This document shows, piece after piece, positions 1-64,000 of a stretch of 64,000 nucleotides of DNA; position 1 is the stretch's first letter, and each line of letters opens with the position of its first letter. The notes under the pieces were generated by a model. It was not told the DNA's origin, made no database searches, and saw only the letters and a list, made by a program, of their open reading frames with translations. Source of the DNA: a virus; the IMG/VR virus record IMGVR_UViG_3300029913_000009, positions 34,290 through 98,289 of that record; one strand, written 5' to 3'. The translations under genes and the position numbers were made by a program.

Positions 1-558
1 ATGGGCATACGTAAAGGTTCCATCATCAAAGCTTACTTTAAATGCAACCTCTTCTTGAATCGGGTGGGCGTACTTAACGTTATATACTTTTCCATCCTCT
101 CCAAAAATAGCATCCCCATCCTTTAAATCGCCATTACGCACAAACCCCCTTGGTGTGGGAATGAGTTCATCAACAGATAAAAGTTTTCCCCCACGCCGCC
201 CTGCAAAGATGACGGCCTCGTTGAACCCACGCTCGGGAATATCACGCCAGTCATTGACATTGCAGCGGCCTTCCTCATAGAGGATATGGAGACATTCTTC
301 TTCGGTAACTTCACGAAGAAGCTTCTCTCTAAACACATCCCACATTGGGATTTTAATTGGTTTAAAATCAAGGGGAACTGCGAAAACACACTTCACGACC
401 AGCCGTTGTAGGGGGTACAGTTGGATGTTAAGTCCCTGCGGTGATTCTATAAAGTCTATAGCGTTTAAAAGCTTGCTGGTATCTTCGATACTGTTTTCTA
501 TAACCCGACCAAAGACCGAACCCTCGGTGGATTTTTTGAATCTACTACCTCTCGGCAT
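1..558 (-). CDS. hypothetical protein; 5' part only, reading frame runs off the window edge (ATG at 556-558)
   Basis: Manual minus-strand translation from the ATG at 556-558 reads MPRGSRFKKSTEGSVFGRVIENSIEDTSKLLNAIDF... with no stop before position 1. It is absent from the ORF track because it is incomplete. Confidence 0.4.
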   Translation of the reverse strand, partial: MPRGSRFKKSTEGSVFGRVIENSIEDTSKLLNAIDFIESPQGLNIQLYPLQRLVVKCVFAVPLDFKPIKIPMWDVFREKLLREVTEEECLHILYEEGRCNVNDWRDIPERGFNEAVIFAGRRGGKLLSVDELIPTPRGFVRNGDLKDGDAIFGEDGKVYNVKYAHPIQEEVAFKVSFDDGTFTYAH

Positions 559-614
559 AAATGCTCCTGCCTAAGGGTTCGATATTGGCGATTTTATTGA
601 GAAAACGGGTTCGG

Positions 615-905
615 CTATCCGTTTCCTAGTTTAGCCAGTAGGTCTCGGGCGTGAGATTGAGCCGACGCGAACTCATCATCCCAGCGGCTTGCTCTTGCCG
701 TTTTAACTGTGTTGTCCTGACGTTGGAACCTTGGCATAGGGGTAGCCACCCGTCGTGCCGATGTAACTCCCATACCCCCTTCTTCGACCGACTCCAGCAA
801 GTCGTCAAAGCTGTACTCGTCAGTCAAGGCATCAACTTCGAGTAGGTCAATTTGCTCACGCCACGGTATTTGTGGCTGGTGCATTCCTGCTAACTTGATT
901 ATCAT
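615..905 (-). CDS. hypothetical acidic protein (96 aa)
   Basis: ORF from the track, packed 3 nt from the upstream gene in the same operon. Confidence 0.4.
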   Translation of the reverse strand: MIIKLAGMHQPQIPWREQIDLLEVDALTDEYSFDDLLESVEEGGMGVTSARRVATPMPRFQRQDNTVKTARASRWDDEFASAQSHARDLLAKLGNG

Positions 906-3637
906 TCAGCCTCTTTGGTTCCAGTAACGAATTTGTACTTCAGGATCATGCTGTCAGTGTCGATGGTCTCGGCACGAACGAACACCTCGTACACGAATCC
1001 ACCTTCCTTGCCATCATGCCATACAGCACCTTGAGCGAACGCATCATTGATGGCGTCCTGAATCTCAGAGTCGGTCAGCTTATCCATGAGGTATTTGACG
1101 CGAGAGCCCGTGTTGACAATGTTGAATGCCGACACATTGGTAGCCTGTTCAATTTGAGCCAACTGAATCTCACCGACACCGGGCACCTTGTTCATTGGCA
1201 TCTTGCTAGTGACCTTAAATGCGGCAATGAAGGATGCGGCAACTTCACCCATGACGCGCTTCAGGAATAGGGCGAACTGGTTCTTCTCGTCAGCACCAGC
1301 AACCTTCTCCTTGAGAGCCGCAAGAGCAGCACCCGGAACGGCCTGATAGTTCTGGTAGAACTCGTCGGTGAACATCGGTCCACGAATGTCGTTCTCCTTG
1401 CGAAGAGGGGTACCTTCGAGCACTTGAGACTTACCGTCACGGCCAATACCCATGCCACCAGCCGGGGAGGTGGAGACATAGCTGACGATGGTCAACTTGT
1501 CGAACGCATCCTCAAGAGCACCGGGCAGGAGTTCACCACCATCACCTTCACCTTCAGGATCGACATCAAGACCTTGCAGCACAGCCTCACCGATGCCTTC
1601 AGCGGGAGCCACACCCAGCGTGTGAGAGTCCCCCGAGATTTCAGGGTTTACCATCGGAGCGTTAGTAACGTTCGGGTAGCTGATAAGTTCGTGCTGAAGT
1701 TCAGGATAGAACTCCTGCACAACTTGCGACGGCACGTTGCTCGGAGAGAAATTCATACCACCAGCTTGTTTCATAGAACCATCCTTTTTATCTGATTCAT
1801 ACTTGGGGGAGTTTTTTTCAGACCTAAATTCCTTAGACCAACCAGAACAGAACCACTTATTTTGTTTATTCTTTTTGTGTTCGCGTTTTGGCTTCCCACA
1901 ATGGATACAAATCTCATTTTGTTTTGACGCTCCTTTGAAGCTTGGAGCCCCACCACCTATGTCACTAATGCCTGAGGTAGTCGGTTTATCGTTATCCAAG
2001 TCCTGTTGAGGTGCCATGCTTGCTGTCTGTGACCCGAGGATTTCAAATTCAGCAGCTTCTGGATTGACCGGCTTTACGCGCTGTCCATTGATTTCAAAGA
2101 CAAGACCCATGTAACCCCAAACAGTGCCCTTGGGATTTCCACCAAGGTCTTCTTGCTTAGCGTCGAATATCACGAGGTTGTCATCGTTTGGTGGCAGTAC
2201 GGTTGTGACTACACCTTGACGAGTGTCGTTGCCTATTTGATGTGTTTTCCATCCAATTCGGTCACCGGGCTTCAAAGTAACCACTTCGGAGGCTACCAGC
2301 TTGAACTTCATACCGAACTTAGCTGATGCACCCTTGATGAATGCAGAGGCAGTTGCCCGATTTGAGAACGTTAGCTTCTTTTCCTTGCCAGCAATGTTAA
2401 TGATGATTTGTGTACCGCTGCCCTTCTCCACTGTAACCGCCTTATCGGACTTGACTTCCTCCTGCTTTACGTCAACAGGCTTGCCGACTTCCATTTCCTT
2501 TTGAGTCTCGATGGCCTCACGCATGGCGTTCACGTTAGGCCGTTCGGTGTGGAGCACCTGTCCGTCAAGCACAGGAGACCCGCCAGCAGCGCCGTCCGCC
2601 GGATGGGAGTTGACCCCTATATCATCCTTGGGAGCTTCGCCTTGAGGCACCGGCTTTGATTCGAGTTGTGTGTCGCTGGTAATCATGGCTTTCTTTCCTT
2701 CAGACATCACTGAACGGATGAGTTCAGGCGTCACGTCGATTATCTTCTTGATATTTTCAGGTGGGATAGGGTGTTCACATTTTAACCACTGACCCTTGGC
2801 CGTCATTTGTGATAGAGGGTCGTTGTCATCTACTTCCCATGTCTTATCTCCAGAGTCGAAGACAACAATGCTGATTGGTTCCTTGAACTCCCATTGCATT
2901 TTCACCGCCCAACGCATTGCGTCGTGGGGGTTATTGAAGGCATAAATTTCACCGCCACCGTACCGAGTTCCATCTCCCTGAGCCCAGTTAGTGGGCTGCA
3001 TAAGCCGAATTCCCGTTCGCCTTATTTTGGCGGCACTCTTCGTGTAGGTTACGTGGTACAAAGTCATGTTGGAACCCCTCTTGCTGCTGGCTTCAATACC
3101 CATCCGTCGTGCTTCTGCCTTATCCGCCTCACTGAAGGGGTCGATGTCATCATCTTCGACCGGGGTGTTTGAATCTCGTGCCATCTCTTCAAAGAAGTTA
3201 AGAGCTATTTCTTTCCAATCAACCGGGTCGAACGGCTCCTCTTGGTTGGTGGTTCCCCCCATCTCATAGTAGGGGCCAACGAGACTATCAACGATGTGTC
3301 TGACACGCTCTTCCGAGGGCAACGCTTTAAGCTGCTCGTCGGTCAGTTCAGGTTTACCCTCAAGCTGTTCACGCTCATACCTGCCTCGTTCTTCACGAGC
3401 TTCGGCTGCACGCTCCTCGTGTTCTTTACGAGCTTGTCTTTCGAATCGGCTGAAGTTACGGGCAAACTCTTTAACTAAGGCATCAAGGTTGAATTTTCCT
3501 TGATTGCGGAGCTTGACGGCATTCTTTGCCAGATTATCGGCAAGGTCTTGCGTCTGCTTAGAGTTGTTGATAAGCAGGGCAACATACCAAGTGCTCTGGT
3601 TAGTCCAGCCTTCGTACTCCGCCTTTTTGTTTGCCAT
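902..3637 (-). CDS. large hypothetical protein (911 aa) with a central ADP-ribosyltransferase-fold-like segment (TLYHVT..IRRTGIRL..GGGEIYAF); possibly virion-associated or injected
   Basis: Long uninterrupted ORF with a charged/low-complexity N-terminus. The TLYHVT...GI motif resembles DarT/Tpt1-type ART folds, but this was matched by eye only. Confidence 0.55.
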   Translation of the reverse strand: MANKKAEYEGWTNQSTWYVALLINNSKQTQDLADNLAKNAVKLRNQGKFNLDALVKEFARNFSRFERQARKEHEERAAEAREERGRYEREQLEGKPELTDEQLKALPSEERVRHIVDSLVGPYYEMGGTTNQEEPFDPVDWKEIALNFFEEMARDSNTPVEDDDIDPFSEADKAEARRMGIEASSKRGSNMTLYHVTYTKSAAKIRRTGIRLMQPTNWAQGDGTRYGGGEIYAFNNPHDAMRWAVKMQWEFKEPISIVVFDSGDKTWEVDDNDPLSQMTAKGQWLKCEHPIPPENIKKIIDVTPELIRSVMSEGKKAMITSDTQLESKPVPQGEAPKDDIGVNSHPADGAAGGSPVLDGQVLHTERPNVNAMREAIETQKEMEVGKPVDVKQEEVKSDKAVTVEKGSGTQIIINIAGKEKKLTFSNRATASAFIKGASAKFGMKFKLVASEVVTLKPGDRIGWKTHQIGNDTRQGVVTTVLPPNDDNLVIFDAKQEDLGGNPKGTVWGYMGLVFEINGQRVKPVNPEAAEFEILGSQTASMAPQQDLDNDKPTTSGISDIGGGAPSFKGASKQNEICIHCGKPKREHKKNKQNKWFCSGWSKEFRSEKNSPKYESDKKDGSMKQAGGMNFSPSNVPSQVVQEFYPELQHELISYPNVTNAPMVNPEISGDSHTLGVAPAEGIGEAVLQGLDVDPEGEGDGGELLPGALEDAFDKLTIVSYVSTSPAGGMGIGRDGKSQVLEGTPLRKENDIRGPMFTDEFYQNYQAVPGAALAALKEKVAGADEKNQFALFLKRVMGEVAASFIAAFKVTSKMPMNKVPGVGEIQLAQIEQATNVSAFNIVNTGSRVKYLMDKLTDSEIQDAINDAFAQGAVWHDGKEGGFVYEVFVRAETIDTDSMILKYKFVTGTKEAE

Positions 3638-3639
3638 TG

Positions 3640-6600
3640 TTACTTTGACCCTTCAATGACTGCCTTCACACGGTCTACTGAAACGTTGAGCTTTTTAGCA
3701 ATCGCAGCCGCGCTGTATAGTCCCTCGGCGTTTAGCTCCTTTACCCTTTTTGCAAGAGTGCCTGAAGGGATAGGAGCGTGCATTTCGGCGGTGATTGCTT
3801 GTCTTGGCATGTTGGCACCAAGGTCGGCAAGATCACCGAATCCCAGTTCCATTTCCACAGACTCATCATTTTCGTCACCGGCAGAGGCTGTGTGTTCTTC
3901 ATCAAGGTTGCGTTGATTCGGATTGCGTTCCAAGTCTTTAATAACCTGCCGAACCCAAAAGCTGACATCGCTTGAACCAATTTCTTCCAAGTGTCCGAGT
4001 TGGCTCGTAGCTTCATAGACGCCTTCCAGCACAGCATCTTCACCATACTTCTTAATCAAGTCAGGCATCGTGCGTGTAATACGTCCAAGGGTGGCTGTTC
4101 CCGCTGAGGTAAGATCATCGTAGGTGACCCAAGCAGCTACTTTGGCAGCTTCTTCAACTGACTTGGTAGGTTGCTTAATGTCTCTGTCAACCGTATCAGG
4201 GCTCACGACTTTGGACTTCGCTTCGGAAATGTCCCCACTTACATCAGAGCTAACCTTATCACCACACATGGAGTCGATTTCTTCACAAGCCGTCTTGTCA
4301 CTCCAAGAGTGGCTGCAACCGAAGCACTTGAGTTCTCCTGCCTTTGTCCTGAAGCCCGACTTGTTACCACACTCTGGACAGTTGACTTTGACGGTCTTCT
4401 TTTCGCTGATCCCCGAAGCCCCCTTAGAAAGGTGTGGGAACCTTTTATACATTTCCGTCCAAACACGGCCTTGACGGCCATCTTCATCAATTTGTTGGTT
4501 AACTTCTCCCATATACTCCGAACGAGCCTGATTCATTTCACGACTGTAGAGAGCATTAAATACCTTTTGTTCTTCTGGACTCAGCTTGGGCTTATTCTGA
4601 ACCAGCTTATCCTTAACCCAGTCAATAGCACCACCAACCTTACCGGGGTCATAGTCCACCCCATGTTCCATGCGAGTGAGGAATGGCTCAAGTATGGAGC
4701 TATCCATGTTGTTTTCTTCAAGTGCTTTAATTGGAGTCTTACCACCAAATTCTTTGCTTGGAGTTGTCATCCATTGATGAGCTTTTCTTGGGTCACCAAA
4801 GGCATCAACAACTCGACTGTACCATTCCATATCGGCATACTTGACGGGGAAGCTGGCAACCTTAGCCGCCTCTTCAACTGACTTGGTAGGTTGCTTGATG
4901 TCCTTGTCAACCGTGTTAGGACTGACCACCTTAGACCTTGCTTCTGCGATGTCGGGACGGACGCAATCAGCCTTCTTGGTAGGTTTGAAAATCCGACCTG
5001 TGTCATTACAGGTTTTGCACTTATATTGCGAGTTCCCTGCGCCCCTTGGAGCCGTAAATGATGTACCCTTGGACTTACAATCGGGGCACTCGGTGAAATC
5101 ACCCCCCAATTCTTCAGCAACCTTTACAGTGGCAACTCTCCGTCCTGTGAGCTTGTAAATAGTCTCCTGCGCCTCCTCTACACTAGGACCGCCAAGCAGA
5201 GCTTTATTTGGGTTTTTCACAGTGTCTAATGCAATACGAAGCTTATGCTTATCAGGCACTGATAAATCCCGAATGCGTGGGCTCATTTTTATAGCGTCAT
5301 ACTTGGCTGGATGAATATCTTCATCGGCTTTTTTTGCAGCAGCCTGCTTTTCTTCTTTGGGCGCTTCCTTCTTCGGCTCTTCCTTGGGCTTGTTCTTGTT
5401 CTGGAACAGTTTGGATTTTGGTCCCTTGGATTCAGGCTTCGATTCAGATTTTTCCACACTTTCCACAGACTTTTCAACAGGCGCAGATTCTCCCTTGTCT
5501 GTCTTTGTCTCTGACTTGCCTTTACTTTCACCGGGAAGCTTCACCTGTGGAGCTTCGCCGAAGTCTTCCATGATGTCGCCCCAAATGCTTTCTTCAGTCA
5601 GAGGTACATCTGCGTTCTTCTGACGACCGGCATACCTCTTGTTCAGTTCGTCTTCACGCTTCTGATTAGCTGCTTTGGTCTTAGATGACATCGCGGTGTA
5701 GCCGGTGTCAAGGTCACGCATAATCTCACTTGCGATGTGTTCTGATGCGGCCTTGCGTTCTTCTTCAGCACGACGAGGCACACCCGTCTCGTCAATTGCA
5801 ATACCGATTGGGCTATTGACTTTGGGATCACCCTTTTGAGAGACAGTATCCACCTTTACAGCAATACCCTTCTCAGCGTGCTCGTGAGCCGAGGTTCCCG
5901 GTCCGACATTCGTGAATGGAGTCTCAAACGGAGCAGAGGCTATACGTTGTCCATTCTTGTCATAGAACCCTGTGCCCTTGGCAGAGTGGCAATCACGACA
6001 TTCAGTTTGACCTTCACACTCCTGACGGAACTTTGAGTCACATGGCCCATCAAATCCAGCCAAGTCCCCACCTTGACACGGCACAGACGGGAGGGACTCC
6101 CAGTCCTTGCGGCTGTCGTACACTTGGTTAGCTGCTGCATAATCCTTGACCACGCCGTAATTACCCGCCGTCTTATTTGCAGAACCAAAGAGGTTGCGTT
6201 GGATGGAGGGTGTCTCACGTTCAACGTTCTTTTTTGGAGCCCAAAAGCGGTCGGTAACCATTCCTTTACCACAAAATTGCAACCCTCGGTTGGCATCTGC
6301 GGCAGACAAGTTCGGGCACATCTTGAAAGCATCAACTTCTGTTCCACAATCAGGGCACTGAACCGCCGAGTGGTCAAACTTGGCGTTCTTTGCTTGAGCA
6401 GAGCCGATTTGACGATTCCTCAAAGGCTCAGGTTCACGTTCAACACTCTTCTGCGGAGCACTCCAGAGGTTTACTCCCTTATTAAGAATCGCGTTTTGAC
6501 CCTTGCCGCAGAACTGCATTCCCATGTGCGCGTCAGAAACATTCGGGCACATCTTGAAAGCATCAACTTCTGCTCCACAGTCTGGGCAGTTGGTTGCAGC

Positions 6601-7617
6601 ATAATCAAACTTAGCGGTCTTATCCGTTGTGGCTTCCTTGTTCTTTGCTTGGTGGGTTGTTTTAGGGTCGTGGGTTCCTGCCTCCTTGCCCTTCTGAATG
6701 AAGTCGCGGAAACCTTCATCAGACTTGGTGTTTTCAATACCTTCAATCTGAGGGACTTCAGCATTGCCCTCGTTGGAACCACTCGGTCCCTTGAAGTCAG
6801 CGACCTCGTCCATAGACTCTGTATCAGGCAGCGTGGCTTCAGTAAGAGCCGTATCGAGAGCCTCGAACACATTCAATTCCTGAGGATCGAGGACTTCCTT
6901 GGTGATGGCATCCGCCGTCTTCTTGGTGAGAAAGACCTTCTCCTTTACCCAACCTCCCTGCTTGACCAACTCAGGGTATGCTCTCAGTGGGTTATCGCTG
7001 AGGAACGGGTAAGTCAGCTTCGGGGTGATATCAGTGATATCCAACTTACGGGTGTCAACTGTGGTCATGAGAGCATCGAAAGCCGAGGACACAGCCGGGT
7101 TGAAGTAGGCCGAGAACACGAGATGACGAAGCAGATTGGATAGCTTGTCGTCATCGCTGACAAACTTGAAGCCAACGTACTCACGGATGTTTGACCAGTT
7201 AGGGGCGAAGATAACCAAAGAGGTCACCTTACCATCATCTCCAGTGAACAAGGTTTCCTTGATGGTAGTGTAATCGGCTTGCGAATACTCATCGAATTCG
7301 GTGTCACCAATCTTGTTGGTGATAAGATCGGCTACCTCTTCCCCGAGGTTGAGTGTCTTGACCACTGTACCGAAGAGTAGAGCGACCGGGAAGGTGTTGC
7401 GAACATCGCATACCTTTGATGGTACGATGTAAATGCGACCGATGCTGATGTTCTGACGAAAGCCTTTGTAGAAAACCTCAAAGGATTTCACATTGCCAGA
7501 CGTACGGGCTTCCTTCTCCCCACTTTTGACCGCTTCTACTACTTTTGCGAGGAGTCCTTCATTTATTGTGAAAGACTGAAATGACTTTAAGGCGATACTG
7601 TTTCCGCTTGCGGCCAT
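3640..7617 (-). CDS. very large multidomain protein (1325 aa) with several C4 zinc ribbons, Lys/Glu-rich linkers, internal repeats and a C-terminal sigma-region-4-like HTH
   Basis: CPDCGxEVDAFKMCPN..FCGKG is repeated twice (DNA about 6290-6365 and 6527-6600). There are also CPECGNK..CFGCSH and CPDCKSKG..CKTCNDTG ribbons. A duplicated block SKVVSPxTVDxDIKQPTKSVEEAAKVA corresponds to DNA about 4152-4250 and 4869-4965. An AGGAG Shine-Dalgarno site precedes the ATG. Confidence 0.65.
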   Translation of the reverse strand: MAASGNSIALKSFQSFTINEGLLAKVVEAVKSGEKEARTSGNVKSFEVFYKGFRQNISIGRIYIVPSKVCDVRNTFPVALLFGTVVKTLNLGEEVADLITNKIGDTEFDEYSQADYTTIKETLFTGDDGKVTSLVIFAPNWSNIREYVGFKFVSDDDKLSNLLRHLVFSAYFNPAVSSAFDALMTTVDTRKLDITDITPKLTYPFLSDNPLRAYPELVKQGGWVKEKVFLTKKTADAITKEVLDPQELNVFEALDTALTEATLPDTESMDEVADFKGPSGSNEGNAEVPQIEGIENTKSDEGFRDFIQKGKEAGTHDPKTTHQAKNKEATTDKTAKFDYAATNCPDCGAEVDAFKMCPNVSDAHMGMQFCGKGQNAILNKGVNLWSAPQKSVEREPEPLRNRQIGSAQAKNAKFDHSAVQCPDCGTEVDAFKMCPNLSAADANRGLQFCGKGMVTDRFWAPKKNVERETPSIQRNLFGSANKTAGNYGVVKDYAAANQVYDSRKDWESLPSVPCQGGDLAGFDGPCDSKFRQECEGQTECRDCHSAKGTGFYDKNGQRIASAPFETPFTNVGPGTSAHEHAEKGIAVKVDTVSQKGDPKVNSPIGIAIDETGVPRRAEEERKAASEHIASEIMRDLDTGYTAMSSKTKAANQKREDELNKRYAGRQKNADVPLTEESIWGDIMEDFGEAPQVKLPGESKGKSETKTDKGESAPVEKSVESVEKSESKPESKGPKSKLFQNKNKPKEEPKKEAPKEEKQAAAKKADEDIHPAKYDAIKMSPRIRDLSVPDKHKLRIALDTVKNPNKALLGGPSVEEAQETIYKLTGRRVATVKVAEELGGDFTECPDCKSKGTSFTAPRGAGNSQYKCKTCNDTGRIFKPTKKADCVRPDIAEARSKVVSPNTVDKDIKQPTKSVEEAAKVASFPVKYADMEWYSRVVDAFGDPRKAHQWMTTPSKEFGGKTPIKALEENNMDSSILEPFLTRMEHGVDYDPGKVGGAIDWVKDKLVQNKPKLSPEEQKVFNALYSREMNQARSEYMGEVNQQIDEDGRQGRVWTEMYKRFPHLSKGASGISEKKTVKVNCPECGNKSGFRTKAGELKCFGCSHSWSDKTACEEIDSMCGDKVSSDVSGDISEAKSKVVSPDTVDRDIKQPTKSVEEAAKVAAWVTYDDLTSAGTATLGRITRTMPDLIKKYGEDAVLEGVYEATSQLGHLEEIGSSDVSFWVRQVIKDLERNPNQRNLDEEHTASAGDENDESVEMELGFGDLADLGANMPRQAITAEMHAPIPSGTLAKRVKELNAEGLYSAAAIAKKLNVSVDRVKAVIEGSK

Positions 7618-7660
7618 GTTATGCTCCTACTTTTCCGTGGTTCAAGATTTTTACCACTCT

Positions 7661-8176
7661 CTATTTGTTGTTACCGATAGCCATGGTTTCTTTACGAATT
7701 TTTGGCTCACTTACCTGCATCTCATCGCGGTAATGCTTCATGATGCTTGACCGCATGTCTTCAGGAACCCCTGCTTCTTTCATAGCTTTGACAAAGTTAT
7801 CAACGATTACGCCAAGCACAAATTGAAACTTAGCTCCGTCGAAATTGAGAACGTCCTTCTTGCTTAAGGTATCAGCGTCGGTTAGTTGTCTACCGAGTTC
7901 GCGAAGCGCCTTAAGCTGTTGTTCAAATATCTTAAGCCGGGTGCTATCCACAGGCCCGTCGCCCATGCAATCACTCAAATCCTCAGCCACTCGGATGATT
8001 TCAAGTGCAATTAAACGGCTGACTTCAGCAGGTTCGTAGTTCGTATCGGTGATACGCTCCCTGATGTGTTCCAGACGTTCCCTGCGGAACTTGCGTTCCT
8101 TTTCGCGTTCGGATTCATAGACGATTACGTTGCCGTTTTCATCTATCTCCATACCACTGGTGTTTTTACCAGCCAT
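7661..8176 (-). CDS. hypothetical protein (171 aa)
   Basis: ORF in the same operon with an ATGA-type start/stop overlap to the upstream gene. Confidence 0.5.
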   Translation of the reverse strand: MAGKNTSGMEIDENGNVIVYESEREKERKFRRERLEHIRERITDTNYEPAEVSRLIALEIIRVAEDLSDCMGDGPVDSTRLKIFEQQLKALRELGRQLTDADTLSKKDVLNFDGAKFQFVLGVIVDNFVKAMKEAGVPEDMRSSIMKHYRDEMQVSEPKIRKETMAIGNNK

Positions 8177-10779
8177 TAAATGTCTCCTGCGTCCATCTTC
8201 GAGCCCATTTGAATTTCAGCCCGTTCAGGTTCCGTTATATCAATGTCGGCCTGAGCGGATTTACCCATCAGGTCGTATTCATTCAACATCGAGCGACCGT
8301 CTTCCGGGGCACCCGAGGCAACTTTCTTGTTAGAAGTAATTTGGTTCATGCCGGGGAAGCTGAGCAACGTTCCGCCAGTCATCCCGCAATGCATACCGTT
8401 ACGGAAGCTGCATGATCCACACTTCTCCGCACCAATGATGGCATTTTGGCTTGAAAGCTTTACCCCCATCTTCTTCAACGTTGTGCAATCAATCTGTGAC
8501 AACGCAATCTTGGTGTTGGTGTTCTTCAGGTTGTGTGCCCAGTCACGAATTGCCTTGCTGGCTTGTGCTGAACCGTACTTACTACTTGCAGCCTTATAGA
8601 TTGTTTCTACGCTGTGCCCTGCTGTGTGCAGCTTAGCCACTTTACTGGAGTCGAAGCTGGCAACAGCTTGCTTCTGTGTGGAACGAACGTGAGCCGGTGT
8701 CTCCTGAACGAAAGTATCAGGAGCACGTGTGACCCCGTTTGGTGTGGAAGCTACTTTTTCCCAGCTTGTGCATTTGCAGTTTTTGGGAGAGTGTACACAC
8801 TTACCGTTTTTGTGTTCTCGCATTTCATGTTCACAATTTTTGCAGCCAAACTCCTTCACTGCATTCTTGTGAACCTTGCAAGACGCACACTTGACGGCAC
8901 CAACGATGGCCTCATTGTGAATACCAATTTTATTGAGGTAGTCAGCATCATCCTTAGCTACAATAATCTTACCCTTCTCTTTGCTGAGCGAGGCGACAAA
9001 CTCGCGAACAGCCTTCGAAGTTTCAAGGGCTCCAAACTTCTTTTCAGCCGCAGCACAGATGGTCTTCAGGCTGTGACCAGCGGCGTGGAACTTTTGAATA
9101 CGCTCACCACTAAGATGGTCGGATTCAACGAACCCGTACTGACGTTCCTTAGTGAAAGCCGCCTGACGCACAAACGGTGCCTCAATAGATGCAGCCTTGG
9201 GAATGTTCTGTTCTGGAAGGCGGTTGGCAATCTGTACCAACGCAGCCCTCTTCGATTCGGCAGGGACTCCTGCGGTCATTTTGTTGACCACAGCAGATAG
9301 TTCGGCAGTATTACCAACAACAGGCAGACCGTAGAGTCCGCAGGACTTGGTGCCGCCATTCTTTTTGAAGTATGAACAGCCTTCGCACGCGGAGATTTGC
9401 TTGACTGACTTTGCGCGAACCTTGATACCTGCGGACTTCCACGCTTTAGCTTGACGTACACAATCCTGAGAACCACGCTTATCCTTGCCCCAGTTCTCCT
9501 GTGTATCGGGGGTATACTCATCCCGTGGATCATCTTCGGCTCTGCCTGTTATGTCATCGCTGTAATCATCTCCGAGACGCTGTTGTTCCATAAGACGGTT
9601 GGCCTCTTCACTGCTTTGAGCCGCGACATGGCCTTCTTGAGGTGCGGCTGACTTGGGAATTACGAATGACCGCACACCCGCCTTGTCGATGGCTTCATCA
9701 AAGGAACGGTAGAAGTGGTTTGGATTTGCAAAATTCAACCCTCGGATATTGGTTACTTGCCTCAAATTATCCCGCGACATCCCAACAACTCCGTCAGCCT
9801 TAAGTTCCTTGACCTTCTGTTGAATGCGCTTGACTAGTTCATTGACACCATTCTCATGGGGTGTGGGCGAGGCTTTCTTGTCTTGCCCAGAGGGGGGGTA
9901 AATCTTTTGTGCGTCAGGGAAGCTTCCCATTTGTGGTTCACGCACCCCAAGATACCACGCCTCTTGTACAGAAGGACGACCAAAGTTACCGGGATTAGCC
10001 CGAATAGTTTGGTTGATGAGTGCAAGGCACTCTTCTTTAGAAGAACAACTACCTGAAGAGCTATTTCCATTAGTGAACTGAATTTGGTACATTAAATTTT
10101 GTGCCCCCGCAGCGGCTTCCTTTGAAACAGGATCAAGCGCACCCCGTTGCCATTCCTTAGACGCTGTACGTTCGTAGCTCGGGTTCGACTTATCGAGAAA
10201 TGTATTGGGTTCAAGGTAAGCCATACCAACCAGACCGGCGTTGTCCTGAAGATAGCGGGTCGCCATCGACTTATTGAATAGCTCAATTTCTGCCAATTTA
10301 TTTAACTGGGCAGCAACCTTAGCCGGGGTCACACCCTGATTGAGAAGCTGCTTGACGTAATTCTTAATCTCACCATCAGAGCGGTGTTTCTTTTCTACCT
10401 TGCCACTCTTCTCCGCAGCTTCAAGGGACTCAGTGACCTCATCAAGAAGTGAGTTGTCGTCACCAATGGCACTCTTATAGTCCTCAGCGTGCGAAGCATT
10501 ACGTGTAGACGTGGCACGACCGGAACCGAGGCGAGGGGCAGCATTCTCTTTGTCGATGAGACGATTAGTTAAAGTGGCCCCTTTCGATGTCGGAGGGACG
10601 TTCGTGTGCTTGGAAGCACCGGCCAGTTCATCGAGAAGGCCATCGTCCTCACCGTGTGTGCGGTCGAGCCACTCGTCTCCAGAAGATTTGGCATCTTTAA
10701 GCCCGAGGTCTTTCCAATCAGGCTCACGTGAATCAAGAAACTCGTCCAAAATATTTGCGTACTTGGGTGTATCAGCCAT
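8176..10779 (-). CDS. large hypothetical protein (867 aa) with internal repeats and Cys-rich segments
   Basis: Repeated segments KFHAAGHSLKTICAAAEKKFG.. and KLHTAGHSVETIYKAASSKYG.., plus repeated CxSC..CxxC motifs. The start overlaps the stop of the upstream gene. Confidence 0.6.
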   Translation of the reverse strand: MADTPKYANILDEFLDSREPDWKDLGLKDAKSSGDEWLDRTHGEDDGLLDELAGASKHTNVPPTSKGATLTNRLIDKENAAPRLGSGRATSTRNASHAEDYKSAIGDDNSLLDEVTESLEAAEKSGKVEKKHRSDGEIKNYVKQLLNQGVTPAKVAAQLNKLAEIELFNKSMATRYLQDNAGLVGMAYLEPNTFLDKSNPSYERTASKEWQRGALDPVSKEAAAGAQNLMYQIQFTNGNSSSGSCSSKEECLALINQTIRANPGNFGRPSVQEAWYLGVREPQMGSFPDAQKIYPPSGQDKKASPTPHENGVNELVKRIQQKVKELKADGVVGMSRDNLRQVTNIRGLNFANPNHFYRSFDEAIDKAGVRSFVIPKSAAPQEGHVAAQSSEEANRLMEQQRLGDDYSDDITGRAEDDPRDEYTPDTQENWGKDKRGSQDCVRQAKAWKSAGIKVRAKSVKQISACEGCSYFKKNGGTKSCGLYGLPVVGNTAELSAVVNKMTAGVPAESKRAALVQIANRLPEQNIPKAASIEAPFVRQAAFTKERQYGFVESDHLSGERIQKFHAAGHSLKTICAAAEKKFGALETSKAVREFVASLSKEKGKIIVAKDDADYLNKIGIHNEAIVGAVKCASCKVHKNAVKEFGCKNCEHEMREHKNGKCVHSPKNCKCTSWEKVASTPNGVTRAPDTFVQETPAHVRSTQKQAVASFDSSKVAKLHTAGHSVETIYKAASSKYGSAQASKAIRDWAHNLKNTNTKIALSQIDCTTLKKMGVKLSSQNAIIGAEKCGSCSFRNGMHCGMTGGTLLSFPGMNQITSNKKVASGAPEDGRSMLNEYDLMGKSAQADIDITEPERAEIQMGSKMDAGDI

Positions 10780-10781
10780 AG

Positions 10782-10967
10782 TTATGCCGCAGCCGAAGCT
10801 GCTTTCTCCTTCTTAATAAAGCGGTATACAGATGAGGCTTCTCCGGGAAATCCATTAGATACGAGCGCCCTGTAAATTTTTGCCACTCTAACCTTTTTTG
10901 ATACCAAGTCTTCAATCAACTCGCGGTGGGGTTCACAGATGCTAGACTGCTCTCGCCGGATAAGCAT
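10782..10967 (-). CDS. small HTH-like protein (61 aa)
   Basis: LVSKKVRVAKIYRALVSNGF resembles an HTH. Confidence 0.35.
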   Translation of the reverse strand: MLIRREQSSICEPHRELIEDLVSKKVRVAKIYRALVSNGFPGEASSVYRFIKKEKAASAAA

Positions 10968-10968
10968 G

Positions 10969-11340
10969 TTAATCGAACGAAAGGTCTCCGAGTATGTCAG
11001 CTAGAAATGAAGCTGGATTACTAGAGGGAGCGGCCTGCAAAGATTCCCCATTATCCACCTCGTCAACTACGAGGCGTACCACTTTATTTCCTTTAACGGC
11101 CCAGAAATCCTTTGTGCTCTCGCAGACGAACTGGTTTCCTGCGACTCGAATGAGCCCAAGACTGGCTATCTTCTGACGAACCTCGGGAGACAGTTTAGCT
11201 TCTGAAAAGTGATTTTTGGAGAAAACTGAATCGGTAGTCTTTGAGCCACCCAGTCCGAATGATGTACCAGCACGAAGTTTCATTTCTCGTATACCTCTAT
11301 CTAGAGGAGTGATAGTTGAAATTCTCTGTAATAACCCCAA
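10969..11340 (-). CDS. hypothetical protein; probable true start is MKLRAG at 11283, placed 4-5 nt after a GGTATAC element
   Basis: ORF track entry. The upstream minus-strand sequence CTAGATAGAGGTATACGAGAA-ATG is a degenerate copy of the phage promoter. Confidence 0.4.
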   Translation of the reverse strand: MGLLQRISTITPLDRGIREMKLRAGTSFGLGGSKTTDSVFSKNHFSEAKLSPEVRQKIASLGLIRVAGNQFVCESTKDFWAVKGNKVVRLVVDEVDNGESLQAAPSSNPASFLADILGDLSFD

Positions 11341-11391
11341 ATTGCAAACTCAGTTTTTCAACTATTCATACCTCAGTAGAGGTTTATTTCT

Positions 11392-12183
11392 ATGTTAACG
11401 GCCAATAATCAAATTTTCTCCTCACAAGCCGCACTGAACGGAAGCTGGAGAAATATTCAAAACTGGATTAACTTCAGTCTGGAAGTCACCGGGCTGGAAG
11501 GAAACGTATGGGTGGAAGTTTCAAACGACCCCAACGTATTGACTGACGGTGCCACTATCTCGGCTCCTGCGGCTCCTGTGCTTTCTCAGTACACCCCGAC
11601 AACAGACAGTCACATTGTAGGTGTGCCGACTAACACCACTTATTATGTGAAGAACACTTTTGTAACACCTAACAGTCTTAATCCCACGGGCGGGACGACT
11701 GTGACTACGACTGGCGAGACCACCGCCAGCACAGAGACAAGTCTGCTCGTTACCGCTGGCAACCTCTTGGTAGTTGCCCCACCGGCTCAGGACACCAATA
11801 AGGTATCGGTTGGATGGAACACCTACATCAGCACAGCTTCGGGTACAGAGACCTTACAAAATCTGGAAGACAATGTGATCGTCGCCCCGCGAGGCTTTGG
11901 TCAAAGCTTCATTCTTACAAACTGGGGTTTGAGCACAGCCGGGAAAGCGTTGCCGGGGTCAAATACATCGGCACAAGCAGCGTCGGGAATCAACCTTACT
12001 AGCAACTTGGCTGCGGGGAGCTATTCAGCACCATCAGCCCTAACTCAAACTCAGGTGCTTGTAACTTCTGCCGGGGCTATCATCAATCCCTCTGGCCTTA
12101 TCTGGAATTTCATTCGTGTCTGCAAGGACAGTACAGCTAACACCATGGTCACCAAGGCTTATCTGTTCGGGCAGAGTGCATAA
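11392..12183 (+). CDS. Thr/Ser/Gly-rich beta-rich protein, tail-fibre or receptor-binding-like (263 aa)
   Basis: Composition and low-complexity T/S/G/N-rich beta-strand character. It is one of the few plus-strand genes. Confidence 0.45.
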   Translation: MLTANNQIFSSQAALNGSWRNIQNWINFSLEVTGLEGNVWVEVSNDPNVLTDGATISAPAAPVLSQYTPTTDSHIVGVPTNTTYYVKNTFVTPNSLNPTGGTTVTTTGETTASTETSLLVTAGNLLVVAPPAQDTNKVSVGWNTYISTASGTETLQNLEDNVIVAPRGFGQSFILTNWGLSTAGKALPGSNTSAQAASGINLTSNLAAGSYSAPSALTQTQVLVTSAGAIINPSGLIWNFIRVCKDSTANTMVTKAYLFGQSA

Positions 12184-12404
12184 GTTTCGCCGGTCAACTG
12201 ATGTAGTCGGACTCGTGTTCGGCTTAGGTATTAAGGGTGGCGGGTCAGACGGCGAATCAATAACATGGGTCGCCACCTAATAATTTTGGCAAGTGTAGCC
12301 TTAAGGCAGGAAAGCATCAATAATTTACAATCGGCCATACACTATTTGAACTTTCATAAACCTAAATAGAGACTGTGCCGTTTGGGCACTGTAAGGAGAC
12401 TACT

Positions 12405-13385
12405 ATGGCAATTCCAACACTGGTTCAAAAAGGCAAAAACTCGGTTGTCTATGCTACCAATGCACTTCAGGTGGCATTACCTACCACGGCAACGGCAGGT
12501 AACTGCCTCGTCATCGCAATTGAGGCTGCTAAAGTTACCGATCCTTTCAGCGTTACTCAGATGGCTGCTGGGGCAGATCGTATCGACGGTTCAACTCTTG
12601 TAACCGCCCCTCCAGTTGTTAAGGATAACCTTGGCAACACATTCTCGATCATTGACAGCCTCATCAATTTTGACGGCGACCTTGGTTACTACTCGACTAC
12701 CTATCTTTACTATGCGGCAAACGTCGCTGGCGGTAATCAGTATTTCAACGTCACTGTTGCTGATGTTACAGGAAGACCGACCTTTAATCATGGGCTCAAT
12801 GCTCAGGTGTATGAGTTCTCTGGCATCTCCACCAGCCCTCTCGACGGACATAACAGTCAAGAGTCTAATGCTAACCCTGCCGTAGCCCCCTCCATCACTA
12901 CTACTGCAACTGGCGATTTGGTTTTCCTTGTTGGGCACGCTCGTAAGACAGGTTCCATTTCTGTTCCCTCTGGTTTCACCCTTCTTGACTCCGGTCGAAT
13001 CAACGGCACTGCGAATGACTACCACGTCAGCGGGTTCCTTACTGGTGGCTCCATTGCTTCTCAGACGGTCACCATTGCTGATATTGCTATCACTTCAAAT
13101 GTGTTGACAGTCACTGGAACTAACACCCTCCAGACAGGGGCTACAGTCCTGCTTGCAGGTCTTACCACGAACACCTTTCTGAACGGCCAGACTGTGACAG
13201 TAACAGGTTCCACTGGTTCAACCTTTACCGCAGCCTTCACTCATGCTAACGTGAGCAGCGGTGTAGATACAGGCACTGCGGTTGGCGGACCAGCGTTGCT
13301 CCCTACAGGGGGTTACCAGCCGGGGTTTGTCAATCCGGGTCGCTACAACATCGGTGTAAGCATCCTCGCTCTGAAGCACAGCTAA
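12405..13385 (+). CDS. Thr/Gly/Ser-rich tail-fibre-like protein (start at ATG 12405 after TAAGGAG)
   Basis: Shine-Dalgarno TAAGGAG at 12390-12396. Long T/G/S/V-rich repeats (TVTGTNTLQTGATV.. GQTVTVTGSTGSTFT) and a terminator immediately downstream. Confidence 0.5.
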   Translation: MAIPTLVQKGKNSVVYATNALQVALPTTATAGNCLVIAIEAAKVTDPFSVTQMAAGADRIDGSTLVTAPPVVKDNLGNTFSIIDSLINFDGDLGYYSTTYLYYAANVAGGNQYFNVTVADVTGRPTFNHGLNAQVYEFSGISTSPLDGHNSQESNANPAVAPSITTTATGDLVFLVGHARKTGSISVPSGFTLLDSGRINGTANDYHVSGFLTGGSIASQTVTIADIAITSNVLTVTGTNTLQTGATVLLAGLTTNTFLNGQTVTVTGSTGSTFTAAFTHANVSSGVDTGTAVGGPALLPTGGYQPGFVNPGRYNIGVSILALKHS

Positions 13386-13407
13386 ACCACACTACGGTAC
13401 AACTGAA

Positions 13408-13440
13408 AAAAGCGGCCCACAAGGCCGCTTTTTTATTGCT
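13408..13440 (+). terminator. rho-independent terminator
   Basis: AAGCGGCC-CACA-AGGCCGCTT hairpin followed by TTTTTATT. Confidence 0.75.
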
Positions 13441-13550
13441 CAAAGGTACTCTTACCTCAGTATTAAGGTACAGTACGAGGCGGTTCAAGACACACGCTGC
13501 CTTATACGTAGATTACCACAAATCTAAAATTTGTCAATAAGAATGGGAAA

Positions 13551-14291
13551 ATGAGCGAAAACACACCGTATTTTGAAAGCATCACTTCGATTCGGGCAAT
13601 GCTTCTGGACGAGGACGAACAGCTAGAAGGGGCTACAACTATTAGTCTTGAAACTCAGGCCGACTTGGCCGAAGATGATATTTTGAGTTTCATTGGAGAG
13701 AACTTTGACCGTTTTTTAAAGACACTTAGATTCTTAAAAAGAGAGGATCAGGAGTTATTGCTCAGTTACTACCTTCTTAGCAAGACGCAAAACACCCTAG
13801 CCATCATACATAAGTCAACTCAAACAGTATGCAGCTTCCGTATCAGGATGGCAGTCAGAACTTTGGGGACGTTTATGCTGGTCGGCGGAGAGCCCACCGA
13901 AGAACTACTGCATGAGGTTTTAGACAAAGCGGGGTTGGAAAATTCACTGGATAAAGCTCCCCTATCTAAAGTCATTATGGAGTATGTCAGGTGCCGAAAC
14001 TTTCAACAGGTAGCCCTCCATTTCGGCCTACACCGACCTGACGTGCGTCGAGCGATGTCACGGGCATCCAAGGCCCTCATGGACTCCAAGGACGGCAAGG
14101 AAGCAGCTACAGCAGCTTGGGTGCATAGTCTAATTGATAAGGTGAGCGCGGTCGGCGTCGGCTTCTCTAAACGCAAAGCGCAGAAGATGGGTCACCTTTA
14201 TCGCAGTGATCCCGGCATCCTCGGCCAGTTCCGTATGGACATAGAAGACCCGAACTTCGGCCACATGTTTGTGTCGCGTGCGAACCGCTGA
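13551..14291 (+). CDS. sigma-factor-like or HTH regulator (246 aa) with two sigma-70 region-4-like HTH segments
   Basis: SKVIMEYVRCRNFQQVALHFGLHRPDVRRAMSRASKAL and ELLLSYYLLSKTQNTLAIIHKSTQTV resemble region 4 / HTH_LuxR-like helices. Confidence 0.35.
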   Translation: MSENTPYFESITSIRAMLLDEDEQLEGATTISLETQADLAEDDILSFIGENFDRFLKTLRFLKREDQELLLSYYLLSKTQNTLAIIHKSTQTVCSFRIRMAVRTLGTFMLVGGEPTEELLHEVLDKAGLENSLDKAPLSKVIMEYVRCRNFQQVALHFGLHRPDVRRAMSRASKALMDSKDGKEAATAAWVHSLIDKVSAVGVGFSKRKAQKMGHLYRSDPGILGQFRMDIEDPNFGHMFVSRANR

Positions 14292-14805
14292 TGAACGAAA
14301 AGATACCGAGGTTGGCTACAACATCTGCAAGGGTGGAGAAGGTTATACAGGCCTGTTCACCGATGCAATGAAGGCTGCATGGCACGCCGGTAACAAGAGA
14401 TACTGGGACAGTCAAGAACTTACACCCGGACAAGTATTCAACCGACTAACGGTCGTATCCAAGGCACCCTTGCGGAGGGGTAAGAAGCTTTGGAACTGTC
14501 AGTGTGAGTGTGGCAACACATCTAGAGTCACAACCTCTGCCCTCAAAAGTGGAAACATACGTAGCTGTGGGTGTCTCATCAGCGAAGCTGGTAAACAGCG
14601 GTGGGCTCAACGAGAACTCATCGGCCAGACCTTTGGGCATCTCACGGTCGAGTCAGAAGCTGAGCATTACCGGAGCCAGAAGCAATGGAAGTGCCGCTGT
14701 GTATGTGGCCGGTACACCACTGTCCGGACGGGTTCGCTAAAATCAGGCAACACTCAAAGCTGTGGCTACAACCACCCTATAAAGCTGTGGCTACAACCAC
14801 TATAA
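14269..14805 (+). CDS. protein with two copies of a Cys4 zinc-ribbon motif (W.C.C.CG....V....LKSG...SCGC); possibly a truncated homing-endonuclease-like gene
   Basis: The motif is repeated twice and is shared with the N-terminal part of the HNH_3-like protein at 48300-49031. The gene ends in a 17-nt direct duplication (14757-14800). The true start is probably internal, near 14373. Confidence 0.4.
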   Translation: MCRVRTADERKDTEVGYNICKGGEGYTGLFTDAMKAAWHAGNKRYWDSQELTPGQVFNRLTVVSKAPLRRGKKLWNCQCECGNTSRVTTSALKSGNIRSCGCLISEAGKQRWAQRELIGQTFGHLTVESEAEHYRSQKQWKCRCVCGRYTTVRTGSLKSGNTQSCGYNHPIKLWLQPL

Positions 14806-14860
14806 CATCTAAATACGGAACTCATATGTGAACGATAGAAAGACCCAAGGAGCAGTAAAA

Positions 14861-15871
14861 ATGCGGTTCTTAAAGTTGTTTACAGTTGTATCTCTTTTTC
14901 TATCCTCTCTTTCTACAATGGCAGTTTCAGTATCCACTCCACAGAACGCTGCCACAGTGCAGACCACATTCCCCATCGCAGCCACTGCAACCTCGTGCAA
15001 TGGTAAGCCAGTTGTGTCGATGGGCTACTCATTCGATTCATTGCCGACCGTGATGGCCAAAGCTGGTCAAGCTCTGAACGAAGAAGCAACTATAAGTGCG
15101 GGAAGCCATACACTGCGTATCAAAGCGTGGGGCAAGGGTACCGTATGCGTTAACGACATCAACCTCATCGTGGTCAAGCCTCCGGTTTCTCTTATCCCGT
15201 CTTATGCAATCTCTTCGGGTAATCTTACTGGAAACTCGTTATGGAAGTGTCAGCACGACTTAGGCACCAGTGGCTCATCCACAGCAGTCATGACCTACCC
15301 GGTTACGGAGGGTGGGTACACCGATGTGCAGAAGTATGAGGTCACTAGCTACTCAAATTATGGAGGAGAGCGTTGCTCCATTAACTTTGCCAAGGACACT
15401 TCCAGCCACAATTTCATCTATGACGTGTGGATACAGGTTCCGACACCATCACTGGTCGGCAACCTTGAACTGGACATGAATCAGGTGACAACTAACGGAA
15501 ACACTGTAATCTATGCGTTCCAGTGTTCTAAATGGTCTAGCACGTGGGATTATTCCTACGTTTCCAACAATGGCGGAGCGTTGGCACCGAAGTGGGTGCC
15601 CTCAAAGCTTCCGTGCAACGTGAAGAACTGGACAGCCAACACATGGCATCACGTTCAGATTTACACGTCTCGTGATGATTTGGGGAGTGTGACCTATCAC
15701 TGGGTGGCATTCGACGGCGTGGTCAACGAAATCAACACGACCACCTTCGAGGAGCAGGCTTTGAAATGGGCAATGGGTGCTTTGGTGGTAAATTTCCAGA
15801 TCGACCCGGCTCAAAGCACAGGACTTCCCATCACTGTTTATGCTCGTCAACTAACCATCTACCGCTGGTAA
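14861..15871 (+). CDS. secreted protein with N-terminal signal peptide (MRFLKLFTVVSLFLSSLSTMAVS)
   Basis: AAGGAG Shine-Dalgarno 8 nt upstream of the ATG at 14861 (the track start at 14828 is a GTG). Hydrophobic signal peptide. Confidence 0.55.
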   Translation: MRFLKLFTVVSLFLSSLSTMAVSVSTPQNAATVQTTFPIAATATSCNGKPVVSMGYSFDSLPTVMAKAGQALNEEATISAGSHTLRIKAWGKGTVCVNDINLIVVKPPVSLIPSYAISSGNLTGNSLWKCQHDLGTSGSSTAVMTYPVTEGGYTDVQKYEVTSYSNYGGERCSINFAKDTSSHNFIYDVWIQVPTPSLVGNLELDMNQVTTNGNTVIYAFQCSKWSSTWDYSYVSNNGGALAPKWVPSKLPCNVKNWTANTWHHVQIYTSRDDLGSVTYHWVAFDGVVNEINTTTFEEQALKWAMGALVVNFQIDPAQSTGLPITVYARQLTIYRW

Positions 15872-15933
15872 CTACCCCTGATACAAGCACGACAGGTGTG
15901 GGTTCGGTTTGATGTGAAGCAGGTCAACAGGTT

Positions 15934-15985
15934 TCGGCTGTGGTCTTGGTGGTGGTGTCACAGCCGATTTCTTCACCGTCTTTTT
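15934..15985 (+). terminator. probable rho-independent terminator closing the plus-strand island
   Basis: CGGCTGTGG...CACAGCCG hairpin followed by ATTTCTTCACCGTCTTTTT. Confidence 0.5.
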
Positions 15986-16162
15986 CATGATTCCAACTCT
16001 TTCTCCAACGCTCTCTTTGGATGTTTTACAATACCCTTGGTCGCCCGGTCAACTCCCTGAGGCACCACTTTGGTGGAAGGCACGACTCCGATGGCCTCAC
16101 GGGACATTTTTTTGACCTGCGTGACTTTTGAGAACGTGCCTTTCTTTTTCTTGGTCATGACC

Positions 16163-16531
16163 TCACCACGAGTTGTAGAAGCGAATGACAGTGATATTTT
16201 TGGGCAGTTTGGTCACATCGACCTCGAAGCCCTCCTGCATGTCATCACGCCACGGTGTCACAGCACCAAGCTTCTTTTTCTTGGGCTTGTTTGATGGCGG
16301 GGCAGGTACCTTGAAACCTCCGCCGTTGATTGTGAACTGAGGCTCATCTACCTCGTCCACTTCTAAATCCACTTTCACGCCTTGATGGTCAGGTGGTTCG
16401 AAGTTGAAGAATTCATCGACCTCATCAGGTATTTTCACTTCCGCTTTGGTGCAAGCATCATAAATAGCTTTCATTTGATGCCATTTTTCGTCCGGTGGAC
16501 GAAAGCCTACGATGTGTGTTGACATTGACAT
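16163..16531 (-). CDS. hypothetical protein (122 aa)
   Basis: ORF with an AGAGGAG Shine-Dalgarno site upstream. Confidence 0.5.
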   Translation of the reverse strand: MSMSTHIVGFRPPDEKWHQMKAIYDACTKAEVKIPDEVDEFFNFEPPDHQGVKVDLEVDEVDEPQFTINGGGFKVPAPPSNKPKKKKLGAVTPWRDDMQEGFEVDVTKLPKNITVIRFYNSW

Positions 16532-16937
16532 TCGTTTTCTCCTCTTTTACTGCACTCTTCGCCAATACAGAATGTACTGTTTTTCACCGCTTCGCCCTGT
16601 GAATATCCAATCCTCCCCGAGAGGGGGAGAGACCTTCACTTTGCACACTCCCTGAATTCCTCCTTCGATGGCAGTAGGGCTATTGCCAACGCAAATCTCA
16701 ACCGTTTGACCGGCAGCAGGGACTTCTTGATACACACTAACCCAACCGTCATTCATCAGGACTCCTGAGAGACATCGAATACAACATAGGGCATCCTACC
16801 CGGAAACGACGACCATACCTCGCGGGGTAGTAGGTAGTCACCCAACTTCAGGCCGAGGGCAAGGACAACCAAGTCTTCCATATTCCGGTGCTCTCCCCAT
16901 TGCGATGTTTTCCACGTTATCCTTTCTGTTCCATGAA

Positions 16938-17675
16938 TTAGTCCTCGCAGTGTGAACAATCACAATCGTGGTCGTGTTCGTAATCATCCGGGTCGCTCGA
17001 CTCATACCAGTGGTGCTTTCTCACGTACTCGAACGCTTCCTCGATGGTGTTAAACCGCACCGGCTTTCCGAAGCTCTGTCCAAGTTGGATGCAATACTCA
17101 TACCCCTTGGGGTTACTCTTGACATCACGCGGAGCCTCGTAGAACTCCAGCCAGTAGCTGCCGCTCGCCGACAAGGTGTGCTCGAAGATGTCAATCCTCT
17201 TGCAGCCTTTATCTCCAACTTTGATGAAAGGCAGGAGCTTCTGGACTGCCTTAAGCTGCTTATCGTTGCGCCAATGGAATGTCTTCGAGTTCTGTTTATC
17301 AAGACCGATTTTCACAGCAGTTTGCTTGGTGTCCATCCAATGCCCGAATGGGTCCATCAAACCCAGCTTGCGGAACTGCTCACGACGGAAATTGTGCTTG
17401 GCGGTGGACTCGGGGTAGGTATTAAGCAGCCACGCCCAGTCAATTCCCTTTCCCTTGGAAAGTATCAGTTTATCTCTCTGTTCGGTCAGCTTTGCTACCC
17501 GGTTGTACAGCCGGGAAGCCTTCTCTTCTAGCGGGGCCAACGCAGCACGGACTTCACCCCATTGCACTTGAAGCTTAGCAATTTCTGCATCGATGGAGGC
17601 TGGTGTTACAACCTTCTTCTTAGGCACCCGAGGCATTTTCTTCGTGCCCTTAACTTCGTCCCCTTTTTTAGGCAT
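16938..17675 (-). CDS. hypothetical protein (245 aa) with Lys-rich N-terminus, coiled coil and a C-terminal His/Asp/Cys cluster
   Basis: ORF track entry with a C-terminal EHDHDCDCSHCED cluster. Confidence 0.5.
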   Translation of the reverse strand: MPKKGDEVKGTKKMPRVPKKKVVTPASIDAEIAKLQVQWGEVRAALAPLEEKASRLYNRVAKLTEQRDKLILSKGKGIDWAWLLNTYPESTAKHNFRREQFRKLGLMDPFGHWMDTKQTAVKIGLDKQNSKTFHWRNDKQLKAVQKLLPFIKVGDKGCKRIDIFEHTLSASGSYWLEFYEAPRDVKSNPKGYEYCIQLGQSFGKPVRFNTIEEAFEYVRKHHWYESSDPDDYEHDHDCDCSHCED

Positions 17676-17832
17676 CAGAGACTCTCCACTTTCTTGATGA
17701 GTTCCTCACGACGCTCAATATTTCGAGCGGCGTACCCAGCCGTGCCGGGGTTCTTTTTTGCAATCTTACGGTCGGATTCAATCTGCTCATTAAGAGCGTC
17801 GATGATGATTTGCTTTTCCACGGGAGTGAAAA

Positions 17833-18180
17833 TCATATCCCTCTCCTGAATATTGCGAGGGCTTCATCCAATGAAGGCGAGAACATTGGGCCATATTCCC
17901 AACTCATACGCTTGCGGAGCCACCTATCCTCGCCCTGCTTGTCGATGACAATCATGTTGCAACCACGACGATACCGAAACATTCGGTCGTATATGGCGTT
18001 GCGCTCCTCGGCAAATTCCACGAGCTTAACCAATTCCTCATCGGTGTACTTGTCGGTTGGCAGGGAGACAGCGATTACACTCACAAGGTCAGGCTTCTCG
18101 ACTGTGGGGTGGTCATTCTCCCATAGTATCCATTCGAGTTTGGCAATCAGGTCTTGACGATTTAACGTAACTTGATTCAT
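17833..18180 (-). CDS. hypothetical protein (115 aa)
   Basis: ORF with a GGAAGGAAACG Shine-Dalgarno site upstream. Confidence 0.45.
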   Translation of the reverse strand: MNQVTLNRQDLIAKLEWILWENDHPTVEKPDLVSVIAVSLPTDKYTDEELVKLVEFAEERNAIYDRMFRYRRGCNMIVIDKQGEDRWLRKRMSWEYGPMFSPSLDEALAIFRRGI

Positions 18181-18183
18181 GCG

Positions 18184-18345
18184 TTTCCTTCCATGTGTTC
18201 ATGAGCGAAAGTCCAGACAGCCTCAAGCAGATGCTCCTCGCTGATGTGCTCGTCAACTTCAATGGCATTGTGGAGCAACCCCGACTCACAGCCGGGGTAG
18301 GTGCAGACCACAGGGAAGTTGAGAGCTTCCAGTGGGTTCATTCAT
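18184..18345 (-). CDS. small C2H2-type zinc-finger-like peptide (about 53 aa, below the track cut-off)
   Basis: Manual translation gives MNPLEALNFPVVCTYPGCESGLLHNAIEVDEHISEEHLLEAVWTFAHEHMEGNA, with C-x4-C ... H-x4-H spacing. Its stop overlaps the next start (ATGA). Confidence 0.3.
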
Positions 18346-18664
18346 CACCAATTTGACGGCGGAACGCATCAATGCGATAGCCGAGGTCACTTGTCATGCC
18401 CCGCTGGTCAATCTCCAGCAGAGTTTCAAACATCTTCGGAGCGAGGACGACCAGTTCGGCAATCTGCCGCTTATCCTCATCGCTCAGGCCGGGAAGGTCG
18501 GTGCCTTGCGGCTGCTCCACAAGGATATTCAAGACGAATTGACGCAAAACCTTGACGACGCCATCCGGGAACCCGATGGGTCCAATTTCATACTCTGTCT
18601 GTCCGGGCTTCTCATAGAGGTTTACAAACCAGTTGGGCTTGATAAGGTTAGACAGTGGCATCAA
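18338..18664 (-). CDS. hypothetical protein (108 aa)
   Basis: ORF track entry in the operon. Confidence 0.45.
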   Translation of the reverse strand: MMPLSNLIKPNWFVNLYEKPGQTEYEIGPIGFPDGVVKVLRQFVLNILVEQPQGTDLPGLSDEDKRQIAELVVLAPKMFETLLEIDQRGMTSDLGYRIDAFRRQIGDE

Positions 18665-19082
18665 CGGCCTCCGGCTCCGGCTTTACAACCAGAAGCTCCG
18701 ACCCATACGAAAACGTGGGGTTGAAGGTATGAATGGCATTCAAGATGAGTCGAGCAGATTGGATGTCAGCTTTGTACGCCCCGGTCGCAATAAGCATAAC
18801 GTAGGCCAACTGAAGGGAGGTGTTGACCACTTCTTTCTTGCTGTGCTCAGCCGACTCAAGAACGGTCATCAACTCCTCGTAGGTAGGAGCTTCACGGAGT
18901 TCCGGGTACGCCCTGAAGATGGTGGTAGCGGCCTTCTCGGCCTGTCTTCCAGCGCGTTCGGCTTCGCCTTCGTTGTAAGCGTGTTGTGCCTTTTCGGAAA
19001 GAGACCATGCGTCGATGAAAACGTACAGGTCTACAGGTTTGTTCTTGTCCACGAATTTCAGCGGTCCCAAATCCATATTCAT
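18648..19082 (-). CDS. hypothetical protein (144 aa)
   Basis: ORF track entry. Confidence 0.45.
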   Translation of the reverse strand: MNMDLGPLKFVDKNKPVDLYVFIDAWSLSEKAQHAYNEGEAERAGRQAEKAATTIFRAYPELREAPTYEELMTVLESAEHSKKEVVNTSLQLAYVMLIATGAYKADIQSARLILNAIHTFNPTFSYGSELLVVKPEPEAVDATV

Positions 19083-19260
19083 GCCCTCGGTGTCTTCGAC
19101 TGCTTGCCACAGTCGAAGCAGGTTAAAAGTGTTCCGGTCAAAGGTAACTCAGCTACCATCCAAAACAAAGAGCCACCCGGAGCCACAATGGTTTCCTCAC
19201 AGTGAGGACAGGTGAGTTCGATAGTCACGACGGTCTTCTTTAGGGTCTTGGTCTTCATGG

Positions 19261-19587
19261 CTAAATCTCGATGCCACGAGTGTCCAGTTTATGAAACACG
19301 GGTGCGTCGTAAACGTAATCCTCTTCGAGGTTGGTGATAGCGGTGTGCTGGATAATCTTCTTTGCCAACCGCTCCAGCAAGGAATCAATCTCTGTTTGAA
19401 ACCTATCCTTCCCGGCCTTCTGAGCCTCGTGGAAGGTGCGGTAGAAGCCGGAGTAGGCGTTGACCCATGGTTCACGGCGGATACACTTGAATCCACGTTC
19501 GACAAACACCATCTTGGGTGTGGTCTTCTCGGCATTAACCTTTGCGATTAGACCAGAAGTAAAGTGAACTTCAAAAAGAGTTTCCAT
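19261..19587 (-). CDS. hypothetical protein (start METLFEV at 19587 after GGAGAGG)
   Basis: Internal Met with a good Shine-Dalgarno site; the longer upstream extension has none. Confidence 0.4.
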   Translation of the reverse strand: METLFEVHFTSGLIAKVNAEKTTPKMVFVERGFKCIRREPWVNAYSGFYRTFHEAQKAGKDRFQTEIDSLLERLAKKIIQHTAITNLEEDYVYDAPVFHKLDTRGIEI

Positions 19588-19927
19588 CCTCGACCTCTCC
19601 TTCAGCCGCAACGTCTGCGGTATACGCTGGGAACCACTGAAACGTGACACGGTACTTGAGGTTGTGTCCCCATTTGTTCCAGTTGCCACCCCACAGATGG
19701 CAGATACGCATTCCGAGACGACCGGCCTGAAATGCATACGCCGTGTAGGTGTCGGTGAGATGCAAACCCAGTTCTCGTATCTGAAGCTTACGACCCAGCA
19801 CATACAAGGTCGTCGTTACCACCAACACAGCGATGAGCGTGGTAACGGGCCAGCGGATGAAACCGATTTCTGCCGGGAGCCCAAAAGTGACGGCAAGAAT
19901 GATGGACAATACCATTCGCAAGGTCAT
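19571..19927 (-). CDS. small membrane protein (118 aa, 2 TM helices)
   Basis: Hydrophobic segments SIILAVTFGLPAEIGFI and TTLIAVLVVTTTLYVL. Confidence 0.45.
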   Translation of the reverse strand: MTLRMVLSIILAVTFGLPAEIGFIRWPVTTLIAVLVVTTTLYVLGRKLQIRELGLHLTDTYTAYAFQAGRLGMRICHLWGGNWNKWGHNLKYRVTFQWFPAYTADVAAEGEVEDGNSF

Positions 19928-20298
19928 TACCTTTCCTTCATAATGTTAAACGCCTCGTTCACCTCGGCCATAACTTCCAACCGAGTCATTTCCATGAGCG
20001 CACGGACAGCCGGGAATGACGAGTGTCGTGCCATCACGACGCGAAAGGTGAACCGAAGGTGTTCATTGAATTCCTCATCGGACATCGCCAGCAACCGCTT
20101 GGCCTCGTAGTCAGGGCTTTCACGCTTTTGGAGGGTCTCCAAATCGCTTACGATGTCGCCCAGCGAGATGTCAGTAGGTTCCCACTCAGGGTTCGGGTTC
20201 CATGACTCGGAGGACTCCTTCTCGCAGACGGCATGAACGAGCCGACCAAGTCGGGTCTTGAGCTTGAGCCAGCCGATAATTTCTGCGGTCGTTTTCAT
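19927..20298 (-). CDS. hypothetical protein (start MKTTAEII at 20298 after AGGAAGG)
   Basis: Internal Met with a Shine-Dalgarno site; start overlap with the downstream gene. Confidence 0.4.
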   Translation of the reverse strand: MKTTAEIIGWLKLKTRLGRLVHAVCEKESSESWNPNPEWEPTDISLGDIVSDLETLQKRESPDYEAKRLLAMSDEEFNEHLRFTFRVVMARHSSFPAVRALMEMTRLEVMAEVNEAFNIMKER

Positions 20299-20416
20299 CT
20301 CGCCTTCCTGTCTCTGAGGATGCTCCAGAAAAAGCAAACCAGAGGTGAAAACCCTTTGGCCGTTAATATGTACCCATCGCTGGCAAGGGTGCTGATAGCG
20401 AGAATTATGAAGAATC

Positions 20417-20749
20417 TCATGCGGCCTCCACAAACACCGGCTGTGATGGTGCGTTGGTGTCACCGTCCCAGCCCAACGAACGAGCAGCGGCAACCAGCTT
20501 CGGGAAGGAAGGAGCCTTAATGCGCCTCTTCTCAGCATCCCACTTGTGCATCGCGGCCAATGGTAAAGCGCGATTGTCCTTCACGGCGACTTCTTTGAGG
20601 ACGGCGTTCCAGCCCATCCACCCCGGCAACAGCCAGTGGCAGAAGTTGATGCAAGTACCAAATCCGGCTGACCGCTTGCTACCACAGATTGCACAGTGGG
20701 CGACATCTGCGTTGCGAACTCCTACCGGACGTACCGTTATCTTTGCCAT
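20417..20749 (-). CDS. hypothetical protein (110 aa), leaderless start 5 nt after the promoter -10
   Basis: The ATG at 20747-20749 follows TTCGGTATACTA-AGGTC. Confidence 0.5.
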   Translation of the reverse strand: MAKITVRPVGVRNADVAHCAICGSKRSAGFGTCINFCHWLLPGWMGWNAVLKEVAVKDNRALPLAAMHKWDAEKRRIKAPSFPKLVAAARSLGWDGDTNAPSQPVFVEAA

Positions 20750-20752
20750 GAC

Positions 20753-20805
20753 CTTAGTATACCGAACTCGTAGGTTTTTTGGCTACTTTTTTCGGAATAA
20801 TTTTT
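20753..20805 (-). promoter_or_regulatory. phage promoter copy (TAGCCAAAAAAC-N7-TTCGGTATACTA)
   Basis: Conserved motif. The ATG lies 5 nt downstream, so the mRNA is leaderless. Confidence 0.6.
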
Positions 20806-21436
20806 CCATGGCAGTCACATTCACATGCCAAGCTAGTGCATGAAGTGTGGATGTTTCTCTGGCAATTCCCAGACATCCAGCCAGACGGGTGGTTCAGTTT
20901 GTATTTCATGGGCCTTACACCGGGCCTTGTCGGCCCATGAAAACCAAGCGACCGGGCGGCTTTCGCAAGACTCCTGCTTACAAAGCTCCTCATTGCCGCA
21001 TACCGTACATCTGCATGTGCGATGTCAGCATCAGATAATTTTCCTTTCGACAAAATGTTGGAGAAGACGGCCACCATCGGTACCGGCAGCGTCCAGCCAA
21101 TCCCATAGTTCACTGGCTTCGCGACGGTTCAAAGAGTGCAGAAATTCCTGCACCTTGGCTGGAATGTTCTTGGCGAGTTCGAGACGCTGACTAAAGGAAT
21201 TTGGCATGTTATTCTCCAATGATGGCTGTGAGTATTCGATACGACTCATCGTCCTCAGCCCTAACGATGGCTCTGGCTAACGCTTTCAGTTCCTCAGGAG
21301 GTAGATTATCGGTGCCCCCGTACTCTTCCAGCATGGATAGTAAACTCCCGGCCACATTGTGGACACAGACTTGAGGGAAAGGGAAGTTAACCATGTTCCG
21401 AATCATCTTGTCTCAACTTAAAGGTGTTAAGCAACC

Positions 21437-21883
21437 TCATTGCAACGGCACCAGTTCTCCACGTTGAATACGAGCCAGAGCGGAGTTGTAGGGCAGTGGA
21501 GTCGGTGCCCATTCCATGCGACGGCGAGCCTGTTCCCACATCTCGGTAGCGAAGTGTGGTCCGAGGTCGGCACGTACCAGCACGAAGGTTTTCAGCGGCA
21601 TGTTGTCAGGGTTGTAGTACAGGCCGATAGGCGGGATACGCCACCACCAAGAGGCAACTGGGGAGTACCATGTGTTCGCCGGGTCTTCAAACACTTTGAT
21701 ACCAAACCGGCGTCCATCGGTATACATGTACTCGACCTCGACATTGGCCGGAGGTGGGGCGTCGAACCAGTTTGTCCATCCTGCGAACCACCAGTGCCCC
21801 GCCGGAACTAGGTCACGGACAGAGATTTCATACTTCAGTTCAGCCTCAAGACGGTCTTCGTGTGTTTCATAGAACCGACCCAT
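21437..21883 (-). CDS. Trp-rich hypothetical protein (148 aa)
   Basis: ORF track entry. Confidence 0.45.
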   Translation of the reverse strand: MGRFYETHEDRLEAELKYEISVRDLVPAGHWWFAGWTNWFDAPPPANVEVEYMYTDGRRFGIKVFEDPANTWYSPVASWWWRIPPIGLYYNPDNMPLKTFVLVRADLGPHFATEMWEQARRRMEWAPTPLPYNSALARIQRGELVPLQ

Positions 21884-21899
21884 AATCCTGTGTCCTTTC

Positions 21900-22148
21900 C
21901 TAGCTAACGTAAGCGACGATTTCGTAGTTACCGGAGGGCATCTTGTACCAAGTCATGCTCAGCCAAGTCTTCTCACCAACCGGCTCATTGCTGCGACCTT
22001 CGCGACCGCAGAAGATGGCGGGTTCCATTCCGTTGAAACCTGCGGCGGTCAGGATGCTGTCGATGTCTTCAATGGGGATGAACGGGTGGTAGGTCGGCAT
22101 TGCAGCTAACCTCTCGTTTGCGACTTTCCGGGCTTTCAACTCGTTCAT
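21900..22148 (-). CDS. hypothetical protein (82 aa)
   Basis: Promoter copy at 22165-22220 followed by a GGAGGA Shine-Dalgarno site and the ATG. Confidence 0.5.
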   Translation of the reverse strand: MNELKARKVANERLAAMPTYHPFIPIEDIDSILTAAGFNGMEPAIFCGREGRSNEPVGEKTWLSMTWYKMPSGNYEIVAYVS

Positions 22149-22164
22149 GGTGTTTCCTCCACAT

Positions 22165-22220
22165 GATTAGTATATCGGAGACACCAACGTTTTGGATACT
22201 ATTTCAGGAAATTATTTCCA
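22165..22220 (-). promoter_or_regulatory. phage promoter copy (TATCCAAAAC-N9-CTCCGATATACTA) with Shine-Dalgarno-containing leader
   Basis: Conserved motif. Confidence 0.6.
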
Positions 22221-22779
22221 TGTCCTTCTCGTTCGCAATTTCAGCCTCGTACAGCTTACGAGCGTAGGCGATGTGCTCCTCGGTCTGAGGGACGCCGCCA
22301 GCGTTCAACTGGAGAAACAGCCAGAGAACATCCGACCGCTTGACTTTACCACGTTGTAGCGTAGCCGCTTGAATCATGATGTCGCAGAACGCATATTTGT
22401 CCCGCCGTGAAAGCTGATACCACGTCTTACCTTCAAACTCGAAGCGACCCTCGTAAAATTCCGTGATAGCCCGAAGCCGTTGCTTGCCGTCGATGACTTC
22501 CAGCCGATACTCACGGTAGTTCTCATCCTCAAGGAAAACGAACTTGCCAATGTCAGCCCGGTTGAAAATGCTCCGAATAAGTTTCTGCTTGTCTTCCAGA
22601 GTCCAGACATAGCCCCGCTGATAGTCGGGGCTGTCGATGAGACCCCGGTGGTACACCATGTGAATCAGGCTATCCAACGAAGTCTGGATGTAGTTGGTGT
22701 TGAGGCGTGGCCGGGAGAACGCTGTGTCGCTTTCGAGTGCGAGAGGGTTGGCCTCAGTCCACCAACAAAGACGCGGCAT
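22204..22779 (-). CDS. DUF262/ParB-like nuclease-fold protein (DGQQR motif: VIDGKQRL)
   Basis: The ..IFNRADIGKFVFLED..YRLEVIDGKQRLRAI pattern matches the DUF262 N-terminal domain of GmrSD-like proteins. Confidence 0.55.
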   Translation of the reverse strand: MPRLCWWTEANPLALESDTAFSRPRLNTNYIQTSLDSLIHMVYHRGLIDSPDYQRGYVWTLEDKQKLIRSIFNRADIGKFVFLEDENYREYRLEVIDGKQRLRAITEFYEGRFEFEGKTWYQLSRRDKYAFCDIMIQAATLQRGKVKRSDVLWLFLQLNAGGVPQTEEHIAYARKLYEAEIANEKDMEIIS

Positions 22780-22913
22780 TCGACCGGCATCATACGGTTT
22801 ACGACGGCTCAGGGATGTTTACACGTTCATGAGCGCGGGACGACCCCCACTGTTCCCACTCGTGAGCGAGAAAATCCTCGTAGGTCACAGGCTCTTTCTT
22901 TTTTGTTTGACGC

Positions 22914-23327
22914 TTACTTGCCATTGGAATCTCCTACGACCACCATAGGGTCGAGCTTCGGTATGTAGTTGGGGGACTTCTCTTGGCTCCTGATGGCCGG
23001 TTCAACAGTGATGCTCGTAACGTAGTTGTAAGCATCCGCGATAATCGCAGGGGTCAGGGTAACCTCAAAGTTCCTGAGTGTGGAGGAGACGACCGGCGTG
23101 GCCTTGATAAGCTGTGCCCAGTGGTCGGGATGGATGTGTGCCTCACCGTTGTGGCTGTACAGATTTTTGACCCAGACACAGCCTGTGCTGGTTGAAACAA
23201 AAAGGATGGCAACTTTACGACATCCGGGGAGGATACCCTTCACGTTGTGGCTGACGGAGTACCCAGACTTACACAGGTTGTTGGCCGAGACCACAATCTT
23301 CGATGAGGTAATGTGGAGTTCCTTCAT
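22914..23327 (-). CDS. JAB/MPN (RadC-like) metalloprotease-like protein; leaderless start MKELHITS at 23327
   Basis: E...HIHPD..S spacing resembles the JAMM motif E-x(n)-HxHP-x(n)-S. The promoter copy at 23331-23388 ends 5 nt before the ATG, so the longer track ORF reaching 23408 is not used. Confidence 0.4.
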   Translation of the reverse strand: MKELHITSSKIVVSANNLCKSGYSVSHNVKGILPGCRKVAILFVSTSTGCVWVKNLYSHNGEAHIHPDHWAQLIKATPVVSSTLRNFEVTLTPAIIADAYNYVTSITVEPAIRSQEKSPNYIPKLDPMVVVGDSNGK

Positions 23328-23330
23328 ACA

Positions 23331-23388
23331 TGTAGTATATCGGAGACTCCGAGGTTTTGGATAGTTTTTTGGGATTTTTTTAGTCCCT
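23331..23388 (-). promoter_or_regulatory. phage promoter copy (CTATCCAAAAC-N9-CTCCGATATACTA)
   Basis: Conserved motif; leaderless. Confidence 0.6.
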
Positions 23389-23448
23389 TCTTGATGGGCT
23401 CGTTCCACAAACCCATTTGCAGAGCATAATTCCCGTGAGCGTAGCGAA

Positions 23449-24224
23449 GTTGGATTCAGCCTTCAAATCCAGTAAGTCTACAGGTTCCGCCATCCACACG
23501 TGAGTGCCATCAGGGTTGGATTCAGCCTTCAAATCCAGTGGGTATACGGGCAACCCAAAGACATCACGGCTGCGTTCCGTAGGTGGATTTAGCCTTCAAA
23601 TCCAGTAAAGTCTACAGGGACAGTACCAAGGCAAGCTTCGTTGGATTCAGCCTTCAAATCCAGTAAGCGGTGCAGCAATATGTTGGATTCAGCCTCCAAA
23701 TCCAGTATACAGGTTTCGACGTTCAACGGTACATCCCTCCGTTGGATTCAGCCTCCAAATCCAGTAAATCTACAGGTGTGCCAAAGCTGACTGTTGGATT
23801 CAGCCTTCAAATCCAGTAAGTCTACAGGGCTTTACTCAGACTCCGAATACCTGATCTAGTTGGATTCAGCCTTCAAATCCAGTAAGTCTACAGGGAGAAC
23901 CAATGACGGCCCTCAGTATGCTGGGTTGGATTCAGCCTTCAAATCCAGTAAGTCTACAGGTGTTGCCACCTATGGCACAACCCAAGTTACGTTGGATTCA
24001 GCCTTCAAATCCAGTAAGTCTACAGGGTTGATGTCTTTTCATTAACAATCATCTCTGTTGGATTCAGCCTTCAAATCCAGTAAGTCTACAGGTCTCCATT
24101 GATTTTATCCTCGGGCTCTCCCGTTGGATTCAGCCTTCAAATCCAGTAAGTCTACAGGTTAGGAACCTATATACGCATCGGCGGCTATGTTGGATTCAGC
24201 CTTCAAATCCAGTAAGTCTACAGG
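23449..24224 (-). CRISPR. CRISPR array: 13 repeats of 36 nt (GTTGGATTCAGCCTTCAAATCCAGTAAGTCTACAGG on the plus strand), spacers of 30 nt; repeats 2-6 (23515-23776) are degenerate or truncated and spacers 3-6 are shortened to 21, 14, 27 and 16 nt
   Basis: Eight perfect repeats (23449, 23793, 23859, 23925, 23991, 24057, 24123, 24189) separated by unique 30-nt spacers, plus degenerate copies. The repeat contains the hairpin TGGATT-CAGCCTTCA-AATCCA. Orientation is inferred from the promoter at 24240-24272 and the position of the decay, so transcription probably runs on the minus strand. Confidence 0.9.
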
Positions 24225-24239
24225 AGGATAGCCCCAACC

Positions 24240-24272
24240 CATAGATTATACACCAATTGCCTTAACTAGAAC
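24240..24272 (-). promoter_or_regulatory. variant phage promoter driving the CRISPR array (CTAGTTAAGGC-N8-TATAATCTA)
   Basis: The minus strand reads CTAGTTAAGGCAATTGGTGTATAATCTATGGG and then the first repeat 12 nt later. It resembles the consensus CTAGCCAAAAC..TATACTA. Confidence 0.5.
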
Positions 24273-24310
24273 CTCAGGAAAACGCGAGAAGAGTATTGAT
24301 TATCCTCTCG
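24262..24310 (-). terminator. bidirectional hairpin terminator between the 856-aa gene and the array
   Basis: CGCGAGA-AGAGTATTGATTATCC-TCTCGCG stem with T/A tracts on both sides. Confidence 0.6.
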
Positions 24311-24322
24311 CGTTTCTCGTTT

Positions 24323-26893
24323 TTAAGCTGACGCGGCCAGAGCTTTGTCAACAAGGGCTTCAACAACCTCCTCGACCGTCACGCCACGCTTGAATGCGAC
24401 GTGCTTGAGGATGGTTGTAAATTCGGCCAGTGATGCCCACGAGCGGTACTTCTGCGAAGCATCGGAAGCCATTTTGTCGCCCTTGTCCTTCTTCTTGGCG
24501 CGGGTCTCTTTCTCTGAAGCGTCCTTGAGGTTCAATTTCTTGTAAGAGATGGTTGACGCATGGTCGCAGATGCGGTGTGCGAGAACATAGTAGTAAGCTT
24601 TACGGCGTCCCAACAGGTTCTCACGCACCATACGCTCTACAGTGCGAAGGCGGTCGTTGAACTCAAGCCAGCGAAGCCAGAGACGAAGGAGTTCGGGGTT
24701 AGAGCCGAGCGGTTTGGACTTCTCGCTCTGACGACTTGGGTTAGTGTTGTAGGTTGTAGTTAGCGTCCCGGCACCAATGCGGAGTTCGTTGATGTAACGA
24801 ACCATGCCAGACTGGCGAACCATACGCCAACCTGCCGCGTCAACAATGTTCCGCTGCTCCTCAGTCATAAGCTTGTACCCCTCATCCTTGGCCGCGTTGA
24901 GCAGAAGGTCAAGCTGCTCCGGTAGTGACAAGAGGGTAGTCTTAAGCCAATTGTACGTCAAAGTATTTGTGCGGAAGTGTGCCTGAAGTTCTGCCTTCTG
25001 GGCATTTTTAATGGCTTCCTCACCCGGCCATCCGTATAACGTGCGGAATGCCAGTGTATACCCCGACTTGCGCGACCAAACGTTGCCCTTCTTCGTGCTG
25101 TCACATCCTTCAGCGAAGAGTCCTTCGGTCTTCCACTCTTCGCCGAGAGGCAAGTAGTAGTCGTTTGTCTGCCCGGTCGGAAGAGACTCGGTAACGATTT
25201 TCAACTGGTCGTCTTTCGCCAGCTTCCATCCGAGGGTGAGCTTTGCCGACCCGGTGCCCCGCGTATCGTACTTCTCGTTAGTCTTGACTTCTGCAAGGCA
25301 GAAGTTGAGGTAGCACTGGGGCACCTGCTTGGTCGCTGGTGCCGCAAGACCAGAGTTTCGACCATTTTGGTCGGCGTATTTAACCACTTTGCGCTTCTCT
25401 GTCTTGAAGGACACAATGACCTTTTTCACCTTAGCGTTCAGGTCAACATCATCACGGTGAACTAGGACGGCCAACTTGAAGGGGTCGGTGCCCTTGCCAT
25501 CGGTGAGTGAAACGCCGTGCAATGACCGCTTGGCAGCGCAGGAGCCCGGTGTCATAGGCTTGAACTCAGGTGTGACCACAAAGTCGTCGCCAACAGCCGT
25601 TACGGTGTGACGAAATGCTTTTCCAGTGTTGATTGAATCCAGCGGGGCGGTGAACTGGATATGCGGAACCTTGTTATCCAGCACTTCCCGGAGGGTTTTC
25701 TTTCCACGTACGTCGTAGGAGACCTGCCATGTGTCCTCATCAATGCGGATGTGTTTCGGCCAGCCTTTGTCGTAAGGACTATTCTTCGATTCACGCTGTT
25801 TCAACACAGCTTGAAAGCGAGTGGATATTTCACCCATTTCTGCGGGGGGGACAGCCAGCATCTTGCCGATGTAATTGAAGAGGTTACCGCTCCATGGCTT
25901 TGCACCATTCATCCAGACCTCCCCCATGCCATCGGCCCAGTTGGTTTCCTCTATATTGGTGAAAAGCGCCTTGAGTGCTTTGAGGGGCTCTTTGTGGCGT
26001 TTCAATTTACCCAGTTCTGTTTTCAGATAATTAGCGAGAAGGGTCTCCGGGTCGCTCTCAGCCACCCCACAAACGAGAACCTTAACCTTTTCTTCCTTCT
26101 CATACTTGTCGAGGCGGTATATGAAGTAGCGAAGGTCAGAAAAGTTGGCTGGGTATTTGGCGTTGTCGCGAAGATTTTTCGGGAGAGGTAACTTAGCCTC
26201 GCGTCCACGAGTAGCATAGTGAGCGTTCATGGAGTCCACAATCACTTTGCGGATGCGCTCGATGATGGCCGTGGATTCGGCTGACAACGTCGTGCGACGG
26301 TATGCAGACACCTCCCTATCGTCGGTTAGAAGCATGGCAACACTTTTGATGTGTGGTGTCCAGTTTGTTGTTGTGTCTCCAACATCCTCGCTCTTCTGCA
26401 AAGTCCATTGGAGTAACAAGGCGAGAATATTCCATACCAAGCGCCAGTTGGTCTTCTTATCTGCGGCCCACTTGGGTAAAACTGCACCGGAGGTCTCCAC
26501 ACCACGATGATGGTAGAACAGCCGGTTCTTGAGGGTGAGGTAGCCGGTCCCTTTGGCTGCTATTTCTTCCTTGGTCTTGTTACCATGGTTGCGGTTCTCG
26601 CCTTGGAAGAAAAGGTCACCGTTCTCAAGCTTCTTGGTTTGCACACCGCGTTCGATGTTGAACACTCGGCTGTTGTGGTTGGTGAAAATGATGGTTAAAG
26701 GGGTGTTCTCAGCGAGAGTGAGCCCCAAGGGATAAGACTCTCCCTTGAATGCTACTTGATTGTCGGAGAACGTCATACTTCCAGATTTGACGAGTGCCAA
26801 AGGACGGCCCTTCTTGGCAAGTTCGGGGTGGGTGCTCATCGTCAGGTAGAACACCCCGTCGATACTGTGTGCTTTTACTTCTGAGAAATTCAT
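24323..26893 (-). CDS. large uncharacterised protein (856 aa) immediately upstream of and co-oriented with the CRISPR array; candidate CRISPR-associated protein of unknown type or an unrelated phage protein
   Basis: Long ORF with an AAGAAGGG Shine-Dalgarno site, last gene of an operon. No RuvC D/E/D motif, no zinc finger, no HNH. Only one weak R-x4-H (RLFYHH). Confidence 0.6.
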   Translation of the reverse strand: MNFSEVKAHSIDGVFYLTMSTHPELAKKGRPLALVKSGSMTFSDNQVAFKGESYPLGLTLAENTPLTIIFTNHNSRVFNIERGVQTKKLENGDLFFQGENRNHGNKTKEEIAAKGTGYLTLKNRLFYHHRGVETSGAVLPKWAADKKTNWRLVWNILALLLQWTLQKSEDVGDTTTNWTPHIKSVAMLLTDDREVSAYRRTTLSAESTAIIERIRKVIVDSMNAHYATRGREAKLPLPKNLRDNAKYPANFSDLRYFIYRLDKYEKEEKVKVLVCGVAESDPETLLANYLKTELGKLKRHKEPLKALKALFTNIEETNWADGMGEVWMNGAKPWSGNLFNYIGKMLAVPPAEMGEISTRFQAVLKQRESKNSPYDKGWPKHIRIDEDTWQVSYDVRGKKTLREVLDNKVPHIQFTAPLDSINTGKAFRHTVTAVGDDFVVTPEFKPMTPGSCAAKRSLHGVSLTDGKGTDPFKLAVLVHRDDVDLNAKVKKVIVSFKTEKRKVVKYADQNGRNSGLAAPATKQVPQCYLNFCLAEVKTNEKYDTRGTGSAKLTLGWKLAKDDQLKIVTESLPTGQTNDYYLPLGEEWKTEGLFAEGCDSTKKGNVWSRKSGYTLAFRTLYGWPGEEAIKNAQKAELQAHFRTNTLTYNWLKTTLLSLPEQLDLLLNAAKDEGYKLMTEEQRNIVDAAGWRMVRQSGMVRYINELRIGAGTLTTTYNTNPSRQSEKSKPLGSNPELLRLWLRWLEFNDRLRTVERMVRENLLGRRKAYYYVLAHRICDHASTISYKKLNLKDASEKETRAKKKDKGDKMASDASQKYRSWASLAEFTTILKHVAFKRGVTVEEVVEALVDKALAASA

Positions 26894-26958
26894 AGAGTCC
26901 CTTCTTTAGAATCTTGTGCATAATCTTGTTCGAGCCATCATCGGCGCTTCAGACAATT

Positions 26959-27258
26959 CTACAAGGTTACAGTATCCGCGTCAACATGCCACTCACCCTT
27001 CTTAAGTTGGCCGTTGGGTGTGTCCTTGGTCTGACGATACACAGTGACGCCATCAACCGTATACTCTTCGAACACGCGGTGTCCGGTTCCCTCGACCTTG
27101 ATGAGGCTCTCCGCATGTTCGTTTGTCTTCGCAAACACAAAGTATGTACCAAATTTGGTTGCCACAACTCGCGGCACTCCAGTCAATACTTTGGTTCCCT
27201 TCGGGGTCACAAGAGACTGTACCCCACCACGCTGCAATTCCAGTTTTAACTTTGCCAT
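26959..27258 (-). CDS. hypothetical protein (99 aa, start MAKLKLE after AAGGGGAGG)
   Basis: Shine-Dalgarno site plus the ATG at 27258; sits between the helicase gene and the 856-aa gene. Confidence 0.5.
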   Translation of the reverse strand: MAKLKLELQRGGVQSLVTPKGTKVLTGVPRVVATKFGTYFVFAKTNEHAESLIKVEGTGHRVFEEYTVDGVTVYRQTKDTPNGQLKKGEWHVDADTVTL

Positions 27259-27262
27259 GTTA

Positions 27263-30200
27263 CTACCTCCCCTTTCGTATTTCAAACAGGAGATGCCGGT
27301 TAGGCATCTGTTTTGGTTCTTTGAATTTCAGACCGTTGAGTTTGAATGCTTTGGTTAAATTCTCCCGTACCCAAAGTTTACCACCAGCTTTCTCAGATTG
27401 GTAGGATTCAATAATGATGGCACGGCCTTTAGGAGCTAATAGCCGTGCCATTTCTCGGATGCTGCGTTCGTAATCCAACCGGAATATTGAAAGGACAGAC
27501 ACAATAAGGTCGAACGAACCATCAGGAAGTTTTGTTGCATTTCGGTCGAGTCGTAAAATTTGAGGGTACTCAATATACGCTTCCTCTGTCAAGAGCATGT
27601 CCACAAAAGTTACATTCTGGAGGCCAAGTTCCTGTGCATACTTAGGTTCAGTTGTACCGCAGCCCAAGCTTAGAATACGTAGGTTGGTGCTCTTCACTAC
27701 AAAGGTATCATACACAAGCTTGTACGCTTTGCTGGTGAGTTCATTGGCAGCATGATACTCAGCTAGATTATATGTTCTACCCGTGGTAGCGATAAGCAGG
27801 TCACCTTGCCGTTTGGGTGGCAGTGTGGCTGAGTGAGAGTTCGCATACAGCCGATGAACATCCATCATTACTGTTCTAGGTGGGGTGTACTTCCGAGGCT
27901 TGAGTGGCGTGGTAATATCCACAACGGTGGCAGCGGGGGTCACTTCCACTCCAGATAACCGCAAGATGTTATCCTTGTTCCTGAGGTACTCCTGTTCGAT
28001 ACGTTTTGGGTTAATAGGGACAATGGTTCCATCTAAAACAACCAAGCTGCTTCGCCGCCGCTGACACAGCCGTGACCAACGATTTTCGTGATACTCAGCA
28101 TCCTTCGCCAGCATTACGATGCACGCCACACCAGAATTCAAGAAGGGTGAGCCAATGCGGCGTATACGGCGATGAAGTTGCTCGAAGTTAGCGTAATGCC
28201 ACGGAGAGCCCATGATAAACATGGTGTCAGAAAGATTCTGAAGACCGTCCAGACCAACCGATAGGGGGGCACTGGCAATGAGGGTACATTTACCTTTATG
28301 CCTCTTAATGATTTTGAGCAGCTTGTCTTGCTTGTGCATCCCAGTGTAGATGTACACTGGGTACCCCGGTCTCATTTTCTCAGCCCATTCTTTCAGCACA
28401 AAGACAATTCGATTGCTTTTTGTGTCGGTGAACTGTGTATAAAGAATGGGGCATGAAGCTTCTACAAACGCTTTTTTAAGCACTGGATTGGATTCGATAA
28501 TCTCACACTGCCTCGGCAGCATTTCAACCTCCATGTCCAGTATCGTGCGACCCTCGGAAAGGATGTTCGATTGATACTGAGCCATAATGACGCAGTTCAC
28601 AACTGGGTCTTCGAAGAGTTCAACCTCTTCGTATACACCAAGAGTTATCGGCTTCACAATGGGTAGAAGGTTAGGATTGATGTAGAAGCGAAATCCATTG
28701 CGGAACAGAAACAAGCGGAGCTTCAAAAGGCCGGATACACCCTCGCCAGTTGCGTTCTTAAGTTCATCACCTGAGACTATCTCCAATACTCGAATAAGCT
28801 CTTCGGCCTCACACCGAATGGGGGTGGCTGACATGAGGTACCTCAAGCACCGAGGGTTAAGTTGTATTGCTGCACTAATAAGACGACAGTAATGATTCAG
28901 CCGTTTGGTACTGTCTATATCATCATTAGAGCCGGAGAATACTTGGGGCTCATCAGTGACAATCATATCCCAGCGAATCTTGGAAAGCTGGTCAATTAGG
29001 TCGGGGTTGTTCTGCACCGTGTACTCAGTTACTAGCACATAATTACGCCGCTTTGATTCCAACTTCTTGAGGTCGAATACGTCACGGCAGTTGAAGATGT
29101 TTTGCCTGTGCTCGTTCTCCCTCTTTGCCATCAGCTTCCATTGACTGTCGTTATCGTTATCGTTATCAATCGTAGATTTTGTACCGAGGATAAGAACATT
29201 CTCTAGTTCCAACTCCTTCGCAATTGCATATACGGTGCTGGTTTTTCCGGCTCCGGCCTCGCTTAGATTGAACCCAAGAAGATGTCCGCTGTGAGCGAAC
29301 CAATAAACGCAATACGCTTGCATCCAGTTGCGATTCTCGGTTCGGTAACGTTTCACCTGTTCAAAGAGGGTTGTAAATTGCTTACGAGTATCAGTCATGC
29401 ACTCAGCAAGGCACTGTTGTAAGCGTTCGAGACCGTGGAATTCTAAATGCATCCACAGTAACTGGTTCATCTGTTGTATTAACATCTCAGGTATATTTGC
29501 AGCCGTGCCATAGTATCCACTGGGGTACGTCCGCATCAATTTGTCAAGTTTTTTGATAGACGTGGGGATGTCTTCAGGTTTCGGGCATGTATCGGGGGGG
29601 CTAACCTTAGGGGTCTCAGGCTCCTTAGGGGTTTCTAGTAGTTGCCGCCGCTCATCGTCGTTCTTGCAGTCGCACAAACGTTGGATGAGAGTTTCGACCG
29701 ACAAGTTCAGTTTCTTCGCACATGCATCCAAGCAACCACCGTAGTCGCCAATGACAGCCAGCAAAAGATTTTGAAAAGCTGAACGTATTTCAACTGTTGC
29801 TGCGTGCGTAGCTTCCCGAGTCCACGCCAGCCGCTCTTCGATGTAGTTTGAATGGAGGAGATTCAACAACTCATCGGTTGTGATGTAGTCGGGAATTCCA
29901 AGATACTGCCCCCATTTGTTGTACCTGTTGAAGCGGTTGCCCCACTCGGGGTGTTCAATACTCGGGTTACGCAGTGCTCCAGCGATTACTTTTTTCTCAT
30001 CCCACAAACGAAGGCAATCCTCCTCCGTTCGTGCCCCCATTTCATATCGGGCTTTGCCATCCTGTATTAAGTCAGGAGCTAACGCCGGATTGAATCCGCT
30101 ACCGCATTCAATCAAAGTTGAACCCGGAGGATGATGCCAGTTAAGCCCCTTACACCTTCCACAAAAACAAAGTCGGGTTTGTGTGGGGATTTCGTAGGTG

Positions 30201-30319
30201 TACTCAATATCCCCCTTGACAAACCAATTTCCAATTTGGGCTCCCACCGGGAGTATTTCACCCTCACCCTTGTCGCGAACCAAAACTTGGTTATCAATTC
30301 GTACAATAGTCGATGCCAT
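27263..30319 (-). CDS. SNF2-family SF2 helicase fused to a C-terminal class I SAM-dependent methyltransferase (1018 aa), with an N-terminal Cys-rich region
   Basis: Helicase motifs: Walker A LSEAGAGKTST, motif II DEPQ, motif III LMSATP, motif VI EQLHRRIRRIGS. Methyltransferase motifs: motif I ILSLGCGTT, FDLIVS and LAPKG. A leaderless start follows the promoter at 30323-30385. Confidence 0.7.
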   Translation of the reverse strand: MASTIVRIDNQVLVRDKGEGEILPVGAQIGNWFVKGDIEYTYEIPTQTRLCFCGRCKGLNWHHPPGSTLIECGSGFNPALAPDLIQDGKARYEMGARTEEDCLRLWDEKKVIAGALRNPSIEHPEWGNRFNRYNKWGQYLGIPDYITTDELLNLLHSNYIEERLAWTREATHAATVEIRSAFQNLLLAVIGDYGGCLDACAKKLNLSVETLIQRLCDCKNDDERRQLLETPKEPETPKVSPPDTCPKPEDIPTSIKKLDKLMRTYPSGYYGTAANIPEMLIQQMNQLLWMHLEFHGLERLQQCLAECMTDTRKQFTTLFEQVKRYRTENRNWMQAYCVYWFAHSGHLLGFNLSEAGAGKTSTVYAIAKELELENVLILGTKSTIDNDNDNDSQWKLMAKRENEHRQNIFNCRDVFDLKKLESKRRNYVLVTEYTVQNNPDLIDQLSKIRWDMIVTDEPQVFSGSNDDIDSTKRLNHYCRLISAAIQLNPRCLRYLMSATPIRCEAEELIRVLEIVSGDELKNATGEGVSGLLKLRLFLFRNGFRFYINPNLLPIVKPITLGVYEEVELFEDPVVNCVIMAQYQSNILSEGRTILDMEVEMLPRQCEIIESNPVLKKAFVEASCPILYTQFTDTKSNRIVFVLKEWAEKMRPGYPVYIYTGMHKQDKLLKIIKRHKGKCTLIASAPLSVGLDGLQNLSDTMFIMGSPWHYANFEQLHRRIRRIGSPFLNSGVACIVMLAKDAEYHENRWSRLCQRRRSSLVVLDGTIVPINPKRIEQEYLRNKDNILRLSGVEVTPAATVVDITTPLKPRKYTPPRTVMMDVHRLYANSHSATLPPKRQGDLLIATTGRTYNLAEYHAANELTSKAYKLVYDTFVVKSTNLRILSLGCGTTEPKYAQELGLQNVTFVDMLLTEEAYIEYPQILRLDRNATKLPDGSFDLIVSVLSIFRLDYERSIREMARLLAPKGRAIIIESYQSEKAGGKLWVRENLTKAFKLNGLKFKEPKQMPNRHLLFEIRKGR

Positions 30320-30322
30320 TAC

Positions 30323-30385
30323 GTTATAGTACCTGAACTCGCTGGAGTTTGGCTGTAGATTTTAGTAATTATTTTTCGTCCTCAA
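30323..30385 (-). promoter_or_regulatory. variant phage promoter (AGCCAAAC-N9-TTCAGGTACTATA) heading the helicase/MTase - 99 aa - 856 aa operon
   Basis: The motif has a 5-nt gap to the ATG and an upstream AAAATAATTACTAAAAT tract. Confidence 0.55.
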
Positions 30386-30812
30386 ACACGTTAAGCCTCT
30401 TTTCGAGCAAGAGCAATTGCCCAATCGGATGAACCTCAGCCTCAAGTCGTTCAATCTTGCCCCGAAGCTTGAAGTAGTCACGAGTCCACTTCTTGTCGAT
30501 GACGCCATTAGCGTGCTTGAAGCCAAGCCCGTTCACGGCGCATGTGTGCATAGCACAATGCGGACGAAGGTGTGGCGCGACCGTGCAGCCTTTGTCGCCA
30601 TCGAGGTAGTAGGCCCCTCGGTGATTCGTTGGAGGGTACTCTGGAAGGTCAGTGACACCCCATACGTCCTTCGCAATGCTTTTAGTGATGTCACAGGACA
30701 TCTGATCGCAGCAGGAGTGAGGCACACGACAGGAACCTTCGCCCACACCGGCACACTCCGGGGCGGTCAAGTCGGCCATTTTTTGGTACAAAATCACCAG
30801 CTTGTCGCTCAT
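30369..30812 (-). CDS. Cys-rich hypothetical protein (147 aa)
   Basis: ORF track entry with many Cys/His residues. Confidence 0.45.
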   Translation of the reverse strand: MSDKLVILYQKMADLTAPECAGVGEGSCRVPHSCCDQMSCDITKSIAKDVWGVTDLPEYPPTNHRGAYYLDGDKGCTVAPHLRPHCAMHTCAVNGLGFKHANGVIDKKWTRDYFKLRGKIERLEAEVHPIGQLLLLEKRLNVFEDEK

Positions 30813-31147
30813 CGAATCAGCTTGTACGCTTTCTCGGCGGAGTTGACGAAACTAACAACGTCAGGGTTGAGTTTGACTTTACCACTGGTGATAGCTGGGT
30901 CATCACGTAGCGTACGCAGAACGGTCAGGCAGTTCTCAATCAGTTGCCGCAGGTCTCTTACTTCATCGGAGACTAATCTCATCAAGACGCTCCTTCGCTT
31001 TCAGTTCCAGTCCTAGTGCGTTGGCAACGATGCTACCAATTTGCATGTAGCCAATGTCGGCAAGGGTAATACGAACCTTTGTGCTGCCCTCCAGCTTCAC
31101 GACAACCCCACCCGTGAGGAGTTGCCTCAAATCGCGTCCTTCGAGAA

Positions 31148-31432
31148 CTACTCTTGCTTCGGCCATATTCTCATCTCGGGTATAACGATCCTGTTAGTGC
31201 CTCGATCAACATTGATTCGGTTGACCTCATGACAGACCGGGCAGGGTAATGTGAGGAACTCAGCACCTTCGGTGTCCCGGTGGGATGTGCCCTCGCTGTA
31301 CTTAAAGGACACTATGGTTCCACACTTGCACTGAAGTGTGTATATTTTCTCAGGTGCTTGTGGTTTCCTTTGTTTGACGATAATCACTGTGTTCCTCCTT
31401 TGGAAATTCTGGCACTTCCACCGGAGACGCAA
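31148..31432 (-). CDS. zinc-ribbon protein (CKCG...CPVC)
   Basis: C4 ribbon motif. Confidence 0.4.
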   Translation of the reverse strand: MRLRWKCQNFQRRNTVIIVKQRKPQAPEKIYTLQCKCGTIVSFKYSEGTSHRDTEGAEFLTLPCPVCHEVNRINVDRGTNRIVIPEMRIWPKQE

Positions 31433-31994
31433 TCAACCACGAGTCCTGAATGCGGAAATTCGTCTCAGCCAGTCTCCGCTGGGCCTCAGATTTTCGAGCG
31501 GCTACGGCGTCTTCCAGCCGCTTCTTGCGAAGGCGCAAACCGGCTTGGAGAACCCTCACCCACATGAGAAGGAACGTAACAAATATCATGATGATGAGGG
31601 CGGTAACTGCACTCTCTACGATGTTCATGTTATCCTTTCACAAGCTCGACAAGCTCACCGAATAGACTCTCCACATCAGACCAACCGCAGCCGGACCCGT
31701 GCTGATATGCGATGCTGTACGCTTTGGCGAATTTGGGGTGTGTTTGAGGGAGGTCATACTCCTCGGCGATGAGCCTCTTGAACTCCTCCACTTCCAGCGC
31801 CTGTTGTTTGTGCCAAATCTCGCGACGTTGGCGTTCGAGAACTTTACGCGCCTCCCGCAGTTCAGCCTCATGCTTCTTGCTGTCCTCCACTTTGATGGCT
31901 TCGGTCAGTGTAGCGATGGATTTTACAATCTCGGTGAGTTCCTCATCGAGAAGCTTCAGCGTCGGAGCCAGCTTCACTCTGATTTGGTCGTAAA

Positions 31995-32669
31995 TCACTT
32001 TGTCACCGCTTTCAGCGTTGTTGCCAGTGCGTGTTTGAATTTGGCAATCGTGCAGCCGCGTTCACCACCGGGAGCAAATAGCTTTCTGGTAAATGCCTCG
32101 AAGTCAGGTGCAACCGCAGCACCTACCGCCTCGGGCGTTACAAGCTCCACCACGCCCTCGTTGATGTTGAATTGAACGACAGGCTGGAGTTCTCCATTCT
32201 CGTTCTCAGAAGTCTCCCCATTGAAAAGCTGACTCTTTAACTTCAGAAAAGAAAATGCAGCGGCGATAAGGCTCCACTCATTGAACACATTCTCAACAGA
32301 CGGCCACTTGCCGATATTGTAGTTGTTGCATCCAATGTGTCCCTCCCAATCGCACCAGCCGTGTGGTCCGCCGATGTAGGAAGAGACAATCTGTGAGTTG
32401 TGCAGGTAGTCAAGCGGAAGTACCTTGTACTTGCTCTCAGCCGCTTGCATGGACTTCCACTCCGGCCATGGGTAATCGGCCTCAAGTTCGATGTCTGCTG
32501 CTTTGTACAGGTCGCGCAGGAATGCCTTGTCGTTCGAGGAAAAGTGGAGACTCGCGGTGCGGATGATAATCTCCTCCGCCTGTTCAAGAGTCACGGGTTC
32601 GCCCACTACGAGCAACCCCGGCCATTTGGGGAGACCGCGAGTGAGAAGAAGTTCGGTTTCACTTGTCAT
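31995..32669 (-). CDS. hypothetical protein (224 aa)
   Basis: ORF track entry. Confidence 0.45.
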   Translation of the reverse strand: MTSETELLLTRGLPKWPGLLVVGEPVTLEQAEEIIIRTASLHFSSNDKAFLRDLYKAADIELEADYPWPEWKSMQAAESKYKVLPLDYLHNSQIVSSYIGGPHGWCDWEGHIGCNNYNIGKWPSVENVFNEWSLIAAAFSFLKLKSQLFNGETSENENGELQPVVQFNINEGVVELVTPEAVGAAVAPDFEAFTRKLFAPGGERGCTIAKFKHALATTLKAVTK

Positions 32670-33018
32670 TGTTCATCGACTCCAAAAGCTTAGTCCACTT
32701 CTCACTCGGAGGGGCATTTCCTTCGCCACTCTCCAGAGCCTTGAGAATCTCGACATACTCCGTAGGATAAGAGAAGTAGATGGTTGCGTACGTGCAGTCG
32801 AAGTCGTCGTCCTCGTCACGCAGGTAGTTGGCATGGTTGGAGAAATCGGGCATGTAGTCTTCCCGATTCCCGCCGCCGTTGCGCGTGTAGACCGCGATGG
32901 TGCCATCCTTCAGGTAGCAGTCGCGGAATCGCCCGACATCACCGGGGTTCAGACCAAGACAGGCCAGATAGACATGAGCGCGTGGGTTCTGGCCGAAGAG
33001 CAAATTGTAGAGACCCAT
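32659..33018 (-). CDS. hypothetical protein (119 aa)
   Basis: ORF track entry. Confidence 0.45.
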   Translation of the reverse strand: MGLYNLLFGQNPRAHVYLACLGLNPGDVGRFRDCYLKDGTIAVYTRNGGGNREDYMPDFSNHANYLRDEDDDFDCTYATIYFSYPTEYVEILKALESGEGNAPPSEKWTKLLESMNNDK

Positions 33019-33020
33019 GA

Positions 33021-34295
33021 TTACCTTTCCGCTTCGCTCTTGACGAAGGCTGCTGTTTCCTGCACCCCGGATTCGAACTTAGCGAAGCCGAGTGCCTGTT
33101 CGCGGGTGGTCAATGTGCCGTTTAATTGACCGAACTCCACCGCCCTTAAAACCGTGGTGAACATCGGCCCCGGCGTGAATCCCATCTCTATCAAATCCCG
33201 GCCAGAGACAAACGGTGATGGGCGTATGTCTTCCGGCGTTAATGCCCTGTACCGCAGTACTGCATCCATCCCTGCCTCTACACCGTTTGCAAAGCCCAAA
33301 CCTATGTTCTGCTCGAACAGGTCTACTGCATACGGCAGTACACCCTTCTCACGAGCCAACAGCTTGGTACCAGCCGGAGAGCCAATTGAACCTATGGCTT
33401 CCTGATTTCTAACCGCACCCAAGATGGCGTCACGTTCATCCGTAGACAGCTTGAAGCTGTCGCAGGTCAACGCTGCCATCTCGTTGGTCTGAGTATCAGC
33501 CAGCAACATCGCCAGACCCATCACGGGGTCGGTTGTTTGGAACATAGCGAACCGCTCCAGTGTAAAGGCGAAGCGCGTATCGGAAACACCGTCAGGCAGC
33601 AGACGACGCAGCAAACCAGTAGACGCCAACGCCGCCAACCCTCTGGCAGCGAACTTGGATGTGGTCAGCTTCTTCAACTCCTCCGCAACACGTTCGCGGG
33701 AGACGTTGACTATGCTGTCCACGTTCGCCTGTAGGGCCTTGAAGGTTTCCGCCTCTATCTCGAAGCCTAACTGACCAACGAAGCGAACCGCACGCAACAT
33801 CCGCAATGCATCTTCTTTGAAGCGCGTGTCGGCATTGCCGATACACCGGATGACCCGGTTTTCGATGTCATCCCTGCCGCCCACGTAGTCGAGGACGCCG
33901 AGACTGTAATCGGTCATGAGGGCATCAAACGGATTGGCTATCAGGAGCCCGTTCATGGTGAAGTCCCGCCGCTTTACATCTTCCTCGGCGGAATTGCTGT
34001 AGGTAACCTCATCGGGGCGACGGCCATCGCTGTAGGCACCGTCAGCACGATAGGTGGCGACCTCAAACTGAAACCCTCCCACCATCACCACCACGACGCC
34101 GAATGCAGCACCGACTGGTATGGTCTTATCAAACAGGGGAGTGACCTGCTCTGGACGGGCATTGGTTGTGATATCAAAATCCTTAGGAGTCCGTCCCATC
34201 ACAAAGTCACGAACACAACCACCAGCAAAGTAGGCTTCAAATCCTGCCTTGCGGAGGGTGTTCAACACGAATTCAGCGGCTTCTCTCATGTCCAT
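33021..34295 (-). CDS. cca: tRNA nucleotidyltransferase (CCA-adding enzyme) / poly(A) polymerase family
   Basis: N-terminal GGCVRDFVMGRTPKDFDITT and RDFTMNGL motifs of the class II Pol-beta nucleotidyltransferase head. Leaderless start after a promoter copy. Confidence 0.8.
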   Translation of the reverse strand: MDMREAAEFVLNTLRKAGFEAYFAGGCVRDFVMGRTPKDFDITTNARPEQVTPLFDKTIPVGAAFGVVVVMVGGFQFEVATYRADGAYSDGRRPDEVTYSNSAEEDVKRRDFTMNGLLIANPFDALMTDYSLGVLDYVGGRDDIENRVIRCIGNADTRFKEDALRMLRAVRFVGQLGFEIEAETFKALQANVDSIVNVSRERVAEELKKLTTSKFAARGLAALASTGLLRRLLPDGVSDTRFAFTLERFAMFQTTDPVMGLAMLLADTQTNEMAALTCDSFKLSTDERDAILGAVRNQEAIGSIGSPAGTKLLAREKGVLPYAVDLFEQNIGLGFANGVEAGMDAVLRYRALTPEDIRPSPFVSGRDLIEMGFTPGPMFTTVLRAVEFGQLNGTLTTREQALGFAKFESGVQETAAFVKSEAER

Positions 34296-34352
34296 GTCTC
34301 TAGTATACCGGGAGTGTAGGTGTTTTGGCTAGGTTTCCCAAGGATTTTTTGG
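34296..34352 (-). promoter_or_regulatory. phage promoter copy (CTAGCCAAAAC-N9-CCCGGTATACTA)
   Basis: Conserved motif with the ATG 5 nt downstream. Confidence 0.65.
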
Positions 34353-34555
34353 TGCTCTTCCCCGGCGAGTCCTAGCTTTAGCCTGTAGGCCAGCCACAAA
34401 TAGGGCGGTCTTGTAGGGGTCAGGCTTGTACTCAGGTTTGGGTTTGGGTTGATGTGCGTGGCATAATTTGGAGCCCTCGATGGCGTGGTTCTTGCATTGT
34501 CGAAGGCGATTGAAATTCAAGCCGGTGGTCATTACTTGCTTATTGCAGTAAGGCA

Positions 34556-35014
34556 TCATTGGCCTCCCGGCACTCGCAGATTGAAGTATTCGTCGCCACG
34601 GTCTGATGTCAAACAAAACCGGGTGTCAGCACCATGCTTGATGATGAGACTGGCGATGAATTCCCGGTAGTCGGCCAGCGTGGTCTCATGTCCGGTGACC
34701 TTAAGAGTCGTCCACACGATGCCGGGTGTGGAAATCATGACCTCTAGGTTGTTATTCTGAAACACCAACAAGCCGGGGTTTTGCTCCAGCCGGTAAAGAC
34801 GCCAAGCCCTCGCGGCAAGGCTTTCGCCGCCGTGGATTTGATGGGTCTCATTGTCAATGAGTCGCTCTACGACCTGCTCGAAAAGGTGTAGATTGACGGC
34901 CAAGCCAAAAATTAGATTGACGGCCAAGCCAAAAATTTCAGCGTACTTTACTCCCATCTCTTTGACGGTTTCGGGAGTGGCTTCGGGTAGTTGGTTGTAA
35001 ACGTCCAATATCAT
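34556..35014 (-). CDS. hypothetical protein (152 aa) containing a perfect in-frame 24-bp tandem duplication (IFGLAVNL x2)
   Basis: DNA 34889-34912 is identical to 34913-34936. Confidence 0.45.
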   Translation of the reverse strand: MILDVYNQLPEATPETVKEMGVKYAEIFGLAVNLIFGLAVNLHLFEQVVERLIDNETHQIHGGESLAARAWRLYRLEQNPGLLVFQNNNLEVMISTPGIVWTTLKVTGHETTLADYREFIASLIIKHGADTRFCLTSDRGDEYFNLRVPGGQ

Positions 35015-35148
35015 GCGTTTCTCACTTTACAGAAGGATGCGGCCAGCCGCGTTTGTCGAACTCCTGAATAGCGAGAGCCTTCGCCTGTTCAAAGCTAAGC
35101 TCTCGCTCTCTCCGGTACATCCTAATCACGTCGAGGATGTTCGGCGGA

Positions 35149-35514
35149 TTAGAAGCTGAAGTCATAGTATTTGTCGCGCCTGCCGACGATGAGTCCGGAT
35201 GTTCTGCCCTTCTCGGTGAAGCTGCCATTCTTGCGTCGGGTGAAAGTGATGATGGGGTTGTTGGTGTTGGGGGTGTAGTCATAGTCTTGGTCTTCGCTCA
35301 TGCCGTTCTTGTCGGTGCGTACCGCGTCATCTTCCTGTACCCGAATCACGCTGGCGGTGCCCTTGTTCGGGCCGCTCTTGAATAGTTCCACGCCGACGAT
35401 GGTTGCCGGATAGCGGTCGCTGTACATGGTGATGGTCGCTCCCATGCCAACTTCAGGGTGGGCTGGTTTAGCCGACTCCATAATCCGGTTCATCAAGTTG
35501 CCATAAACCTTCAT
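35149..35514 (-). CDS. hypothetical protein (121 aa)
   Basis: Promoter copy plus a GGAGGA Shine-Dalgarno site upstream. Confidence 0.5.
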   Translation of the reverse strand: MKVYGNLMNRIMESAKPAHPEVGMGATITMYSDRYPATIVGVELFKSGPNKGTASVIRVQEDDAVRTDKNGMSEDQDYDYTPNTNNPIITFTRRKNGSFTEKGRTSGLIVGRRDKYYDFSF

Positions 35515-35528
35515 GTAAATCCTCCACT

Positions 35529-35590
35529 GTTAGTATATCGGGAGTGTATAGGTTTTGGCTAGTTTTTGTGAAATATTTTTGACCAGTCGG
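35529..35590 (-). promoter_or_regulatory. phage promoter copy (CTAGCCAAAAC-N10-CCCGATATACTA) with Shine-Dalgarno leader
   Basis: Conserved motif. Confidence 0.65.
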
Positions 35591-35712
35591 TGGTACAGGT
35601 GATGTAAACCAGTTCCACAAGGAAAATGATGATGAACGTCCGCCAGTAAGCGGCCCAGTCGAACTTCTCCTTGCGGGTAACGGTCACCTTGCCGCCGAAC
35701 AAGTTGAGTTTC

Positions 35713-36069
35713 TTAAGCATAGGGGAGTTCTCCAGTCTCGGCAAATTGTTGCAGCAGAGGCAGGAGTTCCCTTACCATGTCCTGCGTCAGGTGCATCCGG
35801 TCTGTGCAGACAGTACCTTCCGGCAGAGGTACAGGCGTCCAACCTTTGCCGGGGATGCAGACCTGAGGGTTGGCATTATTGACTCCAAACCAGATGGCTG
35901 CTTCGGTCGCGAGGCTACTCTCTTGTAACGAGCACTGAATCCCGTACCTGTCGGTGAACTCGATACGGCTGAAACCGCGAGGTGTCATTCTGAGTTCCAG
36001 AATCCCCTTCTTTGTGACTGTGGGGTCTGGTGTTGAGCCCGGTTCCTTTTCTATCTTCATTTGTGGCAT
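35713..36069 (-). CDS. hypothetical protein (118 aa)
   Basis: GGAGATAAATTCC Shine-Dalgarno site before the ATG at 36069. Confidence 0.4.
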   Translation of the reverse strand: MPQMKIEKEPGSTPDPTVTKKGILELRMTPRGFSRIEFTDRYGIQCSLQESSLATEAAIWFGVNNANPQVCIPGKGWTPVPLPEGTVCTDRMHLTQDMVRELLPLLQQFAETGELPYA

Positions 36070-36502
36070 GGAATTTATCTCCTTTTTTCAAATTGCAGGG
36101 TGAGCACATCGTTTGCAGGTTGCTCTCCAAATCCTTGCCTCCTTTGGAGACGGGAATGATGTGGTCTTTGGTCATCAGAACATAGGTGCCATTGTCCGGA
36201 TTGAGGGCGTAGAGATTGAAGTGTGGTCGAACATGACCTTGCTGGTGGTAGCTATACTCCAGACGCATCACAGAGCCTACAAGGCCGCAGGAGCAGCATA
36301 CCAGCGACTTGGCGAAGGTAGCGTAGCGTAGGCTGTCCATGTGGACACTGAAGGGGAAGTCTCCGGCATAGAAAATAACCTCATGGTTGCCCCGGAGAGG
36401 TAACACATCTTCCGGTGCGAACTCCGCGACTACGCACATGCCCCGCCAGCCTCGGCTCATGATTTCACCCGAAGAGCGAAGAGCATGATTAGGAGGCAGC
36501 AA
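35915..36502 (-). CDS. HNH endonuclease (DHIIPVSKGG...NLQTMCSPCNLKKGDK)
   Basis: Canonical HNH motif. The C-terminal tail overlaps the next ORF. Confidence 0.65.
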   Translation of the reverse strand: MLPPNHALRSSGEIMSRGWRGMCVVAEFAPEDVLPLRGNHEVIFYAGDFPFSVHMDSLRYATFAKSLVCCSCGLVGSVMRLEYSYHQQGHVRPHFNLYALNPDNGTYVLMTKDHIIPVSKGGKDLESNLQTMCSPCNLKKGDKFHATNEDRKGTGLNTRPHSHKEGDSGTQNDTSRFQPYRVHRQVRDSVLVTRE

Positions 36503-36853
36503 AGGCCGAGAAAACCAAAGACCAGCCGATTCTGCAAAGTAAAGCTGGGTGCCACCGCCGCGAGGGCGATGAGCATCAAGCCGCTGATGGCGTTCCCACC
36601 AGCTAGAAACCGACGAAGGGATGCCCCTCGTTGTTTCATCTGTGCGAGTTCATATTCATAATCACGACTCACTTTTTCATCCCCTTGGCAGTGAAACCGA
36701 TGCTGAAACAATAGATGGAAGAGAGGCCAAGAAGCGAGTACATCAACACAGCGTCGAAGGGGTTGACTGGGGGTTTGAATATGAACAGGAACACAAAGAG
36801 GGCGAACCCAAAGATGAATCCCATTCCCGCGACAAATGCTCGAAGTATTCCCA

Positions 36854-37195
36854 TCATAAACGGCTCCCGCTCATGATGGTCTTTGCGATAACGCTGCCCC
36901 CTGCATCCACACTGCCTCCCACATTACCGCACTGAATGCTACCTCCGGCGTCGGCATCCCCGCCGACACTCTCACACTGAATGCTACCTCCGGCATCAAC
37001 ATTCCCCGTGACATTTCCATGAACGGTCACGCTGCTATCGGTGGTTAACGAAGTCAGGTCGCCATGAACCTCAATACGAATGAGGGTTTCCTTTACTTCA
37101 GTCAGTTGTTTGCCACCAACAGACACACGTCCGTTGATGATGCTGATTGTGCCTGCACTTTCAAAGATGACGCCGTTGATTTCAATACGATTCAT
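36854..37195 (-). CDS. beta-helical repeat protein, bactofilin-like (repeats GGDADAGGSIQC / GGSVDAGGSV)
   Basis: Tandem short repeats typical of polymer-forming beta-helix proteins. Confidence 0.35.
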   Translation of the reverse strand: MNRIEINGVIFESAGTISIINGRVSVGGKQLTEVKETLIRIEVHGDLTSLTTDSSVTVHGNVTGNVDAGGSIQCESVGGDADAGGSIQCGNVGGSVDAGGSVIAKTIMSGSRL

Positions 37196-37372
37196 GTTTG
37201 CCCCCGTCGTCCTTTTTCATAACCTCTCCATCTTCACGTAGGGCAGTCGTTCGGAACCTTTGCAACGACCGATGCCCTCGGGCTTATTGTGGGGTGTGAC
37301 CACCCCGGTGACTGTTACCGGCTGTGCTGTCTTACAAACCGGGCAGAGCTTTTCACTCGCCATCAATCAACC

Positions 37373-37702
37373 TCACAACTTAACTTTACCTGAACCTTTG
37401 CAATCAGGACATTCAATAGCCTTAAGCGGCTGTCTCTTCTTCCCAGTTGCTGACATAATCTTTCCATCCCCATTGCAGGTCAGGCATTGCACTGGATTGA
37501 AAGCCCCCGGCCCAACCTCGGCTGTTGGGTTTTCCTTTTCGGCCTCTTCTATCTCCACCAGATAGGCAAAGGCGGTTTGAAAGGGAGCACCGTAACAGTT
37601 GATACCAATGGGATTCCGACGCTTCATTTCATGCCAGACCGAACGTATGACTTCAGCCAACTCACCCCATGTGAGTTTAGTGTAGTCCAATCGGTTAGTC
37701 AT
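37373..37702 (-). CDS. protein with DnaJ-type CxxCxGxG zinc finger (CLTCNGDGK, CPDCKGSGK)
   Basis: Two CxxCxGxG repeats. Confidence 0.45.
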   Translation of the reverse strand: MTNRLDYTKLTWGELAEVIRSVWHEMKRRNPIGINCYGAPFQTAFAYLVEIEEAEKENPTAEVGPGAFNPVQCLTCNGDGKIMSATGKKRQPLKAIECPDCKGSGKVKL

Positions 37703-37939
37703 TTGCTTTTCCCCTGCTCAAACGCTTCAGGTAGACGGTTTCGATGAGTCTCCATATTAGCGTCCGCTCAATCATCTCTTGAGGGGTCTTGGAGCGGCGG
37801 AACTCCATCTCCGCCTCATACTCCATGTCTCGCAGTGTCGCCAGCGGGAGACCGTTCAGCATTTCTTCGGCCAGATTATCACTGGGTTTGTCCCCCAGTT
37901 TCAAGAAGTCATCTTCAGGCATTGGGATTCCCTTGCAGG

Positions 37940-46821: not shown

Positions 46822-47277
46822 TTTGTGCCTCCATCCTGTTCGCGCCAGCCCTTGAGCAGCACGGCGAGGTCGCGTTGCAGGCGGGCTAGGGTGCGTTCTA
46901 AGACCGTCGCCGTAGCCTCAAAGTCGCGCATTCTCTCGCCTTTAATAGCAATTCCAAGAGCTTTGATCTCTTCCCGCAGTTCCGCAATCTCGCGTTCGCG
47001 CTGGCGTGTGGGCTCTGCGGCGGCTGAGAACACGGCTTCCTTCGTCGGACCATGCTCCATAAAGATCGTGCTGCCTGCGGTTGGGTGAGGGCGCAGGATT
47101 ACCTGAACTCCACAGCCACCTTTTTAATATGCAGAACCGCCCCATGCTCCTCTACGGCACCGCGCATCGCCATACGAGCCTCGCGTCTGCTGAAATAGAA
47201 ATGACCTTGTCCTCGGTCATCGCACGCTATAGCTCCGTCTTTGTAGCAGATAGCCCACCACTCATCGAGTCGCCTAA

Positions 47278-48318
47278 TCATCCCCATCTACTTCCTCCTC
47301 TGTGTGGGCGGTGGTTGAACCTTACAGGCTGGCTCATCCAATGCTCATCGGTTTGCACATGTCCCTTCCTCACCCACTTAGCCATAAGCCGGGGGAACTC
47401 CCTCAGAGTAAATCCTCGTGTGGGACGGAAGACTAGTCCTTCTTGCCGCTCAGGTACAAGACCGCTGGCGATGCTATCTATCAGCCCTTCCTCCCACACA
47501 CCCCGGTATAGAACCGGCACGGTGGGCAGGTCCAGTAGACCGGCATAGGTCTCGGTGTCATCCCATGACAGGCAGTTCTGCCCATGCCAGATGTTGAACA
47601 CATAGAAGTAGGAGGCGAGGTCATGGTACTCGATGGAATGAACCGCTGTGACATTTTCGCCGCAGACTCTGAAATTTTCAGGGATGTCGTGGGCAACCCG
47701 AGACCAGATTGCTTTTATGAAAGTGCGAGATGGATGAGTGCTAAATTCCAACGACCGGGCGTGCATATAATCCCGTGCCATGGTGGTATTCTCTCCATCA
47801 AGCTTCTCGGTAACGATGACTTCCAACCCGTCCCATTGGTCGGTGGTCGTGTGCATCCGGTCGTCATTTTGTAGACCGGGGGACGAAGGCCAATGAAAAG
47901 TTTTAGGGTACTTCACCTTGTCGGTGAATAGGTAGAGTTTGTTCCGCAGAGCCTTCTGCACTCCGGGCTCCAGAAACAATTCTCCCTGAAGTCGTTGACC
48001 GTTAGGCAAGATTCCGTTACCCCACTTATCGTACACACCATCTGCTTCAAAGTGTGGAGGGAGGCAAGGAACTGCGATTCCTGCTCGTTCACGAAGCGTT
48101 GCACAATCAATAGTGGTTGCTTCCGCCGCTTCGTGGCAGTCTGAACAAAGTGAGATTCCATTTGAAATTCTATACCCTCCATCTTCAAAAAGGCGTCTTT
48201 CCATAATGTGGTGAACATCGAGCCGAACACCAGACGAGCCGCAATGGGCACAAGTATTGTGGTCTCTGGCAAGAACCAGTCCCCTGAATTCGTCGCGAGT
48301 TAGGAGCGGTTCTTCCAT
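47278..48318 (-). CDS. HNH endonuclease domain fused to an ATP-dependent RNA-ligase-like nucleotidyltransferase
   Basis: N-terminal CAHCGS..DVHHIMERRLFEDGGY...CSDCH (HNH), paralogous to 49148-49411. C-terminal motif I TEKLDGENT (KxDGxN), motif IV EGLVFRP, motif V AKWVRK. Confidence 0.6.
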   Translation of the reverse strand: MEEPLLTRDEFRGLVLARDHNTCAHCGSSGVRLDVHHIMERRLFEDGGYRISNGISLCSDCHEAAEATTIDCATLRERAGIAVPCLPPHFEADGVYDKWGNGILPNGQRLQGELFLEPGVQKALRNKLYLFTDKVKYPKTFHWPSSPGLQNDDRMHTTTDQWDGLEVIVTEKLDGENTTMARDYMHARSLEFSTHPSRTFIKAIWSRVAHDIPENFRVCGENVTAVHSIEYHDLASYFYVFNIWHGQNCLSWDDTETYAGLLDLPTVPVLYRGVWEEGLIDSIASGLVPERQEGLVFRPTRGFTLREFPRLMAKWVRKGHVQTDEHWMSQPVRFNHRPHRGGSRWG

Positions 48319-49031
48319 ATCAATCCACAGAGTTCTATGAACTCCGCCTCATCCATACTACGTTTCATCAAATTGACCCGCGTCTGCACCCATTGAACAT
48401 TGCCCTCAATGTAAGGTTTAGCGGAGTCAATTCGGTCAAGTGAAGCTGTGCATTTTCGGTTCCACGAATTTCCAAAACTTATCGGCTCTCCCGTCAACGC
48501 GCATTTACGACCTTGTTTTTCAAACAACTCCCAAGCGTATTCAATGCTGATGTCGAACGCCAATCCTCGCTTTTCTGCACCTATTCGCCACTGATCCCAC
48601 CTACATCCGTAAATCTCCCCGCATCCCGTCCACCCTGCTTTCTTCCCGTTTTCTTGACGTACGACTCCACGATAGGAGCATCCGATAACTCCGCAAGATT
48701 TACGGTCGCCGTTGACTAGCTTGGGTGCCGTCTCCGTAGAAATACGACCACAGTCGCACTTTATGGTCAGCACCCATTGATGTAACCGGCTGTTGTACTC
48801 CGTTCCAACAACAGTGAGGTAAGCATATTTTTTGCCCACCTGTCGGGTTAATGACGGCTTCGCCACCTTAAATTTGGGGCGTGTCTTCGCGTTCAAACCT
48901 AGTTGTTTTACGATTCGACTCAGGGTTCGTTGGCTCACATTAAGCTCTGTGCCAATCTCGTTAAGTAGAGCCCCTGAATTAAAAAGCTGCAAAAACTGCC
49001 CTGTATCCACACATCCACATTTTGTTTTCAT
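48300..49031 (-). CDS. HTH plus zinc ribbon plus HNH_3-type homing-endonuclease-like protein
   Basis: HTH LNEIGTELNVSQRTLSRI, ribbon WVLTIKCDCG..SCG, C-terminal ASLDRIDSAKPYIEGNVQWV..N..K (HNH_3 pattern). Confidence 0.55.
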   Translation of the reverse strand: MKTKCGCVDTGQFLQLFNSGALLNEIGTELNVSQRTLSRIVKQLGLNAKTRPKFKVAKPSLTRQVGKKYAYLTVVGTEYNSRLHQWVLTIKCDCGRISTETAPKLVNGDRKSCGVIGCSYRGVVRQENGKKAGWTGCGEIYGCRWDQWRIGAEKRGLAFDISIEYAWELFEKQGRKCALTGEPISFGNSWNRKCTASLDRIDSAKPYIEGNVQWVQTRVNLMKRSMDEAEFIELCGLIWKNRS

Positions 49032-49110
49032 GTAGATGGGTTTGGTAGTTTGTTTTCTTGAGATGGGTATATTGTTAAACTACCCACCCAAAGGAAACAA
49101 TCAACATACT

Positions 49111-49160
49111 CCTAGTATACCCGGAGTGCCCTACTTTTGGCTAGTATTTATTTAGAATCC
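49111..49160 (-). promoter_or_regulatory. phage promoter copy (ACTAGCCAAAAG-N9-CCGGGTATACTA) with an 80-nt leader
   Basis: Conserved motif. Confidence 0.6.
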
Positions 49161-49411
49161 CCACACGTCCGCTTGGACTCCTCCGCTTGGATGATGGCGT
49201 TGTAATCGCACCCGGCTCCATTGAGAGGGTCTACCGTGATGGGGTACTTCTCCTGCTCCCAAAGGTAATACCCTCCATCAGGAAACAGTCTGCGTTCCAT
49301 GATGTGATGAGCGTCAACTCCCGGCTTGCGACAATTCACACACGTGTGCCTGTCTCTAGCGAATACGCCCTCGCGGAACTCGTCTCGGGTTAGAAGTTGG
49401 TCGCTCATCAC
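49148..49411 (-). CDS. stand-alone HNH endonuclease (87 aa)
   Basis: CVNCRK..DAHHIMERRLFPDGGY, about 70% identical to the N-terminus of 47278-48318. Confidence 0.6.
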   Translation of the reverse strand: MMSDQLLTRDEFREGVFARDRHTCVNCRKPGVDAHHIMERRLFPDGGYYLWEQEKYPITVDPLNGAGCDYNAIIQAEESKRTCGDSK

Positions 49412-50719
49412 ATCACTCGTTAGTTTTCGTACAGTTCCATTTGAATGCCCAAGGTCATGAGGAAATCTTCAGGAACAAAGGCTGACCTGTGGTTTGTCAT
49501 TACCCATGACCGGATACGGGGTGTCAATTCCGACCGGCTCCTGAGTATTGTCAGAGCTTCCATTTCTGTTACGTTGAGTTCCTTAAGGAAAACATCCCAC
49601 CGAGCCGGTATCGCTGGTTCGATAGAACACCCGCTGCCACTTTGGTATGACCCAAATGCTTTGTTGCTACGAGGCATGTCCTTCCCCCTGCGAGGAAGTA
49701 TAGACGGTCTTAGTTGGTTTTTGCAAATTCTTTTTAGATGTGGCAATCAACGATGGTAATGAGCGTGTTATCTGGGAGGCCATCGAACAGGTCTGAGAAC
49801 TCGCGGTGCCATACGGCTTCATCCTTTTCATCTGAAACACAAGCAAACCAACCCATACGTCCCCTCTGATACCACTTGCCATCTTTTACCAGTGCAAAGG
49901 TAGTAATTGCTTTCCGCCGTGCCCTTTCAATGTATTCCGAACGGGTGCAGGTGATGTCGCACCGTGCTGGTTGCGGCCTCCGATACGGTGCCTACGGAGC
50001 GCCGTCAATCAACGCCGTTCTCGGCTCCTGAGAGGTGACAGAGGTTGTCTTTTGCTGACTCGTACCATCCGTCGGGGCAAGTAACCTTGTACCTAATAGC
50101 AGGTATAAGATCATTTTGGGACCATCCACCTTCGAGTATCGTGATTGGCTGAATTGGTTTGTCAATGGCTTCACCCCCTCCCCTGCGAAGAATCGCTGAA
50201 TCTTACGCTTCAGGCGTATCTTTGACTACATCGGCAAACAGGTCGTAATCTTTGGCCGTTCATAGTTGGGGTCTAACCTTTGAAGTCCGGGGGTTCCATG
50301 AAGCCCTATCCGACCGCTCTTTAAGTAATCTTGAAGGAATTCTAAAAAGGGTTTCTTGGAGTCATCGTCATCCCTCTTCCACGTTTCACGTGCTTCCTCA
50401 TCTATACTTTGAACATACTCGTTGTCAACGCCGGTACATTCAAATTCATGGTAGGGAGCAAGCTGTTTTTCCGGTTCTTCGCCGATTACGGTTACAGCAA
50501 AATGAGACATATATTGTCCTTTCTGTTTTTACCTCTTTTTGAGGTCTATAGTAGCCTCGTTCACATTGATGTCGGCTACAACTTCCCAGTTGCCGTTGAA
50601 AACCGCATCGGGTACTATCTTGCCCTCCATCAAGTACGTGGAGTAGTGCGAGTAGTCCTCGCGTCGGGCGATGGTGCGGGTACCGTATACCCGATGTTGC
50701 ACGATGAGAAAATTGGTCT

Positions 50720-51274
50720 TCATTCCTCCCCCTCAGCCCATCTTTGCTCTTGGCAAGTTGTGATGTCAGCTTGCAACGAAAAGAACTCCTCTCGTTGCCG
50801 CTTCGTGATTTCTCCCTCTTGATGTCCTTGAAACATAAGACCGCTGAAGATATTTCTCCGCAGCCAGAATGCAAGGTCACAAACCCGAGCTATGTCGCGA
50901 AGCCAGTCGGTTACAACCAACCCTGACGGCCCCGACGACAGGCTGGGATACAAGTCGCTTTCAAACTTCCATTCAGGTAGGGGTTTAGCAGTTTTCAACG
51001 CCCAATCCCATACCTTCTCGTGGAAGAAAATGCAGGGCCAGAAACGGTCCCGCCTATCGAGTTCCTCAAGCCACCCATAGTCGTTGTAAGTGCCTCGGTG
51101 GAGCGCCTTGAACATCCGCCATTGGTGGTCAGAGCCTTTGGTACCCATGGGAGACAGTGGGGAGAACTTCAGGTAGATACCCAGTTGAGGTTCATCCAAT
51201 TCCAACATGACGCACCGTTCACCGTTATAAATTGGAGTATTTGTTAATGCACAAGTTTCTTCCCAGCAGCCCAT
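50720..51274 (-). CDS. hypothetical protein (184 aa)
   Basis: ORF track entry. Confidence 0.45.
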   Translation of the reverse strand: MGCWEETCALTNTPIYNGERCVMLELDEPQLGIYLKFSPLSPMGTKGSDHQWRMFKALHRGTYNDYGWLEELDRRDRFWPCIFFHEKVWDWALKTAKPLPEWKFESDLYPSLSSGPSGLVVTDWLRDIARVCDLAFWLRRNIFSGLMFQGHQEGEITKRQREEFFSLQADITTCQEQRWAEGEE

Positions 51275-51777
51275 TACTTTTCTCCACCGCTCAAAACGTG
51301 ACTAACACAATCGAACACCTTATCCTTGCCGTAGCGTGGGTAGTTGTCCCACACGTCACTGACTGAGGTGCCTCTCATTCCAACACCGAGGCACCGCTTG
51401 GTGATCTTGTGCCGTTCCTTGACACTCTTGAAGAACTCACTCATCGTGCCCCAGTGATTCACACAGCCAACCCATTTGGGCCATGTTTCAAGGATGCGAT
51501 TCATCTCCACACAGGCTGCGCTCATACGGGCGAAGTGCTCCGGCCTGACCACAGCATAGTCGAACGTGAAGGCATGACACAGGCGAACATCCACCGGCAC
51601 CCGTTGATCTTCAGCCAAATCCCAAAGAGCACGATCTGCACCGAACCAAGAGTCTTTGTTCAGGTATTGTTGGCTGAGCCAATCCCACACAGGAACACAA
51701 GAGCCATAGCTATTACGGAACGTTGCAAGCTCCACCCTCTTGGTCTTGAAGACTTTATACAGGGATGTGTAACTCAT
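51274..51777 (-). CDS. hypothetical protein (167 aa)
   Basis: ORF track entry. Confidence 0.45.
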   Translation of the reverse strand: MSYTSLYKVFKTKRVELATFRNSYGSCVPVWDWLSQQYLNKDSWFGADRALWDLAEDQRVPVDVRLCHAFTFDYAVVRPEHFARMSAACVEMNRILETWPKWVGCVNHWGTMSEFFKSVKERHKITKRCLGVGMRGTSVSDVWDNYPRYGKDKVFDCVSHVLSGGEK

Positions 51778-52382
51778 CTCATCACTTTCCTTTCACTACA
51801 AGTTCAGCATGGTTTTTCCAAAGGCGAACAATCTCCGTTGCGGACTCATCGGCCATAAACAAGCCGAGAGGTTGATTTTTGACAACACAATCGGCTAACA
51901 GTTTTAGGGCCTCGTCAGCAACACGCAGTTCTACCTGAGCATCAACGAGCTTATCTATGAGCCACTCCACGGTATGCACGATGTGCTTTCCCATAGACTC
52001 ATCAAACACACAGCCGGGAATCTTCTCAGCGACCAGTTCCGCCTTGAGACAATCGCGGAGCCGCGCAAGTTTAGTCTGCGGCTCCGACCATGCTGCACAA
52101 CCGTTAGTGGGTAGGTCGAGATTCTCACTCATCTATTTTCTTCTTCATAGGCTTTGCGGTAGCCAAGAGAGCCGCCAGTTGGGGAAGGCGAGTGTGAACC
52201 TTCTTTGGGTTGCTGTCAATGGTGCCGTCAGGGAGGAGCCGCTGAAGTGCCTTCAAAGCGGCGATAACACGCCACGTCGGACCGTTAGATTCGTACTCAT
52301 CCACGAATACCAGCCTTGTTGAGTCTCGGTACTGGCCTTTTTTTTGTTGCTTCCTTTGCTTTCGCCATTCTTTCCTCACAAT

Positions 52383-53228
52383 CTATTTAGTTGCATACTC
52401 CGCGTAGAAGATTGAGTTGTATTCTTTGAGCACCAGCTTCGAGTGAGGGAGCCCGTTGGGGTATGCTCCCACATGCTCGTAGGCATAGTGCGTGATGCTG
52501 GCGTTCTTCACGTCGTTCTCTTTATCGACTTGAAGGTAATCGTCTTCGCCCCACTTCTCCAGCGTTGCACGGAAGCTGAGAACGACTACGCTATGACATA
52601 TCACCATGACATTCAAGCCTCGGCAGTCCCGTACGACCGTGTCAAGAAACGAGCGGATGCGAAGTTTAACGTCAGGGCGAGACTCGCCACCCGGTGCCCG
52701 GTACCAATACTTACCTTCCTTAGCCTTACGGGCAATCTCCTCCGGGTACTTGGCCTTGATACCGGCGTGTTCGAGACCATCCAACAAGCCGAACTCAATC
52801 TCGCGGATACGCTCATCCACAATGACATGCTCCGGCGTATAACCAAGACCCTCAATGAATTTATTTGCGGTCTGGCGGGTACGCAGGTAGGGGGAGACGT
52901 AGAGAACGTCAATCGGTTTGCCGAGACGTGTTTCATCTTCCAACAAGCCGCAGGAGCAAAAGCTCCCCCCCATATCCAACTCGCAGCCAAAGTCATGCTT
53001 GACTTGGCTTGTCCTCAAGGGGAATCTCTTGCGTAACTCCACCCCCGCGCTGAGAGCTTGCATTTCGCCTAGCGGCGTCAGGGGCGTGTCTTGGTCACGG
53101 ATGCCTGAAGAGAAGTCGGCGTACCCGCCAGCAGCCTTTGCAACCTCACGGTCAACGTTCCTCTTCGATTGCCCGTGACGCATAACGATGAAGTGGTTAG
53201 GCCATTTCTGTTCAATGTTGTTTCTCAT
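52383..53228 (-). CDS. histidine phosphatase superfamily (phosphoglycerate mutase-like) protein
   Basis: N-terminal HFIVMRHGQS (RHG catalytic motif) and a later ..ICHS.. His. Confidence 0.6.
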   Translation of the reverse strand: MRNNIEQKWPNHFIVMRHGQSKRNVDREVAKAAGGYADFSSGIRDQDTPLTPLGEMQALSAGVELRKRFPLRTSQVKHDFGCELDMGGSFCSCGLLEDETRLGKPIDVLYVSPYLRTRQTANKFIEGLGYTPEHVIVDERIREIEFGLLDGLEHAGIKAKYPEEIARKAKEGKYWYRAPGGESRPDVKLRIRSFLDTVVRDCRGLNVMVICHSVVVLSFRATLEKWGEDDYLQVDKENDVKNASITHYAYEHVGAYPNGLPHSKLVLKEYNSIFYAEYATK

Positions 53229-53820
53229 GCTGTGCCTCCAGCCTTTTTCTTAAGGTGTCCCACTCTTCGATTCGAGCCACACGTTGCCTACTTTCGCTGT
53301 CGGCGACTAATGCCGCATACTCTTCATCGGTGATGACCCCCGCTTCATACAGGGGGAAACGCATGTACCGCACAAGGTCGAGTAGCCGCTCGTTGGTGAA
53401 CTCACTCATGGCTTCAATTCTACTTGGATGGCTACGCCGTCCTTGACTTTGAACAGTAACCGCTTTTTCTCCCCGAGGAGCAAACCCATTAACTGCTTTC
53501 GAGTCAGGCTGACCCGAATGGTTGTATCGACTACGGTAGACTCGGGTAACTCTTCATCAAATGGGTCGAGTCGATTCCATAGCCGGTCGAAACCGGCCAA
53601 AAACTCATCGAACTTGTCCAACGCTTTGTCGATTTTCTGTCTCACTCGACCTCCTTACATCAGGGAGAAAATACTTACGACGAATCCGAAAGCCCCGACA
53701 ATGAATAAGCCGCCCGGTCGCTTTACGCTCCCATGCGTATACCAATAGTCCGGTGCTGACCAATAGTCCGAAGGCTGCATACTTCATCCTACCATACATG
53801 TGACTGTTCATATCCTTTGC

Positions 53821-54219
53821 TCAGTAATCGGGGTCAGGGTACGCAAATTCATTACCAAACCTTTTCTTTAACTCAGCCTGTTTGTTCACCAGCCACTGCG
53901 ACCAATTGCGAGAGCCGGGGTACTGAGCAAAGGATACAAAGAGACAATTGGGGTTGCCTCCACTCATACTTGGCACAACTTCGGTAACCTGAGCCAACCC
54001 GCCGACAACATCATCTTCGCCGTGGTCGATGTACATGGAGGTTTCCACGTAGATGTAGTCGCCTATCTCTGGCATCCACGGCTTACCCGAGGCAATACGT
54101 TCGTAAAGCCTTGCAAGTTTATCCAAATCGAGGACGTTTTCATCCTTCCGGCATTCGGTCTTAGTGTCGAATACCCTACCCGTCCGTGCGCTCTTCCATC
54201 CGGTTACTTTGGTTGGCAT
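53821..54219 (-). CDS. hypothetical protein (132 aa)
   Basis: ORF track entry. Confidence 0.4.
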   Translation of the reverse strand: MPTKVTGWKSARTGRVFDTKTECRKDENVLDLDKLARLYERIASGKPWMPEIGDYIYVETSMYIDHGEDDVVGGLAQVTEVVPSMSGGNPNCLFVSFAQYPGSRNWSQWLVNKQAELKKRFGNEFAYPDPDY

Positions 54220-54220
54220 G

Positions 54221-54442
54221 TCAACACTCCTCTACTCCATACTGAAGTTGTCGGTGCGTTTGATGATTTGGATACCCCTCCAAATGAAGGTCGCGAACGG
54301 GGTAGCCACACACAGCCAATTCCGGAAATACAATGGCGACAGCCCCATGAGCCGTGGCTTCGATGGCTTGGTTCTTAATCATCTCCACGTTATCGTAGAA
54401 GTCTCCGACCGTGTTGTTGATTTGTCCAATTGCGATTTTCAT
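54221..54442 (-). pseudogene. remnant of the N-terminal nitrilase/C-N hydrolase domain of a glutamine-dependent NAD+ synthetase (only 73 codons, truncated)
   Basis: MKIAIGQINNTVGDFYDNVEMIKNQAIEATAHGAVAIVFPELAVCGYPVRDL matches the start of the NadE nitrilase domain, then diverges and stops. The downstream ORF is unrelated. Confidence 0.45.
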
Positions 54443-55138
54443 GATTCCTCTTAAGCATCTGGCTGTTTGGTATCGAAGTTAGATTCTCCGGGGAGCAGTG
54501 GCCTGAGCATAAGCCCTTGCAATTCAAACATCATGACGGTTGTGCCGAAGAGCAGGAAGGCCGCTTCTTCATCCGGGTCTTCACGGATTTCTTCCATGGC
54601 TGCGAGGAACTCAGCCACAGCGGTAGCAACTTCGCCCCGATTATCACCGAACTGAACAGCGGTGCCCATGCCTTTGTTTTTCTGGATGAGATTCGCCTGA
54701 GCCGCCGCAATGTCAAGGGGTTGCTCAATCCGTTCGACAGTGACCTCCACTTGGTCGCCCCAGTTTTTGCGGTCACTGCAAGTCTTTAACGTCAGACCAT
54801 AGGGTTTGAGTAGACGCCGAAGCTTAGGAATCATGGTGTAGTCAAGAAGACCAAATGCGGCCTCCGGGTTACGAACTTTCTTTGCCATTAGTCCACCTTT
54901 TTCCAATCCCACGTTGCGGACTTCATGATGTCCGCCCACGTGTTGTAAACGTAGAGTGTTGCAGTTCGTTGTTCTTCCGAGGAGAAGTTCTTGTCCACGA
55001 AAGCATGACACGCGGCCTGTAAGTAACCCACCGTGAGCCGGTTCTGGATGCTGTCGAACAGCATCTGCCGCATCTCAGCGTCGGAGAAGTTGTCGCACTC
55101 GGAGGGCGGCAGTTCTAGTTGCATGGTGATTTCAATTT

Positions 55139-55402
55139 TCATATTGTCCTGATAATCTTCACACCCCGCACGATGAGCAATACAGCAATCAGCAGGAGAG
55201 CAGCGAAAAGAAGGTGGCCTCCACCGAATGTGTTAGCGATGGCAAGGTTGAGCCACGCGATAAACAAAAAGACAGAGGCGATGAAGAACGTCAACACCGC
55301 GATAACCCCCTTGAACAAAGGTGTCATGCTCTCAGTCCTTTCGGGTTGGCCGGAGTGAAGGTGAAATTGGCTTAAACATGGGATAGTTCGCTTTTTACCC
55401 AA
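55139..55402 (-). CDS. small two-TM membrane protein (holin-like by shape only)
   Basis: VIAVLTFFIASVFLFIAWL and LLFAALLLIAVLLIV hydrophobic helices. Confidence 0.35.
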   Translation of the reverse strand: MGKKRTIPCLSQFHLHSGQPERTESMTPLFKGVIAVLTFFIASVFLFIAWLNLAIANTFGGGHLLFAALLLIAVLLIVRGVKIIRTI

Positions 55403-56265
55403 TTTTTGTTGATGTAAGGGACAAGTTGGGTTAACTTACAGTCCGCAGCGCGTTTATCGGTGCGTACACGAACAAGTACCGGCTGAACGATGTGAAGTTC
55501 TTTCGTAGCATAAAGGAAACGAACCTCCAAAACAGTGCCGGGTGCGACCCGGTATTTATTGCGGAGCGAGAGGCCGGAGATGCGGTGCATTCTACCGTTT
55601 GAGTCCCACATGCCAATCTCAACGCTGTCTTTTCCCTCTGGACTAGGGCCTATAACCACAGCTTCTGCCGACTTCAAAAATTTCAGCTTCCAGTGAGCCC
55701 CCGCCATGCCTTGGGTATATTTTACGGTCATGTTCTTGGAGACGATGCCCTCGCCACGCGATGCCAGCACTGCGTCCCACAGGAGCCGCTTCTCTTCCGC
55801 CGTCCGTGCGGTCGGGACTACACTGATTTGACTTGAGATATTGTCGAATTCAGCGTGGTACCGAGCTTCGCGATACTCATATGCGTCGTTGTTGATAGCT
55901 TCATCCCCGAGCACCAGAGCGTCAAAGATATAGAAGGTTCCGCCGACCAATTCACCGTCGATTACAAACATGCTGAGCCGGTGTGATAGAAGGGCAGTCT
56001 TGATGCGGGGGTGGAGAGCCTTGCTGGAGGGATCGCCTTCACGATTGAACATGCGGAGTTGCCCATCCTGCTTGCAGATAATCAGCCGATGGCCGTTATG
56101 CTTCTCTTGAAAGCCATAGGTCGCCGACAACAACATACGCTGGAAGTGGAGTTCATTCGTCTCGGTTAGTAACTCGGCCTTAATCACTTTGCCGCCTCCA
56201 CTTTCTCCCAAGCAAGGGCAATCACCTGTGCATCCTGATAGGAGCCGAAGGGGTCTTTCACCCAC
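55372..56265 (-). CDS. ATP-dependent nucleic-acid ligase (DNA-ligase-like nucleotidyltransferase) with variant motif I KHNGHR
   Basis: Motif I EKHNGHR (KxNGxR), motif III FVIDGELV, motif IV EGIVSK, motif V HWKLKFLK. Confidence 0.6.
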   Translation of the reverse strand: MGERPLRLLSGCTGDCPCLGESGGGKVIKAELLTETNELHFQRMLLSATYGFQEKHNGHRLIICKQDGQLRMFNREGDPSSKALHPRIKTALLSHRLSMFVIDGELVGGTFYIFDALVLGDEAINNDAYEYREARYHAEFDNISSQISVVPTARTAEEKRLLWDAVLASRGEGIVSKNMTVKYTQGMAGAHWKLKFLKSAEAVVIGPSPEGKDSVEIGMWDSNGRMHRISGLSLRNKYRVAPGTVLEVRFLYATKELHIVQPVLVRVRTDKRAADCKLTQLVPYINKNWVKSELSHV

Positions 56266-56574
56266 TCCCGTTCACCATACTTTGCGTTTGTCCATGCGAT
56301 GACATCGACCAAAACTTTCTCCCGACCAGCCTTACCACCCCACACCGTGAATGTTTTACATCCATAATCCAAAAAATGGGCAGTGGGGTCGGACTGGTAC
56401 CCGATGTGGGAGACGCGGAAGTGAGCCGACCGACCGCCTCGGCCTGTACTGGCTGGGGTGAAGCTTATGAATAGCTTGTCTTTGGTGAGGTCAGCGAGGT
56501 TGTGGCCGTTGTGGATATTCAGCGCATTCAACTGCGCCTTAGTGGGGAACTTCGTCTTGGCCTTCTTGCCCATA
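56184..56574 (-). CDS. hypothetical protein (leaderless start at 56574)
   Basis: The promoter copy ends 5 nt before the ATG. Confidence 0.45.
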
Positions 56575-56578
56575 CCCA

Positions 56579-56632
56579 CAGTATACCGAACCGGAGTTGG
56601 TTTTAGTTAGTTTTTTCAGAAAAATTTTATGC
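56579..56632 (-). promoter_or_regulatory. phage promoter copy (CTAACTAAAACC-N8-TTCGGTATACTG)
   Basis: Conserved motif. Confidence 0.6.
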
Positions 56633-57061
56633 TACTCTTTTACCTTTGCTCCAGACCAATACTGGCTTGCTTGGTGCTGGAGCGAGTTCGTTGAGCCGTT
56701 GTTTTGCCCATTGGAGGCACTCATCGGTATCACGGGTGTTATTCAGATAAAGGTTCAGGTGTCGAATCGTAGCTTCTTTGTATCCGGGGGATGAGTTTTG
56801 ACTATAAATAGTGGCAAGCTGGTAGGAGGCGTTAACGCTCCCCATCGAGACTGCTGCCTCATAGAAATCAATCGACCTGATGTCCCTCAACTCCTCCAGA
56901 GACCGACCGAGGTTGAACAAAGTGATGGGTGATTCCGGGTGCATCTGGAAGGCTTTCAAGAAACACTTGTGAGCCGCGAGATGATTACCCTGTTCGAAGA
57001 GTGTAGCCCCCTCGTCAACGAGCGACAGATAGACATTTTCTTCGAACAGGGTGCGGTTCAT
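56627..57061 (-). CDS. TPR/Sel1-like repeat protein (144 aa)
   Basis: Repeated A..F..A...G / AxxxYxxA helical hairpin pattern. Confidence 0.4.
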   Translation of the reverse strand: MNRTLFEENVYLSLVDEGATLFEQGNHLAAHKCFLKAFQMHPESPITLFNLGRSLEELRDIRSIDFYEAAVSMGSVNASYQLATIYSQNSSPGYKEATIRHLNLYLNNTRDTDECLQWAKQRLNELAPAPSKPVLVWSKGKRVA

Positions 57062-57063
57062 GC

Positions 57064-64000: not shown

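Follow-up and report, generated by a model that had tools for sequence, protein, structure and literature searches.

Reports on Cas12 proteins that bind DNA without cutting it, among them Cas12m, Cas12c, Cas12k, TldR and dCas12f-sigmaE, form a rapidly expanding theme. The published cases are carried on plasmids, transposons and chromosomes, and for some TldRs on prophages. A single phage Cas12m has reportedly been described so far, in a 2026 preprint, and is said to retain its catalytic triad. Cas12m has been reported to bind DNA without cutting it and to silence transcription, with processing of the pre-crRNA that is independent of RuvC (PMC11013384, PMC10442227). In published Cas12m crRNAs the handle ends in a stem followed by ACA (PMC11013384). 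The locus described here lies in a 64-kb stretch of viral DNA, all of which was analysed and which is called the window below. It is read as a self-contained, adaptation-less, crRNA-only type V system of a jumbo phage that carries out RNA-guided DNA binding, with a probability of roughly 0.7, and the bog phage probably binds and silences DNA rather than cutting it. The features are listed below, all on the minus strand.

23419 to 23484, minus strand: perfect terminal repeat (23449-23484) with the 30 nt downstream of it
23515 to 23776, minus strand: degenerate block of five units with shortened spacers, damaged repeat 5' parts and an intact or nearly intact 25-nt handle core
23793 to 24224, minus strand: leader-proximal regular part of the array, seven perfect 36-nt repeats and six unique 30-nt spacers
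23449, 23515, 23582, 23640, 23682, 23741, 23793, 23859, 23925, 23991, 24057, 24123 and 24189: starts of the 13 repeats
24245 to 24269, minus strand: predicted array promoter by consensus match, extended -10 TGTATAAT at 24245-24252 with CTAGTTAAGGC upstream
24275 to 24316, minus strand: intrinsic terminator hairpin closing the effector transcript, 14-bp stem, -19.5 kcal/mol, z = -2.8, followed by a U-tract
24323 to 26893, minus strand: effector gene (856 aa), predicted nuclease-dead, C-terminally truncated Cas12 (Cas12m-related "long form")
26956 to 26984, minus strand: candidate sigma-70-like promoter TTGACG-17-TAGAAT upstream of the effector start codon, by consensus match
26962 to 27258, minus strand: conserved 99-aa ORF, lying between the genes for the effector and the helicase-methyltransferase and matching no family
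27263 to 30319, minus strand: 1018-aa protein with Pfam and PHROG matches, an SF2 helicase (ResIII/Helicase_C) that carries a SAM methyltransferase at its C-terminal end

The original prediction had described 13 units of a 36-nt repeat with unique 30-nt spacers, running on the minus strand of a phage-like element in the same direction as the neighbouring genes, and this description stands. The array consists of 13 copies of the 36-nt GTTGGATTCAGCCTTCAAATCCAGTAAGTCTACAGG between 23449 and 24224, mostly with 30-nt spacers; its regular part has a period of 66 nt, and the terminal repeat is perfect, as had been stated. None of the spacers recurs elsewhere in the 64-kb window. The direct repeats are regular, the unique spacers are of similar length and chance cannot account for 13 copies of a 36-mer; the repeats are a genuine CRISPR array. 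Substitutions, indels and short spacers (about 16, 27, 14-17 and 21 nt) had also been noted in the degenerate units, and they are there, with core-to-core gaps of 27, 34, 17, 33 and 42 nt. The decay is more limited than had been supposed, because the 25-nt 3' core ACTGGATTTGAAGGCTGAATCCAAC (hairpin and AC, read on the minus strand) is identical in 10 of the 13 units, differs by one loop substitution in two and by two substitutions in one, and can form its stem in all 13; damage thus affects only the 11 nt at the 5' side of the repeat and the length of the spacers. Internal deletion or recombination had been preferred to trailer-end decay, and in agreement with this the arrays of a sister lineage are visibly composite, containing promoters in their interior and a remnant that resembles a leader, and one variant of the window lineage (L016) lacks unit 8. 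Apart from that deletion, the arrays of the window lineage are static over four contigs.

The repeat hairpin has the 8 bp that had been proposed, two G-U pairs included, and ends 2 nt rather than 3 nt before the 3' end of the repeat, which fits the suggested type V-like 5'-handle geometry. Stem pairing is 98.6% over 21 repeat variants, and the substitutions are G-U-compatible only in minus-strand RNA, which backs both the hairpin and the minus-strand reading. Under type V crRNA geometry, the 30 nt downstream of the terminal repeat would be a 13th guide. An Rfam search returned no CRISPR-DR or other family at either gathering or permissive thresholds. No anti-repeat of at least 11 nt and no tracrRNA candidate were found in the 64-kb window.

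The array adjoins a Cas12-like ORF on the same strand, which overturns the earlier statement that no effector could be recognised within 40 kb; the other proposal made at that time, a guide module belonging to a system with an unrecognised effector, has held, with the effector gene next to the array. The 856-aa protein was matched by the Cas12 models of PADLOC, alone among the profile sets tried, and had no match in Pfam, PHROGs, NCBIfam or a phmmer search of the PDB. That an effector can escape all four is a practical lesson. Structure modelling needed an alignment of 34 sequences, since single-sequence AF2 reached a pLDDT of 35; the resulting model is of moderate confidence (pLDDT 70.5, pTM 0.58), and its global TM-scores against Cas12m are low (0.3-0.4). 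The WED and REC parts and the RNase-H-fold scaffold are kept; none of the three RuvC catalytic positions is preserved, and the TNB is missing. RuvC-I carries T, RuvC-II carries K and RuvC-III is missing, the protein ending about 15 residues past the beta-strand GVTVEEV. The TNB/zinc ribbon (PF07282), present in 32 of 32 active relatives, had no match in it. Subtype V-K, which is accepted, and part of V-M likewise have no intact D-E-D triad, and its loss therefore does not exclude type V. What characterises type V is in place, namely a single large, bilobed, TnpB-derived effector with a C-terminal RuvC-like RNase H fold beside an array. As for subtype V-M, the closest relationship in sequence and structure is to Cas12m, and the guide is a crRNA alone with a 3'-terminal repeat stem beside the spacer; the compact WED-REC-RuvC-TNB layout of about 600 aa is replaced by 856 aa with an N-terminal extension and no TNB. 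From its sequence, the 856-aa protein is the effector of the adjoining array, Cas12m-like and with its DNA-cutting site lost.

Upstream of the array the prediction had placed a hairpin terminator, which is confirmed by a 14-bp stem and U-tract, and a promoter. The array does have a promoter of its own at 24245-24269; its description as a variant of a genome-wide phage promoter did not hold, since the spacing differs and CTAGTTAAGGC-N8-TATAAT occurs as a single minus-strand copy in the window. The recurrent promoter-like motif is ACTAGCCAAAA-N13-GGTATACTA, with 13 minus-strand copies, and its CTAG-to-(-10) spacing is 6 nt longer than that of the array promoter, which on its sequence is better described as a putative promoter of extended -10 type (TGTATAAT). 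Sigma-70-like sites, such as the candidate upstream of the effector, are not above the shuffled expectation in the region.

A word-indexed search gave one full-length homologue and exhaustive HMMER gave 10 proteins; megablast of 22000-31000 against GenBank phages had no match, and related-locus searches, run with A2 against IMG/VR and with P0003 against genomes, confirmed none. The layout of effector, terminator, extended -10 promoter and array with a related repeat occurs also in L001-L006 and L014, where an equivalent terminator hairpin lies in the same place and TGCTATAAT or TGGTAATAT stands between terminator and first repeat. The effectors of two further related phage lineages are 53% and about 25% identical to that of the window, and both are dead; the catalytic positions are K, K and nothing in P0001, and V, E and Y in P0004. 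At this divergence, which matches that of the neighbouring genes, the ORFs of the dead effectors are intact (844-860 codons), which points to purifying selection on the effector. In the 32 active relatives (P0003 and P0011-P0041, 711-802 aa), RuvC-I is D in 27, E in four and H in one, RuvC-II is E in 28 and RuvC-III is D in all 32. Two of their loci were inspected; both have downstream arrays of the same geometry with 36-nt repeats ending in a hairpin and AC.

The arrays of the sister lineage have 37-38 units and carry, in otherwise shared arrays, four different 30-nt spacers at the leader-proximal position, so that the arrays turn over. No Cas1, Cas2, Cas4 or Cas6 is encoded among the 88 ORFs of the window, in line with the earlier statement on cas1, cas2 and cas6, and the sequences suggest leader-end spacer acquisition in the sister lineage. 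A search of the spacers, of the kind proposed earlier to find self or inter-phage targets, gave no protospacer for any spacer in GenBank phages, PLSDB plasmids, IMG/VR (searched with seeds) or 276 kb of related loci. Against the window itself the best matches of the 30-mers have at least 11 mismatches, GenBank phages and PLSDB plasmids gave matches only at E of at least 3, and six 22-nt spacer seeds had no match in IMG/VR. A degenerate sister spacer has a 17/18-nt match at 27410-27427 of the reverse-complemented window (about 36574-36591 on the plus strand); with an E of about 0.009 over 70 queries it is consistent with chance.

The mechanism proposed for the preferred reading starts from a jumbo phage of acidic peat bogs as the carrier, its full contig being about 248 kb long. 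Transcription of the effector gene (24323-26893, minus strand) would end at the strong terminator, and the dedicated extended -10 promoter would then drive the pre-crRNA. Each unit would be processed into a crRNA whose 5' handle comes from the conserved 25-nt hairpin core and whose 3' part is the guide; the expected products are minus-strand RNAs of about 45-60 nt that begin within the repeat, upstream of ACUGGAUUUGAAGGCUGAAUCCAAC, and have their guides at the 3' side. With the RuvC positions and the TNB lost, the effector should be able to bind DNA and not to cut it. By analogy with Cas12m, the crRNA-guided effector would most likely bind dsDNA and block transcription or replication, and competing phages, plasmids or host genes are possible targets. 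Points that count against this reading are the empty protospacer searches, the moderate confidence and low TM-scores of the structure model, the TNB and full RuvC fold kept by characterised Cas12m, and signs of spacer acquisition where neither Cas1 nor Cas2 was found.

A second reading, considered unlikely, is that the dead Cas12 recruits a partner, the chief candidate being the SF2 helicase-SAM methyltransferase, possibly together with the 99-aa protein. Parallels for such recruitment come from DinG of type IV-A systems, from Cas12m-Cas3 hybrids that have been reported, and from the Cas12k of CASTs. The gene order helicase-methyltransferase, small ORF, effector and array is kept in three phage lineages, between which effector identity is down to about 25%. 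The helicase-methyltransferase is 55% identical to its counterpart in L001 and 26% to that in L014, the 99-aa ORF 74% and 37%, each in the same position. The complete loss of TNB and RuvC-III could mean that effector function was handed over, and FLSHclust found Cas12m-Cas3 and other multicomponent dead-Cas12 systems (PMC10910872). However, unrelated genes such as a CCA-adding enzyme are also syntenic, so that the conserved order may only reflect phage genome architecture; moreover, a terminator and a separate promoter stand between the array and these genes, and the two active-relative loci inspected have no adjacent helicase-methyltransferase. The helicase-methyltransferase lies upstream in conserved synteny, and its partnership with the effector is possible but unproven. 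A bolder form of the idea, somewhat more doubtful still, has a lytic jumbo phage use its dead, zinc-ribbon-less Cas12 and a continually updated array to deliver the helicase-methyltransferase and the 99-aa protein to chosen loci. If true, the outcome would be methylation or remodelling of DNA under RNA guidance, or a guided shutdown of host genes during takeover, neither of which is known from a natural class 2 CRISPR system.

One of the original suggestions, an orphan phage array that supplies crRNAs to a host Cas effector, is very improbable; it would make the adjoining dead Cas12 irrelevant or a relic. The window has no adaptation genes, and active relatives of the effector occur on Acidobacteria-type elements in similar habitats. 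However, the search for a cognate host cas locus by the repeat gave no match to the repeat core in 185,579 reference species genomes, a collection from which uncultured hosts may be missing, and none in IMG/VR; the sole matches are on three contigs of two JGI metagenome datasets that also contain P0001-lineage contigs. Orphan mini-arrays are those with a host-matching repeat and no cognate effector on the phage, whereas this array is linked to its own, intact effector gene in all three diverged lineages, and the two active relatives inspected use repeats of different sequence. That active homologues exist in the likely host phylum would also suit an anti-CRISPR decoy, in which the dead Cas12 competes with an active host Cas12 for crRNAs or shields phage protospacers, and a phage Cas9 with inactive RuvC and active HNH has been proposed to sequester host crRNAs (PMC10910872). 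The decoy has very little likelihood here, since the effector has its own large array, dedicated promoter and spacer turnover whereas the reported Cas9 decoy has no array, no window spacer matches the window, and host-type repeats differ in sequence. The missing catalytic residues and C-terminal module, the partly degenerate array and the static arrays of the window lineage might suggest that a phage type V system, once active, has lost its function and is decaying, but this is hard to credit given stop-free reading frames longer than 840 codons that persist in three lineages with identities of 25-55%, a handle core and stem conserved even in degenerate units, a retained terminator and promoter architecture, and fresh 30-nt leader-end spacers in the sister lineage.

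Other assignments were rejected outright: type II (no Cas9, no anti-repeat) and types VI-A and VI-B (no HEPN protein, and a Cas12 fold in the effector), all suggested originally; a CRISPR-associated transposon of V-K or CasMu-V kind (TnsB, TnsC, TniQ and MuA absent from the 88 window ORFs); a TldR or exapted TnpB regulator (856 aa and a 13-unit array, against a small protein with a single omega-RNA-like guide and no array); and the window TnpB (40736-41944) as effector, which lies 14 kb off, matches Cas12f-type models and has its own omega RNA. This IS605 TnpB is the only transposon-type gene in the window.

On the preferred reading of a phage system for RNA-guided DNA binding, a phage lineage has kept a Cas12 effector for long with none of its catalytic residues left. 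One branch has dropped the entire TNB/RuvC-III module, yet the crRNA handle, the dedicated promoter and, in a sister lineage, apparent spacer acquisition are maintained. The family would offer a natural series from active through point-inactivated with a zinc-ribbon remnant to truncated, with which the parts of Cas12 needed for a cleavage-free R-loop can be probed. It would also be a test case for the benefit of programmable silencing to a virulent phage, and it raises the puzzle of where an adaptation-less phage array obtains new spacers.

Among known systems, subtype V-M (Cas12m, formerly V-U1; MmCas12m, GoCas12m 8pm4 and Cas12m2 8hhl/8hio) is the best match by sequence profile and structure. 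Both Cas12m and the window system are crRNA-only without tracrRNA, have a repeat stem-loop 2-3 nt before the spacer, are borne on mobile elements usually without an adaptation module, and have impaired or absent DNA cleavage, as predicted for the window effector, binding and silencing having been shown for Cas12m. A shared "CAAC" end of the repeats was also considered and is contradicted by the published crRNA sequences, the stem-plus-2-3-nt geometry alone being common. The window protein is longer, at 856 aa against about 600, and has larger helical insertions and an additional beta-rich region at its N-terminus; similarity is confined to the WED and RuvC regions, at 8-14% identity in structural alignments. 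Characterised Cas12m keep the TNB and a full RuvC fold, whereas the window effector has lost the three catalytic positions, the TNB zinc finger and RuvC-III, and it is carried on a jumbo phage, not a plasmid. The long-form Cas12 family of 711-802 aa shares the N-terminal architecture of the window protein and aligns over its full length at 20-24% identity. It resides on Acidobacteria-type plasmids or integrative elements, was not phage-borne in the two loci inspected, and keeps the D-E-D triad and a C4 zinc ribbon, so that its members are presumably active or Cas12m-like.

TldR and dCas12f-sigmaE are, like the window effector, naturally nuclease-dead TnpB/Cas12 derivatives, some with a C-terminal truncation that removes RuvC-III; they carry out RNA-guided control of transcription, and some are encoded by prophages. 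They are much smaller, use a single fixed omega-RNA-like guide and belong to another TnpB branch. Cas12k (V-K CAST), CasMu-V and Cas12c are array-associated Cas12 proteins that bind DNA without cutting it, as the window effector would, and CasMu-V has reportedly lost its RuvC-III motif. Cas12k and CasMu-V are linked to transposases, none of which adjoins the window effector; Cas12k requires a tracrRNA, and Cas12c processes its crRNA with a RuvC that is still active. The type V systems of phages (Cas12j/CasPhi, CasLambda, Cas12r of Thermus phages and MvCas12m of a myxophage) likewise consist of an effector and an array without cas1 or cas2 and are thought to serve in conflicts between mobile elements. 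All of these phage effectors, known or presumed to be nucleases, keep the catalytic residues of RuvC, whereas the effector of the window appears dead and is truncated.

An 856-aa ORF that matches Cas12 models adjoins the CRISPR array, contrary to the original prediction that no recognisable effector lies within 40 kb.

23449–24224: CRISPR array of 13 repeats
24323–26893 (minus): effector, 856 aa, directly upstream of the array on the same strand
26962–27258 (minus): small ORF, 99 aa
27263–30319 (minus): 1018-aa SF2 helicase fused to a SAM methyltransferase (helicase-MTase)

The effector had no match in Pfam, PHROGs, NCBIfam or PDB sequences; the PADLOC Cas12u1 and Cas12f models match its residues 742–844. 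When 1.84 billion representatives were searched exhaustively with HMMER, only ten relatives emerged, among which P0001 (844 aa, 53–55% identity) is the sole full-length homolog and one fragment is identical to the window protein. P0003, P0004, and P0005 (731–860 aa) share its N-terminal architecture, and five shorter proteins (486–582 aa) match the PADLOC Cas12u1 (V-U1) and Cas12f models. P0003 as the query yielded a family of 32 presumably active or Cas12m-like members (711–802 aa), all 32 with a Cas12f1-like TNB zinc ribbon. Both of the active long-form relatives inspected have an array directly downstream that shares the geometry of the window array, with 36-nt repeats ending in a hairpin and AC; one is P0003, whose 211-kb contig (L010) also carries PRTRC, SSB, and DnaB genes, and the other, from a Terracidiphilus MAG, has integrase and IS91 genes beside it. 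The surroundings of P0003 (L010 590–8008) hold a PRTRC cassette (PRTRC_E, Prok_Ub, Prok-E2_D, ThiF), a SNF2-like helicase, SSB, DnaB, and a PIN/PhD toxin-antitoxin pair, which suggests a large plasmid or an integrative element.

Residues at the RuvC positions of the 32 active relatives, the window protein and P0001
RuvC-I: D in 27, E in 4 and H in 1 of the active relatives; T (LTLGWK) in the window protein; K in P0001
RuvC-II: E in 28 of the active relatives; K in the window protein; K in P0001
RuvC-III: D in all 32 active relatives; absent from the window protein; absent from P0001

Judged from its sequence, the window effector is nuclease-dead and truncated. It ends, as does P0001, about 15 residues past the strand 'GV.V.E(V/I)', after which relatives have the C4 zinc ribbon and the catalytic RuvC-III helix, and its predicted structure keeps five RNase-H strands (548–582, 784–790, 839–843) with nothing beyond. 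A split gene with the C-terminal part encoded downstream was ruled out, since the terminator, promoter, and array follow the stop codon at once and leave no space for it. P0004 is predicted to be dead as well (V at RuvC-I, Y at RuvC-III), yet it keeps a remnant zinc ribbon, so nuclease loss would be older than the split of the phage lineages and truncation later.

The module recurs in related phages. P0001 is found on six contigs in the same order as in the window, namely helicase-MTase (55% identity), small ORF (74% identity), effector, terminator hairpin, TGCTATAAT, and an array of 37–38 units whose repeat, GTTTTATACCTACTGGATTTTATGGCTGAATCCAAC, has its 3' core in common with the window repeat. 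In a third related phage (L014), P0004 (860 aa, ~25% identical to the window effector) lies in the order CCA-adding enzyme, helicase-MTase (1062 aa, 26% identical), small ORF (37% identical), effector, terminator, TGGTAATAT, and a first repeat (...CTGTAGTCTTAGTGGATTTGTAGGTTGAA...) interrupted by the contig end. Intact reading frames of >840 codons at such divergence argue for purifying selection. That the effector recruits the syntenic helicase-MTase is considered unlikely.

The array itself was confirmed where the original prediction had placed it, with 13 copies of GTTGGATTCAGCCTTCAAATCCAGTAAGTCTACAGG. Seven perfect repeats with a strict 66-nt period and six unique 30-nt spacers between them occupy 23793–24224, the units at 23515–23776 are damaged, and the repeat at 23449 is perfect again. 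The minus-strand reading, CCTGTAGACTTACTGGATTTGAAGGCTGAATCCAAC, forms the predicted 8-bp hairpin, including two G-U pairs, which ends 2 nt rather than the claimed 3 nt from the repeat 3' end. The proposed damaged block is irregular (core-to-core gaps of 27, 34, 17, 33, and 42 nt vs. the regular 41), but its decay affects only spacer length and the 5'-most 11 nt of the repeat, because the 25-nt 3' core (hairpin and AC) is kept in all units, being the same in 10 of 13 and carrying only 1–2 substitutions, none disrupting the stem, in the other three. No Rfam family matched the repeat. No match of at least 11 nt to it occurs elsewhere in the window on either strand, and hence the window has no tracrRNA candidate, in agreement with the single crRNA used as guide by Cas12m. 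Published Cas12m handles have a stem and ACA right before the guide, where the window repeat has a hairpin and AC. The reported absence of cas1, cas2, and cas6 held among the 88 window ORFs, none of which matched Cas1, Cas2, Cas4 or Cas6; apart from the effector, just one ORF, an unrelated IS605 TnpB, gave a Cas-type match.

Minus-strand transcription of the array, as proposed earlier, is supported by the stem, the orientation and the fold. A comparison of 21 distinct core variants, drawn from all loci, has 98.6% of the cells of the 7-bp stem paired; almost every substitution preserves pairing solely by G-U wobble in minus-strand RNA, and one is a compensatory A-U to C-G change. Array orientation is constant relative to the effector gene, and the repeat folds better on the minus strand (−6.1 vs. 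−4.3 kcal/mol). The hairpin terminator predicted upstream of the array lies at the effector gene end (14-bp stem, −19.5 kcal/mol, z = −2.8), and 3' of it is the promoter-like element CTAGTTAAGGCAATTGGTGTATAAT. The array thus has its own element, as had been claimed, but this is no clear variant of the phage-wide one, being single-copy in the window, with a CTAG-to-(−10) spacing 6 nt shorter than in the recurrent motif. A TGn-type extended −10 occurs between terminator and first repeat in all three lineages, so the array is predicted to have its own promoter. The recurrent motif consists of an AT-rich upstream element and ACTAGCCAAAA-N13-GGTATACTA, with an ATG shortly after each of its 13 copies.

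59059, 57652, 56587, 49121, 40573, 40214, 39839, 39459, 35539, 34309, 23341, 22176, 20763 (minus): copies of the recurrent GGTATACTA-type element

This motif is strongly conserved and has no canonical −35 element, which suggests that it may be read by a phage-specific sigma factor or RNA polymerase.

The arrays of the P0001 lineage, otherwise shared, differ in their first 30-nt spacers, which are flanked by perfect repeats.

L001 and L003: s1, s2, then s3 onward
L002 and L008: sX, then s3 onward
L004: sY, then s11
L006: begins at s11 (deletion variant)

Because the differences are polar and spacer length is fixed at 30 nt, they read as a signature of leader-end acquisition; recombination between co-infecting phages is the alternative. 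The window-lineage array is unchanged across four contigs, except that L016 is without unit 8. The 37–38-unit sister array (L001 12651–14950, also L002 and L008) is composite: in units 9 and 27 an internal TGGTATAAT promoter-like element replaces the 5' portion of the repeat, unit 29 is a leader-like remnant, and in many units the spacers are shortened yet the handle cores conserved. This supports the earlier proposal that irregular blocks arise by recombination or deletion. In the sister lineage, a lone perfect repeat followed by guide-like sequence lies outside any array (L007 1278–1314), just upstream of a tRNA gene (~60 nt further downstream); it might serve as a single-guide unit, perhaps a regulatory one, and has no counterpart in the window. 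An orphan array whose crRNAs are used by a host effector, as the original prediction had entertained, is very improbable: neither 185,579 reference genomes nor IMG/VR gave a match to the repeat core, and elsewhere it occurs only on three contigs, which come from two JGI metagenome datasets where P0001-lineage contigs are also present. The suggested search for inter-phage or self targets gave no self-match in the window, no cross-match above chance in 276 kb of related loci, no credible match in GenBank phages and PLSDB plasmids, and none in IMG/VR for six spacer seeds.

The carrier is phage-like, since the 88 window ORFs matched 55 PHROG families, most genes share one orientation, on the minus strand, and the promoter-like motif recurs 13 times; the presence of the effector on a 247,905-bp contig indicates a jumbo phage. 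Other genes in the window are as follows.

3640–7617 (minus): 1325-aa ORF with an Xre/MbcA/ParS-type antitoxin C-terminal domain (E 6e-7) and zinc-ribbon-like motifs, neighbouring very large ORFs (911 and 867 aa) without family assignment
11392–15871 (plus): five ORFs (263, 336, 246, 178, and 347 aa) amid a minus-strand region; 0 of 4 scanned matched Pfam
22204–22779 (minus): 191-aa protein, two genes downstream of the array, with only a GmrSD N-terminal (DUF262-like) domain and NsnA-like and PD-T4-2-like PADLOC matches; the sister phage has a longer GmrSD_N protein (L001 2995–3834)
33021–34295, 37940–39445, 42401–43648, 47278–48318, 55372–56265 (all minus): nucleic-acid/host-takeover-type cluster comprising a CCA-adding tRNA nucleotidyltransferase, a PARP-like ADP-ribosyltransferase with PARP regulatory domain, a ClpB-like AAA+ protein, an HNH-RNA ligase fusion, and an ATP-dependent DNA ligase-like protein
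34889–34937: exact tandem duplication of the 24-nt unit TAGATTGACGGCCAAGCCAAAAAT (x2), inside a 152-aa ORF (34556–35014)
40736–41944 (minus): 402-aa IS605-type TnpB (OrfB_IS605 and Cas12f1-like TNB domain), unrelated to the array effector
60360–62915 (minus): 851-aa ORF with major vault protein domains (MVP_shoulder E 4e-23, Vault_3 E 4e-10), unusual in a phage

Cas12m binds PAM-flanked dsDNA without cutting, protects cells by blocking transcription or replication, and matures pre-crRNA independently of RuvC (PMC11013384, PMC10442227). On homology and architecture, the window system most likely acts like Cas12m carried to an extreme, in which the effector would be a crRNA-guided DNA-binding roadblock with zero residual nuclease. 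That the effector is instead an anti-CRISPR decoy has little probability. A relic is just as hard to credit, given intact frames of >840 codons and a module conserved across lineages.

Nuclease-inactive Cas12 lineages are established, with 'gradual inactivation' noted for V-M and complete inactivation for other branches (Altae-Tran et al., PMC10691335). V-M is enriched on plasmids and carried by some prophages (PMC11656645), and a 2026 preprint has reported a myxophage Cas12m with intact triad as the first phage Cas12m. No description of the present system was found in the literature searched; further V-U subtype catalogues may include the family. Compared with known Cas12m, the window effector differs in size and N-terminal architecture, has completely lost the triad, and is without TNB and RuvC-III, yet it keeps a multi-spacer, apparently live array, and the system resides on a jumbo phage.

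Follow-up and report, generated by a model that had tools for sequence, protein, structure and literature searches.

To our knowledge, all the Cas12m proteins described so far retain a TNB zinc finger and a RuvC-III segment with at least some of the triad positions. Proteins of this family (type V-M) bind DNA without cleaving it and silence transcription, need only a crRNA, form a 17-bp heteroduplex and process their pre-crRNA independently of RuvC (PMC11013384; PMC10442227), and in Cas12m2 the TNB domain and the RuvC pocket help to bind the non-target strand (PMC10442227). Their RuvC degeneration is stepwise, as seen in the triads HDD, HQK and NED (PMC10442227; PMC10691335). In the viral DNA analysed here, a stretch of 64,000 nucleotides that we call the window, a locus was found that probably encodes a compact Cas12m-like (type V) CRISPR system of a phage, in which the nuclease is fully inactivated and targets are silenced rather than cut. 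Like the systems of MmCas12m/Cas12m2 and GoCas12m, it has a 36-nt repeat with a predicted stem-loop, may work without a tracrRNA, is carried by a mobile element and is predicted to bind without cutting; no adjacent adaptation module was found. Unlike them, it resides on a phage instead of a plasmid, its effector has 856 aa versus about 600 aa and is neither compact nor equipped with a TNB domain within RuvC, the triad reads T/K/absent with the TNB and RuvC-III part deleted, and the gene belongs to a conserved operon with an SF2 helicase-methyltransferase (MTase) and a 99-aa protein.

The first-pass annotation had placed three open reading frames and an array in a row on one strand, and all of them proved real, with positions and strand as described (Table 1). 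The stop codon of the 1018-aa gene is separated from the ATG of the 99-aa gene by 4 nt, and 65 nt lie between the stop of the latter and the ATG of the 856-aa gene. The hairpin proposed to lie between the 856-aa gene and the array promoter is also present; it begins about 8-13 nt past the stop codon and has 13-nt arms (92% complementary) and a T-run. The related loci L001 and L019 carry a hairpin at the corresponding place with different stem sequences, i.e., with compensatory changes. A TATAAT, shared by L001 at the aligned position, precedes the first repeat (24224) and may act as the array promoter. On the other hand, the single variant phage promoter suggested at 30323-30385 could not be confirmed, as no sigma-70-like site was found in this region, which overlaps the 3′ end of an upstream co-oriented ORF (stop at 30369) and leaves an intergenic gap of only 49 nt. 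The three genes may belong to a longer transcript.

Table 1. Features of the dCas12 locus (positions in the window).
Feature	Position	Strand	Basis or remark
Helicase-MTase gene, 1018 aa	27263-30319	-	ORF
99-aa gene	26959-27258	-	ORF from ATG; 108 aa if upstream TTG used
856-aa gene (dCas12, V-M-like)	24323-26893	-	ORF
Terminator-like hairpin and T-run, just past dCas12 stop	arms 24280-24292 / 24303-24315	-	
Array leader with -10-like TATAAT (24245-24250)	24225-24279	-	sequence inspection
Regular part of CRISPR array	23793-24224	-	7 repeats, 6 spacers, then 16-nt truncated spacer
Degenerate array trailer	23449-23792	-	6 units

The 856-aa protein had been regarded as a new kind of protein if CRISPR-associated at all. 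Judged from its sequence, it is instead a Cas12/TnpB-family (type V) effector, placed nearest to Cas12m (V-M/V-U1) by profile models. The alignment of the dead clade with TNB-containing relatives by hhalign reached a probability of 99.9% (E 1.6e-34, 417 columns), and a phmmer search of 1.84 billion representatives returned 10 matches, of which those outside the clade itself were all TnpB/Cas12 proteins, most with a Pfam Cas12f1-like TNB domain; both methods thus detected homology to the RuvC-containing TnpB/Cas12 core (WED-REC-RuvC architecture, RNase H fold). The top PADLOC model was Cas12u1 (V-U1 = V-M), with E 1.3e-5 for the 856-aa protein and E 2.4e-22 for P0003, a RuvC-intact relative whose best solved relatives are Cas12m, TnpB and Cas12f. 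Without profiles, similarity to Cas12m was detectable only across about 100 C-terminal residues. The AF2 model, built from a 10-sequence alignment, was of moderate quality (pLDDT 69, pTM 0.48) and gave low TM-scores of 0.2-0.3 against Cas12m.

The Cas12 identity had been overlooked owing to replacement of the catalytic D and E and loss of the zinc-finger/RuvC-III part. In the 856-aa protein, the RuvC-I position is Thr ('KLTLGWK', about residue 553), the RuvC-II position is Lys ('ISYKKLNL', about residue 785-786) and the RuvC-III segment is missing. Residue by residue, the earlier statement that the RuvC triad and zinc finger are lacking was thus right. An intact RuvC triad is likewise missing from several accepted type V subtypes (V-K, V-M and V-C variants). 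Across the three lineages of the protein described below, the RuvC-I column holds T, K or V versus D/E in TNB-containing relatives, and the RuvC-II column holds K, T/K or W/N. Where relatives have a beta-strand followed by the TNB domain, the chain ends about 15 residues past that strand; both it and P0001 terminate upstream of the CxxC...C zinc finger and the D-x-x-N-A motif, both of which are kept in P0004 (860 aa). On this evidence, the 856-aa protein is a degenerate, C-terminally truncated, nuclease-dead Cas12, and a degeneration series would run from a D-E-D relative through a form with D and E lost and the zinc finger kept to the truncated form.

Among about 15 billion proteins, only two other lineages of the 856-aa protein were found (55% and 23-26% identity), and in both P0001 (55%) and P0004 (23%) the gene order is the same, and the genes are immediately followed by an array whose repeat belongs to the same family. 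Homologues of all three genes and the repeat family therefore occur together in both other lineages, as the first-pass annotation had proposed to check, and the four-part block of helicase-MTase, ~99-aa protein, dCas12 and array is contiguous although its flanks are rearranged between lineages. The helicase-MTase orthologues share 55% (L001) and 26% identity (L019, full length, E 1e-76), and the 99-aa protein is kept at the same position with 72-74% (L001/L002) and 37-40% (L019). The 856-aa protein itself did not differ between the contigs that encode it, which come from several samples (19 read, 10 inspected). The array-adjacent effector position claimed for it is occupied in three of three lineages, and the array is not an orphan, because every known lineage of the protein has a same-family array immediately downstream.

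The array comprises 13 repeat units (23449-24224) in the same orientation as the genes, with the 36-nt repeat CCTGTAGACTTACTGGATTTGAAGGCTGAATCCAAC. Repeats 1 to 7 are identical copies with six 30-nt spacers between them; the six trailer units keep the 3′ hairpin core with decayed 5′ repeat halves and spacers of about 6 to 31 nt, and one of them is absent from the population variant L008. At its 3′ end the repeat carries a hairpin (UGGAUU/AAUCCA) followed by AC (predicted RNA fold, -6.1 kcal/mol), and the repeats of L001 and L019 are conserved over the 3′ 24 nt and differ in the 5′ 12 nt. No anti-repeat, which would be a sign of a tracrRNA, was found near the locus. The repeat core was absent as an array from 185,579 reference genomes and from IMG/VR, and its occurrence in JGI metagenomes was confined to these phages.

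Contigs with identical P0001 differ in their leader-proximal spacers and share the older spacer series, apart from internal deletions. Such gene-proximal differences beside identical protein copies therefore indicate ongoing spacer acquisition; this turnover was seen only in the sister lineage, the window-type population being clonal. Scanning the remaining 96 ORFs of the window revealed no cas1, cas2 or cas4. The addition of new spacers next to the genes would presumably depend on Cas1-Cas2 from the host, acting in trans, or from another part of the phage genome. Searches for spacer targets in the window itself, in the retrieved loci, in cultured phages and in IMG/VR identified none; the sole matches, one of 17/21 and one of 20 nt failing in the last 10 nt, are at chance level.

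In the silencing system that we favour, the array would be transcribed on the minus strand from its own putative promoter, yielding crRNAs that begin with a 5′ handle, the conserved 3′ half of the repeat with its hairpin, and continue with the spacer, without a tracrRNA. The Cas12 derivative would load this crRNA and locate complementary, presumably PAM-adjacent, dsDNA. Lacking the RuvC catalytic residues, the zinc-finger/TNB domain and the RuvC-III segment, it is predicted to be unable to cut; by analogy with Cas12m, it would remain on the DNA and prevent the target, most likely a rival phage, a plasmid or a gene for host defence, from being transcribed or replicated. The R-loop would have to be stable without the TNB domain and the RuvC pocket. 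More speculatively, the bound complex may bring in the co-transcribed helicase-MTase and the 99-aa protein as accessory factors.

The 1018-aa protein begins with a region specific to its clade (~1-330; CxCxxC motif), continues with an SF2 helicase core (~350-760; motifs GAGKT, DEPQ, SAT and QxxxRxxRxG) and ends in a class I SAM methyltransferase (~870-1018; signature GCG...D...LP..sFD). It had been described as an SNF2-helicase/methyltransferase fusion. The methyltransferase part holds (Pfam Methyltransf_11, E 2e-7; other matches of Methyltransf_25/8/23 type), and the helicase part holds as SF2, with ResIII (1e-3), Helicase_C (2e-3) and SNF2-rel (0.045) all below the Pfam cut-offs and PHROG 62 'DNA helicase' at 2e-15. 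Since the SNF2-rel_dom match scored 13 bits versus a cut-off of 24.9, 'SF2 helicase' is the safer label, while some remote homologues do carry PF00176. The suggested resemblance to DarB-type or type ISP enzymes was rejected: the domain is of Methyltransf_8/11 type, neither the NPPY/DPPY-type methyltransferase expected of such enzymes nor the target-recognition domain (TRD) and nuclease expected of type ISP were found, and Pfam, NCBIfam, PADLOC and PDB gave no match to an N6-adenine or C5 DNA-MTase family, a nuclease or a TRD. The 99-aa protein had a sub-threshold DUF7352 match as its only family match, and none in PDB or PHROG.

These partners raise a second reading, which we consider unlikely, namely that the dead Cas12 serves mainly to direct the helicase-MTase, through the 99-aa protein as an adaptor, to sites chosen by the crRNA, where the helicase translocates and displaces polymerases or unwinds DNA and/or the MTase methylates nucleic acid, in the manner of Cascade-Cas3, type IV-A CasDinG and the reported Cas12m-Cas3 hybrids. 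The four-part block is kept in three lineages despite 23-55% identity and rearranged flanks, with only 4 nt between the first two genes, but the three lineages are all related phages and the adjacency may be inherited synteny. The ~330-residue N-terminus of the helicase-MTase, a possible adaptor, aligns with the L019 orthologue, and BLAST matches to remote homologues start only at about residue 280-350. Moreover, helicases have repeatedly joined nuclease-less CRISPR effectors (PMC11656645), as in Cas12m with Cas3 and a phage RuvC-dead Cas9 with an SNF2 helicase (PMC10910872). Against this, about 80 remote fusions with ResIII, Helicase_C and Methyltransf_8 occur in phage-like contigs and bacterial genomes, and all three neighbourhoods inspected lacked Cas12, a 99-aa homologue and an array; the role of the helicase-MTase is unproven because its family is widespread without Cas12, and it is a candidate partner only. 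The closest RuvC-intact relatives (P0003) also lack it, an SNF2-like gene 5 kb upstream there being unrelated, its MTase lies outside the known DNA-MTase families, and in L008 its gene carries a nonsense codon (R650*) while dCas12 stays intact. A stricter form, in which the truncated protein is purely an addressing module and loads the helicase-MTase, through the N-terminal domain of the latter and/or the 99-aa protein, onto DNA or nascent RNA chosen by the crRNA, seems less likely still.

A counter-defence decoy, which would sequester host type V crRNA or pre-crRNA or compete for targets like an anti-CRISPR, is very improbable. It has a precedent in a phage-encoded RuvC-dead Cas9 proposed as an anti-CRISPR (PMC10910872; PMC11656645), and adaptation genes are absent from the window; however, that dCas9 has no array, whereas this locus has its own, with a putative promoter and polarised spacer turnover, and since the repeat core forms no array in the reference genomes, no matching host system is known. 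Least credible is that gene and array are functionless relics among unrelated phage genes: the lost catalytic residues and C-terminal domains, a half-degenerate array with irregular spacers and the lack of spacer targets in the databases and loci searched would fit decay, but the ORF is full-length without frameshifts in three lineages down to 23% identity, many positions outside the RuvC site are invariant, the protein is identical between contigs, the leader, terminator and promoter-like elements are conserved, and leader-end spacers still turn over in the sister lineage.

The proposed binding-only Cas12m-like system can also be compared with other nuclease-less systems. TldR and dead TnpB/Cas12f derivatives share the TnpB fold, the loss of RuvC residues, often a C-terminal truncation, and RNA-guided DNA binding (PMC10705468; PMC10691335; PMC13472631), but TldR-type proteins are small (~300-450 aa), lack a CRISPR array and use one omega-RNA-like guide against fixed host targets (flagellin, transporter genes, sigma-factor partners), in contrast to 856 aa and a multi-spacer array with turnover. 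Type IV-A (CasDinG), Cas12m-Cas3 and phage II-C2 dCas9 with SNF2 likewise place a non-cutting effector beside an SF1/SF2 helicase on a mobile element (PMC11656645; PMC10910872); the helicase here, however, is unrelated to DinG or Cas3, is fused to a SAM methyltransferase and belongs to a family mostly without CRISPR, and the dCas9-SNF2 system has no array. Unlike Cas12k (V-K) and CasMu-V, which work with Tn7- and Mu-type transposition genes, the locus has no transposase partner. A TnpB at 40.7 kb is unrelated.

If the silencing reading is true, Cas12m-like degeneration reaches an end point here, with no RuvC residues, zinc finger or RuvC-III but an evolving array kept, and a phage, beyond plasmids, maintains a binding-only CRISPR system. 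The locus raises the questions of how much of the RuvC/TNB lobe an R-loop needs, how spacers are taken up without local cas1-cas2 and whether nuclease-less class 2 effectors recruit helicases or modification enzymes; if the addressing module were true, the phage would possess a natural helicase/methylation system guided by RNA, for use against its competitors or the defences of its host. A naturally DNase-free Cas12 could also offer a scaffold for CRISPRi, base editing or epigenome editing, albeit not a compact one (856 aa).

The three genes lie beside the CRISPR array on one strand, with positions and orientation exactly as the first-pass annotation gave them. The stop of the 1018-aa gene is separated from the 99-aa start by 4 nt, and the 99-aa stop from the 856-aa start by 65 nt. 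A promoter that had been proposed to drive the trio was not confirmed: no sigma-70-like site was found within 30323-30385, and a co-oriented ORF precedes the 1018-aa gene with only 49 nt between.

Positions of the trio, the array and further features in the window
Feature	Positions	Strand	Remarks
1018-aa helicase-methyltransferase ORF	27263-30319	-	
99-aa ORF	26959-27258	-	
856-aa ORF	24323-26893	-	
Hairpin	24280-24315		13-nt arms and T-run, after the 856-aa stop
TATAAT	24245-24250		between hairpin and first repeat (24224)
CRISPR array	23449-24224	-	13 units; strand is that of the repeat reading
GmrSD_N (DUF262) gene	22204-22779	-	just downstream of the array
TnpB, 402 aa	40736-41944	-	canonical; OrfB_IS605 and Cas12f1-like TNB domain
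End-processing/ADP-ribosylation genes	33021-34295, 37940-39445, 47278-48318, 55372-56265	-	
1325-aa ORF	3640-7617	-	antitoxin domain at residues 938-986
851-aa ORF	60360-62915	-	Major Vault Protein shoulder (E 4e-23) and Vault_3 repeats
Tandem repeat	34889-34937		24 nt, perfect, 2 copies, TAGATTGACGGCCAAGCCAAAAAT

Pfam, NCBIfam, PHROGs and PDB sequences, searched directly, gave no match to the 856-aa protein; a word-indexed search returned one homologue only, to which a profile query added none, and no related locus was found in IMG/VR with its profile. When 1.84 billion cluster representatives were searched exhaustively with phmmer, 10 proteins matched, including the 55% identical orthologue P0001 (844 aa) and one fragment of the 856-aa protein itself. 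The remote relatives were P0003 (731 aa, E 1e-11), P0004 (860 aa, 2e-9), P0005 (740 aa) and five proteins of 486-582 aa, and six of these eight contained the Pfam Cas12f1-like TNB domain. The best solved relatives of P0003 were Cas12m, TnpB-like Fanzor, TnpB and Cas12f. A profile of the window protein, P0001 and P0004 (the dead clade) was aligned with a profile of the six TNB-containing relatives at 99.9% probability (E 1.6e-34, 417 columns). Cas12u1, which is V-U1 and now V-M, was the best PADLOC effector model for both the window protein (E 1.3e-5, residues 742-844) and P0003 (2.4e-22). A single-sequence AlphaFold model was useless (pLDDT 35), and a moderately confident one was obtained from the 10-sequence alignment (pLDDT 69, pTM 0.48). 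The first-pass annotation had suggested comparing a predicted structure with Cas folds, and Foldseek against the PDB placed Cas12m2 and Cas12m at ranks 1-4 (E 1e-11 to 3e-9, probability 1.0), followed by Cas12b, Cas-lambda, TranC, Fanzor and TnpB. Because relatives, profile alignment, PADLOC and Foldseek agree, the 856-aa protein is a Cas12-family effector nearest Cas12m among the Cas12 and TnpB-type proteins compared; what had been taken for a possible new kind of protein is a degenerate Cas12m-like Cas12 with no new fold. It may fall within V-M or within a further inactivated subtype such as V-O or V-P (PMC12669027). The resident TnpB was ruled out as a specific relative (hhalign probability 0.1%); the two TnpB-fold genes of the phage are therefore independent of each other.

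The state of the nuclease was read from an alignment of the dead clade with active-looking relatives. The RuvC-I Asp ('aaiDlGwR'), which is D/E in the relatives, is Thr in the window protein (KLTLGWK), Lys in P0001 and Val in P0004, and the RuvC-II Glu ('IIIENLDL'), E in the relatives, is Lys (ISYKKLNL), Thr/Lys and Trp/Asn, respectively. The TNB zinc finger and RuvC-III are present in the relatives and in P0004 (CxxC...C..H; 'DRYENRA'). In the window protein and P0001 the chain ends ~15 residues past beta-strand 'VTVEEV', so that neither the CxxC...CxxC zinc finger nor the 'DQDxNAA' RuvC-III motif is reached. The earlier statement that the protein has neither triad nor zinc finger was thus correct at the motif level. 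Taken together, these proteins form a degeneration series, from D-E-D with a zinc finger (P0003 and P0005, 731-740 aa), through loss of D and E with the zinc finger retained (P0004), to truncation (window protein and P0001). Described Cas12m clades carry HEK/HQK, HDD or DED/NED (PMC10442227), and the degeneration in the window protein exceeds all of them. This nuclease-dead Cas12 (dCas12) is phage-borne and has a helicase-methyltransferase as candidate accessory; no natural Cas12 of its lineage is more reduced.

As the dCas12 is extremely rare, its co-occurrence with an array could be checked exhaustively. The sister-phage contigs encoding P0001 (L001-L006) carry a 1050-aa helicase-methyltransferase (55% identical), a 99-aa homologue (72%), the 844-aa protein and an array of ~2.3 kb and >35 units with the repeat GTTTTATACCTACTGGATTTTATGGCTGAATCCAAC. 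On the P0004 contig (L019), the helicase-methyltransferase has 1062 aa and aligns with the whole 1018-aa protein at 26% identity (E 1e-76), and the homologue of the 99-aa protein has 95 aa (37-40%). This contig also carries the 860-aa protein, a terminator hairpin and a leader rich in A/T, and stops within a first repeat, CCTGTAGTCTTAGTGGATTTGTAGGTTGAA. The results of tblastx between the window and L001 showed that the flanking genes are rearranged and the four-part block of trio and array is contiguous. A homologue of the GmrSD_N gene lies upstream of the trio in L001 (2995-3834), in the opposite orientation. Co-occurrence of homologues and array, which the first-pass annotation had proposed to check, was found beside both P0001 and P0004, with a repeat of the same family. 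The gene-array linkage is kept in all known lineages, and the array is therefore no orphan; the 856-aa protein holds the effector position, as had been supposed.

The window repeat is 36 nt long (CCTGTAGACTTACTGGATTTGAAGGCTGAATCCAAC, - strand reading). Its first seven copies are identical and separated by 30-nt spacers, and the last six units have the 3' hairpin core retained, decayed 5' halves and spacers of ~6-31 nt. The lineages agree in the 3' 24 nt of their repeats (hairpin UGGAUU/AAUCCA plus AC) and diverge in the 5' 12 nt, as do the degenerate units within each array; this pattern would be expected if the 3' part serves as the crRNA 5' handle, type V style. Reading the repeat as Cas13b-like or Cas12a-like was given up when protein homology indicated Cas12m. 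No tracrRNA or anti-repeat was found in the window locus, where inverted repeats were only at chance level, and Rfam and tRNA scans over the window gave no match. Cultured phages gave no megablast match to the operon, either. The repeat core had 0 matches in IMG/VR and, in GTDB genomes, single matches only (about the number expected by chance). None of 185,579 reference genomes had an array of it, and in JGI metagenomes arrays came from the sister phage only; hence the window array was not copied from any known host array.

P0003, the nearest RuvC-intact relative, is encoded on a 211-kb plasmid-like contig (Ga0374055_0000721, L017), with a PRTRC/ThiF-type cassette on one side and SSB/DnaB genes on the other. 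Its array (L017 12384-12988) has 9 units, a 36-nt repeat (GTTCTCAGATTCAATAAGTGCAGTTCACACTGCAAC) with a 3' hairpin and the ending CAAC, and 33-38-nt spacers. With its D-E-D triad and zinc finger, this 731-aa protein and its array are an enlarged Cas12m-like system, apparently uncharacterised. The contigs of P0005 and P0008 were too short for gene context.

Contigs with identical P0001 share the older spacer series and differ in the gene-proximal spacers. The L001/L003 arrays start with two private spacers, those of L002/L025 with a different single one, and that of L004 with another followed directly by shared spacer 11, at which the L006 array starts. These differences are the signature of polarised acquisition and internal deletion, and by this reading of the spacers the array is alive. 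The window-type population is clonal (99.96-100% identity), and its arrays are identical except for one degenerate unit lost in the variant L008 (8760-8845). No Cas1, Cas2 or Cas4 was found among the other 96 ORFs of the window; adaptation must thus be supplied by the host or by another region of the phage.

Protospacer searches of the window, the loci compared with it, phage records and IMG/VR were all negative or at chance level. With blastn-short over the window and all loci, the only match was that of one sister-phage spacer, 17/21 at window 36574-36591, and it was attributed to chance; 33 concatenated spacers had no match in 50,697 phage records. Searching IMG/VR with five leader-proximal spacers as 20-mers gave one exact 20-nt match, of the newest L002/L025 spacer (first 20 nt) to L043 2309-2328 (IMGVR_UViG_3300032243_000741); it is probably due to chance because the other 10 nt agree at 3/10 only.

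The best-supported reading is that the dCas12 would interfere by binding only, like Cas12m. Cas12m is guided by crRNA alone (36-nt repeat-derived scaffold and 20-nt guide), requires a PAM, forms a 17-bp heteroduplex and leaves DNA uncut, silencing by roadblock (PMC10442227, PMC11013384). Its pre-crRNA processing is RuvC-independent (PMC11013384), so crRNA maturation need not fail with the RuvC residues lost here. If a 17-bp requirement applies here, even the 16-23-nt spacers of the degenerate units might still be usable. The turnover of spacers speaks for targets that change (competitors, defences) and against a fixed regulatory target.

The 1018-aa protein contains the SF2 helicase motifs GAGKT, DEPQ, SAT and QxxxRxxRxG, with weak Pfam matches (ResIII, Helicase_C, SNF2-rel) and a match to PHROG 62 'DNA helicase' (2e-15), and, at the C-terminus, a class I SAM methyltransferase (Methyltransf_8/11/25 type); the DarB-like or type ISP-like nature first suggested found no support. 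Its N-terminal ~330 residues are common to the L019 orthologue, whereas remote homologues align by BLAST only from ~residue 280-350 onwards. An SNF2-like gene near P0003 is unrelated to the 1018-aa protein. The adjacency kept in three related phages suggests a possible functional link between the helicase-methyltransferase and the CRISPR module. Recruitment of the helicase-methyltransferase by the dCas12 has precedents in CasDinG, Cas12m-Cas3 hybrids and a phage dCas9 and SNF2 pair (PMC11656645, PMC10910872), but seems unlikely here: the ResIII+Helicase_C+Methyltransf_8 fusion recurs in ~80 remote homologues, from phage-like contigs as well as bacterial genomes, and the three neighbourhoods inspected had no Cas12, 99-aa homologue or array; moreover, L008 carries a nonsense change (AGA->TGA, R650*) in the helicase-methyltransferase gene (2225-5278) with the dCas12 gene intact. 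The 99-aa protein had no match in a PDB profile search and no informative homologue in family and PHROG searches.

In gene content the window resembles the non-structural part of a large phage genome. It encodes RNA ligases, endonuclease VII-like and HNH proteins, the canonical TnpB and a ClpX-like ATPase, along with a DNA ligase, a CCA-adding enzyme and a PARP-like protein. The 1325-aa protein has an Xre/MbcA/ParS C-terminal toxin-binding domain, and the neighbouring 911-aa and 867-aa ORFs had no informative matches. In the set for RNA/DNA-end processing and ADP-ribosylation, one gene is for a CCA-adding/PolyA_pol enzyme and another for a PARP-like protein that includes a PARP regulatory domain; both also stand in synteny in L019, upstream of its trio. 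The other two genes encode an ATP-dependent DNA ligase and an RNA ligase carrying an HNH insert. Outside this set the window has a further RNA ligase gene and one for a His_Phos_1 phosphatase. The vault-like 851-aa protein is unusual in a phage-like genome.
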